From a virus (lineage: Duplodnaviria > Caudoviricetes), in IMG/VR virus record IMGVR_UViG_3300020156_000029, positions 208 to 64,207 of that record: a stretch of DNA of 64,000 bases. One strand, given 5' to 3'. Positions 1 to 64,000 of the stretch are shown one piece after another. A model generated the notes under the pieces. The model was not told where the DNA came from, ran no database searches, and saw only the letters and a list, made by a program, of their open reading frames with translations. Made by a program: the position numbers and the translations under genes. How positions within the stretch are numbered: the first letter of the stretch is position 1; each line of letters starts with the position of its first letter.

Positions 1-2
1 CG

Positions 3-482
3 GGCAAGAGCACCGTCGCTGGGACGCTGACGGGGTCGTTCGACTACAACCGGCTCGCCTTCGCCGACCCCCTGAAGGGGATGCTCACCTCGGTCGGTTT
101 CACCCGCGAACAGCTATACGGGGCCGAAAAAGAGGCCCTGATCCCCGACCTTGGCGTCACCCCGCGCCAGGCGATGCAGACCCTCGGCACCGATTGGGGC
201 CGGAAGACGATCAGCCCCGACATCTGGGTCAACCTCTGGACCCGCAAGGCGCGCGATCTCCTGGCGGCCGGCGCATCCGTGGTCGCCGACGATGTCCGAT
301 TCCCGAACGAAGTGGCCGCGATCAAGGCCCTGGGCGGTCAAATCTGGCGCGTCGAACGCCCCGGCACGGTCCAGATGACCCACGAGAGCGAAAAACACGA
401 CCTCGTGGCTGACCTGACGATCCGCAACGACGGCTCGATGGCCGACCTGTCCTGGGTCGTGGCCGGATTGGCGCGCGCATGA
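3..482 (+). CDS. Deoxynucleoside monophosphate kinase (5'-truncated by window edge)
   Basis: Frame open from base 3 (GKSTVA, end of P-loop), then FADPLK, 'TPRQAMQTLGTDWGR', 'DDVRFPNE', 'HESE' motifs typical of phage dNMP kinases. Confidence 0.85.
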   Translation, partial: GKSTVAGTLTGSFDYNRLAFADPLKGMLTSVGFTREQLYGAEKEALIPDLGVTPRQAMQTLGTDWGRKTISPDIWVNLWTRKARDLLAAGASVVADDVRFPNEVAAIKALGGQIWRVERPGTVQMTHESEKHDLVADLTIRNDGSMADLSWVVAGLARA

Positions 483-1027
483 GGGTCAACCGCACCGAGT
501 TGGCCGAGGTTCTCGGCGTCTCCATGCCGACGATCACCGCCTGGATGGGTGAGGAGCCTCCGCTCCCCTATGTCGAGGGCGGCGGGAAGGGGAAGCCCTA
601 CATTTTCGAGACCACCGAGTGCATCGAGTGGTGGGCGGAGAACAAGCGCCGCCGCGCCAGGCCCGCCATCCCGAACGCCGACCCCTTTGCCGACCCCGCC
701 GACATGCCGGAGTCGTTCGACGAGGCTGAGCGCCGAAAGATGGTGGCTAACGCTGACAAGGCCGAACTCGAACTGGCCAAGGCGGCCGGCCTTGTCGTCG
801 AGATCACCGACGTCGCGGCGGCCATCGCCGAGATGCACGTCCGCGTGCGGACTCGGCTCCTCGGCATCGGCAACAAGGTCCGCGTCGCGGCCACGGCCTA
901 CTTCGGCGGCGACAAGGCGGCCGAGGAAAAGATCGTCGCCGCCGTCGAGGAGGTGATCGCCGACGCCATGGTCGAAATCCGCGACAACCCATTCGAGGAT
1001 GACGAGGCCGTCGAACCGGATGAGTGA
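479..1027 (+). CDS. Terminase small subunit, lambda Nu1-like
   Basis: N-terminal wHTH 'VNRTELAEVLGVSMPTITAW...GGGKGKPYIFET', coiled coil 'ADKAELELAK'; directly upstream of terL. Confidence 0.85.
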   Translation: MRVNRTELAEVLGVSMPTITAWMGEEPPLPYVEGGGKGKPYIFETTECIEWWAENKRRRARPAIPNADPFADPADMPESFDEAERRKMVANADKAELELAKAAGLVVEITDVAAAIAEMHVRVRTRLLGIGNKVRVAATAYFGGDKAAEEKIVAAVEEVIADAMVEIRDNPFEDDEAVEPDE

Positions 1028-2975
1028 GGCGCGGCCCATCGCTGTTCTGAAGCGAATCCGCGACGCCCAGGTCAACGCCCTGCACCTGGCGCTTCGCGGA
1101 TCGTTCGCGCGCGCCTACGCCCCGCCGCCGAAGATGCCGCTGTCGGATTGGGCCGACAAGTACCGCGTCCTGTCGCCGGAGGCCGCTGCGCTCCCCGGCC
1201 GCTGGAAAACGTCGAACGAACCGATGGCCAAGGGCGTCATGGACGCCGTCACGAGCCCGCTCGTCGAGAAGGTGACGGTCATGGCCGCCGCCCAGGTGCT
1301 CAAGACCGAGTTCGTGCTGAACGCGATCGGCTACTACGCCCACGGCGAACCCGGCCCGATGCTCGTGGTCTACCCGACCGTCGAGGCGGCCGAGATGTTC
1401 TCGAAGGAGCGTCTCGCGCCGATGATCCGCGACACGCCGGTCTTGCGGAAGGTGTTCTCCGAGCGTGCCCGAGAACAGGGCGACAAAATCCTGCAGAAGG
1501 CCTTCCCCGGCGGCCGTCTGAGCATGGTCGGCGCGAACGCCCCGGCCGGCCTAGCCTCGCGCCCGATCCGGTTCGTGCTGTGCGACGAGGTGGACCGCTA
1601 CCCGGCCAGTGCCGGCGGCGGGGGCAAGAAGGGGGAGGGCGACCCGGTCGGCCTGGCCGAGGAGCGGACGTCGACGTTCGCCAACCGGAAGATCGTGCTC
1701 GTCTCGACGCCTACGACCAAGGGCTATTCGAGGATCGAGGCGTCGTTCGAGGAGGGCGATCAGCGCCGATTCCATGTCCCCTGTCCGCATTGCGGCGTCC
1801 GCCAGGTGATCACCTGGGCCGGCGTGAAGTGGGACAAGAACGAGGATGGCGAACACGATCCCGCGACCGCGCGGTTCGTCTGCCAAGCCCCTCACGACCC
1901 TGAGACGGGCGAGGTGTGCGGCAAGGCGTGGACCGAGGCCCAGCGCCTCGACGCGCTGGCGGATGGCGAGTGGATCGCGACGAAGCCCTTCAAGGGTCAC
2001 GCCAGCTTCCACGCCTCGCAGCTTTCGTCGAAGCGCGTCCCGCTCTCCCAAATCGTCAAGAAGTTCCTCGACGCGAAGGGGTTCGTCGAGAAGCTGAAGA
2101 AGTGGACCAACCTATCTCTCGCCGAGACCTGGGAGGAGGGCGGCGAGCGTGCCGACCCCGAGACTCTGTTCGGCCGGCGTGAGGATTACGGCTTCGCTCC
2201 GCTCCCCGCAAAGGTCGCGCTCCTGACGTCGGGCGTCGACATTCAGGCAAACCGCTGGGAGGCGGAGATCGTCGGCTGGGGCGAGGGCGAGGAGTCGTGG
2301 TCGATTCAATACAAGGTCCACTACGGCGACCCGACCTCTCCGAGCTTCTGGGAGGCCCTCGACGACTTCCTCTTGCAAACCTTCGAGCATCCGCTCCTCC
2401 CCGCCGGCCAGGCGCTCAAAATCGACACGGCGTGCGTGGACTCGGGCTTCGAGACGTCGCGGGTCTACGACTTCTGCCGCCCTCGCTTCAGTCGCCGGGT
2501 GTTCGCGATCAAGGGGCCGTCGTCCAGTATCGGCCGCCCTATCTGGCCCCAGAAGGCGACGCGCAATGCAGCCAAGGCCGTCGACGTGTTTTTGATCGGC
2601 CTGGATGACGCCAAGACGGCGATGCAACGCCGGCTCCTCCTGACTGAGCCGGGCGCGGGCTATTGCCATTTTCCGAAGCGTGTCGAATACAGCGAACAGT
2701 ATTTCGAGCAACTGACGGTCGAGAAGCGGATCATCAAATATAAGTTCGGCCGCCCCTATAACGAGTGGCACACGCCTGACGGCGCTCGAAACGAGCCCTG
2801 GGACTGTCGCATCTACGCTTTCGCCGCTCGTCGATCATCTCCCGTAGATGTGTCTCGCCGCCTTGCTGAATGGCGTGGCAACATGAACACTAGGACGGCC
2901 GCGCTCGAACCAACGAGGCCAGCGGTCGCGCCATCAGGAGGGAGGCGAGTCAGGAGCGCCGGCGTTAGCGCTTGA
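1020..2975 (+). CDS. Terminase large subunit, lambda gpA family
   Basis: Walker A-like 'AAQVLKTE', Walker B 'LCDEVDRYP', 'VSTPT', CPHC zinc motif, 'GVDIQ' nuclease start, 'RNEPWDCRIY'. Confidence 0.95.
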   Translation: MSEARPIAVLKRIRDAQVNALHLALRGSFARAYAPPPKMPLSDWADKYRVLSPEAAALPGRWKTSNEPMAKGVMDAVTSPLVEKVTVMAAAQVLKTEFVLNAIGYYAHGEPGPMLVVYPTVEAAEMFSKERLAPMIRDTPVLRKVFSERAREQGDKILQKAFPGGRLSMVGANAPAGLASRPIRFVLCDEVDRYPASAGGGGKKGEGDPVGLAEERTSTFANRKIVLVSTPTTKGYSRIEASFEEGDQRRFHVPCPHCGVRQVITWAGVKWDKNEDGEHDPATARFVCQAPHDPETGEVCGKAWTEAQRLDALADGEWIATKPFKGHASFHASQLSSKRVPLSQIVKKFLDAKGFVEKLKKWTNLSLAETWEEGGERADPETLFGRREDYGFAPLPAKVALLTSGVDIQANRWEAEIVGWGEGEESWSIQYKVHYGDPTSPSFWEALDDFLLQTFEHPLLPAGQALKIDTACVDSGFETSRVYDFCRPRFSRRVFAIKGPSSSIGRPIWPQKATRNAAKAVDVFLIGLDDAKTAMQRRLLLTEPGAGYCHFPKRVEYSEQYFEQLTVEKRIIKYKFGRPYNEWHTPDGARNEPWDCRIYAFAARRSSPVDVSRRLAEWRGNMNTRTAALEPTRPAVAPSGGRRVRSAGVSA

Positions 2976-3298
2976 CCCATCGAAAGAAGCCACCTATGAC
3001 TTCTTTCCTAACGGAGAACATGATGACGAATGCACTTACCCCGCTCGATGTCGCACAGGTCAGGAACGACCTCGGCCATCTGTGGGGCCTCGACCGTACC
3101 CTGAGCCGCGCCGAACTGGCCCGTGCCCTGGACCTGTCGCCCCGCTACGGCGGCTCGCACATATCGAAACTCGAGGCGGGGAAGACGACTCTCTCGGGTC
3201 CGATTGAGGTCGCGTTAAGGATGATGTTGGCCGGTTGTCGACCGCACACCATGGACGACGTTATCAAGCCGGGTTACCCGAGAGGAGCGTTGACGTGA
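2972..3298 (+). CDS. XRE-family HTH protein
   Basis: 'LSRAELARALDLS...HISKLEAGK' Cro/CI-type HTH; true start may be a downstream ATG. Confidence 0.6.
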   Translation: MTHRKKPPMTSFLTENMMTNALTPLDVAQVRNDLGHLWGLDRTLSRAELARALDLSPRYGGSHISKLEAGKTTLSGPIEVALRMMLAGCRPHTMDDVIKPGYPRGALT

Positions 3299-3681
3299 GA
3301 AAGATCATCTACGGCGCGGGTGTCGTCTCCGCCGCCTTCATCGCCCTGGTCGCGTGCATCGAAGGAAGCGCGCCCGTTCAGACCGCCGAGGCCGCCCCGG
3401 TCGCGACCGTCTCGCGCACCGCGCCGCCGGCGCTGACGGTCTGTCGGGCCATGCACGAGCGCCTCCTGAACGGCCACAACGCCGCCAACGCGGCCGACCT
3501 CGAGCGCGAATGCCTCGCGGTGATTAACGAGGTCGACGGCGCGTGCCGCACCTACGCCAAGGCGGCCTCTCGGCTGGGCTTCAAGGCCCAGCGGATACGG
3601 GGCGACTCCCCGATCGCGCTCGAGGGCTACCGCCTGGCGCGCGAAGACAGCGCCGCCGCGTGGGAGCGATGCGCGGCCTGA
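3295..3681 (+). CDS. Hypothetical exported, Cys-rich protein
   Basis: GTG overlapping upstream stop with GGAG upstream; hydrophobic N-terminus, several Cys. Confidence 0.5.
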   Translation: MRKIIYGAGVVSAAFIALVACIEGSAPVQTAEAAPVATVSRTAPPALTVCRAMHERLLNGHNAANAADLERECLAVINEVDGACRTYAKAASRLGFKAQRIRGDSPIALEGYRLAREDSAAAWERCAA

Positions 3682-3690
3682 AGGCGACCC

Positions 3691-3733
3691 GACCCGCCCC
3701 GTAGCGTTGCCGAGCCCGCCGTAATGTGCGGGC
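3691..3733 (+). promoter_or_regulatory. Putative late promoter (GACCCGCCCCG-N20-TAATGT-N6-ATG)
   Basis: Same box and spacing recur at 10478, 21233, 27702, 31053 (N19) and 62612, always intergenic. Confidence 0.7.
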
Positions 3734-3964
3734 ATGGCAACCCCGGTCATCGGATCATCGACCTACTACCGCGACTCGCTCGCCGAGGTGAACGCGGCCA
3801 TCACGGCCGTCACCACCCGAGGTCAGCGCTACAAGATCGGCGACCGCGAAGTCTGGCGCGGCGATCTCGAATGGCTGTTCTCTGAGCGCAAGCGCCTCGA
3901 GCCCCTGGCCAACGCCGAGGGCCGTGGTGGGGGCCTCCGCATCCGCCGGGTGATCCCGCTGTGA
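3734..3964 (+). CDS. Head-tail joining protein, gpW-like
   Basis: 76 aa immediately before the portal; 'AAITAVTTRGQRYKIGDREV'. Confidence 0.75.
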   Translation: MATPVIGSSTYYRDSLAEVNAAITAVTTRGQRYKIGDREVWRGDLEWLFSERKRLEPLANAEGRGGGLRIRRVIPL

Positions 3965-5583
3965 AGTTGCCGCCTCCGAATCTCTGGGAGCGCGGCCTCG
4001 CGGCCGTCGCGCCCAAGCGCGCCATGGCGTCCTATCAGGCCCGCGTCGCCTTCTACGGCGCGGGGCAATACTCCGGCGCGTCCTCGACCAAGACGTCGAT
4101 GCGGAACTTCAATCCGCGCCCTGGCTCCGCCGACAGCGACACGATCGGCGATCTCGAGACTCTCCGCGCCCGATCGCGCGACCTGAGCCGCAACGCCGGC
4201 CTGGCGCGCGGCGCGCGGAACACCCAGAAGGTCAACGTCGTCGGCACCGGCCTCCGGCTCCGCGCCATGCTTCAGCGCGAGGTGCTCGGCCTGTCCAACG
4301 ACGCGGCCGAGGCGTGGGAGGATGAGGTCGAGGTGCTGTTCCACCTCTGGGCCAACTCCAAATTCTGCGACGTCACCCGCACCCAGAACTTCTACGAGCT
4401 TCAGGCGCTCGCCTTCCTCGGCGCGTTCGACAGCGGAGACGTGTTCGCCCTTCGCCGCTACAAGGAGGGTGCGTCCTTCCTGGCGCTGTGCCTTCAACTG
4501 ATCGAGGCCGACCGGGTCGCGACGCCTGACAATCTGTCGGCCGACCCGGCGAAGGACATTCGCGACGGAGTCGAGGTCGACGGCGACGGCGAGGCGATCG
4601 CCTATCACGTCCGCAACACGCACCCCGGCGACGACGGCACCCGCACGACCTTCGATCCGGGGGCGCAAGACTTCGTCCGCATCCCGGCTCGCGGCGCGAG
4701 CGGCGACCCGCTGATGGTCCACCTGTTCGATCGGGACCGGATCGGCCTGTCGCGCGGCGTGCCGGCGCTGGCCGCCGTGATCGAGCCGCTGAAGCAACTC
4801 GACCGTTACAGCGAGGCCGAGTTGATGGCCGCCGTGGTGTCGGCCTTCTTCACCGTCTTCATCAAGAACGACAACGGCACCTCGGACATCGCCACCCAGG
4901 GCGAGGAGATCGGCGGCGGCGCGTTCGGAGGCGACGGAATCCCGACGCCCTCGAACCAAGTCGCGCTCGGTTCCGGCTCGGTCGTCGAACTCGGCGCGGG
5001 CGAGAGCATCGAGACAGCCAACCCCTCGCGGCCGAACGCCAACTTCGACGCCTTCTGGCTGTCGATGGTGCGTCAAATCGGCATCACGCTCGGCATCCCC
5101 TACGAGGTGCTGATCATGCACTTCTCGTCGAGCTACACGGCCTCGAAGGCCGCGCTCGAGGTCGCATGGCAGTTCTTCATGGAACGCCGCACCTGGCTCG
5201 CCCGCAACTTCTGCCAGCCGGTCTATGAGTGGTTCCTGACCGAGTGCATCGCGCGCGGGATCATCAAGGCCCCCGGCTTCCTCGACGACCCGATCAAGCG
5301 TGCCGCATGGTGCGGTTCGGAGTGGATCGGGCCGGTGCAAATCAGCCTCGACCCCGTCAAGGAAGCGAAGGCGGCCGAGGCGTGGATCGACCTGGGCGTC
5401 GAGACCCTCGAATCCGTGACGATCAAGACCAACGGCGGCGATATGTGGCGCAATCAGGAACAGCGGGGCCGCGAGGTCAAGCTGCGCGAGAGCATGAAGC
5501 TCCACGAGAGCCCGGCCCGCCCGCAACCGCCCAAGCCCGAACCGACTACGCCCCCAGGAGGCACGCCCAATGCGGGTTCTTGA
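3961..5583 (+). CDS. Portal protein, lambda family
   Basis: 'LRARSRDLSRN', 'QLIEADR', 'RGVPALA', 'SSYTASKA', 'DPVKEAKA' motifs. Confidence 0.95.
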   Translation: MKLPPPNLWERGLAAVAPKRAMASYQARVAFYGAGQYSGASSTKTSMRNFNPRPGSADSDTIGDLETLRARSRDLSRNAGLARGARNTQKVNVVGTGLRLRAMLQREVLGLSNDAAEAWEDEVEVLFHLWANSKFCDVTRTQNFYELQALAFLGAFDSGDVFALRRYKEGASFLALCLQLIEADRVATPDNLSADPAKDIRDGVEVDGDGEAIAYHVRNTHPGDDGTRTTFDPGAQDFVRIPARGASGDPLMVHLFDRDRIGLSRGVPALAAVIEPLKQLDRYSEAELMAAVVSAFFTVFIKNDNGTSDIATQGEEIGGGAFGGDGIPTPSNQVALGSGSVVELGAGESIETANPSRPNANFDAFWLSMVRQIGITLGIPYEVLIMHFSSSYTASKAALEVAWQFFMERRTWLARNFCQPVYEWFLTECIARGIIKAPGFLDDPIKRAAWCGSEWIGPVQISLDPVKEAKAAEAWIDLGVETLESVTIKTNGGDMWRNQEQRGREVKLRESMKLHESPARPQPPKPEPTTPPGGTPNAGS

Positions 5584-6793
5584 CACCGCCCTAACGACCG
5601 TCTGGGCCATGGAGGAGGCCGCCCTCGAGCGGCTCCTCGACATCGCCGCTCGCCAGAACGAGACGACGCCGGAGGCCCTCGAAGCCTACCGGGCGAAGTC
5701 GATGGACCGCGCCGAGAAGGCGAAGGTGCGTGAAGGCGTCGCGATCATTGAGGCGATCGGCCCGATGTTCCAGCGCGCGAACCTGATGACCGCCATGTCG
5801 GGCGCGACGTCCTACGACACGCTTCGCCGCGATTTCCAGACCGCGATCGACGACCCGAAGATCAAGGGCGTCGTCCTGAACGTCGACACGCCCGGCGGCG
5901 CAGCCCTGGGCGTCAACGAACTGGCCGAGGCGGTCTATCAGGCGCGCGGCGTGAAGCCGATCGTCGCCTATGTGGGCGGCATGGGCTGCTCGGCCGGCTA
6001 CTGGCTCGCCAGCGCCGCCGACAAGGTCGTCGTCGACCCGATGGCCGTGCTGGGTTCCATCGGTGCGCAGATCGCGACCTCCGACTCCACCGCCGCCGAC
6101 GAGAAGAAGGGCGTGAAGCGCTTCCGCTTCGTCTCGTCGGTCTCGCCGAACAAGAACGCGGAGCCGGGCACCGAGGAAGGCTCGGCCGAGCTTCAGAAGA
6201 CCGTCGACGCCATGGGCCAGGTCTTCGTTGATGTCGTCGCGCGCAATCGCGGCGTGGATACCGAAACCGTCCTGAAAGACTTCGGGAAGGGTGGCACTTT
6301 TGTCGGCAAGGATGCGGTGAAAGCCGGCCTGGCCGACGCGGTCGGCGACTTCGAGGCGGTCCTGGCGGAACTCTCCGCCGGCTCCAAGAAGTCGTCGTCC
6401 ACCGGATCAACTCGTAAGGGAACCGCGATGAGCGACCAAACGGCCGAAACGGCCAACGAACCGAAGGCGGAGACGGTGGACGTCAACGCCGCCGTTGCTT
6501 CGGCCCTGGCGGCCGAGCGCACCCGCATGGCCGGCATCGACCGTATCGCCGCCGCGCACGCCGTCGAGGCCTCGATCGTGGCCAAGGCCAAGGAAGACGG
6601 TTCGACCGTCGAAGCCTTCGCCCTGGCCGTCGCCGACGCCGCTTCCGCCGCCCAGGCCAAGGCCGCCGAGAAGAAGCTCGAGGCCCTGAAGGACGACGAG
6701 GCCGAAGCCGGCCAAGCCGCTCCCTCGACCGGCGCGGAGAAGACCGGCGAGAAGACCGCCGCCGACATTGCCGCCGAAATCATCGCGGCCTAA
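5570..6793 (+). CDS. S49 family capsid maturation protease with C-terminal scaffold (lambda C/Nu3-like)
   Basis: 'DTPGG', 'CSAGYWLAS', 'GSIG' S49 motifs; Ala/Glu-rich C-terminus with an in-frame internal ATG at 6428 preceded by AAGGGA. Confidence 0.9.
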   Translation: MRVLDTALTTVWAMEEAALERLLDIAARQNETTPEALEAYRAKSMDRAEKAKVREGVAIIEAIGPMFQRANLMTAMSGATSYDTLRRDFQTAIDDPKIKGVVLNVDTPGGAALGVNELAEAVYQARGVKPIVAYVGGMGCSAGYWLASAADKVVVDPMAVLGSIGAQIATSDSTAADEKKGVKRFRFVSSVSPNKNAEPGTEEGSAELQKTVDAMGQVFVDVVARNRGVDTETVLKDFGKGGTFVGKDAVKAGLADAVGDFEAVLAELSAGSKKSSSTGSTRKGTAMSDQTAETANEPKAETVDVNAAVASALAAERTRMAGIDRIAAAHAVEASIVAKAKEDGSTVEAFALAVADAASAAQAKAAEKKLEALKDDEAEAGQAAPSTGAEKTGEKTAADIAAEIIAA

Positions 6794-6811
6794 CCGGGAA
6801 GCCCAGAGACC

Positions 6812-7198
6812 ATGAGCACCAACTATTCCCCGTCTCACGCCCAGGGCTTCACGAGCGAAGGCTCGGTCACCCAGGACAAGCTGTTCGACCGCGAGACCAT
6901 CACCCGCAAGGTGACCCTCGACGCCGGCAACCTTCAGCGCGGCGCGCTTCTCGGCAAGATCACCGCGAGCGGCAAGTATGTCCTGTCGCTGGCCGCCGCG
7001 ACGGATGGCTCGGAAGTGCCCGACGCGATCCTGCTGCACGCCGCCGACGCCTCGGCCGCCGATCAGGAAGTGATCGTCGCCATCAAGGGCCGCTTCAACG
7101 GCGGCGCGCTGATCTACGGCACCGGCCACACGGCCGCCAGTGTCGACGGCGCACTCCGCGACAAGAACATCTACCTCGAAACCATCATCGGCGCGTAA
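6812..7198 (+). CDS. Head decoration protein (lambda gpD-like)
   Basis: 'GALLGKITASGKY...DGSEVPDAIL'; position between protease and capsid. Confidence 0.9.
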   Translation: MSTNYSPSHAQGFTSEGSVTQDKLFDRETITRKVTLDAGNLQRGALLGKITASGKYVLSLAAATDGSEVPDAILLHAADASAADQEVIVAIKGRFNGGALIYGTGHTAASVDGALRDKNIYLETIIGA

Positions 7199-7221
7199 GG
7201 CCGTAGGAGATCAATAGACCC

Positions 7222-8253
7222 ATGGTCGACGTCCACTCCACCCAGGTCTTGAACCGCGTCATCGACGAGATGCCGGATCGGACCACCTTCCTCGTCGATA
7301 TGTTCTTCCCCGGCGTCGACGTGTCGGATGAAGAAACCATCCTGTTCGACAGCACCAACGGCCGCAAGCTGATTGCGCCGTTCGTGTCGCCGCTGGCCGA
7401 GGGCCGCATCGTGGCCGACCTGGGCTATGAGACGGATTCGTTCCGCCCGGCCTACGTCAAGGACAAGCGCTTCTTCGACCCGAAGAAGGGCTCGACCCGC
7501 CTGCCCGGCGAGAAGATCGGCGGCACGCTGACTCCGGCCGCACGCATCAATCGCGCGATCAAGGCCAACCTCCAAGAGCAACTCGACATGCTGTCGGGCC
7601 GCTTCGAGGTCATGGCCGGCGAAATCCTCCGCACCGGCAAGGTGGTCATCAAGGGTGAGCGCTACCCCGAACGCCTGGTCGACTTCAAGCGCCGCGCCGA
7701 GAACACCGTGATCCTGACCGGCGGTGACCGCTGGGGCGAGGTCGGTGTCAATCCGTGGGATGAACTGGACGCCGAGGCCCAGGAGCTTTCGGACGCCACC
7801 GGCTACGGCGCGACCGACGTCATCTTCGGCCTGGAAGCCTGGAAGCTGTTCAAGCCGTCCATCCCCAAGGACGCGCTGGACAAGACCCTCGAGAACGGGT
7901 CGATGACCGAGGTGCTGATGGGCTACGTCCGTCAGCCGCGCGACGGCGTCGCCTATCGCGGCCGGTCGGGCTATCTGCGCTTCTGGACCTACACCGGCAC
8001 CTACACGGACCCGGAAGACGGCGTCACCAAGAAGACCCTGGGCGACCACGACGTCATCATCGGCGGCGCGTCGATCGACGGCGTCCGCCACTTCGGGGCG
8101 ATCCAAGACTTCGCCGCCGGCCTGCAGGCGCGTCAGTATTTCGTGAAGTCGAAGGAGCACTTCGACCCCTCGCGGATGGAATACCTGATGCAGTCCGCGC
8201 CGCTGCTTGTTCCGTATCGCCGGAACAACGTCAAGCGCCTGACGGTGCGCTAA
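7222..8253 (+). CDS. Major capsid protein (lambda gpE family)
   Basis: 'APFVSP', 'FRPAYVKDK', C-terminal 'MQSAPL'; strong RBS AGGAG. Confidence 0.95.
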   Translation: MVDVHSTQVLNRVIDEMPDRTTFLVDMFFPGVDVSDEETILFDSTNGRKLIAPFVSPLAEGRIVADLGYETDSFRPAYVKDKRFFDPKKGSTRLPGEKIGGTLTPAARINRAIKANLQEQLDMLSGRFEVMAGEILRTGKVVIKGERYPERLVDFKRRAENTVILTGGDRWGEVGVNPWDELDAEAQELSDATGYGATDVIFGLEAWKLFKPSIPKDALDKTLENGSMTEVLMGYVRQPRDGVAYRGRSGYLRFWTYTGTYTDPEDGVTKKTLGDHDVIIGGASIDGVRHFGAIQDFAAGLQARQYFVKSKEHFDPSRMEYLMQSAPLLVPYRRNNVKRLTVR

Positions 8254-8254
8254 G

Positions 8255-8737
8255 ATGAGGGTCCGTGGGAGAGGCACGGTTCTGAAGTGCGGGGGCGTTA
8301 AGTCGCCTCCCGCGCCCTTCATCGAACTGGAAGACGGCGAGGCCCTGGCCCTGATCGGGCTGGGTGTCGCTGAACGGGTCGAAGGCGAACTGCCGGCGGC
8401 CGAAAATCATCCCGAGGCCCCGGCCCCCGAGCCGGAGCCGGAGACAGACCCGGCGGCGAGCGCGGAAGACGCGGAGGAGGCTCCGGCCGAGCCGCCCGCG
8501 CCGCCCGCCGGGAACTCCGACGAGGAGCCGGCAAACCTGGCGCACGATCAAGAGCCGACTGAGCGCGAACAGACCATCACGGACGCCTTCGAGCTTCTGG
8601 CCGGGGACGACCTCGTGAAGACCGGCGAACGCGCCGGCCGTCCGAAGGTCTCCGCGATCGAGGACGCCACGGGCTTCAAGGACGTGACGGCCGACGAAGT
8701 GGATGCGCTGTGGGCCAACCGCGAGGGCGCGGAGTGA
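8255..8737 (+). CDS. Hypothetical head-associated protein (gpFI position)
   Basis: Acidic/Pro-rich ORF following the MCP; 'GRPKVSAIE' small domain. Confidence 0.55.
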   Translation: MRVRGRGTVLKCGGVKSPPAPFIELEDGEALALIGLGVAERVEGELPAAENHPEAPAPEPEPETDPAASAEDAEEAPAEPPAPPAGNSDEEPANLAHDQEPTEREQTITDAFELLAGDDLVKTGERAGRPKVSAIEDATGFKDVTADEVDALWANREGAE

Positions 8738-8795
8738 TCCGCGCCAATACCACGGTCATCGAGGGCGACAGCGGCCTCGATTAAGGAGCCGGCCC

Positions 8796-9131
8796 ATGGC
8801 CATCGAGACGGACGAAGACCGGCTCATATTTTTCGACGCGGATGATTTCGGGGTGGTGGCGATCATCACCCCGGCTTCCGGCGAGCCCCGCACGGTCGAG
8901 GGCATCTACGACGCCCCGGCAGTGACGCGCGGAGTCCGCCAGGACAACGGCTATTCCCGCCAGGCCGAGATCAACATGAACTCGCCGACCTTTCGTGGCC
9001 GCACCTCCGACCTGGCCGGCATCAAGTCGGGCCGCGCCTCGGCCGAGATCAACGGCGAGATGTTCGCCGTCCACGACGTCAAGCACGACGGCACCGGCCT
9101 GACGATCCTCGAACTCAAGAAGGGCGCTTGA
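8796..9131 (+). CDS. Head-tail joining protein (gpFII-like)
   Basis: AAGGAG RBS; 'FFDADDFG', C-terminal 'DGTGLTILEL'. Confidence 0.7.
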   Translation: MAIETDEDRLIFFDADDFGVVAIITPASGEPRTVEGIYDAPAVTRGVRQDNGYSRQAEINMNSPTFRGRTSDLAGIKSGRASAEINGEMFAVHDVKHDGTGLTILELKKGA

Positions 9132-9787
9132 TGCACCCGCGCAAGGTCATCCGCGACGCGGTGAAAGCGCGCCTTATCGGGGCGGCACCGGACTTCGCCA
9201 CGCCGGCCCAGGAGCGCGTCTATTCCAGCATGACGCCGATCGCCAACCTCGAGGCCGTGCTGGCCGACGAGGGGCCGCTGATCGCGCTCTACCTCCGTCA
9301 GGAGGACAAGATCGAATATCCGACCATGGGCGCGGACGCCGCGCTCTGGCGGACGGCCGAACTCGTCGTCGAATACCTGAGCGTCTCGGGCATCGCCGCC
9401 GGCGGGCAATATGACATCGACGACCGGCTCGATGACGCGGCCGAGACGATCGAGGGGCTGATCGAGACCCTCGAGATTCCGAACATGCTCGGCACCGAGA
9501 TCAGGCTCAAGGAGAGCACGATCGACGTGACCGACGCCGGCGAGCGCATCCTAGGCGGCATCTTCCTCGTCTGGGATGTCAAATATTGGACGCACTACCG
9601 GCCCGACACCTCGACGCCTCCGCCGCTACCGACTGAGGTGGTGACCGTCCCCGATGTGACGACGGACGTGCCGCCGGAGGAGCCCAGCGGACCCGCCGGC
9701 CCGCACATACCTGGGCCTGGCCAGGGCACCGACGAGAGCTTCAACGAGGCCGCCTTCCTGCATGGGGCCGAGGTGCGCCGTGTTTAA
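9131..9787 (+). CDS. Tail completion/terminator-like protein
   Basis: 'MHPRKVIRDAVKARL...DDRLDDAAETIE'; synteny. Confidence 0.55.
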   Translation: MHPRKVIRDAVKARLIGAAPDFATPAQERVYSSMTPIANLEAVLADEGPLIALYLRQEDKIEYPTMGADAALWRTAELVVEYLSVSGIAAGGQYDIDDRLDDAAETIEGLIETLEIPNMLGTEIRLKESTIDVTDAGERILGGIFLVWDVKYWTHYRPDTSTPPPLPTEVVTVPDVTTDVPPEEPSGPAGPHIPGPGQGTDESFNEAAFLHGAEVRRV

Positions 9788-10469
9788 CGTCGCGCGCGAT
9801 CCCGCGCTGACCGGCGGCGTCGGCTCGCCGGAGGTGACCGACCTCGAGCGACGCGCGGCCGACACGGTGAAGACCGGCCGGGTGATCGAGACCGACTACG
9901 CCAAGGCGCGCGTGCGCGTCGGCATCGGCGACCCCGACGACGCCGAGGGCTACATCAAGACGGGCTGGCTCCCCATGGCGGCCGGCCGCTCCGACGAGTG
10001 GAACCCGCTTCAGTTCGGCGAGGCCGTCGTCGTGCTCTCGGAGAGCGGCGAGCTTCAGAACGGCGTCGTCATCCCAGCGGCGATCAACAGCACCGACAAC
10101 CCGGCCGTGGGCGATCGCGGCGACCTGTGGCGGAAGGACTTCCGCGACGGCTCGTCGATCCAATACGATCTGGCGTCGAAGACGATGCTGACGACCGTGG
10201 GCGGAGCGACCACAACGCTGACGGAGGACCGGATTGTCCACAAGATCGGCGACGCGACGATCACGATGGTCGACGGGAGCATCACCCTGGCCGCCGGCGG
10301 GGAGACTTTCGTAGTCGGCCGCGACGGCGCGGCGTCCAGTGGCCGGATCAGGGGCCACAACGGCCTTGAGATCACCGGCGAGCCATTCACGCACAACGGC
10401 AAGGATGTTGGGGCGCAACATCGCCACGAGAACTCCGGCGGGCCGGCTGTCGGCGGCGTCCCCGTCTAA
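9780..10469 (+). CDS. Baseplate spike protein (P2 gpV family)
   Basis: OB-fold 'TGWLPM...GEAVVVLSESG', beta-helix, C-terminal HxH iron-binding 'QHRH'. Confidence 0.9.
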   Translation: MFNVARDPALTGGVGSPEVTDLERRAADTVKTGRVIETDYAKARVRVGIGDPDDAEGYIKTGWLPMAAGRSDEWNPLQFGEAVVVLSESGELQNGVVIPAAINSTDNPAVGDRGDLWRKDFRDGSSIQYDLASKTMLTTVGGATTTLTEDRIVHKIGDATITMVDGSITLAAGGETFVVGRDGAASSGRIRGHNGLEITGEPFTHNGKDVGAQHRHENSGGPAVGGVPV

Positions 10470-10520
10470 GGCGACCGGACCCGCCCCGATTGCGGGTCGC
10501 GCGCGCGATACCTTGGCGGC

Positions 10521-13500
10521 ATGACCGACACCTTGCCGATCTCCGTCCGCCTTCAAGACCTGGCCGAGGCCCCCGCTCTGTCGCTGAACGACAAGCTCCC
10601 CGTGGGGCAGGGCGAAAGCCGCCTACGCGGCGCGTCCCTCAACACGCTCGTCACCTTCCTTCGCGAGCATCTGTCCGACATCTTCGCGGATGGTGCGGAC
10701 GGCCGCTCGGCCGAGATGCGCGTCTCTGGCGGCAAGGTGCAATGGCGTCAGGTCGGCACGGTGACGTGGATTGACCTGTTCTCCTTCACGGACGTTCAGG
10801 GGCCGAAGGGCGACAAGGGCGACGCTTTCCAAGTCAACGCCATCGGCGTCATCTCCGAGCGCGGCCAATACAACGATCAGCCCGAGAACTTCTCCTTCTT
10901 CGCCACCGACGAGGGCCTTCTCTACTTCCGAGAGGGCATCTCTGGGTGGTCGACCGGCATCCCCTTCGGTAAGGGCGACCCTGGCGCGCAGGGGGCTCCC
11001 GGTGTTGACGGTGACGACGGCCGCGAGGTCCAGCTTCAGAAGACGGCGACGCACATCCAATGGCGGCTCGGCAATACAGGGTCGTTCACGAACCTCGTCG
11101 CTCTGGCGGACCTGAAGGGCTCGGATGCTTCTGTCACCCAGGCCAACGTCACGGCCGCCCTGACGGACAAGGCCGCCTTCCTCACAGCCCTGGGTCTCGG
11201 CAACGCCGCAACTCGAAGCGTCGGCACCACGGCCGGGACGGTCGCGGCGGGCGATGACGGGCGCATTACGGGGGCGGTCCAGAAGTCAGCCAACCTTGGC
11301 GATCTGGCCGACCGGGTCGCGGCGCGAGCGAACCTCGGCCTGGGCTCGGCGGCGACCTTGAGCGTCGGGACGGCGGTTGGCACCGTTATGGCGGCTGATG
11401 ATGAGAGGGCCATCGGCGTTTCGGACTTGGAAGCCCTGCGCGCCCTGTCCCCCGGCGCGTCGGTCGCTATCGACAGGGCGTTTGTTTCATGCCGGTCCAG
11501 CGCCGGAGACGGCTACGACGGAACTTTCATCTGGGTTTCGGGAGATCAATCCGCCAATGTGTCGGCCGATCCGCTGCGCGGGGTGTGGGTGCCGCCGTCC
11601 GCGCAGCCAACCGGCGCGTCTGGCGCGTGGCGTAGGCTCTACGATTTCCGACTTCGGGTCGAGTGGTTTGGCGCGCGCCCGTATTCGGAGAGCGCCTGGA
11701 AGGCCGCCAGCGGGGCCGTGATCGACAGTTCTTCCGCCTTTCAGGCGGCGCTCAACTTTGCGGGCCATGGTGGCGGCGGAGAGGTTCTCGCCCTCGGCCA
11801 GTTCTACTTGATCAACAATCTAGGGCTTCGCACTCCTCCCGGCGTCTTTTTGATCGGTTCCGGCCATGGAATGTGGTCGCCGTCGTTCCTGACCGAGCCG
11901 AAAACTTGGGACGGAACCAACCTCGTGTTCGGAGGGGCGGACAGCAACCCGATCCAGATTCCCGGCGTCACGTCCATGAAGACCGCCGGTGGTTGGAGGA
12001 CCGACCCCGACAATCCCGCGCGCGTCTTCAAACTCAACTCTCTGATGAACGCCAACGCCGCCGGCTCGGCTCCGGCCACGCCAAAGGCTCTGCGCGTCGC
12101 GATCGCGAATCGTGACCCCCAAGAGCCCTGTGGCGTCCGCGATATGCGAGTCGTTCCCTGGATCGGCGCGGACGGCATTTCCGACTACGAAAGTCACGAC
12201 ACCGCCAGCACAGACCTGGGCGACGCTTGGGATGTCGGCGTCCTCCTGAACGATGCGGAGCAGGGACTTTACGAGAACCTCCAAATACGGGGTTACTGGC
12301 GAGAATATGGCCTCCTTGAGGTTTCGGCCGGCCAGGCCCGGTGGGGGCGCTCTGAAGGAAATGTGATCCGCAGGGTTTCGGCTCAGGGTTTTTGCGGCTT
12401 CGGTGTGCGCTCGGGTGATGTGTCGAAGGTATTGTCGACCACGACGAATAGCGTGACTATCCGGTGGTCGGATGAGAGTTACTGGCCCTCCTCTGGGCGT
12501 CTCGAACTGCTCGGGCTTGGGTTTACGACTTATAGCGGCGTGTCGCGCGCCGGCGATGAGCTTACGCTCACCGGCATTCCGATTGACCCCACCGGCGCGA
12601 CGCAAGTCCGTAATGGCTATCGCGGGACAGGCTTTTCGACGGGCCTGCTGGATAGCGTTGAGGGGTGGGCGCTCTGGCACCACTCTGGAAAGAAAGCCGA
12701 AGAACTCGGCCTCGGCATCGCTAAGGGGGCGGAGTTCAGCGGCTTCCCGCTTCGCGGTCTGCATGGCCTGAACTGCTCGTTCTTCGGCGAGGACGGTGAC
12801 AGCATCAACACTTTCTTCCACGACTGCGACGACATGGTGCTGGTCGGTGGGAAGTTCGAGATTGGCCACATGGTCGCATCGCCCAATGCGGCCATCGCCC
12901 TGGGCGGCAACTCACTGGCGGTCGCCGCCCAGGGCGAGACCTTGAATCTTCGACTAGGCTCCTATGTCTCGTCAAGCACTCGCCGCGATCTCTTTACCCC
13001 CCGCTCCGGCCAGTTTGATCAGATTCAGTTCAACCCCCCCGACCGGCTAAACTCGAACTTCTTGTTCGAGGCAATGTCGTGGCAGGACATTATCCATCGC
13101 CTTGCGTCGGGCAAGCTGCATCAGATTATGAGGAGCGACGGCGTGACGCCGGTCGCTATTTTCCGCGACACGGGCAATGTCGACCTGCGCGGTCAAGTTA
13201 ACTTTGGTCCCATTGGCGGCAACGCCTTCATTAACTGGCAGTCAGGGTCGGGCGTGTTCTTCCGAGAGGGGCTGACCGCGCGGCTTGAGATTCAATCGAC
13301 AGGGCACATTCTCCCCGGAGCGGATGCGACTCAGAATTTCGGTAGTCCCTCCAAGCGTGTGAAGGAGTATTTCGGAAGCCTTGGGGCTATCAACACGTCG
13401 GACGCGCGCGAGAAGACGCCAGTTCGCCCCTTGTCAGGGGGTGAAATAGCCGCCGCTCAGACACTCGCCAGCGAAATCGGAGCCTACCGATTCCTCAACG

Positions 13501-13805
13501 CCGTGGCCGAGAAGGGCGAGGATGCGCGCGAACACGTCGGGATGACCGTGCAGCGAGCAATAGAGATCATGGAGATGCACGGCCTTGATCCGTTCGCCTA
13601 CGGCTTCATCTGCTACGACACCTGGCCCGAGTCCAGCGAGCCTGCGGAGTTCGACGAAGATGGGGCCGAAGTCCGACCGGAGGTCGTTCAACCGGCCGGT
13701 GATCGCTACTCCTTCCGTCACGATCAACTGTGCCTGTTTATCGCTCGGGGACAGGAGGAGCGCGTTCGCGCCGCCGAGGCGCGGATGGCGGCGGCGGGTA
13801 TCTAA
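10521..13805 (+). CDS. Tailspike/tail fibre with beta-helix and C-terminal S74 intramolecular chaperone
   Basis: Collagen-like GxxGxx segments, duplicated 'LGLGxAATxSVGT' repeats, 'VEWFGA...DSSSAFQAAL' beta-helix start, 'INTSDAREKT...HVG' and 'YSFRHDQL' chaperone motifs. Confidence 0.85.
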   Translation: MTDTLPISVRLQDLAEAPALSLNDKLPVGQGESRLRGASLNTLVTFLREHLSDIFADGADGRSAEMRVSGGKVQWRQVGTVTWIDLFSFTDVQGPKGDKGDAFQVNAIGVISERGQYNDQPENFSFFATDEGLLYFREGISGWSTGIPFGKGDPGAQGAPGVDGDDGREVQLQKTATHIQWRLGNTGSFTNLVALADLKGSDASVTQANVTAALTDKAAFLTALGLGNAATRSVGTTAGTVAAGDDGRITGAVQKSANLGDLADRVAARANLGLGSAATLSVGTAVGTVMAADDERAIGVSDLEALRALSPGASVAIDRAFVSCRSSAGDGYDGTFIWVSGDQSANVSADPLRGVWVPPSAQPTGASGAWRRLYDFRLRVEWFGARPYSESAWKAASGAVIDSSSAFQAALNFAGHGGGGEVLALGQFYLINNLGLRTPPGVFLIGSGHGMWSPSFLTEPKTWDGTNLVFGGADSNPIQIPGVTSMKTAGGWRTDPDNPARVFKLNSLMNANAAGSAPATPKALRVAIANRDPQEPCGVRDMRVVPWIGADGISDYESHDTASTDLGDAWDVGVLLNDAEQGLYENLQIRGYWREYGLLEVSAGQARWGRSEGNVIRRVSAQGFCGFGVRSGDVSKVLSTTTNSVTIRWSDESYWPSSGRLELLGLGFTTYSGVSRAGDELTLTGIPIDPTGATQVRNGYRGTGFSTGLLDSVEGWALWHHSGKKAEELGLGIAKGAEFSGFPLRGLHGLNCSFFGEDGDSINTFFHDCDDMVLVGGKFEIGHMVASPNAAIALGGNSLAVAAQGETLNLRLGSYVSSSTRRDLFTPRSGQFDQIQFNPPDRLNSNFLFEAMSWQDIIHRLASGKLHQIMRSDGVTPVAIFRDTGNVDLRGQVNFGPIGGNAFINWQSGSGVFFREGLTARLEIQSTGHILPGADATQNFGSPSKRVKEYFGSLGAINTSDAREKTPVRPLSGGEIAAAQTLASEIGAYRFLNAVAEKGEDAREHVGMTVQRAIEIMEMHGLDPFAYGFICYDTWPESSEPAEFDEDGAEVRPEVVQPAGDRYSFRHDQLCLFIARGQEERVRAAEARMAAAGI

Positions 13806-14164
13806 TGCCCGGCGTAAACCGCTTCACCGGCAAGCCGCTGCTAGACGGCTGGACGCACACCGTCCAGTCGCTCGGCGTGCTGTTCACGACTCCGAAGGTG
13901 TCGCGCGTCATGCGCCGGCACCTCGGGACGAACATGCCACGCCTGGTCGACGCTCCGATCTCTCCGGTGACCCTGATCGACTTCTACGCGGCGATCGCCG
14001 AGGCGGCCAAGTACGAGCCGCGCTATCGCGTGTCGCGCATGGCGGTTGAGGGCGCGACGTCTGGCGGTCACCTCACCATCGCTATCCAAGGCGTCTACTA
14101 CCCGAGGGGTCATCTAGGCGACTTTAGCGTCTCCGAACCGAAGACCGTGAAGGTGCCGCTGTGA
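13805..14164 (+). CDS. Baseplate wedge protein (P2 gpW/gp25 family)
   Basis: 'GVNRFTGK...HTVQS...TPKVSRVMRR...YEPR'. Confidence 0.9.
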   Translation: MPGVNRFTGKPLLDGWTHTVQSLGVLFTTPKVSRVMRRHLGTNMPRLVDAPISPVTLIDFYAAIAEAAKYEPRYRVSRMAVEGATSGGHLTIAIQGVYYPRGHLGDFSVSEPKTVKVPL

Positions 14165-14303
14165 TCGACAATCTCGAAGCGTCGATCCTCATGACGCGGC
14201 TCGCGCCGCACAAGCGCGAGCGCCTGATCGCCGAGGCCGGCGGCAAGGTGATCGACCTCCGCGCCGTCTTCGCGCGCGAGCAAGCCCAGAACCGGAGGCG
14301 CGC

Positions 14304-15200
14304 ATGACGACTCGATTCGTCGCCGACAATCTCGACCTGTCGCGCCTTCCCGCACCCGAGGTTGTGCGCGGCGTGAACTACGAGACGATTCTGGCCGAGC
14401 GCCTGGCCCGCCTCAAGGAACTCTGGCCCGACTTCGACATGGAGGGCCTCGAGACCGACCCTTCCGTCGTCCTCGAGCAAGTCGCCGCTTATCGCGAGAT
14501 GCTGGGCTACGCCGCGATCAACGACGCGGCTCGCGCGCTCATGCTCGCGTTCAGCGAGGGGTCGGACCTCGACCACCTGGCGGCCTTCTACAGCGTCCAG
14601 CGCCACCTCCTGCAGGCCGCGACACCGACGACTCCGGCCGTCTACGAGAGCGACGACGACCTCCGCCGCCGCGTCCAGCTTGCGCCCGAGGCGCTCCCCT
14701 ACGCCGGCATGACCGGCGGCGGCTACCGCTCACTCGCGCTGAAGACCGCGCCGAGCGTCAAGGACGTCTCCACGGTAAAGCGCCCCGGCGGCCGGGTCGA
14801 CGTGGTGCTCCTGGGCCGAGCGGGCGACGGCACGGTTCCGGCCGAGGTCGTCAGCACCGTCTACTCCGCCTTCAAGGACGACGAGGCGACGCAACTCACC
14901 GACATCGTGTCGGTGCGCGCGGCCGAGATCGTGCCCTACGCCATCGACCTGAAGCTCCGTCTCCGCCGAGGCCCTGATCCAGCGCTCGTCAAGGCGACGG
15001 CGCTGAAGGCCGTCGAGGCCTATGTCGCCAGCCGCCACCGCGTCGGCCTGCCCGTCTATGTCCAGATGATCGAAGCGGCGGCCAGCGTCGGCGGCGTCGA
15101 ACGCGCCGACGAGATCGGCGGCCTGGCCGATGTCGTGCCCGAGCCGTTCCAAGCGGCCTATTGCACGGCCATCACCATCACCCACGAGGTCTCTGAATGA
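14304..15200 (+). CDS. Baseplate assembly protein J
   Basis: 'DLSRLPAPEVV', 'INDAARALMLAF', 'ESDDDLRRRVQLA'. Confidence 0.92.
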   Translation: MTTRFVADNLDLSRLPAPEVVRGVNYETILAERLARLKELWPDFDMEGLETDPSVVLEQVAAYREMLGYAAINDAARALMLAFSEGSDLDHLAAFYSVQRHLLQAATPTTPAVYESDDDLRRRVQLAPEALPYAGMTGGGYRSLALKTAPSVKDVSTVKRPGGRVDVVLLGRAGDGTVPAEVVSTVYSAFKDDEATQLTDIVSVRAAEIVPYAIDLKLRLRRGPDPALVKATALKAVEAYVASRHRVGLPVYVQMIEAAASVGGVERADEIGGLADVVPEPFQAAYCTAITITHEVSE

Positions 15201-16483
15201 CCGACGTGACGCTTCTCCCGCCGAATCGCACGGCCTGGGAGACGGCGATCGCCACCGTTGAGGCGGAGCGCCCGATCCCGGCGCACCTCGTCAAGTCGGT
15301 GATGAACCCGTCGACGTGCCCCGAGCACCTCCTGGGCTACCTGGCGGCGGCTCTGTCGGTCGACGTCTGGGATGAGAACTGGCCCGAGGTCAAGAAGCGC
15401 GAGGTCTGCCGCGATGCCTTCCGCCTGCACCGGCTGAAGACGACCCCGGCCGGCATCAAGGCCCACGTCGCCCTCACCGGCGCGGAGGTGAAGCGCATCA
15501 TCCGGCCGCCGGCCATGGGCTTCCGCTACGCGGCCATGACCGAGGAGGCGCGTGCGGCGTGGATGGAGCGCTTGCCCCAGGTCCGCGTCTACCCGCTCTA
15601 TCGCCGCTCCACGGCGAAGAATCGCGGCTTCTTCAAGGGGCCCGGCGCGCCGCATCAGTTCCGGGGCGTCGGATGGCGTCGCCCAACGCGCGGCCGGTCG
15701 CTCTACGCCAAGCGCGCGACCTTCTACGATCAGGGCGTCGAGACCGAGGTCCAGTATTCGGCCTTCGACGGCGGCCTCGTCGAGCAAATCTACATTGGCG
15801 GCACCCGCCGGCGCGACTGGCGCGGCGCGGGTCACTACGGGCGCGGCTACGCCACGGCCACCGACGCCGCCGACAACGTCGTCACAATCCGCACCGATGA
15901 GAGCCTGGGCCTGACGGCCATCGGGCGCGGGGTGACGCCGATCGACGTGCGGCCCCAGCGTGTCGCCCAGGGCCGGATAGCCCCGGCGACGCGGTCGTTC
16001 TTCGGCCGCTTCCGCGCCTACGGCACCGGAGAGGAGGCCGGCTATCTAGACACGGGCAACGACGAGGTGCTGGCCGACGTCACCCTGGGGCGCGGCCGGA
16101 GCAAGCGCTTCCGCCTGGCGTCGCACGCGGCGCTGATGATCTACGACAAGATCAGCCTGCACGATCCCGACCGCATCGGTGCGCGCCGCCGCGTGAGGAG
16201 CTTCTATGGCTACGGCCGCCATGGCATCGCCGACTTCACGGCCGAACTCCGCATCAGCGTTCCGATGAAGCGCGGCGTGCGCCGCTCGGGGCGCTGGCAC
16301 GGTGTCGGCTACCGCAAGGCGGCGGACATGGCTCCGCTGCGAAAGGCTATTGAAGCCGTCCGCGTGAGCAAGGCCTTCCGCGATACGGTGCTGATTGACA
16401 CGGCCACTCACGGCCAAGTGCGGTTCTCGGGCGGACTGACGTTCGGCGAGTTCACGTTCGGCGAAATCAAAGAGGTCCGATAG
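15197..16483 (+). CDS. Tail protein I (P2 gpI) with long Arg/Gly-rich extension
   Basis: 'LLPPN...NPSTCPEHLLGYLAAALSVDVWDENWPE'. Confidence 0.85.
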   Translation: MTDVTLLPPNRTAWETAIATVEAERPIPAHLVKSVMNPSTCPEHLLGYLAAALSVDVWDENWPEVKKREVCRDAFRLHRLKTTPAGIKAHVALTGAEVKRIIRPPAMGFRYAAMTEEARAAWMERLPQVRVYPLYRRSTAKNRGFFKGPGAPHQFRGVGWRRPTRGRSLYAKRATFYDQGVETEVQYSAFDGGLVEQIYIGGTRRRDWRGAGHYGRGYATATDAADNVVTIRTDESLGLTAIGRGVTPIDVRPQRVAQGRIAPATRSFFGRFRAYGTGEEAGYLDTGNDEVLADVTLGRGRSKRFRLASHAALMIYDKISLHDPDRIGARRRVRSFYGYGRHGIADFTAELRISVPMKRGVRRSGRWHGVGYRKAADMAPLRKAIEAVRVSKAFRDTVLIDTATHGQVRFSGGLTFGEFTFGEIKEVR

Positions 16484-18736
16484 ATGGAAAGTCGCTTTAT
16501 CTCCCAAGACGGGATGGATAACGACGCCCAAGACCTGAACGTCATCCAAGATCACGTTCAGAGCGCGATGGAGCACGTCGTCGGCGACGGCATCACGGAT
16601 GACCGCAAGTTCGCCGGCTTCGCCTCGGTCGCCACCGGCACCGCCGAGGTGACTGTCGCCGCCGGCCGCCTGTATTCGAGCGGCAGGGTATACAATCGCG
16701 ACGCCGATTTCGTGAAGGATTTCACCACGTCGCTTCCCGTTGCGACGAAGAAGATCGTGCTCGTCGTGGTCTGGGGCTCCGAGGTCGAGACCAACAGCGT
16801 TCCGCGCGAGTTCCTGATCAACGAGGAGACCGGCGCGAGCGAGCCGCGCGTTGTCGCGACCGAACTGGCGCGCGTCGCCAACATCAACGTCGCCTCCGGC
16901 ACCGAGTCGCCCGACCCCGTCGACCCGATCGTCGATGCCGGCGTGCTTCCCGTCGCGCGCATCATCCTGACCCCGACCGGCGTCCAGTCGGTCGAACTGA
17001 TCGCCGAGAACAAGCTCGATAGCGTGAAGTCGGTCGCCGCGCGCACCAAGTCCCTCGAGGGCTTCCGCGACGTCGCCGCCCCGCAAATCGTCTCCCTGGC
17101 GTCGGACCTGGCCACCCTGAAGGTCGCCTCGCAAGGCAATGTCAATCAGGCGGTCTACGGTCGAATGCTGGCCCGCCTAGCCGTGATCGAGGAGCAGGCC
17201 GGCATTCCGTCCAACGCCGCCGACTCCGATTGCGACTTCTTCCTCGACACCGAGGAATCGGACCTGACGCACGTCAACTTCCTGGCCAAGGTCGAGGAGG
17301 GCATTCGCTTCGCCGACGAGAACGCGAACGAAAGCGTCCTGGCGATCTTCGACGGCCTGAACCCGCGCGCCAAGATCACCGGCGGCGTCATGCTTCCCGC
17401 CTACTCCCGCTCGCGCCGCCTCGCTGTCGGCCCGCGTCAGGGCGAGGTTCAGGTTTCGGCCTACTCGTATCAGACGAACCAAATGGTTCAGAAGACCATG
17501 GCCCGCCAGCGTGTCCGCTACGGCGAGGAGTTCACCGTCTGCACGAACAGCGCGTGGTGGCAGACCGGCCAATACGACTACCTGACGTCCACGTTCGCCC
17601 GCGCCGGCGAGACCTTCGAGGTCTCCTTCACCGGCACGAGCTACGGCCGTGGCCACGAGATCATGCGCGCCCGCCGCTATTGGGTCGATGTGGTTCAGGA
17701 GACCTATTGGGACAGCGTCACGATCAACCACGCCGTGCCTGGCGCTCAGGTCGCCGAGACCTTCCTGAACTCCAACGATATGTGGCTGGACGCGGTCGGC
17801 CTGACCTTCACGCGCCTGGCCGCCTCGGGCGGCATCACCCTGGCCATCGTCGAGGTCGAGAACGGCGCGCCGAAGCTGGACGCGGCCATCTGCGTCACCT
17901 CGGTCGACCGCGCGAGCCTGGTGCTGAACTCCGAGACCGTCATTTCGATCCAGCCGACCTTCCTCGAAGGCGGCAAGCGCTACGCCATCGTCGTCATCTC
18001 GGCCGCCGATCACTGGCTGGCCACGACCCAGGGCACCAACTTCCCGCAAGGCACCTTCTTCTACGTGCTGGACGGTGCCTATCAGCAAGGCGACGGCACC
18101 CGCGACCTGTGCTTCAATCTCTATGCCGCGAAGTTCACCTCGTCGCGCGCCGTGATTGAGATGTCGCCGCTGTCGCTGTCGGGCGGCATCACGAGCCTGG
18201 ACATCCTGGCCGACGCCGTCGTGCCCGACTCGACCCAGATGACCTACGAGATTCAGGTCGGGTCGGTCTGGCACCCGGTCGCCGCCGTCACCGAGTCCGT
18301 CCTGGGCGCGGGTGGAAACATCCCGCCCCTGGTCCCGCTCCGCATCGTCTTCACCGGCACGCCCGACGTGATGCCGGCCGTGAAGCTGACGGGCTCGCGC
18401 GTTCGCGTGTCGCGCCCCCGCACTTCGCTGGTCCACATCACCAAGGAGCGCACGCTCCCGGCCCCGTCGACGCAAATCCGCGTCATCGGCCGCCTGGAAT
18501 ACTTCGATGCGGTCCACCACACCGCGACCGCGAAGCTCCGCACGGGTGCCGGGTTCGACACGATCGTCAACGCCTCGTCGTTCTCGGACGTCACGGCCGA
18601 TGATGGTTCGATCGAGCGGACATGGCTGTTCAACCTGGGCGCGGCTGTCAGCGCCTACAAGATTCAATGCGAAGCCACCACGGACTCCGCCCTGCGGACC
18701 TTCCACTACGGCTGGCGCAAGGACTACGCGCTCTAA
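16484..18736 (+). CDS. Large baseplate/tail-associated structural protein
   Basis: 750-aa ORF translationally coupled to gpI, phage-typical codon use. Confidence 0.65.
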   Translation: MESRFISQDGMDNDAQDLNVIQDHVQSAMEHVVGDGITDDRKFAGFASVATGTAEVTVAAGRLYSSGRVYNRDADFVKDFTTSLPVATKKIVLVVVWGSEVETNSVPREFLINEETGASEPRVVATELARVANINVASGTESPDPVDPIVDAGVLPVARIILTPTGVQSVELIAENKLDSVKSVAARTKSLEGFRDVAAPQIVSLASDLATLKVASQGNVNQAVYGRMLARLAVIEEQAGIPSNAADSDCDFFLDTEESDLTHVNFLAKVEEGIRFADENANESVLAIFDGLNPRAKITGGVMLPAYSRSRRLAVGPRQGEVQVSAYSYQTNQMVQKTMARQRVRYGEEFTVCTNSAWWQTGQYDYLTSTFARAGETFEVSFTGTSYGRGHEIMRARRYWVDVVQETYWDSVTINHAVPGAQVAETFLNSNDMWLDAVGLTFTRLAASGGITLAIVEVENGAPKLDAAICVTSVDRASLVLNSETVISIQPTFLEGGKRYAIVVISAADHWLATTQGTNFPQGTFFYVLDGAYQQGDGTRDLCFNLYAAKFTSSRAVIEMSPLSLSGGITSLDILADAVVPDSTQMTYEIQVGSVWHPVAAVTESVLGAGGNIPPLVPLRIVFTGTPDVMPAVKLTGSRVRVSRPRTSLVHITKERTLPAPSTQIRVIGRLEYFDAVHHTATAKLRTGAGFDTIVNASSFSDVTADDGSIERTWLFNLGAAVSAYKIQCEATTDSALRTFHYGWRKDYAL

Positions 18737-18748
18737 GGAGAGAGAACG

Positions 18749-18925
18749 ATGGCCGAGGCCACCTACAAGAAGTCCAAGAGCGGCTACTACAAGGTCGCGA
18801 TTAACCGGGTCTGGGAGCACGAGGGCTTTCTCTACAAGCCCTCGGCCGGCCTAACGGTCAATGAGGACATCCTCAAGGCCATGATCGCGGACGGCGTCGC
18901 CGAAAACATCCTGCCCGCCGACTAA
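18749..18925 (+). CDS. Small hypothetical protein (58 aa, absent from the ORF track)
   Basis: AAGGAG RBS, ATG at 18749, TAA at 18923; fills the gap between tail genes. Confidence 0.65.
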   Translation: MAEATYKKSKSGYYKVAINRVWEHEGFLYKPSAGLTVNEDILKAMIADGVAENILPAD

Positions 18926-18936
18926 GGCCGCATCGC

Positions 18937-19935
18937 ATGGCGCTTCCCGCCGAACTGGACTTCACCGCGAATCCCGCTGCGACCCCTGCGCGCATGGATC
19001 GGGCGATGGAATACATCGTCGCCCGCTTCCGCGCCGTGGAGGCGGTGCAGCCTGACTTCCTGGCCGCGATCGAGACGCTGAAGGCGGTCGGCCTTGACCG
19101 CCTGGCCGAGGCCCTGATCCCGGTCTTCGATCAGGCCAACGGCATCGCCGCCACGCTCGAGGCTCTGAAGACGGAGTGGGAGGCGGACCTCACTCGCGAA
19201 CAGGTCCGCGACGACGTGACCGAGCGCGTAGTCGAGGAGTTCGCCGACTACCGCCACCGCTATCTCGGGGCCAAGTCGGAAGCGCCGACCGAGCGCGAAG
19301 ACGGCTCGGCTGTCGCCGTGGGCGATATGTATTTCGACCTGGGCCTGGACGCGATGCGCGTGCTGGGTGCGAGCGGCTGGAAGAACGCCGGATCGTCGGT
19401 CGCCGGCATCATGGAGCAGTTCGCGCTCACCGCGACTGCTGGCCAGACGTCGTTCGCGATCCCCGAGGGCTACGAGCCGGGGTACTTGATCGTCTACGTC
19501 AATGGCATCGCGCTCGAGACGGGCGACTACACCGCCACGAACGGAACGACGGTCGTCTTCGCCGAGGGCCTGTCGGCCGGCGACAGCGTGTCGGGTGTGA
19601 AGTTCGGCTCGGTCAACCTAGCGACCGTCTACAACAAGACCCAATCGGACTCGCGCTACGCACCGGCCGGCCAGTCCTATACCAAGACCGAGTCCGATGC
19701 GCGTTACTCGAACGGTATCACACAGTCGGCCGCCGATAACCGCTACGCCAAGAACGACCTGTCAAACCTGCCGAACGCTTCGGCGGCGCGCCAGAACCTC
19801 GGCCTGGGTTCGGCGGCGGCCCGCAACGACGCCTTCTTCCTGAAGACCGGCGCGGGCGTCACCGGCACGGTCTCCGCCGGTACCGCCGCGCCCTCGGGTG
19901 GTTCGGACGGCGACGTCTACTTCCGCTACACCTGA
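18937..19935 (+). CDS. Tail fibre-associated protein
   Basis: 'YLGAKSEAPT...GDMYFD', 'ATAGQTSF', C-terminal 'APSGGSDGDVYFRY'. Confidence 0.7.
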   Translation: MALPAELDFTANPAATPARMDRAMEYIVARFRAVEAVQPDFLAAIETLKAVGLDRLAEALIPVFDQANGIAATLEALKTEWEADLTREQVRDDVTERVVEEFADYRHRYLGAKSEAPTEREDGSAVAVGDMYFDLGLDAMRVLGASGWKNAGSSVAGIMEQFALTATAGQTSFAIPEGYEPGYLIVYVNGIALETGDYTATNGTTVVFAEGLSAGDSVSGVKFGSVNLATVYNKTQSDSRYAPAGQSYTKTESDARYSNGITQSAADNRYAKNDLSNLPNASAARQNLGLGSAAARNDAFFLKTGAGVTGTVSAGTAAPSGGSDGDVYFRYT

Positions 19936-20360
19936 TGACGCTGCACCTCAGAGTCGGCGGCGCGCAAAAGGAGTGCCATCCGCATGTGCGGGTCGGCGGC
20001 TCCTGGCGCACGGTTCAGGAGGCCTTCGTCAGGGTTGGCGGCGGCTGGCGGCGGTTCTATGTGGCCCTGACCGCGTCCGCGACGCCCAACTCCGCCAGTG
20101 GATCGCGGACAGGGCTCGGCTACGTGACGACAAACTCGGTGACCGTCTCCGTTTCCGGCGGTTCGGGCTCCTATTCCTATGCTTGGTCCACTCCTGGGTT
20201 CGAGGTTGTCTCGTCAGGATCACCGACGACCGCATTCCGGTTTTTCGCGGATGCCGTTCCAACGAGCCAGAACGCCTCGGCGACATGCACCGTCACGGAC
20301 ACCGTCTCCGGCGCGACCGCGACGGTTTCCGTTCCGTGCTCCTTCACCGCTACTCCATAG
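19935..20360 (+). CDS. Tail fibre tip/Ig-like protein
   Basis: 'VRVGGSWR..V.EAFVRVGGGWR' repeat followed by Ser/Thr-rich beta domain. Confidence 0.6.
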   Translation: MTLHLRVGGAQKECHPHVRVGGSWRTVQEAFVRVGGGWRRFYVALTASATPNSASGSRTGLGYVTTNSVTVSVSGGSGSYSYAWSTPGFEVVSSGSPTTAFRFFADAVPTSQNASATCTVTDTVSGATATVSVPCSFTATP

Positions 20361-20384
20361 AACGGGGGTCACCGCTCACACCGC

Positions 20385-21224
20385 ATGGCTAACTCGCGCG
20401 CGTGGCAACGCGCTAAGGCGGTCCTCGCGACTGCAGAGGATTTGACGACTACGGCCGTCATCTCCGCACCCACTGGCCAGGTCGGCCACACCTACGCCAG
20501 CGCCGCACCGGCGGGATGGGTCTTCGCGGCCGGTCGGACGATCGGTAGCGCTGCCTCCGGCGCGACTGAGCGGGCCAACGCCGACACGGCGGCCCTGTTC
20601 GCGCTGCTGTGGGCGCTCGACGCGACCCTGTTCCCGGTCACGACATCGACGGGCGGAGCTTCGACGCGGGGCGCTTCGGCCGCCGCCGACTTCGCGGCGA
20701 ACAAGCGAATCCAGCTTCCCGACCATCGTGGGCGGGTCACGGCCGGCGTCGACAATGTTGGCGGGGCCGCGAACCGGCTGACGTCGGCCGCCGGCGGCGT
20801 GGACGCCACCAAGCTCGGATCGGCCGGCGGAGCGGCGACGCACACTCTGACGACCGCTCAGATGCCGGCTCACGCCCACGGCGTCACCGATCCGGGGCAC
20901 AACCACTCTATTAACGATCCGGGTCACGCGCACACCGCGTCCGATTCCGGCCACGGCCACGGCTCGCGCTGGCAACCGACCGGCGGAAACTACGGCGTCG
21001 TCGCGAGCGGAGGCTCCTACGTCGGTCGTGTCGCGATCACGGACGACACGAACCTCGATCGAGATACGTCGGTAAACACCGCCAACATCACCGTCGCCGC
21101 CGCTGGAACTGGCATTTGGAACTCCGGCAACACGACGAGCATCTCGATCCAGAACAACGGCTCCGGTCAGGCACACCCGAACACCCAGCCCACCGTCTGC
21201 GCGAACCCGATCATCAGGCTCTAG
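20385..21224 (+). CDS. Tail collar domain / short fibre protein
   Basis: 'APAGWVF', 'LPDHRGR', 'THTLTTAQMPAHAH', repeated 'DPGHxH', 'HPNTQPT'. Confidence 0.85.
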   Translation: MANSRAWQRAKAVLATAEDLTTTAVISAPTGQVGHTYASAAPAGWVFAAGRTIGSAASGATERANADTAALFALLWALDATLFPVTTSTGGASTRGASAAADFAANKRIQLPDHRGRVTAGVDNVGGAANRLTSAAGGVDATKLGSAGGAATHTLTTAQMPAHAHGVTDPGHNHSINDPGHAHTASDSGHGHGSRWQPTGGNYGVVASGGSYVGRVAITDDTNLDRDTSVNTANITVAAAGTGIWNSGNTTSISIQNNGSGQAHPNTQPTVCANPIIRL

Positions 21225-21301
21225 GGCTACCGAAACCGCCGCGAACCGTGCGGCACCCCGGCCTATTGTGGGCTCAACCTTTTCTAGGAGGCTTCCGCCA
21301 G

Positions 21302-22744
21302 ATGGCGACCGATTTCCTTCACGGCGTTGAGGTCGTGACCGTCGACGGCGGTCCTCGCCCGATCCAGACCATTCGCTCGGCCGTTATCGGCCTGATCGGC
21401 ACCGCGCCCGACGCCGACGCCCAGAAGTTCCCGCTGGACACCCCGGTCCTCGTCAACTCGCGCGGCGGTTACGCCGGCATCGGCGCGGGCGGCACCCTGG
21501 CCCCCGCCCTGTCGGGCATCTTCGAGCAGTTCTCCCCGTTCGTCGTGGTGATCCGCGTCGAGGAGGGCGAGAACGCGGGCGAGACCGTCGCCAACGTCAT
21601 CGGCGGTGTGGACGTGAACACCGGCGAACTGACCGGCGTTCAGGCCTTCCGCAAGTCCGAGACCGAGACCGGCCTGATGCCGATGTTGCTGGTCGCCCCG
21701 AGCTTCACGAGCAATCGCCCGAGCGGCGTGACGGCCGTGGCTGTCGCCACCCAGGGCGTCGGTTACGACACGGCCCCGACCGTGACCTTCGCCGGCGGCG
21801 GCACCGACACGAACAAGATTCTGCCGACCGCTCACGCGGTGCTCGGCACCGGCACCGACGCCGGCAAGGTCGTGTCCATCGTGATCGACAATCCCGGTTA
21901 CGCCCTGACCGAGGCCCCGACCGTTTCGCTGACGGGTGGCTCGGCCGAGACGCCGGCGACCCTGGGCGCTGTGACCTACGCCGCCGGGCCGAACCCGGTC
22001 GTGACCGCGCTCCTGCCCGTCGCCAATCAGTTCCGCGCCACCATCCTCGCCGAGGGTCCGTCGACGACCGACGCCGCCGCCATCGCCTATCGCGGCGATT
22101 GGGGCTCGCGCCGGGTCTACATCGTCGATCCGAAGGTCAAGGTCTATGACGCCGACCCCGAGGTCGCCGCCTATGTGTCGCAGCCAAACTCGGCCCGCGT
22201 CGCCGGCCTGATCGCCCGAATCGACCACGAGATCGGCTTCTGGAAGTCGCCCTCGAACGAGGTCGTCAACGGCGTCGGCGGCCTGGACCGCGCGATTGAT
22301 TGGGCGCTGGGCGACCCGAACACGCGCGCCAACCTCCTGAACGAGAACGAGGTCGCGACCTTCATCCGCGACGACGGCTGGCGTCTGTGGGGCAACCGCA
22401 CCGCCTCCGACGATCCGAAGTATGCCTTCCTGAGCGTGGCCCGCACCGCCGACATGATCGACCTGTCGATCCAGAAGGCGCACCGCTGGGCCGTCGATCG
22501 GGTCATCAACAAGGCCTATTTCGAGGACGTCACCGCCTCGGTGAACGGTTACCTCCGCACCCTGGAAGCGCGCGGCGCGATCCTGGGCGGCAAGTGCTGG
22601 GTCGACCCCGACTTCAACACGTCGGCCGACATCACCTCGGGCAAGGCGACCTTCAGCTACGACTTCACTCCGCCGTACCCGGCCGAGCGCGTCACCTTCC
22701 GTTCGTCGATCACCGACGAATACATCACCTCGATCTTCGCTTAA
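21302..22744 (+). CDS. Contractile tail sheath protein (P2 FI family)
   Basis: 'FLHGVEV', 'IGLIGTAPDAD', 'GFWKSPSN', 'GWRLWGNRT', 'PYPAERVTF'; RBS AGGAGG. Confidence 0.95.
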   Translation: MATDFLHGVEVVTVDGGPRPIQTIRSAVIGLIGTAPDADAQKFPLDTPVLVNSRGGYAGIGAGGTLAPALSGIFEQFSPFVVVIRVEEGENAGETVANVIGGVDVNTGELTGVQAFRKSETETGLMPMLLVAPSFTSNRPSGVTAVAVATQGVGYDTAPTVTFAGGGTDTNKILPTAHAVLGTGTDAGKVVSIVIDNPGYALTEAPTVSLTGGSAETPATLGAVTYAAGPNPVVTALLPVANQFRATILAEGPSTTDAAAIAYRGDWGSRRVYIVDPKVKVYDADPEVAAYVSQPNSARVAGLIARIDHEIGFWKSPSNEVVNGVGGLDRAIDWALGDPNTRANLLNENEVATFIRDDGWRLWGNRTASDDPKYAFLSVARTADMIDLSIQKAHRWAVDRVINKAYFEDVTASVNGYLRTLEARGAILGGKCWVDPDFNTSADITSGKATFSYDFTPPYPAERVTFRSSITDEYITSIFA

Positions 22745-22758
22745 GGGGCCGCTCCACG

Positions 22759-23253
22759 ATGATCCCTCACGTTCTCAAGAACTGGAACTGCTTCATCAAC
22801 GGGGTTGGCTACGCCGGCCTCTGCGATGAGGCGGAGCTTCCCGAGATCGCCCTCAAGATGGAGGAGCACCGCGCCGGCGGCATGGATGGTGCCTTCGAGA
22901 TCGACATGGGCCAGGAGGTCATGTCCTCGAAGCTGACCTTCGCCACCTACCCGCCCGAGGTTCTGGCGGCCCTGGCGCGCGGCGTCCGCATCCAACTGCG
23001 CGGCGTGCTGAAGCGCGACACCGACAACTCGGTCATCCCGGTCATCGTCGAGATCGGCGGGCGGCCGAAGAAGTGGACCCCCGGCTCGTGGAAGGCCGGC
23101 GACAAGGCGACCTCGGAGCACGAGATCGCGGTCGACTACTTCCGTTGGAACCAAGCCGGTGTCGACCTCATGGAGGTCGACGTCGTCAACATGAAGCGCG
23201 TGATCGGCGGAGTCGACCAACTCGCCGACGAGCGCGCGATCCTTTCCATCTAA
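22759..23253 (+). CDS. Major tail tube protein (P2 FII family)
   Basis: 'LKNWNCFING..Y.G', 'RAGGMDG', 'WKAGDK', 'IGGVDQLA'. Confidence 0.93.
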   Translation: MIPHVLKNWNCFINGVGYAGLCDEAELPEIALKMEEHRAGGMDGAFEIDMGQEVMSSKLTFATYPPEVLAALARGVRIQLRGVLKRDTDNSVIPVIVEIGGRPKKWTPGSWKAGDKATSEHEIAVDYFRWNQAGVDLMEVDVVNMKRVIGGVDQLADERAILSI

Positions 23254-23279
23254 CCGACCATCCCCAGGAGAGAACTACG

Positions 23280-23555
23280 ATGGCCGACCTGAGCGCTACA
23301 GCGACGATCAAGCTGGACTTCCCCTTTGATGCGGATGGCCAGGCCTTCACCGAACTGACGATGCGTCGTCCGAAGATGAAGGACAATCACGCCATTCAGA
23401 AGATGAAGGGAAGCGACTTCGAGCGCGGTGTGTCCATGCTGGCGCGCCTGTGCGACGTGGCCCCCGAGGTGATCCACGAACTCGACGAATTGGACGCCAA
23501 CAAGCTGCAGGAACAACTGAACTCCTTTCGTGGAGACAGCGGGTCCGACGCCTGA
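23280..23555 (+). CDS. Tail assembly chaperone (gpE-like)
   Basis: 'IKLDFP...ELTMRRPKMKD...LARLC...ELDELD'; between tube and tape measure. Confidence 0.85.
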   Translation: MADLSATATIKLDFPFDADGQAFTELTMRRPKMKDNHAIQKMKGSDFERGVSMLARLCDVAPEVIHELDELDANKLQEQLNSFRGDSGSDA

Positions 23556-23715
23556 AGGCGAGGAGCTATGGATCGCCGCCCTGGGGCTGATGAAATGCAG
23601 CAAGGGCGGCCTCACCTGGCCCGTCATCCTCGAGATGGACGTCGAGGACTTTAACGCCGCGCTCGACGCCGCCGAGGAACTGGAAAAGCGCATCGCCAAG
23701 GCGATGAAGGGATAA
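23530..23715 (+). CDS. Frameshift extension of tail chaperone (gpE'-like)
   Basis: Overlapping +1 frame ORF, 'LTWPVILEMDVEDF' resembles E'/T-type extensions; slippery candidate TCC TTT CGT at 23523-23531. Confidence 0.6.
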   Translation: METAGPTPEGEELWIAALGLMKCSKGGLTWPVILEMDVEDFNAALDAAEELEKRIAKAMKG

Positions 23716-23716
23716 G

Positions 23717-26089
23717 ATGGCTCGCGGCTTATCGGTCTTCGTTAACATTGGCGCAAGGGTCGGCTCCTCGGTGGGGTCGGCCGCCGCCGCGACCGAGCGC
23801 CGCTTCGGCCAGATGAATCGTCGGCTCCGCGTCATGGCGGCCGAGACCTCCGCACACATGCGCGCCACCGAGCGCCAGTGGGGCTCGATCCGCCGCAACG
23901 CCAGCGACTTCGCGATGGGCGTCAGCGCGCCCATGGGCGTCCTGGCGGGCCTGGGGGCGAAGACCGCCTACGAGTGGGCTCAGGTCGGGAACAACCTTCA
24001 GGCCGTCACTCAGATGACGCACGAGCAGCGTAAGGCCGTCGAAGCCGCCGCTCGCTCGCAGATCGGCAACCCCGTCAACAACCTCCGCGCCGGCCTGGAC
24101 CTGGGTCGCACCGGCCTGGCCCCGGATGAGATCGCGGCCGGCCTTCCGATCGCCGTGCGACTGGCCCGCTCCGACCCGGAGAGCGTTGATCAGGCCCAGG
24201 CGGCCGACATCGTCACGAACATCCTCAAGGGGATGCGGATGCCGATTGGCGAACTCGGCCGGGCGGCCGACGTGATCGCCTACGCCGCCGCGCAATCGTC
24301 GTCCGACGTCCGCCTGATGGGCGAGAGCTTCAAGTATGCGGGGCCGCTGGCCGCCCGCGCCGGCACTTCGATCGAGGAGGCCGCCGCCGCCTTCATGACG
24401 ATGGCCGACGCGGGCATCAAGGGCTCCGAGTCGGGAGTGGCCTTCCGGTCCATGCTGGTCCGCATGATCAAGCTGCCGAAGCCCGCCGCCGCCGTGCTCG
24501 CGCGCTACAACATGCAGATCAGCGACTACGTCAAGTTGTCGAACGCACCTTCCGGCCAGGGCATCATCAACAGCCTGAAGGCCTCGGGTATCGCGGCCGG
24601 CGGCGCGGCCTCCGAGCTTGATCGCATCCTTGGGTCCAATCTTGCCGGGGCCGACCTCGTCGAGGCGCTGACGAGCGCGGTTTCGCGCGGGATCGAGGGC
24701 GGCGCGGACGCCGTCGATCGCGAGATGTTGTCGACGGTGATCAGCGACGCGCTGATCGGGAGCGCCGACAAGATCAACTGGCGCAAGTTCATCGCCGACG
24801 CGCGCGCGAAGGGATGGACGACCGGCGACATCGTCAACTTCTTCGACACGCGCCAAGGCGCGCGCCTGGCCACCCTGTTCGGCGACGACCTCGAGAACAC
24901 TCTGTCCAAGATGAAGGGACAGGGCGGCTCTAGCGGCTGGCTCGACAAGATGTTCGCCCTTCAGAATCAGGGCGTCGTCGGGTCGATGCAACGCCTGGCG
25001 CAGTCGATGGGGAAACTCATCATCACGATCTCCGAGGCGGGCGTGATCGACACGGCCGCCAACGCGATCGACAAGCTGGCCAACGGCATCTCGGCGCTCG
25101 GCAAGTCGAACCCCGCGCTCCTGAAGTTCGGCACCTACGCCGTGCTGGCGCTGGCCGTGCTCGGCCCTCTGGGCTGGCTCATGGGCGGCGTCGTCGCCGG
25201 TTTCCGTCTGCTCGGCGGCGCGGTGATGTTCCTTGGCCGCATGGCGGCGGGACCGCTCGGACGCTTCGCCGGCATGGTGACTCGTCTGTGGCGGCTTGGC
25301 GGCTTGGTCGCGGCCATCGGCGGGCGCGCCGCGCTCATCCCCCTGCTGGCCCCCCTGGGCCTCCTCGGCGTCGCCCTTGGGGCTGTCGCCCTCGCCGTCG
25401 CGTGGATCGTCGCCAAATGGAGCGGCATCAAGGCCTTCTTCTCCGGCATGAAGGAGGGCTTTGTCGAGGCGGTCGGACCCGAGGGCATGGCGTCCATCCA
25501 GAAGTTCGGCGAGGCGCTGCGCTGGGTTGCCGACGTTCTGTTCACGCCGTGGAAGATGCTGGCCGGTGCGATCGGTGCAGTGTTCAACTGGATCGGCCAG
25601 TTGTTCGCGCCAGCGGAGACCGAGAAGTGGCGATCCGGGGGCGAGAGCTTCGGCCGCGTGATCGGCGGGATGGTCAAGGGCCTCACCGGGTTCATCGACC
25701 TGATCACGACCGGCATCAACAAGATTCGCGAGTTCTTCGGGGCAAGCAACGCCGGCGGAGCGGCCGGGGCGGCCATTGGCGCTCAGATGGGCGCGGCCAC
25801 GACCCGCCAGCGCGGCGGCGGCCTCGGGCGCGGCTCCCTGGCGCTCGTCGGCGAGCGCGGGCCGGAACTGTTCGCCTCCGGCCGCTCGGGTACGGTGATC
25901 CCGGCGCGGGCGACGGCGGCGCTGATCGCGGCCATGTCTGGCGGCATCCCGGTCCAGAGCCAGGCCGCGCCGATCCAGACGGGCGACATCCATATCCACG
26001 GGGCGACCGATCCGGCCGCGACGGCCCAGGCTGTTCGTGCTGAACTGAAGCGTCTTCAGCGCGAACAGCGCGCAGGGTTGCACGACTGA
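23717..26089 (+). CDS. Tail tape measure protein (TP901 core)
   Basis: 'MGESFKYAGP', 'GIKGSESGVAFR', hydrophobic middle region, 'LVGERGPELF'. Confidence 0.93.
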   Translation: MARGLSVFVNIGARVGSSVGSAAAATERRFGQMNRRLRVMAAETSAHMRATERQWGSIRRNASDFAMGVSAPMGVLAGLGAKTAYEWAQVGNNLQAVTQMTHEQRKAVEAAARSQIGNPVNNLRAGLDLGRTGLAPDEIAAGLPIAVRLARSDPESVDQAQAADIVTNILKGMRMPIGELGRAADVIAYAAAQSSSDVRLMGESFKYAGPLAARAGTSIEEAAAAFMTMADAGIKGSESGVAFRSMLVRMIKLPKPAAAVLARYNMQISDYVKLSNAPSGQGIINSLKASGIAAGGAASELDRILGSNLAGADLVEALTSAVSRGIEGGADAVDREMLSTVISDALIGSADKINWRKFIADARAKGWTTGDIVNFFDTRQGARLATLFGDDLENTLSKMKGQGGSSGWLDKMFALQNQGVVGSMQRLAQSMGKLIITISEAGVIDTAANAIDKLANGISALGKSNPALLKFGTYAVLALAVLGPLGWLMGGVVAGFRLLGGAVMFLGRMAAGPLGRFAGMVTRLWRLGGLVAAIGGRAALIPLLAPLGLLGVALGAVALAVAWIVAKWSGIKAFFSGMKEGFVEAVGPEGMASIQKFGEALRWVADVLFTPWKMLAGAIGAVFNWIGQLFAPAETEKWRSGGESFGRVIGGMVKGLTGFIDLITTGINKIREFFGASNAGGAAGAAIGAQMGAATTRQRGGGLGRGSLALVGERGPELFASGRSGTVIPARATAALIAAMSGGIPVQSQAAPIQTGDIHIHGATDPAATAQAVRAELKRLQREQRAGLHD

Positions 26090-26493
26090 TGGCCAGCGAT
26101 TCGCGGGTGATGATGGCGCTAGGGGAATATCGCTTCTCCCTGCCCACCGCCGCCTACCAAGACCTCGAGCGCACGAACGAATGGCGGTGGGCCTCGGTCG
26201 ACCGCATCGGTGCGCGCCCGGCGCTTCAGTTCGTCGGCGAGGGCACCGAGACGATCAACATGCGCGGGGTCATCTACCCGCACTTCGTCGCCCAGAACGC
26301 CGGGCTCGAGCAACTGTCGCGGATGCGCGCCGAGGCCGCCAAGGGCGAGGCGCTCCTGATGGTCGACGGTGCCGGCCGGGTCTGGGGCGAGTTCGTGATC
26401 ACGACTATTCGCGAGGGCCAGCGGCATTTCTGGTCTGACGGCCGGCCGCGCTCGATCGACTTCGACATCTCCCTGGTGGCCTATGGCGGATAG
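26089..26493 (+). CDS. P2 gpU-like tail protein
   Basis: 'MMALGEYRFS...YQDLER...RIGARPALQFVG'. Confidence 0.9.
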   Translation: MASDSRVMMALGEYRFSLPTAAYQDLERTNEWRWASVDRIGARPALQFVGEGTETINMRGVIYPHFVAQNAGLEQLSRMRAEAAKGEALLMVDGAGRVWGEFVITTIREGQRHFWSDGRPRSIDFDISLVAYGG

Positions 26494-26704
26494 CGTCGTC
26501 TACGAGACCGTCATCACGGACGAGGGCGACACCGTCGACCTGATCGCCTTCCGGCGCTTCGGCGTCCACGGAGCCGAGCCCGACATCCTCGCGGCCAACG
26601 CCGGCCTGGCCGCGCGCGACGCCGTGCTTCCCGCCGGGCTGGCCATCCGCATCCCGATCCCGGTCCAGAAGGACCGCCGCCAGAGCACGAGGTTGTGGTC
26701 GTGA
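26483..26704 (+). CDS. Tail protein X (LysM-like)
   Basis: 'GDTVDLIA...ILAANAGLA...LPAG...LW'. Confidence 0.9.
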   Translation: MADSVVYETVITDEGDTVDLIAFRRFGVHGAEPDILAANAGLAARDAVLPAGLAIRIPIPVQKDRRQSTRLWS

Positions 26705-27702
26705 AGCCCGTCGCGCTTCTCACGATCAACGGCCGCGACGTCTCGAGCGCCATCTTCGGCGAGGGCGGCATTCTGATCAGCCTGACGATCACCGATCAGG
26801 CCGGCACCAAGTCCGACACCCTTGAGCTTGAGATCGACGATCGGGAGGGCTTCACGGCCCCGCCGAAGGGGGCGGAGGTTCAGGCCTGGCTCGGCTACGA
26901 GCCGACGCCCGTCTACATGGGCCGTTTCACGGTCGACGAGTGGACGAAGGCCGGGCCGGTGCGGACGCTCCGCGTCAGCGCCAAGGCGGCCGAGATGACA
27001 TCGACGATCCGCGCGGCCAAGACGAAGTCGTGGGACGGCAAGACGGTCGGCGACATCGCGCGGGAGATCGCCGGCGAGCATGGGCTGCAGGCTGTCGTCG
27101 CCGAATCGGTCGCGGGCCTGTCCATCGCGCACATCGACCAACAGAACGAATCGGACCTGGGCTTCCTCTCGCGCCTGGCCCGCCGCGCGGGCGCGACCTT
27201 CAAGCTGGGCGACGGCCAGGTCGTGCTCTCCGAGCGCGGGGCGATGAGCACGCTCCCGAGCGGCAAGGAGAAGCCGACGATCAGGCTGACGCCCGACATG
27301 GTCGGCGAGTGGAGCGCCACGACGGCCGAGCGCGGCGACTACAAGGCCGTGGTCTGCACCTATATGGATCACGCGGCTGGCCGGCGCGTCAGCGTCACGG
27401 AAGGCGAGGGGACGCCGAAGCACCGCGACCGGCGGCTCTACGCCAGCGAGGCCGAGGCCAAGGCGGCGGCTCGCGCCCAACTCGGCGACCTGACGCGCGG
27501 GAAGATCACCTTCGAGACGAGCGGGACAGGGCTCCCCGACGTGTTCGCCGAGGCCAAGATCGACGCCCAGGACTTCGACCCCGACGTCGACGGCGAGTTC
27601 CTGATCAAGTCGGTGACGCACAGCTTCACGAGCGGCGGCTACACGACTTCGATCAGCATGGAAACTGGCGGAGAGGGCGACGAGGAGGGCGAGGGCGACT
27701 AG
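26695..27702 (+). CDS. Baseplate hub / late control gene D family
   Basis: 'SDTLELEIDD', 'WLGY', 'IDQQNESDLGFLSRLA'. Confidence 0.9.
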   Translation: MVVKPVALLTINGRDVSSAIFGEGGILISLTITDQAGTKSDTLELEIDDREGFTAPPKGAEVQAWLGYEPTPVYMGRFTVDEWTKAGPVRTLRVSAKAAEMTSTIRAAKTKSWDGKTVGDIAREIAGEHGLQAVVAESVAGLSIAHIDQQNESDLGFLSRLARRAGATFKLGDGQVVLSERGAMSTLPSGKEKPTIRLTPDMVGEWSATTAERGDYKAVVCTYMDHAAGRRVSVTEGEGTPKHRDRRLYASEAEAKAAARAQLGDLTRGKITFETSGTGLPDVFAEAKIDAQDFDPDVDGEFLIKSVTHSFTSGGYTTSISMETGGEGDEEGEGD

Positions 27703-27759
27703 ACCCGTCCCGCGTGCGCGAAACCCCTCGGGCAAGGTGGTCTCATAGGAGATCGCCCC

Positions 27760-28260
27760 ATGGCCGAACCGAACTGGATGGCATACGCCCGCACGCTGAT
27801 CGGCCTGCGCGAGGTGCCCGGCGCGAAGCACAACCCGACGATCCTGGGCTGGGCCAAGAAGCTCGGCGCAAAGGTTCTCGGCATCAACGTCACCGACGAC
27901 GAGACGCCGTGGTGCGGCCTGTTCGTCGCGCACGTCATGGCGCAGTTCGGTCTTGGCGCGCCGCCGATCGCCGTCCGCGCGAAGGCCTGGCGCGGCTACG
28001 GCCGCACCCTGATCGGCCCGCGCCCCGGCTGCATCCTCGTATTCGAGCGTGAGGGCGGCGGTCACGTCGGCTTCTACGTCGGCGAGGACGACACGCACCT
28101 TCACGTCCTGGGCGGCAATCAGGGCAACGCGGTCAGCATCACCCGTATCTCGAAGGGCCGCCTGTCGGCGATGGTCTGGCCGAATGGCGCGGCCCTCCCG
28201 GCGATCAAGGTTGTCCGCCTAAAGCCTGACGGCGCGCCGGTGTCGAGGACCGAGGCGTGA
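27760..28260 (+). CDS. Endolysin candidate, TIGR02594 (CHAP/NlpC-like) family
   Basis: 'DETPWCGLFV', 'GGGHVGF', 'LGGNQ' Cys/His peptidase motifs. Confidence 0.88.
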   Translation: MAEPNWMAYARTLIGLREVPGAKHNPTILGWAKKLGAKVLGINVTDDETPWCGLFVAHVMAQFGLGAPPIAVRAKAWRGYGRTLIGPRPGCILVFEREGGGHVGFYVGEDDTHLHVLGGNQGNAVSITRISKGRLSAMVWPNGAALPAIKVVRLKPDGAPVSRTEA

Positions 28261-28589
28261 AGCTCTCCGACGCCCTCAAGGCGCTCCCTCTCATTCGATT
28301 CGTGCTGATGCTCGGCGGTGGCGTGGCCGGCACAGTGGTCGCGGTGATCGGCGGCGTATGGCTGGCCTTGGGCCAGGACTTCCCGCACGCCGAAAACGTA
28401 TGGCTGGCCCGTATCCAGTGGGTCGGCGCTCTCGGAATGCTGTTTGCCGCCTTTGGCATCGTGGCCATGATCACGCTGGCCTGGGGCAAGGTCACGGGCC
28501 TGAAGGTCGGCAACGGCGCGGCCTCTGTTGAACTTGATTTCGACGAAGACGCCAAGACGACCGTCACGACCACGACGGAGGTTCAGTAA
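28257..28589 (+). CDS. Putative holin
   Basis: Two predicted TM helices, between endolysin and spanins. Confidence 0.6.
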   Translation: MKLSDALKALPLIRFVLMLGGGVAGTVVAVIGGVWLALGQDFPHAENVWLARIQWVGALGMLFAAFGIVAMITLAWGKVTGLKVGNGAASVELDFDEDAKTTVTTTTEVQ

Positions 28590-29023
28590 TGGCCAACCTC
28601 CTCTCCTTCGGCGGCTTCCTCCTCCGGCACTGGAAATGGATCGCGCTCGGCCTATCGGTGGTCGCGGTGTGGGGGCTGTGCGTCACCATCTCCTTTCTGC
28701 GAGGCCAGGTGGACGCGGCTAACGCGGCGCGCGACGGGGCGGTAGCCCGCGCCGAGCAAGCCGAGGCGAACTCCGCCGAGTGGCAGAAGGCGAACGCCGA
28801 CATGCGCCGTCTGGCGATCGAGGACGCCAAGGCCCGCGCGGCCGAAACCAAGGTCATCACCATCATTCGAGAACAGGCGTCCCAGGCACGCCAGGAGATT
28901 CAAGATGCGCCGGGCTCTGATGCTGGCTTCCGTTATTCCGACCCTGCTTATGGCTTCATGCGCCGGGAACCGGGTTCAGCCCAACGTGACACCGCCCCGA
29001 CCCCTGCCGGCGTGGGTCGCTGA
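28589..29023 (+). CDS. Inner-membrane spanin (Rz-like)
   Basis: N-terminal TM helix followed by Ala/Gln-rich coiled coil. Confidence 0.75.
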   Translation: MANLLSFGGFLLRHWKWIALGLSVVAVWGLCVTISFLRGQVDAANAARDGAVARAEQAEANSAEWQKANADMRRLAIEDAKARAAETKVITIIREQASQARQEIQDAPGSDAGFRYSDPAYGFMRREPGSAQRDTAPTPAGVGR

Positions 29024-29195
29024 CGACTTCGTTTGCGGAGCCGAACCCGCCGTGCCGCCCCAGGAAACCACCAAGGCCGCCGCCGAGACCTATCAGGTCG
29101 ACACCCTCGAGTGGGGGCGCGTGTGTGCCGAGAAACTGACGCGCCGAGGTGATGACGCCCGCCGCTATGACCTGATCGACGAGGCCCCGAAGTGA
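28905..29195 (+). CDS. Outer-membrane spanin lipoprotein (Rz1-like)
   Basis: Signal peptide with lipobox 'LMASC', Pro-rich mature part, overlaps the 3' end of the Rz-like gene in another frame. Confidence 0.78.
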   Translation: MRRALMLASVIPTLLMASCAGNRVQPNVTPPRPLPAWVADDFVCGAEPAVPPQETTKAAAETYQVDTLEWGRVCAEKLTRRGDDARRYDLIDEAPK

Positions 29196-29509
29196 GTGAG
29201 TTTAGTTGGATGTTTTCGGCGGGGATGCTCGTGCTGACGGCACTCGGCATCTACGGCGGCTGGGCTGTCGGCCGCTACAAGGGCGAGAGCGCGCACGCGA
29301 TGGCCAAGGCCGCCCAGGAGCGGGCCGACGCCGCGCACGCTGAACTGGCCAGCTACAAGACCGAGGTCGTCGCCAAGTTCGCCACGATCGAGATGCTTCA
29401 GAAATCCGAGGACCGCGTCGCCGACGCCCTCAATCGGCTCGCCGACCGGCTCGACCGGCTCGTCGAGATGCGCCCAGCGCCTCGCACGCGCGCCACCCGC
29501 ACGAAATAA
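29192..29509 (+). CDS. Membrane-anchored coiled-coil protein
   Basis: Single N-terminal TM helix, coiled coil. Confidence 0.55.
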   Translation: MSEFSWMFSAGMLVLTALGIYGGWAVGRYKGESAHAMAKAAQERADAAHAELASYKTEVVAKFATIEMLQKSEDRVADALNRLADRLDRLVEMRPAPRTRATRTK

Positions 29510-29511
29510 CC

Positions 29512-30723
29512 TTGAGCACCATCGACGAGAAGCTGAAGGACTACGCGACGCCGCGTCAGTCCGAGATCATCGACGCCCTTAACGCGGCGGCCGGCAACGA
29601 GAGCGCGGCGGCCCGCGCCCTGAGCGTGGCCCGCCAGACGGTGCAGAGCGCCGTGCGAGAGGTGAAGAAGAAGGCGGCACGGGCTGGCTATGCCCCCGGC
29701 CACTTCAAGGACGGCGTCGCCCCCGGTTACCTGATGGGGAAGGTGACGGTCCACCGCGACGCGGCTGGCCAGGTCGTCCAGACCTGGGAGCGCCAGTCGC
29801 CGGAGGAGGCCGATCGTCTCGCCGCCGTCCTCGAGGCGGTTCGCGAAGCGGCCGAAGACCTCCCCCGCCTCGCACCGCTGGCCGCGCCGGCGAGCACGCT
29901 GAAGCACCTCCTGAACCTCTACGTCTTCACGGACTACCACCTCGGCATGAGGGCCTGGGCGGAGGAGGGCGGCGCGGACTGGAACCTCGAGATCGCCGAG
30001 CGGATGGTCGTCGAAGCGTTCGAGCACATGATCGCCTCGGCCCCGGCCGCTCGGGTCGGCTTCATCGGCCAGCTTGGCGACTTCCTGCACTTCGATTCGC
30101 TCCTGGCGGTGACGCCGACGAGCCGGCACGTCCTTGACGCCTCGTCGCACTACAAGGAGGTCGTCCGCGCCGCCATCCGCATCATGCGGCGGCTGATCGA
30201 CTTTGCGCTCCACCGGCACGAGGAGGTCGTCGTCCTGGCGGCCGAGGGGAATCACGACCTGATCGGCGGCGGTGTCTGGCTCCCCGAGCTTGTCCGCGCG
30301 CTCTACGAGAACGAGCCCCGCGTCACGATCGTCGACAGCGCCACGCCCTACTACGCCTATGAGTGGGGCTCGACGATGCTGGCCTTCCATCACGGCCACA
30401 TGAAGAAGCTCGAGACCCTCCCGCTCGTCTTCGCCGAGCGCTACGCCGAGATGTGGGGCCGCACCAAGAAGCGCTACGCCCACGCCGGCCACTACCACCA
30501 CGAGGTCGAGAAGAAGGACGTCGGAGGGATGCGGGTCACCCAGCACCCGACCCTGGCCCCGAACGACAGCCACTCGGCGCGCGGCGGCTATGCGGCGAAT
30601 CAACAGACCTCGGTCATCACCTATCACGAGCGCTTCGGGAAGGTGGCTGAGAACGTGGTGACGCCCGAGATGCTGACGGGCTTCGACGAGCCGGTGGGCG
30701 CGGGACGGCTGGGGCTGCGGTGA
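29512..30723 (+). CDS. HTH-fused calcineurin-like metallophosphoesterase
   Basis: N-terminal HTH 'GNESAAARALSVARQTV'; motifs DYH, GDFLH, GNHD, HHGH, GHYH. Confidence 0.8.
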   Translation: MSTIDEKLKDYATPRQSEIIDALNAAAGNESAAARALSVARQTVQSAVREVKKKAARAGYAPGHFKDGVAPGYLMGKVTVHRDAAGQVVQTWERQSPEEADRLAAVLEAVREAAEDLPRLAPLAAPASTLKHLLNLYVFTDYHLGMRAWAEEGGADWNLEIAERMVVEAFEHMIASAPAARVGFIGQLGDFLHFDSLLAVTPTSRHVLDASSHYKEVVRAAIRIMRRLIDFALHRHEEVVVLAAEGNHDLIGGGVWLPELVRALYENEPRVTIVDSATPYYAYEWGSTMLAFHHGHMKKLETLPLVFAERYAEMWGRTKKRYAHAGHYHHEVEKKDVGGMRVTQHPTLAPNDSHSARGGYAANQQTSVITYHERFGKVAENVVTPEMLTGFDEPVGAGRLGLR

Positions 30724-31046
30724 TGATCAAGCTGGCCATCTCCTTCGCCCTGGCCGTCGCAACGGCCGCTCCCGTGACCCAATACGTCTCGCTCCCGCCG
30801 TCCGAGTTTCAGGGCGGCGCTCCCATCGCAGTCAGGCTGATCACCGGCCCGCGCGCCGACATCGACCCCGCGTGCAAGTTCCTGGGCGGCCAGGTCGGGC
30901 CGGGCATGGTCATCGCGGCCTGTTACAAGAACGGCGTCATCGTCGCGCCCGATCCGTGCGACCCGTTCTTCGCCGGCGAGAAGTTCGCGGACCTGATGTG
31001 CCACGAGATCGGGCACGCGCGGGGTTGGAGCCACGAGGTCGAGTAG
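30720..31046 (+). CDS. Small exported protein with HExxH motif
   Basis: Signal peptide, four Cys, 'CHEIGHARGWSH'. Confidence 0.6.
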   Translation: MMIKLAISFALAVATAAPVTQYVSLPPSEFQGGAPIAVRLITGPRADIDPACKFLGGQVGPGMVIAACYKNGVIVAPDPCDPFFAGEKFADLMCHEIGHARGWSHEVE

Positions 31047-31189
31047 CGACCCAACCCGCCCCGCGCTTCGGGCGGGCCGCGCTATCGTTCTCTCGTCACC
31101 CCGGCCACGCGGACAGCCCTCGACCTCTCCTGCGATTGTGGCTCTCGTCCCGCTGAATGTCGGGGTGACACCCCCCAAGAAAATAGTCC

Positions 31190-31217
31190 TTGACGCGGGA
31201 ATGTGACCCGTTATGGT
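31190..31217 (+). promoter_or_regulatory. Sigma70-type promoter for tmRNA
   Basis: TTGACG-N16-TATGGT just upstream of the tmRNA acceptor piece. Confidence 0.65.
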
Positions 31218-31223
31218 GTTGCT

Positions 31224-31490
31224 TGTTCGGGTCTGGACACGGGTGCGAATCCCGTCACCTCCACCACGAACGCACAGACGGGGGATCGCTCCCCGTCGCC
31301 AGAGAGCGAAGCTGGCGGCATCTGAACCGGACTGTGCGTTCTTGATGGGGGTGATTAGTTTCGACAGGCCCAGGGCGCGGTAGCCAATCCGCACACATTG
31401 AACTGTGAACGACAACTACGACCTGTCTCAGGCCATCGCGGCCTAAGCGGAGCCCGCCGAGGGCTTGGCAACAGAACCTCGGCACCTCAT
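31224..31490 (+). ncRNA. ssrA: Circularly permuted (two-piece) tmRNA
   Basis: Acceptor piece with T arm ACGGG-TGCGAAT-CCCGT and CACCTCC-ACCA (ends 31266) precedes the 5' piece GGGGGTGA (31347); the stem gives the G3-U70 Ala determinant; tag ORF 31405-31446 VNDNYDLSQAIAA*; outer ends approximate. Confidence 0.92.
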
Positions 31491-31499
31491 TCGGGCCTC

Positions 31500-32005
31500 G
31501 GCCCGCATCGCGCAGACCCCGCGTCGTAGGGTCGACGGCCGAGAGAGAACGGCAAGCGCCGAGGGTCTACTCCCCCTCGATTGACGGGCTCGCAGGCCCC
31601 GGAGAGCGCGATGTCTGCGGATTATTCGCCCGAGAGGGCGTCCGATGAGTGGAGAGCGACCACTCCTTCCCGAGCCCAGGGAGTAGCACGCTCAGAGGGT
31701 GACCCGAGAGGGAGCGCCGGCTAGGAGCTTGCCGGTAGAGGGGTGGATTAGCTGGGATTCAAAACCCTGGCTTCGTCCACCCCTCGATCCAGTTGCCCCT
31801 TGGGCGAGGCCGCCAGCCGGAGGCGGGTTAGAAGTGGATGGACGTGGGGCCTTAGGGCCTTGGTGAGATGTCGTGAAAGGGCGGCGGTCGGTCCTGGGTT
31901 CGATTCCCAGTGCGGAGGCAACTCCGCGTAGCTCAGCCTGGTAGAGCAACCGCGACAGCCGCGCGACAAGGCCGGGCATCACCCGGCGGGCGTTACAGTA
32001 AGCGG
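31500..32005 (+). ncRNA. Large ornate structured RNA with permuted tRNA-like domain (GOLLD/YrlA-like)
   Basis: No credible ORF; many GNRA-capped hairpins; CTACTCCC(31567)/GGGAGTAG(31679) long-range pairing; T arm, capped acceptor stem, D arm order at 31884-31953; followed by a terminator; ends approximate. Confidence 0.75.
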
Positions 32006-32010
32006 CCCGC

Positions 32011-32045
32011 AAGGCCCCGGTCTTCGGATCGGGGCCTTCTCCTTA
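32011..32045 (+). terminator. Intrinsic terminator of the ncRNA cluster
   Basis: AAGGCCCCGGTC-TTCG-GATCGGGGCCTT followed by CTCCTTAT. Confidence 0.75.
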
Positions 32046-32104
32046 TATATGAGAGCCTCGCTTTAGACAGGCGCGGCGTCTGGCCATCGTGACACAATAG
32101 GCGC

Positions 32105-32367
32105 TCAAGCCGTCCGTCCCTCGCGATGATCCCAGGTCGCCGACAGGATCGCCCAACTAGGCCGTGGGGTGCGGGAGCTTTCAAACGTGGCGCTGCGGCG
32201 ATCGAGCGGCGACCCCATCCCGAGGGCGGAAAACCGGGCGCTGGCTCCCAGCGAAAGTCGACGGCCCATTTGGCGGCCATGCCGGCAACAAGCACGAGGG
32301 GCGGCCCGCACCTGGCGGGGAATGCTTCGGCCACGGCCCGACACGGGAGTCGCCCCTCGACCTTCTT
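32105..32367 (+). ncRNA. Unidentified structured RNA candidate
   Basis: Nested helices and loop-loop complementarities (see findings); no credible ORF; strand inferred from G-U pairs. Confidence 0.45.
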
Positions 32368-32419
32368 GGCCCAACCGAACCACCGGATTAATCCAGAACG
32401 TCAGCCTAGCGCGCGGACC

Positions 32420-32635
32420 CGTTCTGTTTTACAGTGCTCTATCGGCTCCTAGTGCGGGCAGGAGCCGGGTTTTACACCTAAGTCGTTGAGAAACCACGTA
32501 TGTTATCAGCTTCCCAAGCTGAATGTCGTGGGTTCGATTCCCATCGCCCGCTCCAAAATCCCTAGACATTAGAACGACATAGCTCGGTGGTCATTTCGGC
32601 CAACGCCCGAGTTTTACACCGATTTTACAGGTCTA
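32420..32635. mobile_element. attP: core identical in form to the 3' part of tRNA-Gly(CCC), with arm-type repeats
   Basis: 32506-32555 TCAGC-TTCCCAA-GCTGA-ATGTC-GTGGG-TTCGATT-CCCAT-CGCCCGC-TCCA lacks a 5' half; TTTTACA direct repeats at 32427, 32470, 32612, 32623. Confidence 0.88.
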
Positions 32636-32727
32636 TGATTTGTTCTGTTCGCGGTTCGATCTCCGTTGACGACGGAATAAAACGGTGTATGCAATGACAC
32701 ATCGTTTCATTCCCAACGGATTTTCAG

Positions 32728-34454
32728 ATGACCGAGAGACTTCAGTCCGGCGACGCCCGAGTCGGGGACGTCGTCACGCCACTTAGCTCAATCTCGCAGC
32801 ATGAAGCGGAGCCCCGATTCAGGGCCGGCGAGCGGCTCACGGTGACAGCCGCGTCCGCACGTTCCGCACTCCTGACGGTGATGGACGATGGCGGAAAGAG
32901 CGGAACTTGGTCCTGCTCATGCTTTCGGTTCGTCGAGCCGAGGTCGGCCGAGCAGCTTCTCCACCGCGCACTCGGAGATGTCATTGAGGCGCTCGCGCCC
33001 CTGACGGTGGTGGGCCGCCCCGTCGTCTCGCTGGATACGGCGCTGACCTCGGCAGTCGCAAAAGCCAACACCCTCCTCGAACAAGGGCCGGGCAGCGAGG
33101 TCGCGGATTTGCGCGCGGCGCTGCAAGCTGAATGGGCCTGGCACGAACTGCGCTGGGATTTGGCTCTCGACGAAGCCCGTGAATGCTCTCATCGCGAGGA
33201 GAAGGGCGCGGCGGCCTCGGCGGCGCGGTCGGCGAACAAGCACCGGGAGCGCATGGACGCGATCGAGGCCGTGTTGCCGCGCCAGGCTCGGCAGGCGGAG
33301 GCGGCGTGATGCTGGTCGAGGAACTCCGCAAGGCGCTCGCCAAAATGCCCGGCGAGATGAACGTCTATCTCACCGGCGGCAACGGCATCGCCTCCGCCAA
33401 GCACCTGTTCAAACTCAACCTCGTCGGCGTTGAACAGTCGTGCGAACTTCGGACCTATTTCGAGGACCACACGCCCGACATGCAGGACTCGTTGATCGAG
33501 AGGCACACTGGATTCAACACCCGCGAGGAGTTGATCGACGCCTACAAGAAGCTTGTCGAGGCGCAGACGAAATCGGCAGAGCCCGCCCGATGACCGACCG
33601 CTACCTCCTGATGAAGCGCGGCCTCTACTATCGGCCCGACGCCATGGGCTACACCGGAATCAGGGACAACGCCGGCCGCTATCCGAAGGCCGAGGCGGAG
33701 ACCCACGTCCACCCCGAGTCGGGCGTGACGATGATCCCCGAGGGCCGCGCGGACGAGTTTTCGCCGGCGTGCTGCGACGACCTGGCGCGCGATCACCTGA
33801 AGAAACAACGGGACGACTTGCGGGCGGCGCTGGACCTGGCGCTGATCCGCCTCGGCGCGCTCGAGCCGGGTGACAGCCGGGCGGTCAGCGACGAGTTCGT
33901 CGCCATGGCCGCCGCTGGCACGCCGCACCACAACGACGAGGGGCGCGAGATCATCCGGCGCGCGATCGAGAGGGAGTCCGCCCGATGAGAGCCGTCCTCA
34001 CCAACGCGATCGAGAAGGAGGACGGCCCGTCCCCCGCCGACATCCGGCTCCGCGATGAGTTCGCCATGGCGGCGCTGACCGGGTTTCTCGCCAACCCGAA
34101 TCTGACAAGTGCTGGCGACCTTCAATCGGCGGAGTCCGCCTATATCTGGGCCGACGCCATGATGAAGGCGCGGGAGCCCGATCCACTCGGCCGCGACGCC
34201 AGCGGTGTCACGCCTGGGATGCGCGACTACCTGGCCAAGGGGCGGGAGGGGGTGCGGTCGTGAGTAACCGCCGCAAGGCCGAGCGTCGAGTCGAGATCGC
34301 GCGACTGCGCGAGGAGGGTGCCGAGGCGGCACGCGCTGGCCGGCACGTTCAAACCTGTCCCCAGCGTTACATGCGGACGGAAAACCGGGCGCATTGGGAG
34401 CGAGGATATTGGGAAGCGGTTGAGCGAGAGGGGCTCCCGCACTTCCCCACCTAA
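32728..34454 (+). CDS. Operon of five small hypothetical genes (32728-33309, 33309-33593, 33590-33988, 33985-34263, 34260-34454)
   Basis: Consecutive start/stop overlaps downstream of a TTGAC promoter at 32666; 'LRDEFAMAALTG' is a common phage motif. Confidence 0.65.
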
Positions 34455-35491
34455 CCCGCCGCCGCCCGCCCCAGCTTCTCGATCTTCGCGCGGAGACGCT
34501 TGGCCCGGTTGACGTAGCGGTCGATGATCCCCTCGACCTTCTCCTTCTTCCACCCGAGCATCTCCGCGATGTCCTCGGTGGTGAGGCCGGCCAGATAGAA
34601 CTTGGTGGCGGCGGTGCCGCGCGCGTCGTGGAAATGGAGCGTCCAGCCCGCCTCCTCGAGGCCGACCCCCTCCGGTACGTCGTCGCCGAGCGCCGCCCAG
34701 CACGCCTTATTCCACGATGAGCCGAACCCGCCGGCCCAGGGCGTCCCGTCCGTCGACGTCAGGACGTGGGTCGAGCGCTTGGGGATTTCGGCCAGGAGCG
34801 CGCGAAGCTCGTCGTAGAGCGGCACGACGTATTCCAGCTTGCCGCGCGACTTGCCGGTCGGCATGACGATGGCCAGGTCGCCGATGTGGCCCCATTGCAG
34901 CTTGAGGAGGTCGCCTTGCCGGAGGCCAGTCAGGCACGCCAGCCGGAGCGCCCACATGATCTCGGGGCTAGCCGTCTTAGCGAACGACGTCAGGTCTTCG
35001 GGCGTCCAGATGTGGTCGGCCCGGTCAGCGCTGTAGAGGTTCGCGATCCCGAAGCACGGGTTCGACTTGAGGCGGCCCTCCTCGACGGCGTAGGACAGCA
35101 CGGCGGAGAGCACCTGTTTCCCCATGTCGGCCGCGCGCGGGTTGTCCTTCCACTTCGAGCGCCACTTCTTGATGACCTGGCGCACCTCGGGCTTGTCGAA
35201 GGTCTTCACCGACAGCTTGCCGAGGCCCTCGTTGACCCGGTCGAGCCACGGACCCCAGTTCTTTTTCGTGCTGGCGGCCAGGCCCGCGTAGGCGTCGCTC
35301 TCCTTATAGTCGGCGATCAGGCCCGACAGCTTCGAGGCGTCGTCGGGGCCGGCCGTGAGCGCGTGCCAGGCGGCGACGAACTCCTTCGAGCCCGGCTGGC
35401 CGGGGAGGCGCGGGCCGCCGCGCCAGGCGTAATAGTATGTCCGCCCCTTAGCGTTTACGCGGTGAAGGCCCTTGAGGTCGATCGTCGCCAT
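34451..35491 (-). CDS. int: Tyrosine integrase
   Basis: 'LTGLRQGDL', 'FHDARGT' (HxxR), 'LGW', catalytic 'RY'; N-terminal 'YYYAWRGGPRL' typical of alphaproteobacterial phage integrases. Confidence 0.93.
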   Translation of the reverse strand: MATIDLKGLHRVNAKGRTYYYAWRGGPRLPGQPGSKEFVAAWHALTAGPDDASKLSGLIADYKESDAYAGLAASTKKNWGPWLDRVNEGLGKLSVKTFDKPEVRQVIKKWRSKWKDNPRAADMGKQVLSAVLSYAVEEGRLKSNPCFGIANLYSADRADHIWTPEDLTSFAKTASPEIMWALRLACLTGLRQGDLLKLQWGHIGDLAIVMPTGKSRGKLEYVVPLYDELRALLAEIPKRSTHVLTSTDGTPWAGGFGSSWNKACWAALGDDVPEGVGLEEAGWTLHFHDARGTAATKFYLAGLTTEDIAEMLGWKKEKVEGIIDRYVNRAKRLRAKIEKLGRAAAG

Positions 35492-35672
35492 TCTCGGTCA
35501 TCCAGTTCGCGATCTCGTCGGCGGGCTCCGGTTCGGCCGTCTCCCCGCCTTCATATAAGGAAATAAGCCCGGTATGGCGGTTGACGTCAATGCGACGGAC
35601 GGTGAAGCCGGCGGCCTTCGCCCCGGCGACCGCCTTGGCCACGTCCTTCTCGGTGAAGGCGGGTGCGCTCAT
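35448..35672 (-). CDS. Small protein upstream of integrase (excisionase position)
   Basis: 'MSAPAFTEKDVAKAVAGAKAAG' overlaps the int start. Confidence 0.55.
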   Translation of the reverse strand: MSAPAFTEKDVAKAVAGAKAAGFTVRRIDVNRHTGLISLYEGGETAEPEPADEIANWMTENGDDRPQGPSPRKR

Positions 35673-36049
35673 TCTGGAAACACCTTCCTGACTTCGACGC
35701 CGGCGGCTCGGGCCTTCGCGACCATATCGGCCGTCCCGCGCCCGCCGGGGAAGGCCACTACGATGTCGGGCCGCCCCTTCTTCAGCATCTCGGAGTTGCG
35801 GATCGGCCCGGCGCGCCGGCCGTGCTTCGCCCAATCGGCGCGGTATTCCTCGAACTTCGTCCAGTTCACGACCGCCCACTGATCGGCCAGGCTGTCCGCG
35901 CCAGGCGCGCCGCCGTGGATGATCACGGTGCCTCGGCGCGGGAGCATGTCGCCCTCGTCGATCGTCATGGCGTCGAGGGTCTTGGCCAGGAGCCGGTAGT
36001 CGGCAAAATCCCGGCCGCCGCAAACGAGGATGCGAAGGGGGCGGGTCAT
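35669..36049 (-). CDS. SLOG-superfamily protein (DUF2493/YspA-like)
   Basis: 'ILVCGGRDF', 'IIHGGAPGAD', 'AGPIRN', 'AFPGGRGTADM'. Confidence 0.88.
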   Translation of the reverse strand: MTRPLRILVCGGRDFADYRLLAKTLDAMTIDEGDMLPRRGTVIIHGGAPGADSLADQWAVVNWTKFEEYRADWAKHGRRAGPIRNSEMLKKGRPDIVVAFPGGRGTADMVAKARAAGVEVRKVFPE

Positions 36050-36533
36050 CCCGCCAACCTCCGGCCCGCCTCGGTGAGCGAGAACTGAACGAACCCGCCG
36101 CCGAAGTTGATCTTCGAGGCCAGGCCGCGCTTCACGAGGTCGACGAAGATCAGGGCGGCGCATATCGCCTCCTCGGTCTCGAGCGGGTTGGGGAGCGTGT
36201 GCGGCCCCTCATCTCTGAGGAACCGCACGGCCATGAGGTCGGCTTCGGCGCGGGTGATGCTCATTTGCGCCCATACCCCATGTCCTTGAGCATCTCCGCG
36301 ACCATGTTCCAGACATGGAGGTCGAGGCGAGGCCAGTTCTCCAACCGGCCGGTCTTTGATACCCGGCCCTTGTCCAGAGCCGCCGAGTCACGGCCAACGA
36401 AGGTCTGGCCGTCGTAGGTTCCGCGCCGCCAGTTCTCGACGCTGGCTTGACCGTCGTTGCAAATGTGCATCCGCGCCAACTCCGTCTTAGAGCCGTTGAC
36501 AGCGGACCAAAGCTCAACCCGAACGACGATCAC
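36046..36533 (-). CDS. Two small hypothetical proteins (36046-36264, 36261-36533)
   Basis: Coupled by 4-nt overlaps within the leftward operon. Confidence 0.6.
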
Positions 36534-36964
36534 GCCGCCGCCCTCACGTCCGTCAGCATCACAGGCTTCGCGATGCCGGTGTCGTCCAGCGCGATCGGGA
36601 TGATGACGCGGAGGTTCGGGATCAGCGCCGCGTCGACCATGGCCTCGGCGGTGGTCGTGACGACGATCTCCTCGTCTTCGACCGTGCGGACGGCCCCGAT
36701 CACGTCATCGAAGGCGGCGAAGAAGTGAACCTCGAAGTCGGGGCCGGAGAGGATGGCGACAGGTCGCCAGGCCTCGCCGGGGAGGACGACGCCCGTCTCC
36801 TCCCCGAACTCGCGGACCATCGCGGCAAGCGCGGTCTCCCCTGGCTCGATCTTCCCGCCGATGGCGTTCAGCTTGCCCGCCTGCCAGGCGGGGCGGTTTT
36901 TGCGGACGAGGGCGACGCGGTCGGCGTCGGCGTCGAACAGAAGGCCGGCGACGTAGCGCATCAT
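36530..36964 (-). CDS. NUDIX hydrolase
   Basis: Nudix box 'GGKIEPGETALAAMVREFGEETGV'. Confidence 0.9.
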   Translation of the reverse strand: MMRYVAGLLFDADADRVALVRKNRPAWQAGKLNAIGGKIEPGETALAAMVREFGEETGVVLPGEAWRPVAILSGPDFEVHFFAAFDDVIGAVRTVEDEEIVVTTTAEAMVDAALIPNLRVIIPIALDDTGIAKPVMLTDVRAAA

Positions 36965-37998
36965 TGGGCGACCCCCGACTTCAAGGCCTCGACATCGCCG
37001 CGTGTGAGCCCGGTCTTCTCCTCGATCAAAGCGAACACCCCCGCCTCCATCTCGGCGGCCGTTTCCGCTTCGGCGACGATGGCGGGGATCGTCTCGGCGT
37101 TGCGGGTGCTGTCGAAAGCCCAGGGCGTCGGAAAGATGATCGAGTGCCGGTCGAACCAACCCTTCAGGACGGCGTCGAGCTTGGCCTCGACCTCTTTCGT
37201 GTCCGTGGTGATTTCGCAGTAGTCTTCGCCGAACGCGCCGTTGTCGTCCGCGCGCTCGCACATCTGTTCGATGATGTCGCCGGCGGACGGAAGATATTGC
37301 TCCATCGAGCCCTTGGCCGCCTCGATGATATAGAAGGCATCCTCGCCGTAGTTCTCGCGGCCGGCCTCGATGATCGCCTCGCGGCTGTCTTCCGGCCCCA
37401 CGGGATAACTCTCACCGTCCCCGCCGGCGTACCATTGCCAGACGGGCTCGGGCTTCTTGTAGCAATCCGGCCGCGTCGCCAGCCCCAGCTTCACATAGGC
37501 GTCGTGAACGGCGATGGCCTGGTTCTTGGAGTCGACGAGCGCGTCGTGATGCACGCCGGCGTCGCGGTTCGGGGCCACGCCGGCCAGGTCGTAGATTGTG
37601 CGGCACGAGCGCGGCGCGCGGTGCGACCACGGATGTTTCAGGCCGACAGCGGCGAAGGCGGCGACGAGATGAGTCTCGTCGAAGTTCGGATCGTTCGCCC
37701 AGAAGAACTCGCCGCCCTGGGTCGTCCACCACAAGGTGAACTCGCCGAGCGCCTGGACAAGCGACACCTGATCGGTCTCGAGGCGGGCGCGCGCCTCCGG
37801 CGACTGATCCGCCCACCACGCCTCGGTTTCCGGGTTCACCGTCAGGCCGGCGGCCTCGCACGACTCCCGCGTGATGTTGCGGTAGAAGGTCTCGCCCAGC
37901 GCGCCGGAGATTGGGTCGAAGACGACCGCGCCGATGGAGCGGATGACGGACCCTGGCGTCAGCCCCAGGGTCTCGAGGTCGGTCATGATGTGGCTCAT
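36961..37998 (-). CDS. DEDD 3'-5' exo(ribo)nuclease with acidic C-terminal domain
   Basis: 'MTDLETLG', 'SIGAV.F', 'NFDE', 'HDALVDS..QA'. Confidence 0.85.
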   Translation of the reverse strand: MSHIMTDLETLGLTPGSVIRSIGAVVFDPISGALGETFYRNITRESCEAAGLTVNPETEAWWADQSPEARARLETDQVSLVQALGEFTLWWTTQGGEFFWANDPNFDETHLVAAFAAVGLKHPWSHRAPRSCRTIYDLAGVAPNRDAGVHHDALVDSKNQAIAVHDAYVKLGLATRPDCYKKPEPVWQWYAGGDGESYPVGPEDSREAIIEAGRENYGEDAFYIIEAAKGSMEQYLPSAGDIIEQMCERADDNGAFGEDYCEITTDTKEVEAKLDAVLKGWFDRHSIIFPTPWAFDSTRNAETIPAIVAEAETAAEMEAGVFALIEEKTGLTRGDVEALKSGVAQ

Positions 37999-38192
37999 TC
38001 GGCCAGTTCCTTCAGTCGTTGTTTGGTGAGATGCCAGCCCTTGCAAAACTGGCAGTCGTATGCTCGGAGAAAGCCGGCCTCCTCGGCCCGTAGCTTGCGG
38101 ACCTGATTGGCGTGGCTCTCATCCCTGTAGCGTTTCTTGGAGCCGCACTGGCTGTAGACGGCGGCGCGTCGAGGCTGGCGGCGCGGTCTCAT
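37995..38192 (-). CDS. Small zinc-binding hypothetical protein
   Basis: 'CGSKKRY...RAYDCQFCKGWHLT'. Confidence 0.65.
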   Translation of the reverse strand: MRPRRQPRRAAVYSQCGSKKRYRDESHANQVRKLRAEEAGFLRAYDCQFCKGWHLTKQRLKELAE

Positions 38193-38533
38193 GCGGCGGC
38201 CCTCAACTCCTCCGAGGTCGCCGGCCCGGCGGGCGTGGCCCAGGCGAAGCGCATGAGGAGCGCTTGCACGGCGACGGCCTCCTCGGGGTCGCTCTGAATG
38301 CGCTCCTCGGTCATCTGGCAGGCGTGCATGACCGTCGTGTGGTCTCGCCCGCCGAAGCGCTCGCCGATGTAGGGGTACGAGCGTCCGGTCAGCTTCTTCG
38401 CGACGTACATGGCCCGCTGACGCGGCCGGGCGATCTTGCGCGTGCGGCGCTCGCCGAGGAGATCGGCGCGGCTGATCTCATAGACCTCGCACGCCTGCAC
38501 GATGACGTCGTTGATGAGGACTCGGTTGATCAT
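38189..38533 (-). CDS. Stand-alone DnaA C-terminal (domain IV) DNA-binding protein
   Basis: 'RTRKIARPRQRAMY...TGRSYPYIGERFGGRDHTTVMHA' is the DnaA domain IV signature. Confidence 0.9.
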   Translation of the reverse strand: MINRVLINDVIVQACEVYEISRADLLGERRTRKIARPRQRAMYVAKKLTGRSYPYIGERFGGRDHTTVMHACQMTEERIQSDPEEAVAVQALLMRFAWATPAGPATSEELRAAA

Positions 38534-39405
38534 GCGGCGACCTTCTCGGTTGCGGGCCGGCCGCGCTTCTTCGCCGGCGGGCGGCCCATGCGCTTCGCGG
38601 GGAGCTTCGCGAAATCGGCGATCATGTCGGCGAGAGTCTCGTAGCCCCGGCGGCCGTGCGGCGTGCGGTTCTTGGCGATCATCTCGAGACGGCCGACTCC
38701 CTGGCCGCCCAGGATGGCGACGACGCGGTTGGTGATCTCCGGCGTCGGCTCGAGCGGCATGGCGATGTCGAGCGCCTTCAGGAGGCCCGACGACACCGGC
38801 GCGGCGCGAGCGGCGACGCCGATCTTCAGGAGCGCCGTGAGCCGGGCCTGACCGCGCGACCTGGCGATCGAGAGCATGGTCCCGATGGCCATGGTGTCGC
38901 CGACCATGAAGGTGCCCTTGGGCGGCGGGAGGGCCAGGAGCGACACCTTCGCGTCGGACATGGCGCACTCGACGGCGATGGCGTCATCGTCCTGGGCGGC
39001 GACTTGGGCGGCGTAGATCGCGGCCGGGGTGAGGGCGATCCGGTTCTGATTGATGCCGAGGAAGCCCGAGGCCTTCTGGGCCAGGGTCTCCGCGTCCATG
39101 ATCAGGCACGGGAGGAAGGGGATGTTGCCGTTCGACGCGGCGGCGATGGCGGTGTGCTGGCCGTCGACGACCTCGAAGACGTTCGGGTCGTCGGTGCGGG
39201 CGACGCTCGGGGCCTTGAAGCTGGCCCAATCCCAACCGGCGGCCATCTTCCGAATCTGGCGGATCGACGCCTTAGAGAGGTCGCGCTGATAGTCCTCGTT
39301 GACGACGAGTTGGCGCGGCTCGAGGAACTGAATCTCCGGCGCGGGGCCGGGCTCGTTGCCGGCGATCTTCTCGTCGAGTGCGACGATGGGGCGGTAACCG
39401 TTCAT
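38530..39405 (-). CDS. ParB/Srx-like N-terminal domain protein
   Basis: 'VNEDYQRDL', 'VVDGQHT' (DGQH motif). Confidence 0.75.
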   Translation of the reverse strand: MNGYRPIVALDEKIAGNEPGPAPEIQFLEPRQLVVNEDYQRDLSKASIRQIRKMAAGWDWASFKAPSVARTDDPNVFEVVDGQHTAIAAASNGNIPFLPCLIMDAETLAQKASGFLGINQNRIALTPAAIYAAQVAAQDDDAIAVECAMSDAKVSLLALPPPKGTFMVGDTMAIGTMLSIARSRGQARLTALLKIGVAARAAPVSSGLLKALDIAMPLEPTPEITNRVVAILGGQGVGRLEMIAKNRTPHGRRGYETLADMIADFAKLPAKRMGRPPAKKRGRPATEKVAA

Positions 39406-39413
39406 GTCTGTCT

Positions 39414-39884
39414 CTAGGCTGCGAAGTAGATGTCGAGGGCGTCGCGGGCGCGGCTGACGCGGCTTTTCACCGTGCCGACCTCGCACCCGAGTTCCTGGGC
39501 GGCGGTGTCGTAGTCTTCGCCCTCGGCGATCAGCAGGAGGGCCTCGGATTGCTCCGGCGGGAGGATGGACAGGGCCTTGAGCGTGTCCTCGAGGTCGAGG
39601 CCGTGGAATGGGTTGTCGGCCGCCATGACCGCCTCGGCCTGCCCCTCGGCCATCTGGACGCTTCGCCAGGCCCGGCGGCGGTCGCTGTAGAACTGATTGC
39701 GGAGGATGAAGGCGAGCCAGCCGCGCATGTTCGTCCCCATCTGAAACGAGTCGCGCGCCCGAAGCGCCCTCTCCATCGTGTCCTGCACGAGGTCTTCCGC
39801 CGCCGTCGCGTCGAAGGTCAGCTTCGTCGCGAACCGCCTCAGATACGGCATGTGCGAGACAAGCTCGTCGGCGAACGCATCCAT
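39414..39884 (-). CDS. ECF sigma factor, EcfG/SigT-SigU (ECF15)-like
   Basis: 'AEDLVQDT', 'FQMGTNMRGWLAFILRNQFYSDRRRAWR', 'GTVKSRVSRAR'. Confidence 0.9.
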   Translation of the reverse strand: MDAFADELVSHMPYLRRFATKLTFDATAAEDLVQDTMERALRARDSFQMGTNMRGWLAFILRNQFYSDRRRAWRSVQMAEGQAEAVMAADNPFHGLDLEDTLKALSILPPEQSEALLLIAEGEDYDTAAQELGCEVGTVKSRVSRARDALDIYFAA

Positions 39885-40351
39885 CACGCCGCCACCTCGA
39901 ATAGCTGGGCCTGATCGGGGTGGACGCGCTGGCGCTTCGGCCGCCGCGTCGGCGTGATGGTGGCGACGACCGGACCCTCGGTGCGGGTCAGGATCGGCGC
40001 GGTGCAGACGGTCGCGAGAAGCTCGTGGAGAACGGCGTTCTCGTCGCGCCACTCAGAGGCCAGAGCCCGAACCCCCTCGCGCACGTTCTCCGGCACATGG
40101 TCGATGCGCGGGACCGGCACGAGCGCCCAGCCGAGCACGCCCAGGCACGCCTCGATCGTGGCGAGGCCGGGGGTGTTGTTTGTGCGCCAGGCCTTCGTCG
40201 TCGAGCGGAGCACGCCGGAGGCGTATTCCATCTCGTCATAGGTTATGCCCTGGCGCTGCATCTCGGCGAAGATGACTTTCGCGAGCGGGTGCGCGTGCTT
40301 CGGAACCGTGACACGGCTCGGGCGTTTCGGAGGCTCGGGCTTGCGGGCCAT
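39884..40351 (-). CDS. XRE-like HTH protein
   Basis: 'ITYDEMEYASGV..ST.KAWR...PGLATIEACL..LG'. Confidence 0.65.
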   Translation of the reverse strand: MARKPEPPKRPSRVTVPKHAHPLAKVIFAEMQRQGITYDEMEYASGVLRSTTKAWRTNNTPGLATIEACLGVLGWALVPVPRIDHVPENVREGVRALASEWRDENAVLHELLATVCTAPILTRTEGPVVATITPTRRPKRQRVHPDQAQLFEVAA

Positions 40352-40354
40352 GGG

Positions 40355-40588
40355 CTATTCTCCCCAATACTCGCGGTCGATCTCGATGACCTCGGCCGGT
40401 GTGGGCCAGCGGCCCTCGAAGTCTTCGAGGACGGAGTCGTCTTCGAGGTAGGTCGTCAGGACGGCGGCGTAGTCCCACGACTCGAGCCAACCGAAGGCGG
40501 GCACGGCGTGGATGAGCTTGAGGCGGACAGCGGCCTCGAGACGCCAGAAGAACAGGCGGATGAAGGTGAGGGCGGTTTTCAGGTCCAT
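40355..40588 (-). CDS. Hypothetical protein
   Basis: Fits the operon between beta clamp and HTH genes. Confidence 0.55.
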   Translation of the reverse strand: MDLKTALTFIRLFFWRLEAAVRLKLIHAVPAFGWLESWDYAAVLTTYLEDDSVLEDFEGRWPTPAEVIEIDREYWGE

Positions 40589-40593
40589 CCCCG

Positions 40594-41730
40594 TCACCCC
40601 GCCATGATCGAGTTGGAGCGAAGGGCTGCGATGCCCGCCGCGTATTCCGGCGCGCCGCCCGTGACGATGACGTGGTTCAGCCGCGACCCGTGCTGACGAA
40701 TCTCGATGTCGTCGTCGGGAGCGCCGGCCAGGATGGACATGAGGTAGCTCGGGGCGAACGCGGCGAACGTGAACTCGCCTTCGATCTCCGCCTCGATCTC
40801 GTCGCGGACCTCGTTGCCGTCGACGTTCGCGCCCTTCACCTCGAGCGCGCCGTCGCGCGGGATCAGGATGACGCACGCCCACTGGCCTTCCTTCGCCGAG
40901 CCGAGCACGGCGCGATCGACGGCCTCGGCTAGGTCGGGGCGGTTGACGCGCGCGGTCGCCGCCGTCTCGCCCTGCAGAACGACTTCGACGTTCGCCGGGA
41001 AGGTGCCGTCGATCAGCTTCGAGCCCAGGCGGTGCGCGTAGTTCGAGAAGGCGACCGTGTTCTCGCCGGCGTGGATCGTGACCTCATCCTCGCCCTTGAA
41101 GATGCGGAGAGCGGCGTCGATCGCCTCGTTCGGCAGGATCATCGCCGGCATCCCCTCGGCGTCCACCTCGGCAAAGGTGCGGCCGACGACCTTGGTGTTC
41201 GTGGCGGCCAGCTTCAGGCGGCCGTCCTCGAAGGTCGCCGACACGCCCTGAAGCTGGGGATAGATGGGGCCGGTCGGCTCCGTCATCGGGCGGACGCGGC
41301 CGAAGTGCGTGGCGAAGTCCTGGCCCTTCATCGTGAAGGTGACCGCGCCGGAGGCGTCGACCCAGGCGGGGAACTGATCGGCCGCTAGGGTCGGGAGCTT
41401 GGAGTTCGACCGCCCGCACTTCACGGCGAGGTGGCGGGTCTGGGGGCCGGTCTCGATGATCTCGAGCAAGATGTCCTTGTCGCGCGGGAGGCGGTTGATC
41501 AGGGCGGTGAAGGCGGCGGCGTTGACGCACACCGCGCCCTCTCCCTCGACCTTGGCCAGCGCCGTCGACTCGGCGAAACGGTCGAGGTCCGACGAGGCGA
41601 CCTTCAGGAAGTCGCCCTCGGCGACGAGGCGGAGGTGCGTCAGGATCGGCGCGGGGCTGATCTTCGGCGCGACGGCCCCGCCCTTGGCCAGGGCGGCCGA
41701 GAGATTCGGCTGGGTGATGAGGAGCTTCAT
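40594..41730 (-). CDS. dnaN: DNA polymerase III beta sliding clamp homologue
   Basis: 378 aa; 'PILTHL', 'SSDLD', 'LPTLAADQFP', 'AATN', 'SKLIDGTFP', 'AFAPSYL'. Confidence 0.88.
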   Translation of the reverse strand: MKLLITQPNLSAALAKGGAVAPKISPAPILTHLRLVAEGDFLKVASSDLDRFAESTALAKVEGEGAVCVNAAAFTALINRLPRDKDILLEIIETGPQTRHLAVKCGRSNSKLPTLAADQFPAWVDASGAVTFTMKGQDFATHFGRVRPMTEPTGPIYPQLQGVSATFEDGRLKLAATNTKVVGRTFAEVDAEGMPAMILPNEAIDAALRIFKGEDEVTIHAGENTVAFSNYAHRLGSKLIDGTFPANVEVVLQGETAATARVNRPDLAEAVDRAVLGSAKEGQWACVILIPRDGALEVKGANVDGNEVRDEIEAEIEGEFTFAAFAPSYLMSILAGAPDDDIEIRQHGSRLNHVIVTGGAPEYAAGIAALRSNSIMAG

Positions 41731-42385
41731 CAGGCGGCGACCTTGGTGCGGAAGACGCGGAGCCCCTTCGTCGCGTGGGAGGTGGCCTCGAGGCCGGCGG
41801 GGATGGCGTCGCCGTTCGGCATGACCGTCAGGTCACGGGCGCGCCAGTTCGGTTGACCGTGCGGCTTCTTGAAGGGGCGGACGGACGACATCAGCTTGCC
41901 CGGCCCCTGAACGATGGTCGGTCGGCCGGTCAGCTTCTCTCGGGCGGAGCGGCGTTCGCGCATGGCGGCCAGTTCGGCGGCGGCGGCCTTCTTGTTGACG
42001 TCCTTGAGAAGGCGCTGCGCGCCCTTCATCACAGCGCGGCGGCGCTGTTGGCGGGAAATGCTCATCATTCTCTCCTGAGATGGGCGTGGATTTAGAAGGA
42101 AGGGTCGCCGGGCGTGGTGCGCGGGGCGAAGCCGCCGTTTCGCGGGAACAGGGCGACGCCGAGCGCGCAGAGAGCGCCCTGGTAGTCCCCGGCCTCAATG
42201 GCGTGGCGGATGGTGTTGTCGGAACGCCAGGTGCGGACCTCATCGCGAGCTTCGGCGAAGTGGTTGGCGCGGAGGAGGTCGTAGACCTCGGAGCCCGTGG
42301 CGCGTCGGGCGGGTGGATAGGCCGTCAGGCGGTCCCTATCAAGAAGATCAAGCTGCATGAAAAAGCCCCGGCTGCGACTATGCAA
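41730..42385 (-). CDS. Two hypothetical proteins (41730-42068, 42092-42385) at the head of the leftward operon
   Basis: CAGGAG RBS before 42068; located downstream of the repeated TTGAC promoter at 42413-42427. Confidence 0.55.
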
Positions 42386-42441
42386 CCGAGGCTAAACGGA
42401 TGATTCCGGCAAGTCAACGGATAAATCGGGCGGCGGTTCCG

Positions 42442-43176
42442 TTACGAAGAAGCTGACCCGACGATTTTGTGGACGTAGGCGACGCGGGTGCGGGGGATGG
42501 CGTAGACGTGTCCGTCGTCCTCAATCTCGACATCCTCGCTTGTCGACCTGGCGTATTCAGGGCGCGGCGAGAGGATGCGGAAGCGGCAACGATCGTCGTG
42601 GGACGGATCAAGCCGGGCGATGCAAACGGTGCCGTCCGTGAGGCCGAACAGGACGAAATCACCGGCCCGTGCGGGGATGCCGGGATGGACGTGAACGATC
42701 TCTCCGACGAAGTAGCGGGGCTCCATAGCGTCGCTGAAAATCGCGAAAGCATAGGCGGCCTGAACGTGTGTCAAAGATGGCGGCGCGGCCACCATGTCTA
42801 TAGGTTCTGTGAACATCACCCCCATCGGCCCTCCATCCCGCGACCTTGCCGACAGGAGGTTAAGCATCCGTGGAGTTACGGGGTAAGATTCGCCCGGTGC
42901 AAACGACCGAATCTCAGCCAGCCGCCTAGGTGCTGGCGTCGCCCCTATCAAATAGTCGAGATCGCACTCGAGCACGCGAGCCAGCTTTATGAGCCGGGGC
43001 ATGGCCGGCTCTTTGCTCCGTCCGTGGATCACGTCGCCGACGTAGGAAAGGCCGAATCCAGCACGACGGCTGGCCTCTCGCTCTGAGATGCCAAGCTCGT
43101 CGAGCCGCGCCTTTATGCGTTCGCCCAGGCCGCGCATGGGGCTGGGGACAGTTTTCTGCTCGTCCGTTGACAGCAC
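42442..43176 (-). CDS. CI-like repressor (HTH plus S24 peptidase)
   Basis: 'LGERIKARLDELGISEREASRRAG' HTH; 'SDAMEPRYFVGE' S24 region; divergent from the rightward early operon. Confidence 0.85.
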   Translation of the reverse strand: MLSTDEQKTVPSPMRGLGERIKARLDELGISEREASRRAGFGLSYVGDVIHGRSKEPAMPRLIKLARVLECDLDYLIGATPAPRRLAEIRSFAPGESYPVTPRMLNLLSARSRDGGPMGVMFTEPIDMVAAPPSLTHVQAAYAFAIFSDAMEPRYFVGEIVHVHPGIPARAGDFVLFGLTDGTVCIARLDPSHDDRCRFRILSPRPEYARSTSEDVEIEDDGHVYAIPRTRVAYVHKIVGSASS

Positions 43177-43281
43177 CGGATTAGTCCGTTACTCGGTTGG
43201 AAAGGCCGCAACGCCCAACGGAAACATTGGTTCCGCGCACGTTGCAGCCTTTCTGGTTTCATATGCGGAATAAAACCTAGC

Positions 43282-43632
43282 ATGGTACTCGGGATGACGC
43301 AAGCCCCAGATGAGAACGACTCTCTGCGGGCCGAGATTGAGCGCCTTCGCGCCGTCCTGGCCGATACGCAAGCGAGCGTCCCCGCTGGGTGGCGGTTAAC
43401 TGCGACGGAGGACAAGGTGTTCCGTGTTCTCCTGGCGGTCGATTGCGCGACCCGAGCGGCCATCGCCCAGGGCGCGGGACTCACTGAAAACCGTTCGATC
43501 GACGTCCACCTTACCCGCATCCGCAAGAAACTCACGCCCTTCGGTGTGGAAATCGAAACGGTGCGCTCTCGCGGCTGGCGGCTGGTCGGCCGGGCCGGTT
43601 GGTGCGGCGCATTGAACTCCCAAGCCGCCTAA
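43282..43632 (+). CDS. Orphan OmpR/PhoB(CtrA)-type winged-helix protein
   Basis: 'LTATEDKVFRVL...RSIDVHLTRIRKKL...IETVRSRGWRL'; no receiver domain. Confidence 0.85.
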   Translation: MVLGMTQAPDENDSLRAEIERLRAVLADTQASVPAGWRLTATEDKVFRVLLAVDCATRAAIAQGAGLTENRSIDVHLTRIRKKLTPFGVEIETVRSRGWRLVGRAGWCGALNSQAA

Positions 43633-43659
43633 CGTCCCGTCAACAGGAGAGCCTAAAAC

Positions 43660-44430
43660 ATGAGCATCTCGCTCAAATCCCTCAAGAAAACTGCGCCCAA
43701 AGCCAACCCGTTCGGCCTGATTTATGGTGTGGAAAAGGTCGGCAAGACCGCCCTGGCGTGCGAGGCCCCGGCCCCCGTCATGGTCCAGACCCCCGGCGAG
43801 AACCCTCCGGCTGGCATCGAGGTCGACACCTTCGGCGAGATCAAGACGCTCGACGAGTTCTTCGACGCCGTGGGCGCGCTGATCAGCGACGACCACGAGT
43901 TCAAGACCTTCATCATCGACGCCGCTGACGGCCTCGAGCGCCTGGTCTACGACGCGGCTTGCAAGCGCAACAACTGGCAGTCGATCGAAGACCCCGGCTT
44001 CGGCAAGGGCTACGTCGAGGCCCTGAACATCTGGACGAACGAAGTCCTCGCCGCGCTGTCGGACCTCCGCGAAGCGCGCGGCATGAACGTCCTGATGATC
44101 GCCCACGCGGAAATCTTCAAGTTCGACAGCCCGACGTCGGACTCCTACAGCCGCTATCGCCCAAACCTCCGCAAGGGCGTCGTCGATGCCATTCAGGCCG
44201 GTGCGGACTTCATCGCCTTCGTCAATCACCGCGTCTCGATCAAGAAGGAAGACGCCGGCTTCAACAAGACGACGAACCGGGGTGAGGGCGCGGGCCTCCG
44301 CGTGATCTATCTCGACGAGCGGCCGGGCTTCATCGCCGGCAACCGCTACGACATGCCGAGCGAGATCAACTTCAAGAAGGGCGAGGGCTGGGCCGCGCTG
44401 GCCAAGCATCTGCCGGGAGCGCCGGCATGA
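43660..44430 (+). CDS. AAA_24/Sak4-like P-loop ATPase (recombinase)
   Basis: 'IYGVEKVGKT', 'IIDAADGLE', 'GFGKGY', 'IAH'. Confidence 0.85.
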   Translation: MSISLKSLKKTAPKANPFGLIYGVEKVGKTALACEAPAPVMVQTPGENPPAGIEVDTFGEIKTLDEFFDAVGALISDDHEFKTFIIDAADGLERLVYDAACKRNNWQSIEDPGFGKGYVEALNIWTNEVLAALSDLREARGMNVLMIAHAEIFKFDSPTSDSYSRYRPNLRKGVVDAIQAGADFIAFVNHRVSIKKEDAGFNKTTNRGEGAGLRVIYLDERPGFIAGNRYDMPSEINFKKGEGWAALAKHLPGAPA

Positions 44431-44749
44431 TCGACGCCCTCCTGTTCACCTCCTCGGCCATCCTCCTCTTGCTGGCCTGGATGCTGGCGCTCTCGACGGC
44501 CAACCGCTTCGGCGCGGGCGATCGTGACGGCGGCGTCGTCGGGGTGGTCTTCACCTCGCTCGTGGTCTTCTGCGTCGTTGTCGCCGGCTACGCGGGGTGC
44601 GTCGCATGATGGACCCGGCCGAAGACTTCGTCCCCGCTGAACTGTCGCTCCGCCGCAAGGTGGCGCTGATCGGAATGCTTGGGGTGATCGCGTGGTTCGC
44701 CGTCATCGGCGTGGTCGCGACCATCTCCTTCATCTTCAACCTCGTCTGA
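44427..44749 (+). CDS. Two small membrane proteins (44427-44609, 44606-44749)
   Basis: Hydrophobic short ORFs with ATGA overlaps. Confidence 0.5.
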
Positions 44750-44765
44750 AAGGAACAGACAACCC

Positions 44766-45362
44766 ATGGCCAGTCTCGGTCAATCTTTCGATCCCAACTC
44801 CGTCGCGCCTGATACGGGTGCCGGCGGCGGCCTCCACCCGGCCGGCGTCTTCGAGGTGGAAATCACCGAGTCGGACGTCAAGCCGACGTCGAACGGCAAG
44901 GGCATGATCCTGAAGTTCGTCGCCGAGGGCACCGGCAACCCGAACGCGCCCGAGGACAACAAGGGCAAGAAAATCTACGGCAACATCAACGTCCAGCACG
45001 AGTCGGCCCAGGCTCAGGCCATCGGCCAGGGCCAGCTTTCGGCGCTGTGCGCGGCGGTCGGCTTCACCTCGGCGCTCGAGGACTCCGAACAGCTTCACTA
45101 TCAACCGTTCTGGGTCGAGGTGAAGCACGAGCAGCGCATGGGTAAGGACGCGGCCGGCAAGTATACCGTGCCTCAGTTCTTCGACGACGGCTCCCCGAAG
45201 ATGAACGCCGAGATCAAGCGCTACATCTTCGGCGACGAGGCCGGCCAGCCCCAGCCTCCGGCCCAGAAGGCCGCGCCGCAAGCGGCCCCGGCTCCGGCCC
45301 AAACCGCCCAGGCCGCTCCCGCCGCCGGCGGACGCACCTGGCAGCGCCGCCCGGCCGCCTAA
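44766..45362 (+). CDS. DUF669 family ssDNA-binding protein
   Basis: 'PAGVFEVEITESDVK', 'QAQAIGQGQLSALCAA', 'NAEIKRY', Pro/Ala tail. Confidence 0.85.
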   Translation: MASLGQSFDPNSVAPDTGAGGGLHPAGVFEVEITESDVKPTSNGKGMILKFVAEGTGNPNAPEDNKGKKIYGNINVQHESAQAQAIGQGQLSALCAAVGFTSALEDSEQLHYQPFWVEVKHEQRMGKDAAGKYTVPQFFDDGSPKMNAEIKRYIFGDEAGQPQPPAQKAAPQAAPAPAQTAQAAPAAGGRTWQRRPAA

Positions 45363-45382
45363 CACACCCTTCCTCCCGCCTG

Positions 45383-45409
45383 GGCGGGGCTTCGGCCCCG
45401 CCACTTTTT
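45383..45409 (+). terminator. Intrinsic terminator
   Basis: GGCGGGGC-TTCG-GCCCCGCC-ACTTTTT. Confidence 0.8.
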
Positions 45410-45444
45410 CCCGCGCCCTCGGGCGTGAACGGAGAACCTTTGTC

Positions 45445-46434
45445 TTGGCCCCGCTCCCGCAACCTCGCTCGAGCATTCCCGACCTGATCTATGCCGCCTA
45501 TGAAGCGTCGGCGTCGGATTGGGACGGCCTAGGCTTCTCGCCGTCCATGCTGGGGACCGAGTGCGACCGCGCGCTTTGGTATCTGTTCCGCTGGGCGTGC
45601 GCGAAGGAGAAGTTCAGCGGCCGGATGCTCCGGCTGTTCCAGACGGGCCACATCGAAGAAGACCGGATCATCGACGACCTGAAGCGCATCGGGCTCGAGG
45701 TCCACGAGGTCGATCCGTCGACCGGCAAGCAATGGCTGGCCCGCGCGATCGGCGGGCACCTTCGCGGCAAACTCGACGGCATCATCACGGCCGGCGTCCC
45801 CGAGGCCCCAGCAAAAACTCACGTCGTCGAGTGCAAGTCGCACTCCGAGAAGTCGTTCGGCAAGGTCAAGATGCACGGCGTGCTCAAGGGCAAGTTCGAG
45901 CATTGGGTCCAGTGCCAGGTCTACATGCACGTTCGCGGCATCGACCGCGCCCTCTACGCCGCCGTCAACAAGAACACCGACGAAGTCTATTACGAGCGCG
46001 TCCGCTACGATCATGAGTTCTGTTCGCTCCTGTTCGCGCGGCTGCAGCGCGTCATCCTGACCGATCAGCCGCCGGCCCCGATCAGCGAGAAGCGCTCCGC
46101 GCCCGACTGCCGCTTTTGCAAGTCGAAGCCGCTGTGCGTCGGCGAGAGCTTCGCGCGCCTCAACTGCCGCACCTGTCTCCATTCCACTCCGCTCCTCGAC
46201 GGCGACGCCGCGTGGACGTGCGCCCGCTGGGCCAAGCCGCTCCTGGCGGATGAACAGCGCGCCGCGTGCCCCTCGCACCTGTTCATCCCCGGCCTCGTGC
46301 CGGGCGAGCAAATCGACGTCGACGAGCAAGCCGAGACCGTCACCTACCGCCTGGCCAACGGCGACCTCTGGGTCGACGGCCAGGACGCCTCTCATGAACC
46401 CATCGCCAATCCCGAGTCCGAAGATGCTGAGTAA
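45445..46434 (+). CDS. Cas4-like PD-(D/E)xK exonuclease
   Basis: 'CDRALWY', 'GKLDG', 'VECKS', 'QCQVYM', C-terminal Cys cluster 'CRFC...CRTC'. Confidence 0.85.
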   Translation: MAPLPQPRSSIPDLIYAAYEASASDWDGLGFSPSMLGTECDRALWYLFRWACAKEKFSGRMLRLFQTGHIEEDRIIDDLKRIGLEVHEVDPSTGKQWLARAIGGHLRGKLDGIITAGVPEAPAKTHVVECKSHSEKSFGKVKMHGVLKGKFEHWVQCQVYMHVRGIDRALYAAVNKNTDEVYYERVRYDHEFCSLLFARLQRVILTDQPPAPISEKRSAPDCRFCKSKPLCVGESFARLNCRTCLHSTPLLDGDAAWTCARWAKPLLADEQRAACPSHLFIPGLVPGEQIDVDEQAETVTYRLANGDLWVDGQDASHEPIANPESEDAE

Positions 46435-46954
46435 CGCCATCGCCATGTCGCCAGCCGCCCCGATCGGCTGGACGCCCGCCCGCGTCGCCGAGATGGAGCG
46501 GCTGTGGCGCGAGAACCATTCGTTCAGCGAGATCGCACGCACCCTCGGCGGCGGCCTGACCCGCAACGCCGTGATCGGCAAGGCGCACCGCATGGGGCTG
46601 ACCCGGCCGCCCGAGATGGCGCGGGCCATGGCGGAGATTCAGCCGAAGTCGCGCAAGCGCCAAGAGGTCACCGCCTCCGCCCGCTGGAAGGACGACGCCG
46701 GCGAGAAGAAAGGGCTTCCGGTCGAGAAGGTCGAGACCGCCAAGCCCCTCATGTCGCGCGTGTTCGGCCGCGAGTGCGCCTGGCCCGTCGACGAGGGCAT
46801 GGCGTGCTGCGCGCCGGTGGTCGAGAGCGGCCAGTATTGCGCCGCGCACAAGGCCCGTGCCTACACGGGGCCGGGCAAGCCCTTCCGTGGCCTCGCCGAG
46901 TTCGGCCAGCAATCCGGCGATCCCGAACGGTGGTTCGGCGAGGGGTCGTGCTGA
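46424..46954 (+). CDS. gcrA: GcrA-family cell-cycle regulator homologue
   Basis: 'WTPARVAEMERLW...SFSEIARTLGG.LTRNAVIGKAHRMGL' and C-terminal 'CAWP...CCAP...YCAAH'. Confidence 0.9.
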   Translation: MLSNAIAMSPAAPIGWTPARVAEMERLWRENHSFSEIARTLGGGLTRNAVIGKAHRMGLTRPPEMARAMAEIQPKSRKRQEVTASARWKDDAGEKKGLPVEKVETAKPLMSRVFGRECAWPVDEGMACCAPVVESGQYCAAHKARAYTGPGKPFRGLAEFGQQSGDPERWFGEGSC

Positions 46955-47721
46955 TGGAGGTCGTGACGATCGGCGGCGCGACGCTCTACCGGGGCGACTG
47001 CCGCGAAATCCTCCCGACCCTGTCGGGCGTGAAGGCGCTCGTGACTGATCCTCCATATCGCGTCACCTCGGGCGGCTTCGGCGATCTCGAGGGCGGCTTC
47101 AGCGGGTGGATCAAGGACGCCTACGACAACAGCGGCGAGATCGTCGCGTGCGACATCGAGTGGAACGAATGGCTCGACCTCGTGCCGGCCGTCCTGGCGG
47201 ATGACGCCCAGGTCTACGTCTTCTCGAACGACCGCAACCTTCAGATCGCGCGCCAGGCGGCCGAGGCGGCCGGGCTGAAGTTCCATCGCCTCCTCGTGTG
47301 GGACAAGCGCGCCGCGCTCCCGAACCGCTGGTATCAGCAGACGTGCGAGTTCGTCTTGTTCATGCGGAAGGGCAAGGCGTACATGATCAACAACCCTTCC
47401 TCGAAGGCGCTCGTGTCGCTGTTTCAGCGCGACGAGTCCAAGCACCCGACCGAGAAGCCGGTCGAGTTGTGCCGCCTCTACATCGAGAACAGCACCGCGC
47501 CAGGCGATCTCGTACTCGACCCCTTCATGGGCTCCGGCACGACCGGCGTTGCGGCCGTTCAGGCCGGCCGGCGCTTCGTCGGCATCGAACTGACCCAGGA
47601 ATGGTTCGACGTGGCCTGCGCCCGCATCGAGAACGCCTTCGCCGGCGAGACGAGCCGCAAGCGCGCCGTCGCCGCGCTCAACACCGACAACGACCAACCG
47701 CTCGGGGGACTTTTCGCATGA
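46954..47721 (+). CDS. Beta-class N6A/N4C DNA methyltransferase
   Basis: 'TDPPY', 'HPTEKP', 'LDPFMGSGTT'. Confidence 0.92.
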   Translation: MEVVTIGGATLYRGDCREILPTLSGVKALVTDPPYRVTSGGFGDLEGGFSGWIKDAYDNSGEIVACDIEWNEWLDLVPAVLADDAQVYVFSNDRNLQIARQAAEAAGLKFHRLLVWDKRAALPNRWYQQTCEFVLFMRKGKAYMINNPSSKALVSLFQRDESKHPTEKPVELCRLYIENSTAPGDLVLDPFMGSGTTGVAAVQAGRRFVGIELTQEWFDVACARIENAFAGETSRKRAVAALNTDNDQPLGGLFA

Positions 47722-47933
47722 GCCTAGACCGCCACGACCTCGCGCTGAACGTCATTCAGGCCAACGCCGGCAAGCGCGCCGAGGAGATCATCAACGCGCT
47801 CTATCGCCAGGGCCTCGCCATTGTCCCTCTCGCCGCCCCGCCCGGCACGGACGGCACGCGCGTCCTGAACCTGTCGAAGACGCCCGGCGAAATCTGGACG
47901 GCCCAGGTCGAGCACGCGCGGGTGCGCGCCTGA
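47718..47933 (+). CDS. Hypothetical protein
   Basis: Coupled between the MTase and helicase genes. Confidence 0.55.
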   Translation: MSLDRHDLALNVIQANAGKRAEEIINALYRQGLAIVPLAAPPGTDGTRVLNLSKTPGEIWTAQVEHARVRA

Positions 47934-49708
47934 TGTGGACGCCGCGACCCTATCAGGCCGAGGCAATCGACGCCGCGCTTGACGCGCTGGCGGGCGGCGA
48001 GGACGCGCTTCTTGTCGTCCCCACGGGCGGCGGCAAGTCGGGCATCATCGGCACGATCACCAAGGCGCTCTACCACGACTTCAGCCTCCGCATCGTCAAC
48101 TGCGCGCACGTCGCCGAACTCGTCGGCCAGGCCTACGACGAACTGATCGGCATGTGGGAGTGGGCTCCGGCCGGCATCTACTCGGCAGGCCTGAACCGTC
48201 GTGAGATGCACTCGCAAATCCTGTTCGCCGGCATCGCCTCAATCTTCAAGAAGGCGCACCTCCTGGGCCAGGTCGACGTGCTGATGGTCGACGAGGCGCA
48301 CATGATCCCGCGCGAGGGCAACGGGCAATATCGGCGCTTCATCTCCGACCTTCGCGAGATGAACCCCGACATGCGCCTCCTGGGCCTGACGGCGACGCCC
48401 TACCGCCTGGGCTCCGGCCGCCTCGACGAGGACCGCGTCACCAAGAGCGGCGCGGTTGAGCCGGCGCTGTTCCCCAGCGTGACCTACGAGGTGTCGATCC
48501 GCCACCTGATCGACGAAGGCTGGCTCGCGCCGCTGACGACGAAGGACACCGGCGACCTGGCGATCGACACCTCGGGCGTCGGCTCGAGCGGCGGCGACTT
48601 CAAGATCGGCGAGCTTTCGGGCGCGGTCGACAAGCCCGAACTCATCCGCGACATCTGCGCGGACGTCATCGCCAAGGGCAAGGATCGCCGCTCGTGGCTG
48701 ATCTTCACGCCCGGCGTCTCGGACGCCGAGCACTTCCACGAGGAGATGACCCGCCGGGGTTTTCGCGGCGGCGTTATCACCGGCGAGACGCCGACCGGCG
48801 AGCGCAAGCGGCTGATCGAGGACTTCAAGAACTACCGCATCCGCTACCTCGTGAACTGCGGCGTGCTCACCACGGGCTTCGACCACAAGGGCGTCGACCT
48901 CCTGGCGATGGTGCGGCCGACGAAGTCGACGGCGCTCTACGTCCAGATATGCGGACGCGGCACGCGCCCGCTCTACGAGCCCGGTTTCAATCCGAACACG
49001 GCGACGGCCGAGGAGCGCAAGGCGTCGATCGCGCGCGGGCCGAAGCCCAACTGCCTCGTGCTCGATTACGCCAAGAACATCAACTATCACGGCCCCGTCG
49101 ACATGGTGCAGCCGCGCAAGCCCGGCTCCGGCAAGGGCGAGGCCCCGGTGAAGACCTGTCCGCCGCATCTGGGCGGGTGCTCGTCGGTGGTTCACGCCTC
49201 CGTCATGGAGTGCCCTGACTGCGGCTTTCTGTGGGAGCGCCAGGTCTCCGAGAAGATCACCCGGCGCGCGGCCGAGGTGCCGATCCTGTCGAAGTCCGAG
49301 CCGCTGTGGATCAAGGTCCAGCAACGCACGTTCCGGCGTCACGAGAAACTCGGAAAGCCGCCGAGCGTCAAGGTCGAATACCGCTCCGGCATCACGATCT
49401 ATCCCGAGTGGATCGCGGTCGAGAACGAACGCGCGCGCGGCCTGGTCTCGGCGTGGTGGAAGCGCGCCGGTGGGGCTGAACCGGCCCCGACGTCGGTGAC
49501 CGAGATGCTAGACCGCGTCGGCGAGCTTCGGCCCATCGACGAGATCAGGGTCGAGGCCGAGGGCAAATACTGGCGCGTCACCGGCTGGCGGCACGCCCAG
49601 GGCCAGGCTCCCGAGGGCGAGGCGGACAAGTCGGCCTCGTGGGCTCCCCAGCGCTACGACCTGAAGCGCGACACATACGCTGACCTAGACGCGGATATTC
49701 CCTTCTGA
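47933..49708 (+). CDS. SF2 DEAH-box helicase (RadD/YejH-like) with zinc finger
   Basis: 'PTGGGKS', 'DEAH', 'TATPYR', 'LTTGFD', 'QICGRGTR', C-terminal Cys motifs. Confidence 0.93.
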   Translation: MWTPRPYQAEAIDAALDALAGGEDALLVVPTGGGKSGIIGTITKALYHDFSLRIVNCAHVAELVGQAYDELIGMWEWAPAGIYSAGLNRREMHSQILFAGIASIFKKAHLLGQVDVLMVDEAHMIPREGNGQYRRFISDLREMNPDMRLLGLTATPYRLGSGRLDEDRVTKSGAVEPALFPSVTYEVSIRHLIDEGWLAPLTTKDTGDLAIDTSGVGSSGGDFKIGELSGAVDKPELIRDICADVIAKGKDRRSWLIFTPGVSDAEHFHEEMTRRGFRGGVITGETPTGERKRLIEDFKNYRIRYLVNCGVLTTGFDHKGVDLLAMVRPTKSTALYVQICGRGTRPLYEPGFNPNTATAEERKASIARGPKPNCLVLDYAKNINYHGPVDMVQPRKPGSGKGEAPVKTCPPHLGGCSSVVHASVMECPDCGFLWERQVSEKITRRAAEVPILSKSEPLWIKVQQRTFRRHEKLGKPPSVKVEYRSGITIYPEWIAVENERARGLVSAWWKRAGGAEPAPTSVTEMLDRVGELRPIDEIRVEAEGKYWRVTGWRHAQGQAPEGEADKSASWAPQRYDLKRDTYADLDADIPF

Positions 49709-50325
49709 TGACTGCCATGAAACCTCTCAATGTCCTCGTCGGATGTGAATATAGCGGCACCGTCCGAGACGCCTTCAGGGCGCGCGGCCATAACGCCATG
49801 TCGTGCGACCTTCTGCCAACCGACGCCCCCGGCCCGCACTATCAGGGCAGTGTCTTCGACGTCCTCGACTACCCATGGGACCTGGCGATCTTCCATCCGC
49901 CATGCACCCACCTCGCGGTCAGCGGCTCGCGCCACTTTGAGCCCAAGCGCCTCGACGGCCGGCAGCAGTCGGCGGTGTCGTTTTTCATGCGGCTGGCCAA
50001 GGTCGACATCCCGCGCATCGCGATCGAGAACCCCGTCTGCATCATGTCGTCGGTCTGGCGAAAGCCTGATCAGACGATTCAGCCATGGCAGTTCGGCCAT
50101 GGCGAGACGAAGGCGACGTGCCTCTGGCTTAAAGGCCTCCCACGCCTGCAGCCCACGGACGTCGTCGAGGGCCGCGAGGCCCGAGTTCACCGGATGCCGC
50201 CCAGCGAGGACCGCTGGAAACTGCGGAGCACGACCTATGCCGGGATCGCCGAGGCGATGGCCGAGCAGTGGGGGGATTGGATCGCCGGCGGGTGCATGGG
50301 CGAGCAAACGAGGATGTTCGCATGA
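49708..50325 (+). CDS. Short phage C5-cytosine methyltransferase-like protein
   Basis: 'VLVGCEYSG', 'HPPCT' (catalytic PC), 'IENPV'. Confidence 0.75.
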   Translation: MTAMKPLNVLVGCEYSGTVRDAFRARGHNAMSCDLLPTDAPGPHYQGSVFDVLDYPWDLAIFHPPCTHLAVSGSRHFEPKRLDGRQQSAVSFFMRLAKVDIPRIAIENPVCIMSSVWRKPDQTIQPWQFGHGETKATCLWLKGLPRLQPTDVVEGREARVHRMPPSEDRWKLRSTTYAGIAEAMAEQWGDWIAGGCMGEQTRMFA

Positions 50326-50702
50326 CCGACAAGCCCATCCGCCACACCTTCGAGGCGAAGTCCATGGACGACGCCATGCACCTCCTCCGCGCCGCCCAGG
50401 GAGCCTATTGCTTCGTCTGTCGGCGCTCCGCCTGGCCCAAGGGCCTCATCTACAAGAACCTGGCTGTGTGCGCCCCGTGCGCGCCGTTCGCCCTAGCGAG
50501 AGAACTCATGAACGACGTCGACGAGACCGAAGCCGCCGCCCTCCGCGTTGGGATAGACCGCGCTGGCGAATATCTCGCATCCATCGAGAAGTTCGACTTG
50601 CGCGATCTCTCAGACGCCGAACTCGACGCCTTCTCTGCACATATGCTGTGCGGATACTCTGAAGCCATGAGCGAAGCCGCGAAAAAATCCCCGCCCATGT
50701 AG
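50322..50702 (+). CDS. Hypothetical zinc-finger protein preceding primase
   Basis: CxxC...CxxC; ATG overlaps the upstream stop. Confidence 0.6.
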   Translation: MTDKPIRHTFEAKSMDDAMHLLRAAQGAYCFVCRRSAWPKGLIYKNLAVCAPCAPFALARELMNDVDETEAAALRVGIDRAGEYLASIEKFDLRDLSDAELDAFSAHMLCGYSEAMSEAAKKSPPM

Positions 50703-50754
50703 GGCCATCGCGCCCGACTCGCCTCACTGTCACGCCTCGCTCTAGGGTTTCTGA

Positions 50755-53133
50755 ATGTCGTCTCCTTTCGCCATCGCTGGGCCTGGCCTGCGCGACAACG
50801 GGATTTCCGTCTTGCCGATCATGCCGGGTGCGAAAGCGCCGGGCACGATCACGGGCGGCACCTGGCGGCTCGAGCACGGCTGGTCCCGCTTCTGTGACCG
50901 CCTCCCGACCAAGTTCGAGATGGGCGCGTGGGTGAAGTGGCCCGACGCCGGCGTCGGCGTGGCGCTCGGCACGGCCAGCGGACGCGACGGCCAGATTCTC
51001 GTCTGTCTGGACTTCGACACCGACGACGCGCGGCTGATCGGGTGCATTCACGAGATCGTCGATCCGAGCCCCGTCCGCAAGAAGGGCCGCAAGGGCTGGG
51101 GCGGCTTCTACCGGGCGAACCCGGCCGTCGAGAATCGCTCCTACAACATCAACGGCGAGCGGGTGCTCGACCTCCTGGCCCACGGCCGCCAGACGGTGCT
51201 TCCGCCGACCATCCACCCGAGCGGCGGGGAATACGTCTGGCTCGGCAAGGACACCCTCGAGAACCTCGACTTCGACGACCTTCCCGAACTGCCCGACGAC
51301 ATCGGCGACCGCCTGGCGGAAGTTCTCGCCCCGTTCGGCTACAGCGCCCCAATAGAGCGCGGCCCCGCGCAGGACGTCACGCTCGCCGGGGAGAGCATTC
51401 ACCGGGAACTGAACGACGCGGCCCTTCTCAACCTCGACGCCTGGGTGCCGGCGCTCCAACTCTACGGCTGCACGCGATCGGGCGGGCACTATCGCGCCGT
51501 CGCGCACTGGCGGTCGTCCGCCTCCGGCCGGCCGCTGGCCAAGCGCTCGACCAATCTCTCGATCGCCCCCGAGGGCATCAAGGACTTCGGCGACGCCGAC
51601 AAGGGCTATACGCCGCTCGACCTCGTCATGGCCGCGTGTGGTGCCGATCTCGACACGGCGTTCCGTTGGCTGCAGGATCACGTCGCCCCCCAAAAACCCG
51701 TTGTGCTCGCGGCGAAACCCGTCGCGTCCGATACCGTTCCCGCACCGCAAAAAAAACACGGAAATCTGGCGGGCCTGATCGACCCGAACGCGGAGCCGAT
51801 CGCCGAGGAGGAGACGTCGGAGGAACAGGTCGAGGAGGCGGCCGTCGAGATCGTCGCCGCCGGCGCGGGCCAGGTCATCCCCGATGCGGTGTGCTTCCCG
51901 CCCGGCATCCTGGGCGAGACCGTGGAATGGATCGTCGACAGCGCGGACACGCCATCGCCGCAACTGTCGCTCGGCGCGGCGATCAGCCTCCTGGGCGGCC
52001 TGATGGGCCGGCGCTTCGAGGGGCCGACGCGGGCGCGCACGAACTTCTATGGCGTCGGCGTAGCGCCGACCGGCTTCGGCAAGGATCACCCGATGAAGGC
52101 GTGCGTGACGCTGGCCTACGCGGCCGGGCTGCACAAGTTCATCGGCCCCGAGGACGTGAAGTCCGACTCCGCGATCCGCAAACTCCTCGAGGCGCGGCCG
52201 TCCGTGTCGCTGTTCATCGACGAGTTCGGCGGCTACCTGAAGAAGATTCTCGACCGGCGCGCGGCGGCGCACGACAAGCGCTCGCGCGACATGCTCCTGA
52301 CCCTGTTCTCGCGCGCCAACGGCATCTATGGCGGCTCGGAGGGCGCGACTGAGAAGGCCGTGCCGATCATGAACCCGAACCTGGGCGTCTACGGCGTGTC
52401 GACGCCCTCGGACCTCTGGGGCGCGTTCTCGAGCGCCAGCGCCGAGGACGGCCTTCTCCCGCGCTTCATCGTCTATTCGGTGCCCGAGGGCCGGCCGGAG
52501 ATTGTCGAGGCGTCAGCGGACCCGAGCGAGCCGCCCATGGCCCTGATCCAGCGCCTCCGCGCCATGATGGACGTGCGGCCGAAGGGCAACCTCAACGGCG
52601 TCGGCGGCAACGTCAACAAGCCGATCCGCGCCGAGTGGGGGGAGGGGGCCGCCGAGTGGTTCTCCGTCTACCGGAACATGAAGCGCGAGGAGGCGATAGT
52701 CTCTGGCGGAATGCGCGAGATCGTGGCCAGCCGCCAGGCGGAGCACGTCATCAAGCTCGCCCTCGTCTACGCGGTCGGGTGCGCTCCCGAGGCCCCCGTG
52801 ATCACCGTCGCCTCGCTGGAATGGGCGCGGATCGTGGCGGAGTGCTCGGGGGCGGCCTTGCTGGGCGCGCTGGAATCGCGGGTCGCCGACAGCGACAAGC
52901 AGGCGGAATATCTGTGGGTGCTCCGCACGGTGCGCGAGGCCGGCGCGGACGGACTCAAGATGGCCGACCTCGTGCGCGCGGTGCGCGGCAAGTTCGACAA
53001 GCGCCGGTTCGACGACATCCTCGGCCAGCTTGAAGCCGCCGAGGAGGTCGAGAAGGGCATCAGGTCAACGGCGAAGGGCGGCAAGCCGACGATGCGTGTG
53101 TGGGCTCGCGGGGCGATGGCGGAGGCGGCTTAG
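50755..53133 (+). CDS. Bifunctional primase-polymerase (Prim-Pol) fused to a DUF3987-type P-loop domain
   Basis: 'CLDFD', 'QTVLPPTIHPSG..YVW', 'APTGFGKD', 'FIDEFG', 'DGLLPRF'. Confidence 0.88.
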   Translation: MSSPFAIAGPGLRDNGISVLPIMPGAKAPGTITGGTWRLEHGWSRFCDRLPTKFEMGAWVKWPDAGVGVALGTASGRDGQILVCLDFDTDDARLIGCIHEIVDPSPVRKKGRKGWGGFYRANPAVENRSYNINGERVLDLLAHGRQTVLPPTIHPSGGEYVWLGKDTLENLDFDDLPELPDDIGDRLAEVLAPFGYSAPIERGPAQDVTLAGESIHRELNDAALLNLDAWVPALQLYGCTRSGGHYRAVAHWRSSASGRPLAKRSTNLSIAPEGIKDFGDADKGYTPLDLVMAACGADLDTAFRWLQDHVAPQKPVVLAAKPVASDTVPAPQKKHGNLAGLIDPNAEPIAEEETSEEQVEEAAVEIVAAGAGQVIPDAVCFPPGILGETVEWIVDSADTPSPQLSLGAAISLLGGLMGRRFEGPTRARTNFYGVGVAPTGFGKDHPMKACVTLAYAAGLHKFIGPEDVKSDSAIRKLLEARPSVSLFIDEFGGYLKKILDRRAAAHDKRSRDMLLTLFSRANGIYGGSEGATEKAVPIMNPNLGVYGVSTPSDLWGAFSSASAEDGLLPRFIVYSVPEGRPEIVEASADPSEPPMALIQRLRAMMDVRPKGNLNGVGGNVNKPIRAEWGEGAAEWFSVYRNMKREEAIVSGGMREIVASRQAEHVIKLALVYAVGCAPEAPVITVASLEWARIVAECSGAALLGALESRVADSDKQAEYLWVLRTVREAGADGLKMADLVRAVRGKFDKRRFDDILGQLEAAEEVEKGIRSTAKGGKPTMRVWARGAMAEAA

Positions 53134-54148
53134 GTCTCTGCCTTATAGTCGGTGTCGATCCGGCGGCGGTTGTGGCGGTTGTCTCGTGTGGCGAAGACGA
53201 CGCCTGGACGCGACATAGCCGCCGCAATCTCGGCGTCGTTGGCCGTAACCGATCCGAACTCGCGAAGCGTTCGCGCCGCGATCCCGAGTGCTCTTGCGGC
53301 GACTGCCTGGGATGGTGCGGCGACAACGCGCCGTCCAGCCTCGGGCGTGCCGATGCCGTAGACCTTTAGGCGGACCTCGCGACGGGCAGAGCGGTCGGTC
53401 ACGACCGGCGATCCCGGTTGTTCGCGACCTCGTAGCGAGCCAACTCGAGCGCATCCGGGGAGTCCATGACAGCCAGGCGCGCGGCGTCGGCCTCGGCGTC
53501 CAGCGCGGCGAGGAAGGCGAGGGCAGACCCGCGACCCGCCACGCCCTCCGCGACCTTTCGCACGAGCGCCAGCATCTCGCCGACCTTGCCCTTCACGATG
53601 TGGTCGGCCGCCGCTTGGGCGCTGGCGCGGTGGTGCGCCGCGATCCGCTCCTCATAGGCGGCCTTGCGGGCATCGACCTCGACTTGGGTTGGGACCAGGC
53701 CGCGCGACAGGGCAACGGCGATGATCTCGAGGAAGTGCTCTTGCTTCTCGGCCGCCGCGCCTTGGTGGCTGTCGTAGGTGGAGAGCTTGACGCCCTCGTC
53801 TCCCAGGTCGCGCAGATTGTAGCCGCGAGAGAAACCCGAGGGGCGGAAGGTCGCGCGGTGCTCGCCGTCGATGATGACCTTGCGGTCGTAGCCGATCGAC
53901 GACGGATAGGGCTTGTCGCCCCTCACGATCTCGATGGCGTGCTCGGCGAAGATCGCCTGAACGGCGGCCAGGTGGCGGTCGACCGCTTCCTTGGCGGCGG
54001 CCTGGGCGGCTTCGCGGGTGGGAAGATCGCGGGCGGAGGGGCAGAACTTCACGTCGTAACCCCAGGTCTTCGGCTGATTGCTGTAGCCGCCGAACGACTG
54101 GACACACGGCGCGGCCAGGGTGAGGGCGGGGTTCCACGCGGTTTTCAT
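53130..54148 (-). CDS. Two hypothetical proteins (53130-53402, 53399-54148)
   Basis: GGAGAG RBS; downstream of the repeated promoter at 54202-54218. Confidence 0.65.
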
Positions 54149-54227
54149 CAGGGTCTCTCCCGTTGCTGATATGCGTTTTTATTCCATGCGTCGGAGGGGC
54201 TGTCAACGGATAAATCCGCCGAGCACG

Positions 54228-54262
54228 AAAAAAGCCCCGGTGGTGTGCCGGGGCTTTCGTTC
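54228..54262 (-). terminator. Intrinsic terminator (possibly bidirectional)
   Basis: AAAAAAGCCCCGG-TGGTGTG-CCGGGGCTTT. Confidence 0.8.
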
Positions 54263-54276
54263 CTAGTGGGCGGGGC

Positions 54277-55428
54277 TTAGGGCTTCTCGGTCGATCCGAT
54301 CTGGCGCAGGGCTGAGGCGGCGCGGTCTAGGCGTTCAATCTCGGCAACGATCAGAGCACCGGCCTTCACCAGATCGCGGCGTCGATCTCCCGTTGGCTTC
54401 CACCAGCGAGGGTCCCAAGATGCGGGCCAAGGGGTCGGCACGCGCTTTTTCCTCGTCCCCCACACTGGCGTTTCACCCCGGCCGCCCGAAACATCGTCTG
54501 TGTAGGTGACGACCTTGCTTCCGCAATCGACCCCGCCTGCGTAGGAAGCGGCGGCCAAGCCCAGCGAGTAATCGTCGTGCTCGTCGTCGTGTTGGGGCGT
54601 CCAGCCTTCGCCTTCGACTTGCCGCCGCCGCTCTTCAATGATCGCCTCCACCGCCACGGACAGCCGGGGGTCGGGCGTAGGCGGGTGGGCGAAGAGCGGC
54701 ACATTGATCCGGCTGTTCGGCTCACCCCACATGCTTGCTGCCTCACGAGGATTGGCCTTCAACCGATCCATCTGAAACGGCAGCGTCCACGCCACCGCCT
54801 CCCCATCGCGGGGCTCCGGCTTGTAGGCATCCGGGGCGGCGGGGCGGTCCTCTTTTTCGACACCTCTAGGTGTTCCACAGTAACAGTGAGCCATTTCGTC
54901 CGAGAACGAAGTGCGGCCCCAACATTTCGGGCCATGTCTCCCCTCCCCCGCATCGGTGGCGCGGGGCTCCGCTCCTGCCGTGAGGGCGGCGATGTAGTCC
55001 TTGACCGGATCGGGGCACCAATCAGCGATGTAGCGCTCAACATCCGCTTTGGTCCAACCTTCCGACAGCGCCACAGGGGCAGGCGCGGCGGGGGTGGCGC
55101 GACCACTGGCATCGCTCGTCTCGCGCCAACGCCGGCTGGCATCGGCGGACTTGGCGCTGCTGTAGGGCTGGGGCCAAGGCCTTGCGTCATTCGTCATTGC
55201 TCAAGCCCTCCCCAGCACCGCCTCGACGCGGTCAGCGGCGACCGTCGCCTGGCCGCCGAACACGCGGGCCGTCTCCGCGACGCCGGGCGGGATGGCGGAG
55301 CCGAGGCCCTGAAGCTCATCAGCCAGCGCGGACGCCCGGCGGGCGATGTCGGCGAGGTCATGAGCCACCTGACGGCCAGCGGCGCGGGCCTCCTCCATCA
55401 GGGCGGCGATCTCTTGGGAACGGGTCAT
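54277..55428 (-). CDS. Two hypothetical proteins (54277-55197, 55201-55428)
   Basis: First contains the common phage domain 'ERRRQVEGEGWTPQHDDEH...RRDLVKAGALIVAEIERLDR'; second has an AGGAG RBS. Confidence 0.65.
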
Positions 55429-55478
55429 GCAATCTCTCCTCTGCAATGACGGAATGAAACCGCACATGAGGAATAAAG

Positions 55479-55817
55479 TCAAGCGTTATCGCGGTCGATC
55501 AGCGCGAGAACTTCGTCGCCGAGTTTCGTCCGCGTCCAGCCTAGGCGGCCCAGGCTCACGAGGCCCTCGAGCGCGGGGCGCGTCAGGTCGTGGCGTGCGG
55601 CTGTCTCCGGCGAGCGAAGGGCCGCGATCGCCTCGGGAATGCGCGGCACAACGTTCCGCCGGAGGATGTCGTCGCGACAGGCCGCCTTGTGCTGGGCCAG
55701 GCGCTCCGCATCCTCCGGCGAGATCGTACCGGCCAGCTTCGTCCGCTCGAGCGGCCAGGCCTCGGTGAGGTCCAGCCGTCGAGGGTCGAAGCGGAAGCGG
55801 TCGGCGTCCGAGGTCAC
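55479..55817 (-). CDS. Hypothetical protein
   Basis: ORF in the leftward early cluster. Confidence 0.5.
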   Translation of the reverse strand: MTSDADRFRFDPRRLDLTEAWPLERTKLAGTISPEDAERLAQHKAACRDDILRRNVVPRIPEAIAALRSPETAARHDLTRPALEGLVSLGRLGWTRTKLGDEVLALIDRDNA

Positions 55818-55938
55818 AGGATTTCGAGCACCGGAGCGCCGTCGTCACCCCAGAAGACGCGCCACTGGCCAGGCACCGCATAGCGCTGGAACCGGCCAGC
55901 GCGGAGGCCGGCTAGGGCCTCCGCTTGGGTCAGGGTCT

Positions 55939-57369
55939 TCACGAGACGCGGCCTAGGTCGTCGAGCGCGATGGTGTAGAAGTTGCCGGAGAACTCGACGG
56001 CCGCGATGCCCTGGGCGATGTGGCGGATTTCGCCGACGTCGTCGCTGTAGGGGCCGACCACGCTATCGCCAACGGAGAGCGGCCCCGCCGGGGCCGGCTC
56101 GTGGCCCGCGAAGCTCTCAGCTTTGGGCCACTCCGTCACGCGCTCGATGCGGAGCGGCTTGTGCGCGTCGCGGTGATCGACCTCGCACACCTTGACCCGC
56201 ACGAGCACCGTGTCGCCCGGCTTCACGTCCTCCACGCGCACCGGCCGGAGGTCGCGGGCGACGTCGGCGATGGTGCGGATGGGCTCGTCGTGAGGCCGGA
56301 TTTCGTTGACGTCGTAGGTGTACTCGCCTCGACCCTGACCGTCCCAATCCACACGCCAGGTTCCCGGTTGCACGACTTCAGCGATCGTGCCGGGGATGCT
56401 GCTGGCGAAGTCGCGGCCCCTCGGCCAGTAAACGACCCGGTCGCCGACCTTGAATGCGGCCTCCTCGGAGCCGGAGGCGACGGGAGCGGCGGCGGGCTCA
56501 TCCTTCGCGATGCGGAAGGCGACGATGTCGCCGGGGTGAGGGGCCGCGTCGTGCGTCCAGTCTTCAGCGGCGCAAGACTCGCCCGCAATCTGAGCGAAGG
56601 CCTCATCGCCGTCACGATGGCGGACGTCGACCCGGACACCCGGCACCGGGTTTTCGCCGCCGGCCCAGGTGATCCACCCATCGGCGTCAGGACGTCCGAT
56701 GAAGGTGACGTGACAAAGGCTGAAGGCACCCGACATGCCGTTGACGCGAACAGCGATCGAATCGAGTCGGCCGTCGTAGGTGTCTTCGACCACGGCGACA
56801 CCGCTCCACAACTTACGCGCCGTTTCGTTGCCGCAGTCGTAGTCGATCACCACCACGTCACCCACCTTCAGGGGGCGGGCCGTCGCGCTGTTCAGGCGCT
56901 CGCCCTGGGGCGGGGCGGCGGGAGCCTCAACCGACGTGGCCGGGCGATGCACGAGGCGGAAGGTTCCGCCCGGCCAATGACAGACATAGCCCGCGTCGCA
57001 AGCCTCGATCATGCAGCCGTCGCTATAGGCGATGGACAGCCCCTTGACCGTGTAGCGCCTGCCCTGGGTTAGGCGACGGCCGATTTGCCCGGTGGAATAA
57101 TCCTCGAGCGCCTCCACCACGTCGCCCGGCTGCAGCTTCACGACCTCGCCGGCGCGGGCGATGAGGGTGAAGTTCTTCAGGAGCCATCCGCCGAGCGTGG
57201 CCCACTCCCCGCCGACCCTCAACTCCACGTCGCCGCTAGACGTGGGCGATGGTTTTGCTTCAAACACGTCGCCAATCTCAACCGGCCGGGGGGTGCAGAG
57301 GATAGGGCTAAGCAACCTCACCACGTCACCCACGCGCGGCTCCTCGCCGCTCTTGTAGGCAGTTCCCAT
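55939..57369 (-). CDS. Multi-module protein with repeated KOW/SH3-like '(K/R)VGDxV' units
   Basis: CAGGAG RBS; RVGDVV, QPGDVV, KVGDVV, KVGDRV, KPGDTV, SVGDSV units separated by Pro/Ala linkers. Confidence 0.7.
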   Translation of the reverse strand: MGTAYKSGEEPRVGDVVRLLSPILCTPRPVEIGDVFEAKPSPTSSGDVELRVGGEWATLGGWLLKNFTLIARAGEVVKLQPGDVVEALEDYSTGQIGRRLTQGRRYTVKGLSIAYSDGCMIEACDAGYVCHWPGGTFRLVHRPATSVEAPAAPPQGERLNSATARPLKVGDVVVIDYDCGNETARKLWSGVAVVEDTYDGRLDSIAVRVNGMSGAFSLCHVTFIGRPDADGWITWAGGENPVPGVRVDVRHRDGDEAFAQIAGESCAAEDWTHDAAPHPGDIVAFRIAKDEPAAAPVASGSEEAAFKVGDRVVYWPRGRDFASSIPGTIAEVVQPGTWRVDWDGQGRGEYTYDVNEIRPHDEPIRTIADVARDLRPVRVEDVKPGDTVLVRVKVCEVDHRDAHKPLRIERVTEWPKAESFAGHEPAPAGPLSVGDSVVGPYSDDVGEIRHIAQGIAAVEFSGNFYTIALDDLGRVS

Positions 57370-57437
57370 CTAAGCTCTCTCCTGCAATGATTTGGGAATA
57401 AAAACTTATGTAGTCGTGACCCGCTTCTAGGGGCGTG

Positions 57438-58611
57438 TCAACCGATTTTTCCGTTGGCCCGAGCCTCGCGGCGGGCCAGCACACGGCGCGCGGCCTCGGC
57501 GGCCTGGCCTTCGCCCGACGCGGTGCGGGCCAGGGCTTCCGACGACGTCGGCTCGCGCACCTCGCCTCGCGCGATCAGGGCCGCCCATTCGACGCGCAAG
57601 GCGGCCCGGCGGGCTTCTAGCTCGGCGTCGGCCGCGACCATGCGCTTGACGGCTCGGCGGTGCGCGGCGTCGCTCATGTGGCCGCGCGCGTGCAAGCCCG
57701 GCTCGCCGAACAGGTGACGGCCCGCGCCGCGCGATGTGGCGAACGCCTCGAAGGTCTGGACGATCACGCGGGGCGTTCCAACTGGCCGACGCACTCGCCG
57801 GCATCCCAGAGCGCGCCGTAGCGGACGCGATGCGCCTGAAGGTTGATGTTGTTGTGAAACGGATTCACCTCGGCGGGCTTGGCGAGGCGGAGGAGGCCCG
57901 CATAGCCGCCCGCATAACCAAGGTGCAGTTCGTCGCGCGAGCGCGTCCCGTATTTGTCGCGGCGGACATACTTGAACATCTGGCCAGGTTCGCGCCCCTC
58001 GTCGTGGTGAGGCCCGCTCGCCCAGGTCACTTCGGCCCAGGCGTCGCCGAACCACGAATGAAGCTGGATCAGGTCGCCGACCTCAATGCACGGGGTCGGC
58101 CCATCTGTGCGGGTGTCGTGCATCACGCCGCGCCCTCGAACACCACCGCACCGAAGCCCAGGCCGGTCAGGTGCTCGGCAATCGCGGCGTTGGCGCAGTT
58201 CATGGCGGAGGAGGCCCGCCCACCTTCCACCGTCACGGTGTGGTACGGCGTCAGTTCGATGCGAGCGGCCCAGGTGCGGCCCTCGCGGGCAATCGTGCCG
58301 ATCATCGCGCCAACGTGGCAGGGAGCGCCGCCGATGGCCGCCAGGACCGCGCGTGGGGCATACAGCCGCCAGATGGGACGGCCGCGCATGTCCTCGCACC
58401 TCCACTCGAGCGAGACAGCCTCGCCAGCGGGAGCCGGGCCAGCAATGGGGCGGAGGCGTTCGGCGGCCGAGATCGGGTCCAGCGTCACGCCGTCCAGTGT
58501 CACGGCCTCGATGATGCAGCGACCCTCGCTGAAGTCATAGGCGCACTCGATCGAGTGGCCCAAGGCCTTCGCGACGTTGACGAGGCGGGTAAGTTCGGCG
58601 TTCGAGATCAT
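57438..58611 (-). CDS. Three coupled hypothetical proteins (57438-57767, 57764-58123, 58123-58611)
   Basis: Start/stop overlaps; promoter repeat at 58663-58680. Confidence 0.6.
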
Positions 58612-58663
58612 GGCGTGTGCTCCGTGTTGATAGGTGGTTTTATTCCACACATGGCGGAGCGCG

Positions 58664-60418
58664 TCAACGGATAAATCCGGCGTCTCGCAACATTTTCTCA
58701 GTCGCTCGAGGCACGCCGCGCCAGGGCGTGACCTGGCCACGGTAGAAGATCGCGCACTCGGCATGTTGCAAGCGCCAGTGCTTGCCGGGGCGAGGGTCTT
58801 TCGTGCGCTCGAAGTGGCCGGCCCCCGCGTCGACCGTCTCGCGGCATCGGTAGCAGGGGCCGGGGTGGCGGTTACGCATGGGGCGGAATCTCGGGGCGTT
58901 CGGGCCAGGTGAAGGCGAGGCCGATCCGGCGCGCGCAATCGAGACCCACCGGCCCGATCACGACCGGCGCGGAGTGGGTGCGCCGCGCCCTGATCTCGAC
59001 CACCGCCCCGGCGAAATCCTCGGGATGGATCACGTCGTGCGTGTCCAGTTCATAGGCGATCCACCGGCGCGGCTGGCCCGGCGCTAGGTCGCGCTGGCAC
59101 CGCTCGCAGTAGTCGGCCGTCTTCGGGTCGCGCCGATAGTCGGGGTCGAGGTTGGCGACGCGGTAGGGTCGGGGGTTACGCATCCTTGACGCTCGCGCGG
59201 CCCGCATCGAATGCCAGGGCGAGGAGGGCGTAAAGCTGCGCCTCACTGAGCACGCGGGTTGTGCATGGCCCGCCGCCGTGGCCCTTGCGGCCGGATAGCA
59301 GGCGGGCGGCGTTGTGAGAGGCCCAGCGGTCGGCCTCGGGACTGACCTTGGCGGGCTTTGAGGTGGCGTCGCTCATTCCGGCAGTTCCTTAATCGTCGCC
59401 TTGATCGAGCCATCACACCGCGTCGCGGCGGTCTTGCGCCTTGCGAGCATCTTGCGGGCCAGGTTCTCGGCGAGCTTCTCGTGATCGACGGACACGACGA
59501 GTTCAAAGCGGGAGCCGTCGCGGCGCTTGAAGGTGTGGCGGGTCATTGATCCATGAACCTGAACAAGCGCCCCTCGTCGGAGGCCGCGCAGTTGATGACC
59601 ACCGACTCGCAAGGCGAGACGATGCGGAGGCCGGAAGGGCTGGGCTCGATCAGGCAAGCGCCGCCGGGGAACTTGCGGTCGTATTCACGGGTCAACTCGC
59701 CGACGCGGCTCGTCGTGCTTTGGCCCGTGACGTGGCGGGCGACGGCGTTTGCGAGGATGCGGGCGGGGCGGGTCATGGCTCAGGATTCCAGCCGCTCGAA
59801 GCGATAGCCGCTCGCGTGGAACTCCGAGGGCGACGCGGTGGTCATGTAGCGGTCGTTCCAGTCGGCGGAACCGGCGCGGGCCAGGTCGACGGGGCCGTCG
59901 ATCCGAACCGACATGCGACCGGCGGCCGATCGGGCGGCGCTGTCGCTGGCGTAGCGGGCGAACTCGACAGCCTCCGGCCCCATGCCGTCCGCGCCGAAGC
60001 TCTTGAACTCGTATTGCTGGGTCATGGCTCAGCCCTCAAAGTTCGCGCGGATGAGGGTCGCCAGCATGGTGCGGGCGCGGTCGGCGATAGCTTCCTCGAG
60101 GTGAGGCTTGAAGGTCGCCGAGGCGATGCCGCGATTGCTGCAGGCGTCCAGCGCAGCCCCGGCGGCGGACACGGCGTCACGCACAGCGTATTCCATGCCG
60201 TCCAGCATGGCGGCGATGGCCAGGGCGTCGCCCTCATCCTTCGCGCGGATCATGCCGACCTGGGAGGCGTGGCCCGATCCGACGTTGTAGACTCCGAGGT
60301 GGCCCATAGCCGAGTTGACGGTGACGACCGTCTCGCCGCGCGCCCAGATGCCGGGCGAGTGCTCGGCGAAGCCCGCGAAGGTCAGGACGTCGGCGGCGGT
60401 GGTGGTCTTGCTGGCCAT
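58664..60418 (-). CDS. Seven small coupled hypothetical proteins (58664-58879, 58872-59183, 59176-59376, 59373-59546, 59543-59776, 59780-60025, 60029-60418)
   Basis: Head-to-tail ORFs with overlaps/RBSs; promoter repeat at 60470-60487. Confidence 0.6.
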
Positions 60419-60519
60419 CTGTGGCTCTCCCTTGATGATATGAGGAATAAAGCAGCATATGAGGGAGGCGTCAACGGATATTTCCGGCGAACAGCGTTAT
60501 TTTATTGTTCGCGGTGGTT

Positions 60520-60725
60520 TGGCAGGGTATCGGAAACCCAGACCCCAAACCTCCTCCAAAAATCTTCAATAATATCATATATATAGTATATATATTGAGG
60601 GGGTTTATATAGGTATTGAAGGTTTAAGGGGGGGGAGGGTATTTCATACAAGGTTTTATTCCTGAGTTATGGGAGTCTCTATAGCGCAAACCTCGGAAAC
60701 CCGCTTTACCCTCGAAACCCCGGCC
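60520..60725. other. AT-rich non-coding island, candidate replication origin
   Basis: ATATATATAGTATATATAT near-palindrome, flanked by AAACC/GGTTT repeats, in a high-GC genome. Confidence 0.5.
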
Positions 60726-60773
60726 ACGAAAAAGGCCGCCCGAAGGCGGCCCCGCTCGGTGTCCTGGCGGCTC

Positions 60774-61475
60774 TCACTTCGCCGCGCGCACCTCCTCCCA
60801 ATCGTCGCGGCATTGCTCGCCGTAGACCGCCCGGCCCGCCTCGCGCCACCACGCCCGGCCCGCCTCGACTTGGCCCGCCGCGCCGCTCGCCTGGGCGCGC
60901 TCGATGCACTGGCGGGTCTCCTCCGCCGGGGAGCCGTCGCCGGGCGCAATCGGCTCAATGCGCTTGCATGTCGGAAACTCATCCTCGGCGGCGCGATAGA
61001 GCGGGCCGGTTGCGCCCTCGCACCCATAGCCAACGAGGCGGGTCGGGTCGGCCGGCCGGCTGGGCTGGGCCGTGGCCACGATCCAGAAGGGCGCGACGGC
61101 GAGGGCGACAGCGGCGGCGGAAAGCATGAAGCGCATGGGGCGAACCTTTCAGGCCAGGTGAATGCGGAAGACGTCGGCGGCGGGCGTGACGCGATAGGCG
61201 CGCTTGCCGCTGTTGATCACGAGCGAGACCACGTCGCGGGCCTCGAGCGACACGGCCCAGACGAAAGCGCCGTAGCTGTTCGAGGAGATCACGAACACGT
61301 CGCGGCCGTGCTCCTGGGCGGAGCGAGCGGCGGAGCGAACCGCGCCCGAGAGATCGGCGGCGCTGTAGCGCTTGCGCCAGGTCTTAGGCTTCTCGCCCTT
61401 CAGCGTGGCGGTCGCCTGGACCTCGAGGGTCTCGCGTTCGATTTGCATGTCGGTCGCTCCGTTCTGATGCCCCAA
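60774..61475 (-). CDS. Two hypothetical proteins (60774-61136 exported, Cys-rich; 61149-61475)
   Basis: Signal peptide in the first; followed by a terminator hairpin near 60729-60752. Confidence 0.6.
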
Positions 61476-61477
61476 CC

Positions 61478-61548
61478 ATGCCGCGAATAAAAACGCATGT
61501 CAACCGGATTTATCCGTTGACACGCCCGTTTTTATTCCACATATTAGA
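61478..61548. promoter_or_regulatory. Back-to-back divergent early promoters with GAATAAAA operator-like boxes
   Basis: TGTCAAC-CGGATTTATCCG-TTGACA gives a -35 on each strand; GAATAAAAAC on the left and GTTTTTATTCC on the right. Confidence 0.75.
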
Positions 61549-61571
61549 CCCATCGAAACGGAGACACCGCC

Positions 61572-62267
61572 ATGACCTCGAACGTGATCAGCTTCGCCGC
61601 CTTCAAGAACGACCGCCGCGCCGCCGCCGAAACCGCCAAGCGCGAAGAAGCCAAGGCCGCCCGCATCGAGAAGGAGCGCCAGGAGATCGCCGACAGCCTG
61701 GGCGGCACGGCCGGCGCTCACATCATCGCCGACGTGCTGACCGACCTGAAGGCGAAGGAGCAAGAGACGAAATACGTCCCCGCCTATTGCGACCCCTCGA
61801 ACGAAGTTCGCGGCGCGAAGTATGAGGCGACCCGGAATCTCGACATCACCGAAATCGCCAAGCGGATGCGCGCTGACATCAAGGCGCTGAACCTCCGCCC
61901 CGGCTTCAAGGTCGCCGTTCGCACTCAGCGTTATTCCGGCGGCCAGTCAATCGACATTCGCGTTACGGCCCTGCCCGATGACTTCCGCGTCTATTCCGAG
62001 GCCCGCGCGTCCTGGGACAAGCAGTTCCCGAACAGCTACCGCCCGCCGCTGTCGGTCGCCGATCAGCACAGCCCCGAATATAACGAGGTTAAGGCGAAGC
62101 TCGAGGCGATCCACAACGCCTATAACCGCGACAACAGCGACAGCATGACCGACTATTTCGACACCCGCTATTATGGGTCGGTCAACTTCGAGGGCACCTG
62201 GGAGCGCGGCAAGGCCGAAGTCGAGGCCAGCCCCGGCACCTACTGGCACCCCGACAGCGCCCGCTAA
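61572..62267 (+). CDS. LPD29-like (large polyvalent protein-associated domain) protein
   Basis: 'IAKRMRADIK...KVAVRTQRYSGGQSIDI...YNRDNSDSMTDYFD'. Confidence 0.7.
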   Translation: MTSNVISFAAFKNDRRAAAETAKREEAKAARIEKERQEIADSLGGTAGAHIIADVLTDLKAKEQETKYVPAYCDPSNEVRGAKYEATRNLDITEIAKRMRADIKALNLRPGFKVAVRTQRYSGGQSIDIRVTALPDDFRVYSEARASWDKQFPNSYRPPLSVADQHSPEYNEVKAKLEAIHNAYNRDNSDSMTDYFDTRYYGSVNFEGTWERGKAEVEASPGTYWHPDSAR

Positions 62268-62365
62268 ATCGACCCCGCATTTTTTCGCCCCGCGTGCCGG
62301 ATTTATCCGTTGACACGCGGGGCGACATGCTGTTTTATTCCCTCATCAGCAAGGGAGATGCAGTT

Positions 62366-62596
62366 ATGTGGTCACGCGGAAAAGACGCCGAGAACCCCGG
62401 CAAGTTCGCCTTCGAGCTTTGGGACGGCTTCGACCTGATCAAGCGGGTTGGCGGCTTCGACACGGCCCAGGAAGCCGACCGCGCCGCCGAGGCCGCCCAG
62501 CGCGCGCACCTGTTCCCGCAAGCCGAGGAGCCGCTACCGGACGACATCGCCAATATGTCGATTGAGGAGCTAGGGCGCGAGCTAGGCCTAGAATAG
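62366..62596 (+). CDS. Hypothetical protein
   Basis: GGGAG RBS, own promoter repeat at 62297-62315. Confidence 0.6.
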   Translation: MWSRGKDAENPGKFAFELWDGFDLIKRVGGFDTAQEADRAAEAAQRAHLFPQAEEPLPDDIANMSIEELGRELGLE

Positions 62597-62654
62597 CCCC
62601 TCCCGCCACCCGACCCGCCCCGAACCCTAGGCCCGCAAGGCCTAGGGTTTTCGC

Positions 62655-63047
62655 ATGGCCGCAACCGATCGAGTGAGCAACCGAATCCCTGAGTGGCGAC
62701 TGCAGGCCGAACAGGTCGCGGAGCTTGAACGGCTCGAGGCCCTCGGCCATGCGTTCGCCTATGCCGCCGGGCTCGAGGGCGTGCCCCTGACGCCGAAAAA
62801 GCGCCGCGAGATGCGAGCCCAAGGCATGAAGGCCGGCGAGCCTGACTTGCGATTCTACTTCCCCGGCGCGCGCTTGATCCTCCTCGAGAACAAGGCGGAT
62901 GGCGGCTCGCTCTCGAAGGATCAGCGCGAGCGCCACGCCCTCCTAACTCGCCTGGGCTTCGAGGTGCGGACTCGCAAGATGCTGACGCTCGAGGAGGCCC
63001 GCCAGGTCGTGCGCGACATCGTCGAGGAGTTCGCGCCCCTTGGCTGA
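62655..63047 (+). CDS. VRR-NUC domain nuclease
   Basis: 'EWRLQ', 'GMKAGEPDL', 'ENKADGGSLSKDQ'. Confidence 0.85.
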   Translation: MAATDRVSNRIPEWRLQAEQVAELERLEALGHAFAYAAGLEGVPLTPKKRREMRAQGMKAGEPDLRFYFPGARLILLENKADGGSLSKDQRERHALLTRLGFEVRTRKMLTLEEARQVVRDIVEEFAPLG

Positions 63048-63636
63048 GATTCGCCTAGAGCTTGAAGGCCGCGAGCTTCGCCGCTTTCGCACCCTGGCCA
63101 GCGTGTCGCGCACGATGGCCGCAAAGTCGCTGACATTCACGGCGGAGAAGGCCGTCCCCGCTTGGCGGGCCGGTCATCACGTCTTCACGAAGCGCCGCCC
63201 ATGGATCGACTCGGGCGTGCGGATGCGCCCCGCCACGGCGGGCAACCTGAATGCGCGCGTCGGGACAATCGACCTCTACATGGGCCGCCACGTCGTCGGC
63301 ATTGGCGACGAAAAGCGCGCCAGCGGCCGGGGTCTATTCGTCCCGAACGAACCCGCGCGGCAACAGGGCACACACACCCAGATCAGACGGCGCATCTCGC
63401 GGATGCGCTCGACCCAGCGCAAACCGTTCTGGATCGACTACGCGGGCGGGCGGCTGCTAGTCCGCCGCAAGGGCAAGGCCCGCACCCCCTTGACCGTGCT
63501 AGGGCGCTCGCGCTCGAGCGTTGACATCCCCGAACGCCTGGACGCCCTCGGCATCGTGTCGGGCGTAGTGCATCGGGAGTTCGGCCCCGTGTATGAGCGC
63601 CTCTTGCTCCGATGGGCGGAGACGGGGAGGGTCTAA
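63040..63636 (+). CDS. Putative neck/tail-completion-like basic protein
   Basis: Arg-rich 198-aa ORF, 'AAKSLTFTA'; similar genes precede cos in lambda-like phages (inference). Confidence 0.45.
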   Translation: MAEIRLELEGRELRRFRTLASVSRTMAAKSLTFTAEKAVPAWRAGHHVFTKRRPWIDSGVRMRPATAGNLNARVGTIDLYMGRHVVGIGDEKRASGRGLFVPNEPARQQGTHTQIRRRISRMRSTQRKPFWIDYAGGRLLVRRKGKARTPLTVLGRSRSSVDIPERLDALGIVSGVVHREFGPVYERLLLRWAETGRV

Positions 63637-63959
63637 ACCCCCGACAATCAGGACGACGCCACACGCCCGCCCGCTCCCCGCTGGCGGGCGTTGCCATGTC
63701 CAGCGCCACGCGCACCCGCGCCCCCACCACGCCCCACCCATGCGCTAGGCCAGGCCATAGGCCCGCCCTATCCCCCGTCCTCTACGATAGGTCGAGGCTA
63801 TCGACACACGCCCAGGCCATAGCCTCGGCCTATTAGGCTATAGATTTTCCTTATGCAAATCTCTGCAAATCATCAGCCGATGACATCAGTGGTTAGTTGA
63901 GAGGGGATCGCAACGAGACGCGACCCACAGGCTAACCAATTGAAATGTAACAACATTTT

Positions 63960-64000
63960 GGGTCCTCCCCCGGCCCCCGACGTGCGGGTATCGCGCGAAC
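63960..64000 (+). other. Probable cos site (cosQ and start of cosN)
   Basis: GGGTCCT (identical to lambda cosQ) at 63960-63966, CCGAC at the same offset as in lambda, upstream of the Nu1/gpA genes in the circular map. Confidence 0.6.

What the first reader, a model, noticed from the sequence alone, without database searches (positions are those of the whole stretch)
31190..31490. Phage-encoded, miniaturised two-piece (permuted) tmRNA with its own tag
Seen: promoter TTGACG-N16-TATGGT, then a very short (~40 nt) acceptor piece ending CACCTCC-ACCA (31266). An 80-nt intervening segment closed by a 10-bp helix (GAACGCACAG 31268 / CTGTGCGTTC 31332) follows, then the coding piece starting GGGGGTGATTAGTTTCGAC. 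The acceptor stem has G3-U70, and GGGTCTG pairs with CAGGCCC. The tag reads (A)VNDNYDLSQAIAA with a GTG resume codon instead of the usual GCN. Known: permuted tmRNA is the alphaproteobacterial form, the Caulobacter tag is ANDNFAEEFAVAA, and Caulobacter tmRNA affects the timing of replication initiation. Inference: a stream-lined phage tmRNA that may keep ribosome rescue running, or redirect tagged products, during infection. It is not an attachment-site remnant because attP is tRNA-Gly.
Basis: partly seen in the sequence, partly recalled or inferred. Interest (0 to 1): 0.85.

Follow-up and report, generated by a model that had tools for sequence, protein, structure and literature searches.

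The report
Compact two-piece tmRNA in soil phage
A temperate soil phage carries its own stripped-down, back-to-front copy of the bacterial ribosome-rescue RNA (tmRNA), one of a small family that moves between unrelated phages and starts its tag with valine or leucine instead of alanine.

Summary
Window 31225-31489 is a real circularly permuted (two-piece) tmRNA gene inside a complete 64-kb temperate phage. It scores 76.2 bits on Rfam tmRNA_permuted (gathering 47) but falls below the alpha, beta and cyano clade models. ARAGORN misses it at default settings.

It is not the attachment site: attP is a separate 3' fragment of tRNA-Gly(CCC) at 32506-32556.

It is small: about 42 + 143 nt, against 83 + 213 nt published for Caulobacter.

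Three full-length relatives (two viral contigs with different structural modules, one metagenome contig) share the layout. Together they give 9 compensatory base pairs, against 3.3 in shuffles. Contigs from other sequencing runs match only 31224/5-31489.

The codon in the resume position is GUG here and CUG in every relative. It is GCN in 70 of 70 other viral and 33 of 33 host-order tmRNAs parsed.

Phage two-piece tmRNAs are already published (Melnitz, pelagimyophages). This is therefore a new variant of a known kind, not a new kind. This scan has also noted similar compact phage tmRNAs on other DNA.

Expression, processing, charging and tagging are untested.

The parts
31190..31217 (+). sigma70-like promoter, TTGACG-N16-TATGGT
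   Evidence: It is the only such site in 31000-32700 (shuffle mean 0.2). Similar boxes sit at the same place in L170 and L172. Its function has not been shown.
31225..31489 (+). conserved tmRNA precursor unit (265 nt)
   Evidence: Contigs of four other runs match only within 31224/5-31489 and diverge outside it. Folded alone: MFE -120.8 kcal/mol, z -4.07, 0 of 200 shuffles as stable.
31225..31266 (+). acceptor piece (about 42 nt): P2a 5' strand 31229-31235, T-arm 31239-31255, 3' acceptor strand 31256-31262, A73 31263, CCA 31264-31266
   Evidence: The 5' end is inferred from the promoter and from where homology begins; it has not been mapped.
31267..31346 (+). 80-nt intervening segment, closed by the helix 31268-31277 / 31332-31341; expected to be excised
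   Evidence: In one search, 5 of the 9 pairs in this helix change on both sides. Excision is inferred from knowledge of two-piece tmRNA.
31347..31489 (+). coding piece (about 143 nt): 5' acceptor strand 31347-31353, P2a 3' strand 31365-31371, pre-tag hairpin 31377-31392, tag frame, terminal hairpin 31456-31483 with GGCAACAGAA in its loop
   Evidence: The terminal-loop motif GCAACAGAA is shared with 30 of 33 host-order ssrA genes.
31405..31446 (+). tag reading frame: GUG resume codon, VNDNYDLSQAIAA, UAA stop
   Evidence: A sits at -4, as the A86 ruler of PMC2481249 requires. In relatives the frame ends in Ala-Ala then a stop, despite indels.
32506..32556 (+). attP core: 3' fragment of tRNA-Gly(CCC); context, not part of the tmRNA
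   Evidence: RF00005 26.1 bits. 98% identical over 51 nt to a tRNA-Gly(CCC) gene in G006.
34451..35491 (-). tyrosine-type integrase (context)
   Evidence: phrog_1 integrase, E 2.2e-33.

Best explanation
Window 31225-31489 is a real two-piece tmRNA (ssrA) gene carried as cargo by a temperate tailed phage whose host is of the Caulobacteraceae type. It is under selection for its RNA structure. It belongs to a compact lineage that moves between unrelated soil phages as a self-contained unit of about 265 nt.

Most likely mechanism:
1. It is transcribed from its own sigma70-type promoter (inferred).
2. The 80-nt hairpin between CCA and G1 is removed by host tRNA-processing enzymes. That leaves a 42-nt acceptor piece and a 143-nt coding piece, held together by the 7-bp acceptor stem and the 6-bp P2a helix (inferred).
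3. Host AlaRS charges it through G3-U70, A73 and CCA (the sequence features are shown; charging is inferred).
4. Host SmpB and EF-Tu deliver it to ribosomes stalled on non-stop mRNA, because the phage encodes no SmpB (its absence is shown).
5. Translation resumes at GUG, four nucleotides after the conserved A. It appends (A)VNDNYDLSQAIAA, an ssrA-like degron that keeps the alphaproteobacterial NDN start and the hydrophobic-Ala-Ala end (inferred).

The benefit would be extra ribosome-rescue capacity during infection or lysogeny.
For: - RF04321 scores 76.2 bits against a gathering score of 47, over the full model.
- Relaxed ARAGORN finds the permuted tRNA domain at the same place.
- Three full-length relatives, L169, L170 and L172, score 66.6-71.4 bits.
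- On the 4-sequence alignment of 38 pairs, 99.3% of cells are paired. Nine pairs change on both sides, against 3.3 +/- 1.3 in shuffles (0 of 500 reach 9) and 0-1 when partners are slid.
- RNAalifold recovers the same helices unaided. The single-sequence fold has z -4.07.
- In all four, the tag frame ends in Ala-Ala then a stop despite indels, and A is kept at -4.
- The unit sits in three different structural-gene contexts. Homology in four other runs stops at 31224/5 and 31489.
- It is not a recent host copy: BLASTN against 401 alphaproteobacterial genomes finds only short stretches of 29-44 nt, in 8 genomes.
- attP is a separate tRNA-Gly fragment.
- The phage has no SmpB.
Against: - There is no expression, end-mapping, charging or tagging evidence. 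No RNA run is listed for this sequence.
- There are only four full sequences, so the covariation statistics are thin. P2a and the T-arm never vary, which says nothing for or against them.
- It scores below the gathering thresholds of all three clade models: alpha 43.5 of 50, beta 58.8 of 84, cyano 32 of 70.
- The closest phage relatives by neighbouring gene lack it. This holds for 36 loci by regex and 4 whole records by covariance model, so it is dispensable.
- The window alone has G rather than U at -5, and GUG rather than the family's CUG.
- An Ile-Ala-Ala end may be a weaker protease signal than Leu-Ala-Ala (recalled, not tested).
- Calling NUG the resume codon rests on homology and on a rule established in E. 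coli.
Confidence: 0.75

Rival explanations
1. It is a functional RNA that works against or around host trans-translation instead of simply adding to it. It could compete for host SmpB and stalled ribosomes, with a tag altered at its start (Val/Leu) and its end (IAA, or QAA in L172). Rescued products would then be handled differently from host-tagged ones. Alternatively, the compact form could escape host control of tmRNA stability.
For: - The family-wide switch from GCN to NUG contrasts with 70 of 70 other viral and 33 of 33 host-order tmRNAs that use GCN.
- All inter-piece helices outside P2a are lost, as is the space for host-type pseudoknots.
- A phage tRNA-like-domain-only tmRNA mimic (mycobacteriophage DS6A) and the inhibition of tmRNA by such a molecule are in print (passages read).
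- The phage carries several cell-cycle-type regulators, for example GcrA at 64.5 bits.
Against: - The NDN start, the Ala-Ala end, A at -4, G3-U70 and CCA are all kept. A working tagger would need these; a pure decoy would not.
Confidence: 0.14
2. It is a captured host ssrA copy that is decaying: a non-functional passenger picked up by imprecise excision or recombination.
For: - It scores below all clade-specific thresholds.
- It is shorter than every host gene examined.
- It has a non-canonical resume codon.
- It is absent from the nearest phage relatives.
Against: - Compensatory changes maintain four helices.
- Tag frames remain open and end in AA-stop in all four members despite about 20% divergence.
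- The same unit, with sharp boundaries, occurs in several unrelated contexts.
- No sampled host gene resembles it beyond short stretches of 29-44 nt.
Confidence: 0.07
3. It is an attachment-site remnant of a phage that integrates into host ssrA.
For: - Integration into ssrA is common, and fragments of ssrA occur in prophages (passages read).
- An integrase lies 3 kb away.
Against: - The whole gene is present, not just a 3' part.
- The real attP candidate is the tRNA-Gly(CCC) 3' fragment at 32506-32556, 98% identical to a host-type gene.
- Relatives sit between head and tail genes, or between the tape measure and the baseplate hub, far from any integrase seen.
- It shows no long identity to any sampled ssrA.
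Confidence: 0.02

Closest known systems
Two-piece tmRNA of Alphaproteobacteria (Caulobacter ssrA; Rfam RF01849 alpha_tmRNA)
   Same: - Permuted gene order.
- 7-bp acceptor stem with G3-U70 and an encoded CCA.
- UGCGA-type T-loop, as in the Phenylobacterium/Caulobacter-type loci.
- Tag core Asn-Asp-Asn followed by an aromatic residue.
- Terminal hairpin loop GGCAACAGAA.
   Different: - It scores 43.5 bits, below the threshold of 50; a host gene scores 238.
- It lacks the two extra inter-piece helices and the 5' hairpin of the acceptor piece.
- P2-to-resume spacing is 39 nt against 60-64 nt, and stop-to-loop spacing is 21 nt against 67-75 nt.
- The pieces are about 42 + 143 nt, against 83 + 213 nt published for C. 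crescentus.
- The resume position reads GUG/CUG, not GCN.
- It is carried by phages.
Phage-encoded two-piece tmRNAs of marine myophages (Melnitz, pelagimyophages; PMC9004378)
   Same: A complete permuted ssrA gene of alphaproteobacterial type, carried by a phage that has no SmpB of its own. It is proposed to sustain translation or to tag proteins during infection (passages read).
   Different: - Those are in large lytic T4-like marine phages with low GC, and ARAGORN finds them.
- The 70 low-GC and other viral permuted genes I parsed all use GCN, with spacings of 61-124 nt.
- Ours is in a temperate, 66% GC soil phage.
- Ours is shorter and uses NUG.
- ARAGORN misses it at default settings.
- It has no DNA match among 50,697 GenBank phage records.
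Mycobacteriophage tmRNAs (Bxz1 group; DS6A tRNA-like-domain-only form; PMC4131195)
   Same: Phage-borne ssrA-derived genes. DS6A shows that phages can carry reduced forms.
   Different: By my recollection, which no call tested, those are one-piece forms. DS6A has no tag frame, whereas ours keeps a conserved tag frame.

Membership tests
Permuted (two-piece) tmRNA, Rfam RF04321 | Score at or above the curated gathering threshold over the full model | tested here: met
   76.2 bits against 47, model positions 1-213. Relatives score 66.6-71.4 bits.
Permuted (two-piece) tmRNA, Rfam RF04321 | Permuted order: T-arm, 3' acceptor strand and CCA lie upstream of the 5' acceptor strand and tag frame | tested here: met
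Permuted (two-piece) tmRNA, Rfam RF04321 | Alanine identity set: G3-U70 in a 7-bp acceptor stem, A73, CCA | tested here: met
   Present in all 4 members. One acceptor pair covaries (U-A in the window, C-G in the relatives). Charging itself was not tested.
Permuted (two-piece) tmRNA, Rfam RF04321 | Tag reading frame set by a conserved A four nucleotides upstream, ending in a hydrophobic-Ala-Ala degron and a stop | tested here: met
   A at -4 in all 4 members, and tags end IAA or QAA then a stop. One departure: the resume codon is GUG/CUG, not GCN.
Permuted (two-piece) tmRNA, Rfam RF04321 | Cleavage into two base-paired pieces; SmpB-dependent tagging | not testable with these tools
   No RNA run is listed. 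The phage has no SmpB, so the host's would be needed.
alpha_tmRNA (RF01849) | Score at or above 50 bits; extra inter-piece helices and host-type spacing | tested here: not met
   43.5 bits; relatives score 42.5-45.4 bits. Spacings lie far outside the host range.
[quoted passage not shown] | Score at or above the gathering threshold | tested here: not met
   58.8 against 84; 32 against 70.
Typical two-piece tmRNA architecture (coding piece with PK1 and PK2) | Pseudoknots flanking the tag frame | tested here: inconclusive
   A 4-bp hairpin that covaries replaces PK1, and a 7-bp hairpin follows the tag. I found no conserved second stem by eye, but the tools used here do not predict pseudoknots.
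ssrA att-site fragment of an integrating element | A partial gene, identical to the host gene, at the element's attachment site | tested here: not met
   The gene is full length. It has no long identity to any sampled ssrA. attP is the tRNA-Gly(CCC) fragment.
tRNA-like-domain-only phage mimic (DS6A type) | No tag reading frame | tested here: not met
   A conserved tag frame is present.

The most novel reading that the evidence does not exclude
The compact NUG-resume tmRNA is a phage-adapted lineage, not just a host gene in transit. It would be a ~265-nt cassette with no pseudoknots that hops between unrelated soil phages. It would have been reshaped in two ways. First, its minimal form would depend only on host AlaRS, SmpB and RNase P, and would escape host regulation of tmRNA abundance. 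Second, its Val/Leu-initiated tag would mark products rescued by the phage differently from host-tagged ones. If so, phages would be running their own version of trans-translation, and this RNA would be a natural minimal tmRNA for defining what the system needs.
Probability: 0.3. Interest if true: 0.7.

Novelty: new variant of a known kind. Interest (0 to 1): 0.45.

Why it matters
tmRNA is nearly universal in bacteria. Its pseudoknots and alanine resume codon are highly conserved, yet both can be replaced in the laboratory. This family is a natural experiment in which the RNA is cut down to the tRNA-like domain, one hairpin, the tag and a terminal hairpin, and the first tag codon has switched to Val/Leu, while covariation shows that selection continues. 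It gives a small, testable construct for asking what trans-translation minimally needs. It also lets one ask why temperate phages of Caulobacter-type hosts, where tmRNA is tied to cell-cycle timing, bring their own copy. On the practical side, a standard detector (ARAGORN at default settings) misses these genes, so counts of phage tmRNAs are underestimates.

Tried and rejected
- **Rfam outer helix.** Rfam's alignment pairs UAUGG (31212-31216) with a strand in the coding piece. I rejected this because the stretch is the -10 box, lies outside the unit conserved in other runs, and the coding-piece partner instead forms a hairpin that covaries.
- **Exonuclease neighbours.** I expected phages related through the exonuclease next door to carry the gene. 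None of 36 loci has a tmRNA core by regex. None of 4 whole records (L020, L021, L022, L048) has a covariance-model match.
- **Second copies in host-order genomes.** The table shows 9 genomes with two RF04321 matches. I checked 8 and all second matches are partial (model positions 36 to about 100, 28.7-34.2 bits), so they are not tmRNA genes. I did not check G446, which is flagged unpublished. The 151 of 151 tally includes it; no sequence of it was used.
- **Other pattern hits.** L171 is a chance match. L173 and L174 share the T-arm but are longer permuted genes; L173 reads a GCA resume codon, and L174 was not parsed.
- **A kissing interaction.** The pre-tag hairpin loop (CCAA or CCAG) could pair with the terminal loop (UUGG), and RNAalifold proposes a GGGC/GCCC helix enclosing the tag. 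Neither varies informatively, so I make no claim.
- **Resume at AAC.** This would give (A)NDNY... I rejected it as less likely because it would put U, not A, at -4.
- **Expression.** No RNA holder is listed for this stretch, and the runs I laid are all contigs, so nothing can be said about expression or RNA ends.
- **Literature.** Searches for 'phage-encoded tmRNA' (0 papers) and for tmRNA + phage + pseudoknot + minimal + two-piece (4 papers, none on this by title or abstract) found no description of such a lineage.
- In one search my regex parsed nothing and the script then failed; I fixed it. The resume-codon counts are invalid because the parser took in-frame upstream starts; one search replaces them. 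In one search, L172 is mis-parsed by my rule of taking the most downstream candidate. By alignment it reads CTG AAC GAC AAC GAA...

Full report
**What the window is.** The window is bases 208-64207 of a 64,207-base virus record that CheckV rates 100% complete. PHROG scans give the following genes:

| Gene | Coordinates |
|---|---|
| large terminase | 999-2975 |
| portal | 3961-5583 |
| major head protein | 7222-8253 |
| tail sheath | 21116-22744 |
| tape measure | 23717-26089 |
| exonuclease | 29512-30723 |
| integrase | 34451-35491, minus strand |
| sliding clamp | 40594-41730, minus strand |
| helicase | 47933-49708 |
| primase | 50755-53133 |

It is a temperate tailed phage at about 66% GC. 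No GenBank phage record is close to it.

**The observation.** Every coordinate in the finding checks by direct reading. These are the TTGACG-N16-TATGGT promoter, the T-arm, CACCTCC-ACCA ending at 31266, the 10-bp helix 31268-31277 / 31332-31341, GGGGGTG at 31347, the GGGTCTG/CAGGCCC helix, and the frame GTG...TAA at 31405-31446.
- The promoter is the only sigma70-like site in 31000-32700, against a shuffle mean of 0.2.
- Rfam's permuted-tmRNA model matches over its full length at 76.2 bits, gathering 47.
- ARAGORN finds nothing at default settings. With a relaxed threshold it finds the permuted tRNA-like domain at the same place but chooses another tag, because it expects a GCN resume codon.
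- All three clade-specific models fall short: alpha 43.5 of 50, beta 58.8 of 84, cyano 32 of 70. The tRNA-like domain is canonical and the rest is not.

**Not the attachment site.** About 1 kb downstream, window 32506-32556 is 98% identical over 51 nt to the 3' end of a tRNA-Gly(CCC) gene in a Phenylobacterium genome. It is 92-94% identical in three other genomes of the same order. A 3' tRNA fragment near an integrase is the usual form of attP. Two further results agree with that host. The only bacterial relative of the neighbouring exonuclease is in Phenylobacterium, at 49% identity. The phage also has a GcrA homologue at 64.5 bits.

**Not a fresh host copy.** BLASTN of 31212-31510 against 401 sampled alphaproteobacterial genomes finds only short stretches of 29-44 nt, in 8 genomes. 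All 151 of 151 sampled genomes of the host order have one full ssrA at 118-148 bits. The second matches I checked, in 8 genomes, are partial.

**Miniaturisation, measured.** The comparison set is 33 parsed host-order genes out of 37 loci and 70 parsed other viral permuted genes out of 74 loci.

| Measure | This phage | Host-order ssrA | Other viral permuted |
|---|---|---|---|
| P2 to resume codon | 39 nt | 60-64 nt | 61-124 nt |
| Stop codon to GCAACAGAA loop motif | 21 nt | 67-75 nt | not measured this way |

The host alpha model has a 5' hairpin and two further inter-piece helices (5 and 7 bp) that have no counterpart here. With ends at 31225 and 31489, the pieces are about 42 and 143 nt. 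The published sizes for Caulobacter crescentus are 83 and 213 nt (PMC1168896, passage read).

**Relatives and selection.** A pattern describing the compact layout found two viral contigs (L169, L170), one metagenome contig (L172) and one chance hit (L171).
- The three relatives score 66.6-71.4 bits on RF04321 and 42.5-45.4 bits on the alpha model, the same profile as ours.
- Mean column identity in the 4-sequence alignment is 80%.
- RNAalifold recovers P2a, the T-arm, the acceptor stem, the closed intervening hairpin, a pre-tag hairpin and the terminal hairpin without guidance.
- On those six helices (38 pairs), 99.3% of cells pair. Nine pairs change on both sides, against 3.3 +/- 1.3 in shuffles (0 of 500 reach 9) and 0-1 in the slid controls.
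- The changes lie in the acceptor stem (1 pair), the intervening helix (5), the pre-tag hairpin (1) and the terminal hairpin (2). P2a and the T-arm are invariant, which is uninformative.
- Four sequences are few, but the signal is consistent. The window's unit folded alone has z -4.07.

**A mobile unit.** In L169 the gene lies between the major head protein and tail proteins. In L170 it lies between the tape measure and the baseplate hub of a myovirus whose sheath belongs to a different family. In the window it follows the tail and exonuclease genes. Contigs from four other runs (two soil, one retting, one coded organism) were laid at 80% likeness or better. They match only within 31224/5-31489 and run on into unrelated sequence on either side. 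The left boundary is 7 nt after the -10 box, and the right boundary is 6 nt after the terminal hairpin. This fits a promoter-proximal start and a transcript-sized unit, but it is not end mapping. The YrlA-like element further downstream is not part of the unit, because none was found in L169, L170 or L172.

**The resume codon.** The codon before the Asn-Asp-Asn core is GUG in the window and CUG in L169, L170 and L172. It is also CUG in the X2 and X4 contigs (31405 G>C) and in an X7 contig end. It is GCN in 70 of 70 other viral and 33 of 33 host-order genes, all with U at -5 and A at -4.
- The family keeps A at -4. The relatives keep U at -5, and the window has G there.
- In E. coli, A86 acts as a ruler that sets the frame four nucleotides downstream. 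U85G and U85C are tolerated, and the pseudoknots and tag template can be replaced (PMC2481249, passages read).
- By that rule and by homology, translation resumes at NUG, giving (A)VNDNYDLSQAIAA here.
- A 2005 survey lists Ala, Gly, Asp, Arg, Ser and Glu as natural first residues, with no Val or Leu (PMC1168896). I could not see newer tables.

**What is known already.** Phage tmRNAs are established, including the mycobacteriophage Bxz1 group, Bacillus phage G and the tRNA-like-domain-only form of DS6A (PMC4131195). Phage two-piece tmRNAs are established too. Melnitz and the pelagimyophages carry them, and 53 of 133 unique phage tmRNAs were called two-piece by ARAGORN, 50 of those from aquatic samples (PMC9004378, passages read). 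The 2025 tmRNA database holds 79 unique bacteriophage sequences (PMC11915505). My own exact-pattern scans found 74 further viral contigs with permuted cores. The kind is therefore known. What I did not find in print is this compact, NUG-resume lineage in temperate high-GC soil phages. Earlier notes of this same scan describe look-alikes on other DNA, including two that share words with this sequence and read a Leu resume codon. Those notes are unverified and I did not test them.

**Verdict.** This is a new variant of a known kind. The step from sequence to function rests on conserved identity elements, covariation and an intact tag frame. Expression, processing, charging and tagging remain to be shown.

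Noticed in passing
window 31868-31972 (+): A YrlA (Y RNA-like) tRNA mimic that falls below threshold: RF02553 40.7 bits against gathering 69, E 1.4e-6. It has a T-arm, a sealed acceptor-like hairpin and a D-arm, and lies about 380 nt after the tmRNA unit. It is absent from the tmRNA relatives L169, L170 and L172.
   Followed up: partly
window 32019-32036 (+): This is the only terminator-like site on the + strand between 31000 and 32700. The tmRNA and the downstream RNA-like stretch might therefore be read through as one transcript. No canonical terminator follows the tmRNA itself.
   Followed up: no
window 46424-46954 (+) and 43282-43632 (+): A GcrA cell-cycle regulator homologue (PF07750, 64.5 bits) and a stand-alone OmpR/CtrA-type winged-helix domain (PF00486, 33.1 bits) are encoded by the phage.
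   Followed up: partly
L013 / L112 (a viral record classed as provirus): A high-GC record carries a full permuted tmRNA (109.7 bits, tag ANNTVALPMAA) about 8 kb from one end of a 63.6-kb provirus. It could be host ssrA at an integration site and not phage cargo.
   Followed up: no
L173 and L174 (viral contigs): Two further viral contigs share the exact T-arm and acceptor sequence of this family but have longer, different coding pieces. L173 reads a GCA resume codon with tag ANDNDSEHGNMLLAA. This suggests the tRNA-like module is shared more widely than the compact coding piece.
   Followed up: no
L002-L019 and L056-L111 (viral contigs): In many low-GC viral permuted tmRNAs the triplets just upstream of the GCA resume codon are in frame and read Val-Asn (GUA AAU). 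A naive tag parser therefore reports false Val, Ile or Leu starts. This is a caution for automated calls of non-Ala resume codons.
   Followed up: yes

What the first reader, a model, noticed from the sequence alone, without database searches (positions are those of the whole stretch)
31500..32045. ~500-nt ornate non-coding RNA with a circularly permuted, tetraloop-sealed tRNA mimic
Seen: at 31884-31953 the tRNA elements occur in permuted order. These are GCGGT (3' anticodon-stem strand), CGGTC (variable loop), T arm CTGGG-TTCGATT-CCCAG, an acceptor stem TGCGGAG/CTCCGCG closed by a GCAA tetraloop (no CCA end, so it cannot be charged), TA, D arm GCTC-AGCCTGGTA-GAGC, and ACCGC. The 'anticodon' stem opens into the rest of a large RNA with many GNRA hairpins (GCCC-GAGA-GGGC, CCC-GAGA-GGG), a long helix GAGGGGTGGA/TCCACCCCTC and a pseudoknot-like pairing CTACTCCC(31567)/GGGAGTAG(31679), ending at a strong terminator. 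Known: this T-acceptor-D topology defines YrlA Y RNAs, and giant phage RNAs such as GOLLD lie beside tRNA genes. Inference: a GOLLD/YrlA-related or new RNA class. I see no Ro60/Rsr gene here, so it may be an RNA-only scaffold or a decoy for tRNA-elbow-binding host factors such as anticodon nucleases or ribosome quality control.
Basis: partly seen in the sequence, partly recalled or inferred. Interest (0 to 1): 0.92.

Follow-up and report, generated by a model that had tools for sequence, protein, structure and literature searches.

The report
Phage tRNA mimic behind tmRNA gene
A temperate soil phage carries, just behind its own ribosome-rescue (tmRNA) gene, a tRNA look-alike with a sealed end of the known YrlA type, but it lacks the usual Ro60 partner and sits in about 500 bases of folded, non-coding sequence with no relatives found.

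Summary
The permuted, tetraloop-sealed tRNA mimic at 31884-31953 is real. All 30 modelled pairs are canonical. Rfam YrlA matches full length at 40.7 bits (E 3e-7). That is below Rfam's threshold, but 48 of 48 other viral records with sealed modules also score only 30-45 bits.

The finding missed the context. The window is a complete temperate siphophage of an alphaproteobacterium. The region lies directly behind a two-piece tmRNA gene (31225 to about 31547). I found one promoter-like site (31190-31217) and one plus-strand terminator (32012-32045), so a single transcript of about 820 nt is likely. attP (the tRNA-Gly 3' part) is at 32505-32555.

No GOLLD or ROOL match was found. The phage has no Ro60/TROVE gene, and TROVE occurred in only 5 of 401 sampled alphaproteobacterial genomes. 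The module's stem carries neither handle motif seen in other phage mimics.

The 267-nt domain at 31594-31860 is non-coding and folds unusually well (z -3.7). No homologue turned up anywhere, so there is no covariation evidence and no expression data.

Verdict: a new variant of the YrlA-type tRNA mimic, probably Ro-independent, inside a phage RNA island. The "500-nt ornate RNA" is plausible but unproven. Other agents of this scan noted sealed mimics many times on other DNA.

The parts
31190..31217 (+). Promoter-like site TTGACG-16-TATGGT, the only one found in 30900-32800
   Evidence: 1 found against 0.2 expected in shuffles. Contigs of other runs begin to match at 31224/31225, 7-8 nt behind it.
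31225..31547 (+). Two-piece (permuted) tmRNA gene. This is context, and its 3' hairpins overlap the start of the finding.
   Evidence: RF04321 76.2 bits (31212-31446) and beta_tmRNA 58.8 bits (31176-31510). Contigs of other runs match 31225-31489 and 31490-31524, then run on unlike. The 3' limit of about 31547 is the end of a predicted hairpin complex and is an inference.
31594..31860 (+). Domain B: a predicted 267-nt multi-branched domain closed by AGGCCC/GGGCCU. It holds two GAGA hairpins and an 11+7-bp helix capped by a T-loop-like AUUCAAAAC loop.
   Evidence: Minimum-energy helices with mean pair probability mostly 0.75-1.0. z = -3.74 against 22 coding controls with mean -0.62 and sd 1.1, one of which reached -4.39. 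No codon periodicity. No homologue.
31869..31968 (+). YrlA-like module on its stem. The outer helix is UGUCGU/GCGACA. A GGC/GCC helix follows, then the tRNA-like core.
   Evidence: RF02553 40.7 bits, E 3e-7, model 1-114 at 31868-31972. The tRNA-like fold scores -40.9 kcal/mol against an MFE of -46.2, with all 30 pairs canonical.
31884..31953 (+). Permuted tRNA core, in this order: anticodon-stem 3' strand, 5-nt variable loop, T arm, 7-bp acceptor stem sealed by GCAA, D arm, anticodon-stem 5' strand.
   Evidence: Direct reading and regex test (acceptor 7/7, anticodon stem 5/5). The 5' half is 100% identical over 23 nt to alphaproteobacterial tRNA-Pro genes and 93% over 30 nt to tRNA-Thr(UGU).
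31971..32008 (+). Two short hairpins between the module and the terminator
   Evidence: Minimum-energy fold, pair probabilities 0.70-0.92
32012..32045 (+). Intrinsic terminator: 11-bp stem, UUCG loop, U-rich tail. It is the only plus-strand terminator site found in 30900-32800.
32505..32555 (+). attP core: the 3' 51 nt (anticodon arm to CCA) of tRNA-Gly(CCC). This is context.
   Evidence: 3 of 3 integrase relatives in bacterial genomes lie beside a tRNA-Gly(CCC) gene. Alignment.
31152..31165 (+). A 13-of-14 copy of part of the attP core (GCTGAATGTCG.GG) just upstream of the RNA island. This is context.
   Evidence: 0 of 300 shuffles of 31047-31224 reach 13/14.

Best explanation
The region is the 3' two-thirds of a phage RNA island next to attP.

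A single sigma-70-type promoter (31190-31217) probably drives one precursor of about 820 nt. It holds, in order:
- a two-piece tmRNA (31225 to about 31547);
- an orphan 267-nt folded domain (31594-31860);
- a YrlA-type tRNA mimic on a stem (31869-31968);
- two hairpins and a terminator (to 32045).

The mimic is a complete tRNA body with a sealed 7-bp acceptor stem and no anticodon loop. It cannot decode and is unlikely to be charged.

Its most likely role is to present a tRNA-shaped surface (elbow, acceptor/T minihelix) to a host or phage protein that recognises tRNA, independently of Ro60. It would act either as a decoy or as a docking and processing handle for the RNA it is attached to.

Because the acceptor stem has 7 pairs, as in M. 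smegmatis YrlA, RNase P may cut in the GCAA loop. That would release the upstream RNA in the same way the neighbouring tmRNA precursor is split.

Shown: the anatomy, the family resemblance, the non-coding nature, the lack of Ro60 and the position next to attP.

Inferred: co-transcription, processing, and the binding partner.

My odds:
- the module is a functional RNA element: 0.85;
- co-transcribed with the tmRNA: 0.6;
- Ro-independent: 0.75;
- domain B is a functional part of the same mature RNA: 0.3.
For: Phage identity:
- Terminase, portal, capsid, tape measure, exonuclease, clamp, helicase and primase.
- Integrase.
- Record is 100% complete by CheckV.

Module:
- RF02553 full-length match, E 3e-7.
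- In viral contigs, 68 of 96 matches to a pattern that left the acceptor positions free are 7/7 complementary. By my arithmetic chance gives about 0.1% each.
- RF02553 gives 30.0-45.2 bits as the best match in 48 of 48 such records, and none passes the gathering score. So 40.7 bits is typical.

One unit:
- One promoter-like site and only one plus-strand terminator site, at 32012-32045.
- Contigs of other runs start matching at 31224/5.

Non-coding:
- Codon-phase GC range is 0.04-0.12 across 31200-32550. In 39 coding windows the mean is 0.37 and the minimum 0.13.
- 8 overlapping ORFs have no Pfam hit. One weak PHROG hit lies outside the finding.

Folding:
- z -3.74 for domain B and -4.13 for the tmRNA, against a control mean of -0.62.

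Ro-independence:
- No TROVE or DUF2828 in the phage.
- The 476-aa orphan ORF shows no Ro-like signal.
- TROVE is in 5 of 401 sampled alphaproteobacterial genomes.
- GcrA places the host in that class (plus established knowledge that GcrA is alphaproteobacterial).
- 0 of 6 handle motifs are present.
- 4 of 18 near-complete viral records with sealed modules also lack TROVE.

Other:
- RNase P idea: passages of the Wang et al. 2018 preprint, doi 10.1101/312249.
- A second phage (G456) has a YrlA-like RNA 130 nt from a tmRNA on the same strand with no terminator-like site found between them.
Against: - No homologue of 31548-31868 or of the module's own stem was found, so nothing here is supported by covariation.
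- No RNA data exist for this phage.
- The promoter and terminator calls are consensus scans only. Alphaproteobacterial or phage-specific promoters would be missed, so a separate promoter for the mimic is not excluded.
- One of 22 coding control windows folded as well as domain B (z -4.39).
- The module region alone has z of only -1.19. The tRNA-like register is 5.3 kcal/mol above the predicted minimum.
- 26 relatives found through the neighbouring exonuclease gene have neither a tmRNA nor a YrlA match. 120 other viral loci with permuted tmRNA genes have no sealed module. The combination is therefore a singleton and could be a recent accident.
- The host is not identified, so a host Ro60 is not excluded.
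Confidence: 0.5

Rival explanations
1. Only the last ~180 nt (about 31865-32045: stem, tRNA mimic, two hairpins, terminator) is a functional small RNA, with a promoter I could not see. 31548-31860 would then be a spacer or the unprocessed tail of the tmRNA precursor, with no function of its own.
For: - Other phage sealed mimics are compact genes of about 100-140 nt.
- Domain B has no homologue.
- One coding control folded equally well.
Against: - No promoter-like site between 31218 and 31868.
- Domain B's z of -3.74 is close to the tmRNA's -4.13, and its pairs have high probabilities.
- GNRA hairpins are enriched.
Confidence: 0.25
2. The 500 nt are a giant 3' domain of the tmRNA coding piece. 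They would replace the usual pseudoknots, so the tRNA mimic would travel on the tmRNA itself.
For: - No terminator site between the tag stop (31446) and 32012.
- The 3' tail of a two-piece tmRNA's coding piece is free to be extended (established tmRNA topology).
- Phage Melnitz is reported to carry a glutamine riboswitch in the 3' domain of its two-piece ssrA (PMC9004378, passages).
Against: - Contigs of other runs that match the tmRNA at 94-99% stop matching at 31489 or 31524 and continue with unlike letters. The ancestral gene therefore ends there.
- The beta_tmRNA model ends at 31510.
Confidence: 0.12
3. It is a classical Y RNA. The stem binds the host's Ro60/Rsr, and the tRNA-like part recruits an effector such as PNPase.
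For: - Topology and RF02553 match.
- 32 of 48 viral records with sealed modules encode TROVE.
- The 5' strand GUCGUGAAAG loosely resembles GGCGUAGAAG-type handles (direct comparison with the output).
Against: - No TROVE in the phage.
- TROVE in 5 of 401 sampled alphaproteobacteria.
- The strict GNCGAAN0-1G motif and the TACTTC and TGTTCC motifs are absent.
- The stem is not formed by the RNA's ends unless the RNA is processed.
Confidence: 0.08
4. It is inert captured DNA: a relic of another element that sat in tandem at the same tRNA-Gly site and no longer makes a functional RNA.
For: - The island is bracketed by a 13/14 copy of part of the att core (31152-65) and attP.
- The close relatives found lack it.
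Against: - The tmRNA keeps G3-U70, A73, CCA and an open tag frame (direct reading).
- The mimic keeps every tRNA core pair and tertiary position.
- Promoter and terminator are intact.
Confidence: 0.05

Closest known systems
YrlA (Y RNA-like A; Rfam RF02553; Chen et al. 2014, PMC4201824; structure preprint doi 10.1101/312249)
   Same: A circularly permuted tRNA body (T arm, loop-closed acceptor stem, D arm) whose anticodon stem opens into a longer stem. The tRNA tertiary positions are kept. The Rfam match is full length, with a score in the range of other phage members.
   Different: - No Ro60/Rsr gene nearby or anywhere in the phage.
- The GNCGAAN0-1G motif is absent.
- The stem is buried inside a transcription unit of about 820 nt, not formed by the RNA's two ends.
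- It is below Rfam's gathering score.
Mycobacterium smegmatis YrlA
   Same: A seven-pair acceptor stem like a real tRNA. That RNA is reported to be cut by RNase P and to receive CCA (passages of doi 10.1101/312249, and of PMC4201824).
   Different: Cleavage is not tested here. M. smegmatis YrlA is encoded with Rsr.
Ro-less phage sealed mimics with a CAGCA ('ACAGCAA') clamp, seen here's loci and in earlier notes of this scan
   Same: A sealed tRNA mimic in a phage without TROVE. 11 of 14 modules from TROVE-negative records carry CAGCA upstream.
   Different: The window's module has no CAGCA clamp and no short closing helix that would define its own ends.
Two-piece ssrA of phage Melnitz with a 3' glutamine riboswitch (PMC9004378)
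   Same: A phage-borne permuted tmRNA gene followed on the same strand by another structured RNA element (passages).
   Different: There the element is a known riboswitch ahead of a protein gene. Here it is an orphan domain plus a tRNA mimic that ends at a terminator, with no downstream gene.
GOLLD / ROOL large phage RNAs
   Same: Large, structured, found in phage RNA gene clusters. In locus L057 a ROOL RNA (351 bits), tRNAs and a YrlA-like RNA lie together.
   Different: No match to either family at E up to 10. Domain B is only 267 nt.

Membership tests
YrlA (RF02553) | tRNA-like module in permuted order with a loop-closed acceptor stem | tested here: met
YrlA (RF02553) | Score at or above Rfam's gathering score (69 bits) | tested here: inconclusive
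   40.7 bits. But 0 of 48 viral records with sealed modules pass either, including TROVE-encoding ones.
YrlA (RF02553) | Ro60-binding stem with the GNCGAAN0-1G motif (PMC4201824, sections read) | tested here: not met
   The motif is absent from the 70 nt upstream. The stem reads GUCGUGAAAG.
YrlA (RF02553) | Encoded near a Ro60/TROVE gene on the same strand | tested here: not met
   No TROVE match in the complete phage record
YrlA (RF02553) | Binds Ro60/Rsr | not testable with these tools
   Host not identified. TROVE in 5 of 401 sampled alphaproteobacterial genomes.
GOLLD / ROOL / other Rfam large RNAs | Covariance-model match | tested here: not met
   No such match in 31000-32300 at E up to 10
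Functional tRNA gene | Anticodon loop and free acceptor end | tested here: not met
   ARAGORN finds no tRNA in the window. The acceptor is sealed by GCAA and the anticodon stem opens into other RNA.
tmRNA (as a 3' domain of the coding piece) | Homology with the bacterial ssrA gene extends over the region | tested here: not met
   Contigs matching the tmRNA diverge at 31489 or 31524
CAGCA-clamp sealed mimics of phages | CAGCA upstream and a short closing helix | tested here: not met

The most novel reading that the evidence does not exclude
The phage makes one RNA precursor that tRNA-processing enzymes cut into three products: a working tmRNA, a new ~270-nt ornate RNA, and a two-piece, CCA-tailed tRNA-shaped RNA. 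Together these would retune or shield the host's translation quality control, or blunt tRNA-directed defences, during lysogeny. That would be a Ro-independent use of the Y-RNA design and a new large phage RNA class.
Probability: 0.15. Interest if true: 0.8.

Novelty: new variant of a known kind. Interest (0 to 1): 0.5.

Why it matters
YrlA-type tRNA mimics are described as partners of Ro60, and what their tRNA-like part binds is still unknown. A complete phage that keeps a near-perfect tRNA body has no Ro60, and Ro60 is rare in its host class. This points to a Ro-independent job for the tRNA-shaped module.

The phage also wires the mimic to a tmRNA gene under one promoter. That links the mimic to ribosome rescue or tRNA processing, which gives a concrete place to look for the partner.

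The island lies next to attP, at the prophage end where phages usually keep genes that act in the lysogen.

Tried and rejected
Searches for homologues of 31500-32045 all failed.
- blastn against 50,697 phage records gave no match.
- nhmmer against 137 loci and then 136 more found hits only inside the tRNA-like core or the tmRNA.
- Three viral-contig pattern scans aimed at domain B or at the module's stem gave 1, 0 and 4 stretches. All of those found are unrelated.
- BLAST of 31225-32045 against 401 sampled alphaproteobacterial genomes matched 17 genomes, each with a match of at most 36 nt in tRNA or tmRNA arms.
- Two genomes holding integrase relatives gave nothing.

Synteny searches through the neighbouring exonuclease also failed.
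- 36 viral and 16 metagenome loci were found, with best identity 73%.
- Of the 36 viral loci I searched the whole records of 26. None has a YrlA or permuted-tmRNA match.
- Among 5.8 billion proteins the nearest relative is 73% identical (only 8000 candidates were scored).
- The best cultured-phage terminase is 47% identical.

Sequencing runs:
- Only the probable source run holds the whole stretch.
- In the four runs laid, nothing lay on 31525-32450. This is no evidence of absence, and the small shares say nothing about habitat.
- There were no raw RNA reads, so there is no expression test.

My first idea was that the phage integrates into ssrA and that the tmRNA is attP. I rejected it because attP is a tRNA-Gly fragment at 32505-32555.

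I also rejected a protein-coding reading of the region.

The apparent YrlA match beside the tmRNA in record G459 turned out to be two adjacent tRNAs.

My first pattern found 7 stretches. Six are adjacent tRNA genes.

I dropped 17 whose printed sequence looked the same as one I kept. 48 records were searched. L092 was not held.

The motif tally covers 42 modules that fitted a stricter regex, not all 68.

I did not see the supplementary tables of Chen et al. 2014 (lists of phage YrlA RNAs), because supplements are closed. They may hold Ro-less or tmRNA-linked cases.

I searched for prior descriptions and found no paper describing a YrlA-like RNA joined to a tmRNA gene.

Full report
WHAT THE WINDOW IS

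The window is almost all of a 64,207-base virus record that CheckV rates 100% complete.

It encodes a large terminase, portal, major head protein, tail fibre, tape measure, a DNA-repair exonuclease (29512-30723), a sliding clamp, a helicase and a primase. It also encodes a tyrosine integrase (34451-35491, minus strand) and a GcrA-family protein.

It is therefore a temperate siphophage. By the known distribution of GcrA, its host is an alphaproteobacterium.

No close relative exists in the collections I searched. The best cultured-phage terminase is 47% identical. The best exonuclease relative among 5.8 billion proteins is 73% identical.

THE OBSERVATION

The permuted tRNA body at 31884-31953 is not chance.
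- Rfam's YrlA model matches over its whole length (31868-31972, 40.7 bits, E 3e-7).
- All 30 pairs of the tRNA-like model are canonical.
- The nucleotides that build the tRNA elbow and core are in place (direct reading).
- ARAGORN calls no tRNA, as expected for a sealed, anticodon-less body.

The 5' half is 100% identical over 23 nt to alphaproteobacterial tRNA-Pro genes and 93% over 30 nt to tRNA-Thr(UGU). The body is thus of the host class's type.

GNRA-capped hairpins are enriched: 3 against 0.44 expected, reached by 4 of 500 shuffles.

The 8-nt 'pseudoknot' pairing is not special. The region has 11 such complementary 8-mers against 4.9 expected.

THE CONTEXT THE FINDING LEFT OUT

A two-piece tmRNA gene lies immediately upstream. 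RF04321 scores 76.2 bits at 31212-31446, and the beta_tmRNA model spans 31176-31510.

Contigs from other public runs align to 31224/5-31489, and in pieces up to 31524, at about 94-99% identity. They continue with unlike letters at both ends. The ssrA-derived segment therefore starts 7-8 nt behind the only promoter-like site (31190-31217) and ends near 31500-31550.

Between there and 32012 no plus-strand terminator-like site was found. The only plus-strand terminator site in 30900-32800 is the 11-pair hairpin at 32012-32045.

The simplest reading is one transcription unit of about 820 nt: tmRNA, then the finding.

WHERE attP LIES

All 3 integrase relatives found in bacterial genomes (44-51% identity) sit beside a tRNA-Gly(CCC) gene. 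The window carries the 3' 51 nt of that tRNA at 32505-32555. The tmRNA is therefore cargo, not the attachment site.

The RNA island lies on the arm of attP that ends up at the far end of the prophage.

A 13-of-14 copy of part of the att core lies at 31152-31165, just upstream of the island. None of 300 shuffles reaches this. This hints that the island was acquired as a cassette at the att site.

IS IT NON-CODING?

Codon-phase GC periodicity is 0.04-0.12 across 31200-32550. In 39 coding windows of the same phage the mean is 0.37 and the minimum 0.13. Eight ORFs overlapping the area have no Pfam match. The single weak PHROG match lies at 32105-32383.

IS THE MODULE A YrlA?

A pattern scan of viral contigs left the acceptor positions free. 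It gave 96 matches in 94 stretches, and 68 of them have a fully complementary 7-pair stem. The sealed mimic is thus a large phage family.

I searched 48 whole records of that family.
- RF02553 matched in 48 of 48, but never above its gathering score. The best match per record was 30.0-45.2 bits.
- The window's 40.7 bits is therefore ordinary for phage members.
- TROVE (Ro60) was found in 32 of the 48, and in 14 of the 18 that are at least 90% complete.

The flanking 'handles' split with the protein.
- Of 28 modules from TROVE-positive records, 16 have TACTTC upstream and 8 have TGTTCC downstream.
- Of 14 modules from TROVE-negative records, 11 have CAGCA upstream.
- The window's module has none of the six motifs tested, including the published GNCGAAN0-1G.

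The phage has no TROVE and no DUF2828. Its one orphan ORF of Ro-like size shows no such signal. None of the 28 ORFs I scanned against Pfam has a family linked to such RNAs. TROVE occurs in only 5 of 401 sampled alphaproteobacterial genomes.

So the module works like the tRNA-like part of a YrlA. But two defining features of the family were tested and not met: the Ro60 handle and the Ro60 neighbour.

THE REST OF THE '500-nt RNA'

The minimum-energy fold of 31447-32045 (z -3.75) falls into three parts:
- the tmRNA's 3' hairpins;
- a 267-nt domain closed by AGGCCC/GGGCCU (31594-31860);
- the module with two hairpins and the terminator.

Domain B contains the two GAGA hairpins and an 11+7-pair helix capped by a T-loop-like loop.

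Domain B folds at z -3.74, close to the tmRNA's -4.13. The 22 coding controls average -0.62, though one reached -4.39. The stretch behind the terminator (32050-32500) shows no folding signal (z +0.15), which fits an attP arm.

No homologue of domain B was found by any route (see Tried and rejected). It matches no Rfam family at E up to 10. It is a plausible structured RNA, but it has no comparative or expression support.

HOW IT MOST LIKELY WORKS

The anatomy points to an RNA operon whose products are defined by tRNA-processing enzymes.

The tmRNA part keeps G3-U70, A73 and CCA, so RNase P must cut at 31343 to make the coding piece (established tmRNA biology). The mimic's 7-pair acceptor stem resembles M. 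smegmatis YrlA. That RNA is reported to be cut by RNase P and CCA-tailed, while most YrlA RNAs are thought to be poor substrates (passages).

With no anticodon and a C3-G70 pair, the mimic cannot decode and is unlikely to be charged. This is inference from known identity rules.

I therefore favour a Ro-independent tRNA-shaped decoy or docking and processing handle made together with the tmRNA.

One other phage record (G456, no TROVE) also has a YrlA-like RNA 130 nt from an intron-bearing tmRNA on the same strand, with no terminator-like site found between them. Another locus joins ROOL, tRNAs and a YrlA-like RNA. Such mimics seem to belong to phage RNA-gene clusters.

NOVELTY

Sealed tRNA mimics of the YrlA type in phages are in print, but only beside Ro60 (Chen et al. 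2014: abstract, sections 5 and 18, and other passages read).

Earlier notes of this scan report them many times on other DNA, some without Ro60.

New here are three things:
- a handle of neither known type;
- embedding in a long structured transcript;
- the physical link to a two-piece tmRNA next to attP.

My literature searches found no description of such a link. It is a singleton, so I rate it a new variant of a known kind with moderate interest.

Noticed in passing
window 31152-31165 and 32518-32531: A 13-of-14 direct repeat of part of the attP/tRNA-Gly core brackets the whole RNA island. The upstream copy looks like a decayed tRNA 3' fragment. The island may have been captured as a cassette at the att site.
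   Followed up: partly
window 32505-32555: attP core: the 3' 51 nt of tRNA-Gly(CCC), from the anticodon arm to CCA. It has compensatory differences in the T stem relative to the tRNA-Gly genes next to the three integrase relatives.
   Followed up: yes
window 32050-32500: The stretch another note called a third pseudoknotted RNA is non-coding by codon periodicity but shows no folding signal (z +0.15). It is more simply the arm of attP. ORF 32105-32383 (minus strand) has one weak PHROG hit (E 0.002).
   Followed up: partly
window 31225: Similarity of the phage tmRNA to ssrA-like contigs of other runs (94-99%) begins 7-8 nt behind the -10 hexamer, at about the predicted transcription start. The promoter itself is unlike. 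The tag region (about 31349-31423) is more diverged than the tRNA-like parts.
   Followed up: partly
L296 (G456:C1:58900-60100) 276-387 and 519-1083: A 118-kb phage without TROVE has a YrlA-like RNA 130 nt upstream of a tmRNA gene that carries a group I intron. Both are on the same strand, with no terminator-like site between them.
   Followed up: partly
L057 39-667 and 3460-3564: A ROOL RNA (351 bits), several tRNA genes and a YrlA-like mimic lie in one cluster of a 113-kb phage that lacks TROVE.
   Followed up: no
loci L044-L137: Phage sealed tRNA mimics fall into two handle types that track the partner gene. TACTTC/TGTTCC handles occur in TROVE-encoding records. CAGCA handles occur in 11 of 14 modules from records without TROVE.
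   Followed up: partly
window 35669-38046 (minus strand): Next to the integrase lie genes for a SLOG/YspA-like protein, a NUDIX hydrolase and an Rv2179c-like 3'-5' exoribonuclease. This is an RNA or nucleotide-metabolism trio about 4 kb from the RNA island.
   Followed up: no
window 31750-31772: The hairpin on top of the long helix has a T-loop-like loop (AUUCAAAAC), but it lacks the usual G-C pair closing a 7-nt T loop.
   Followed up: no
Phage-borne two-piece tmRNA genes are therefore common in that collection.
   Followed up: no
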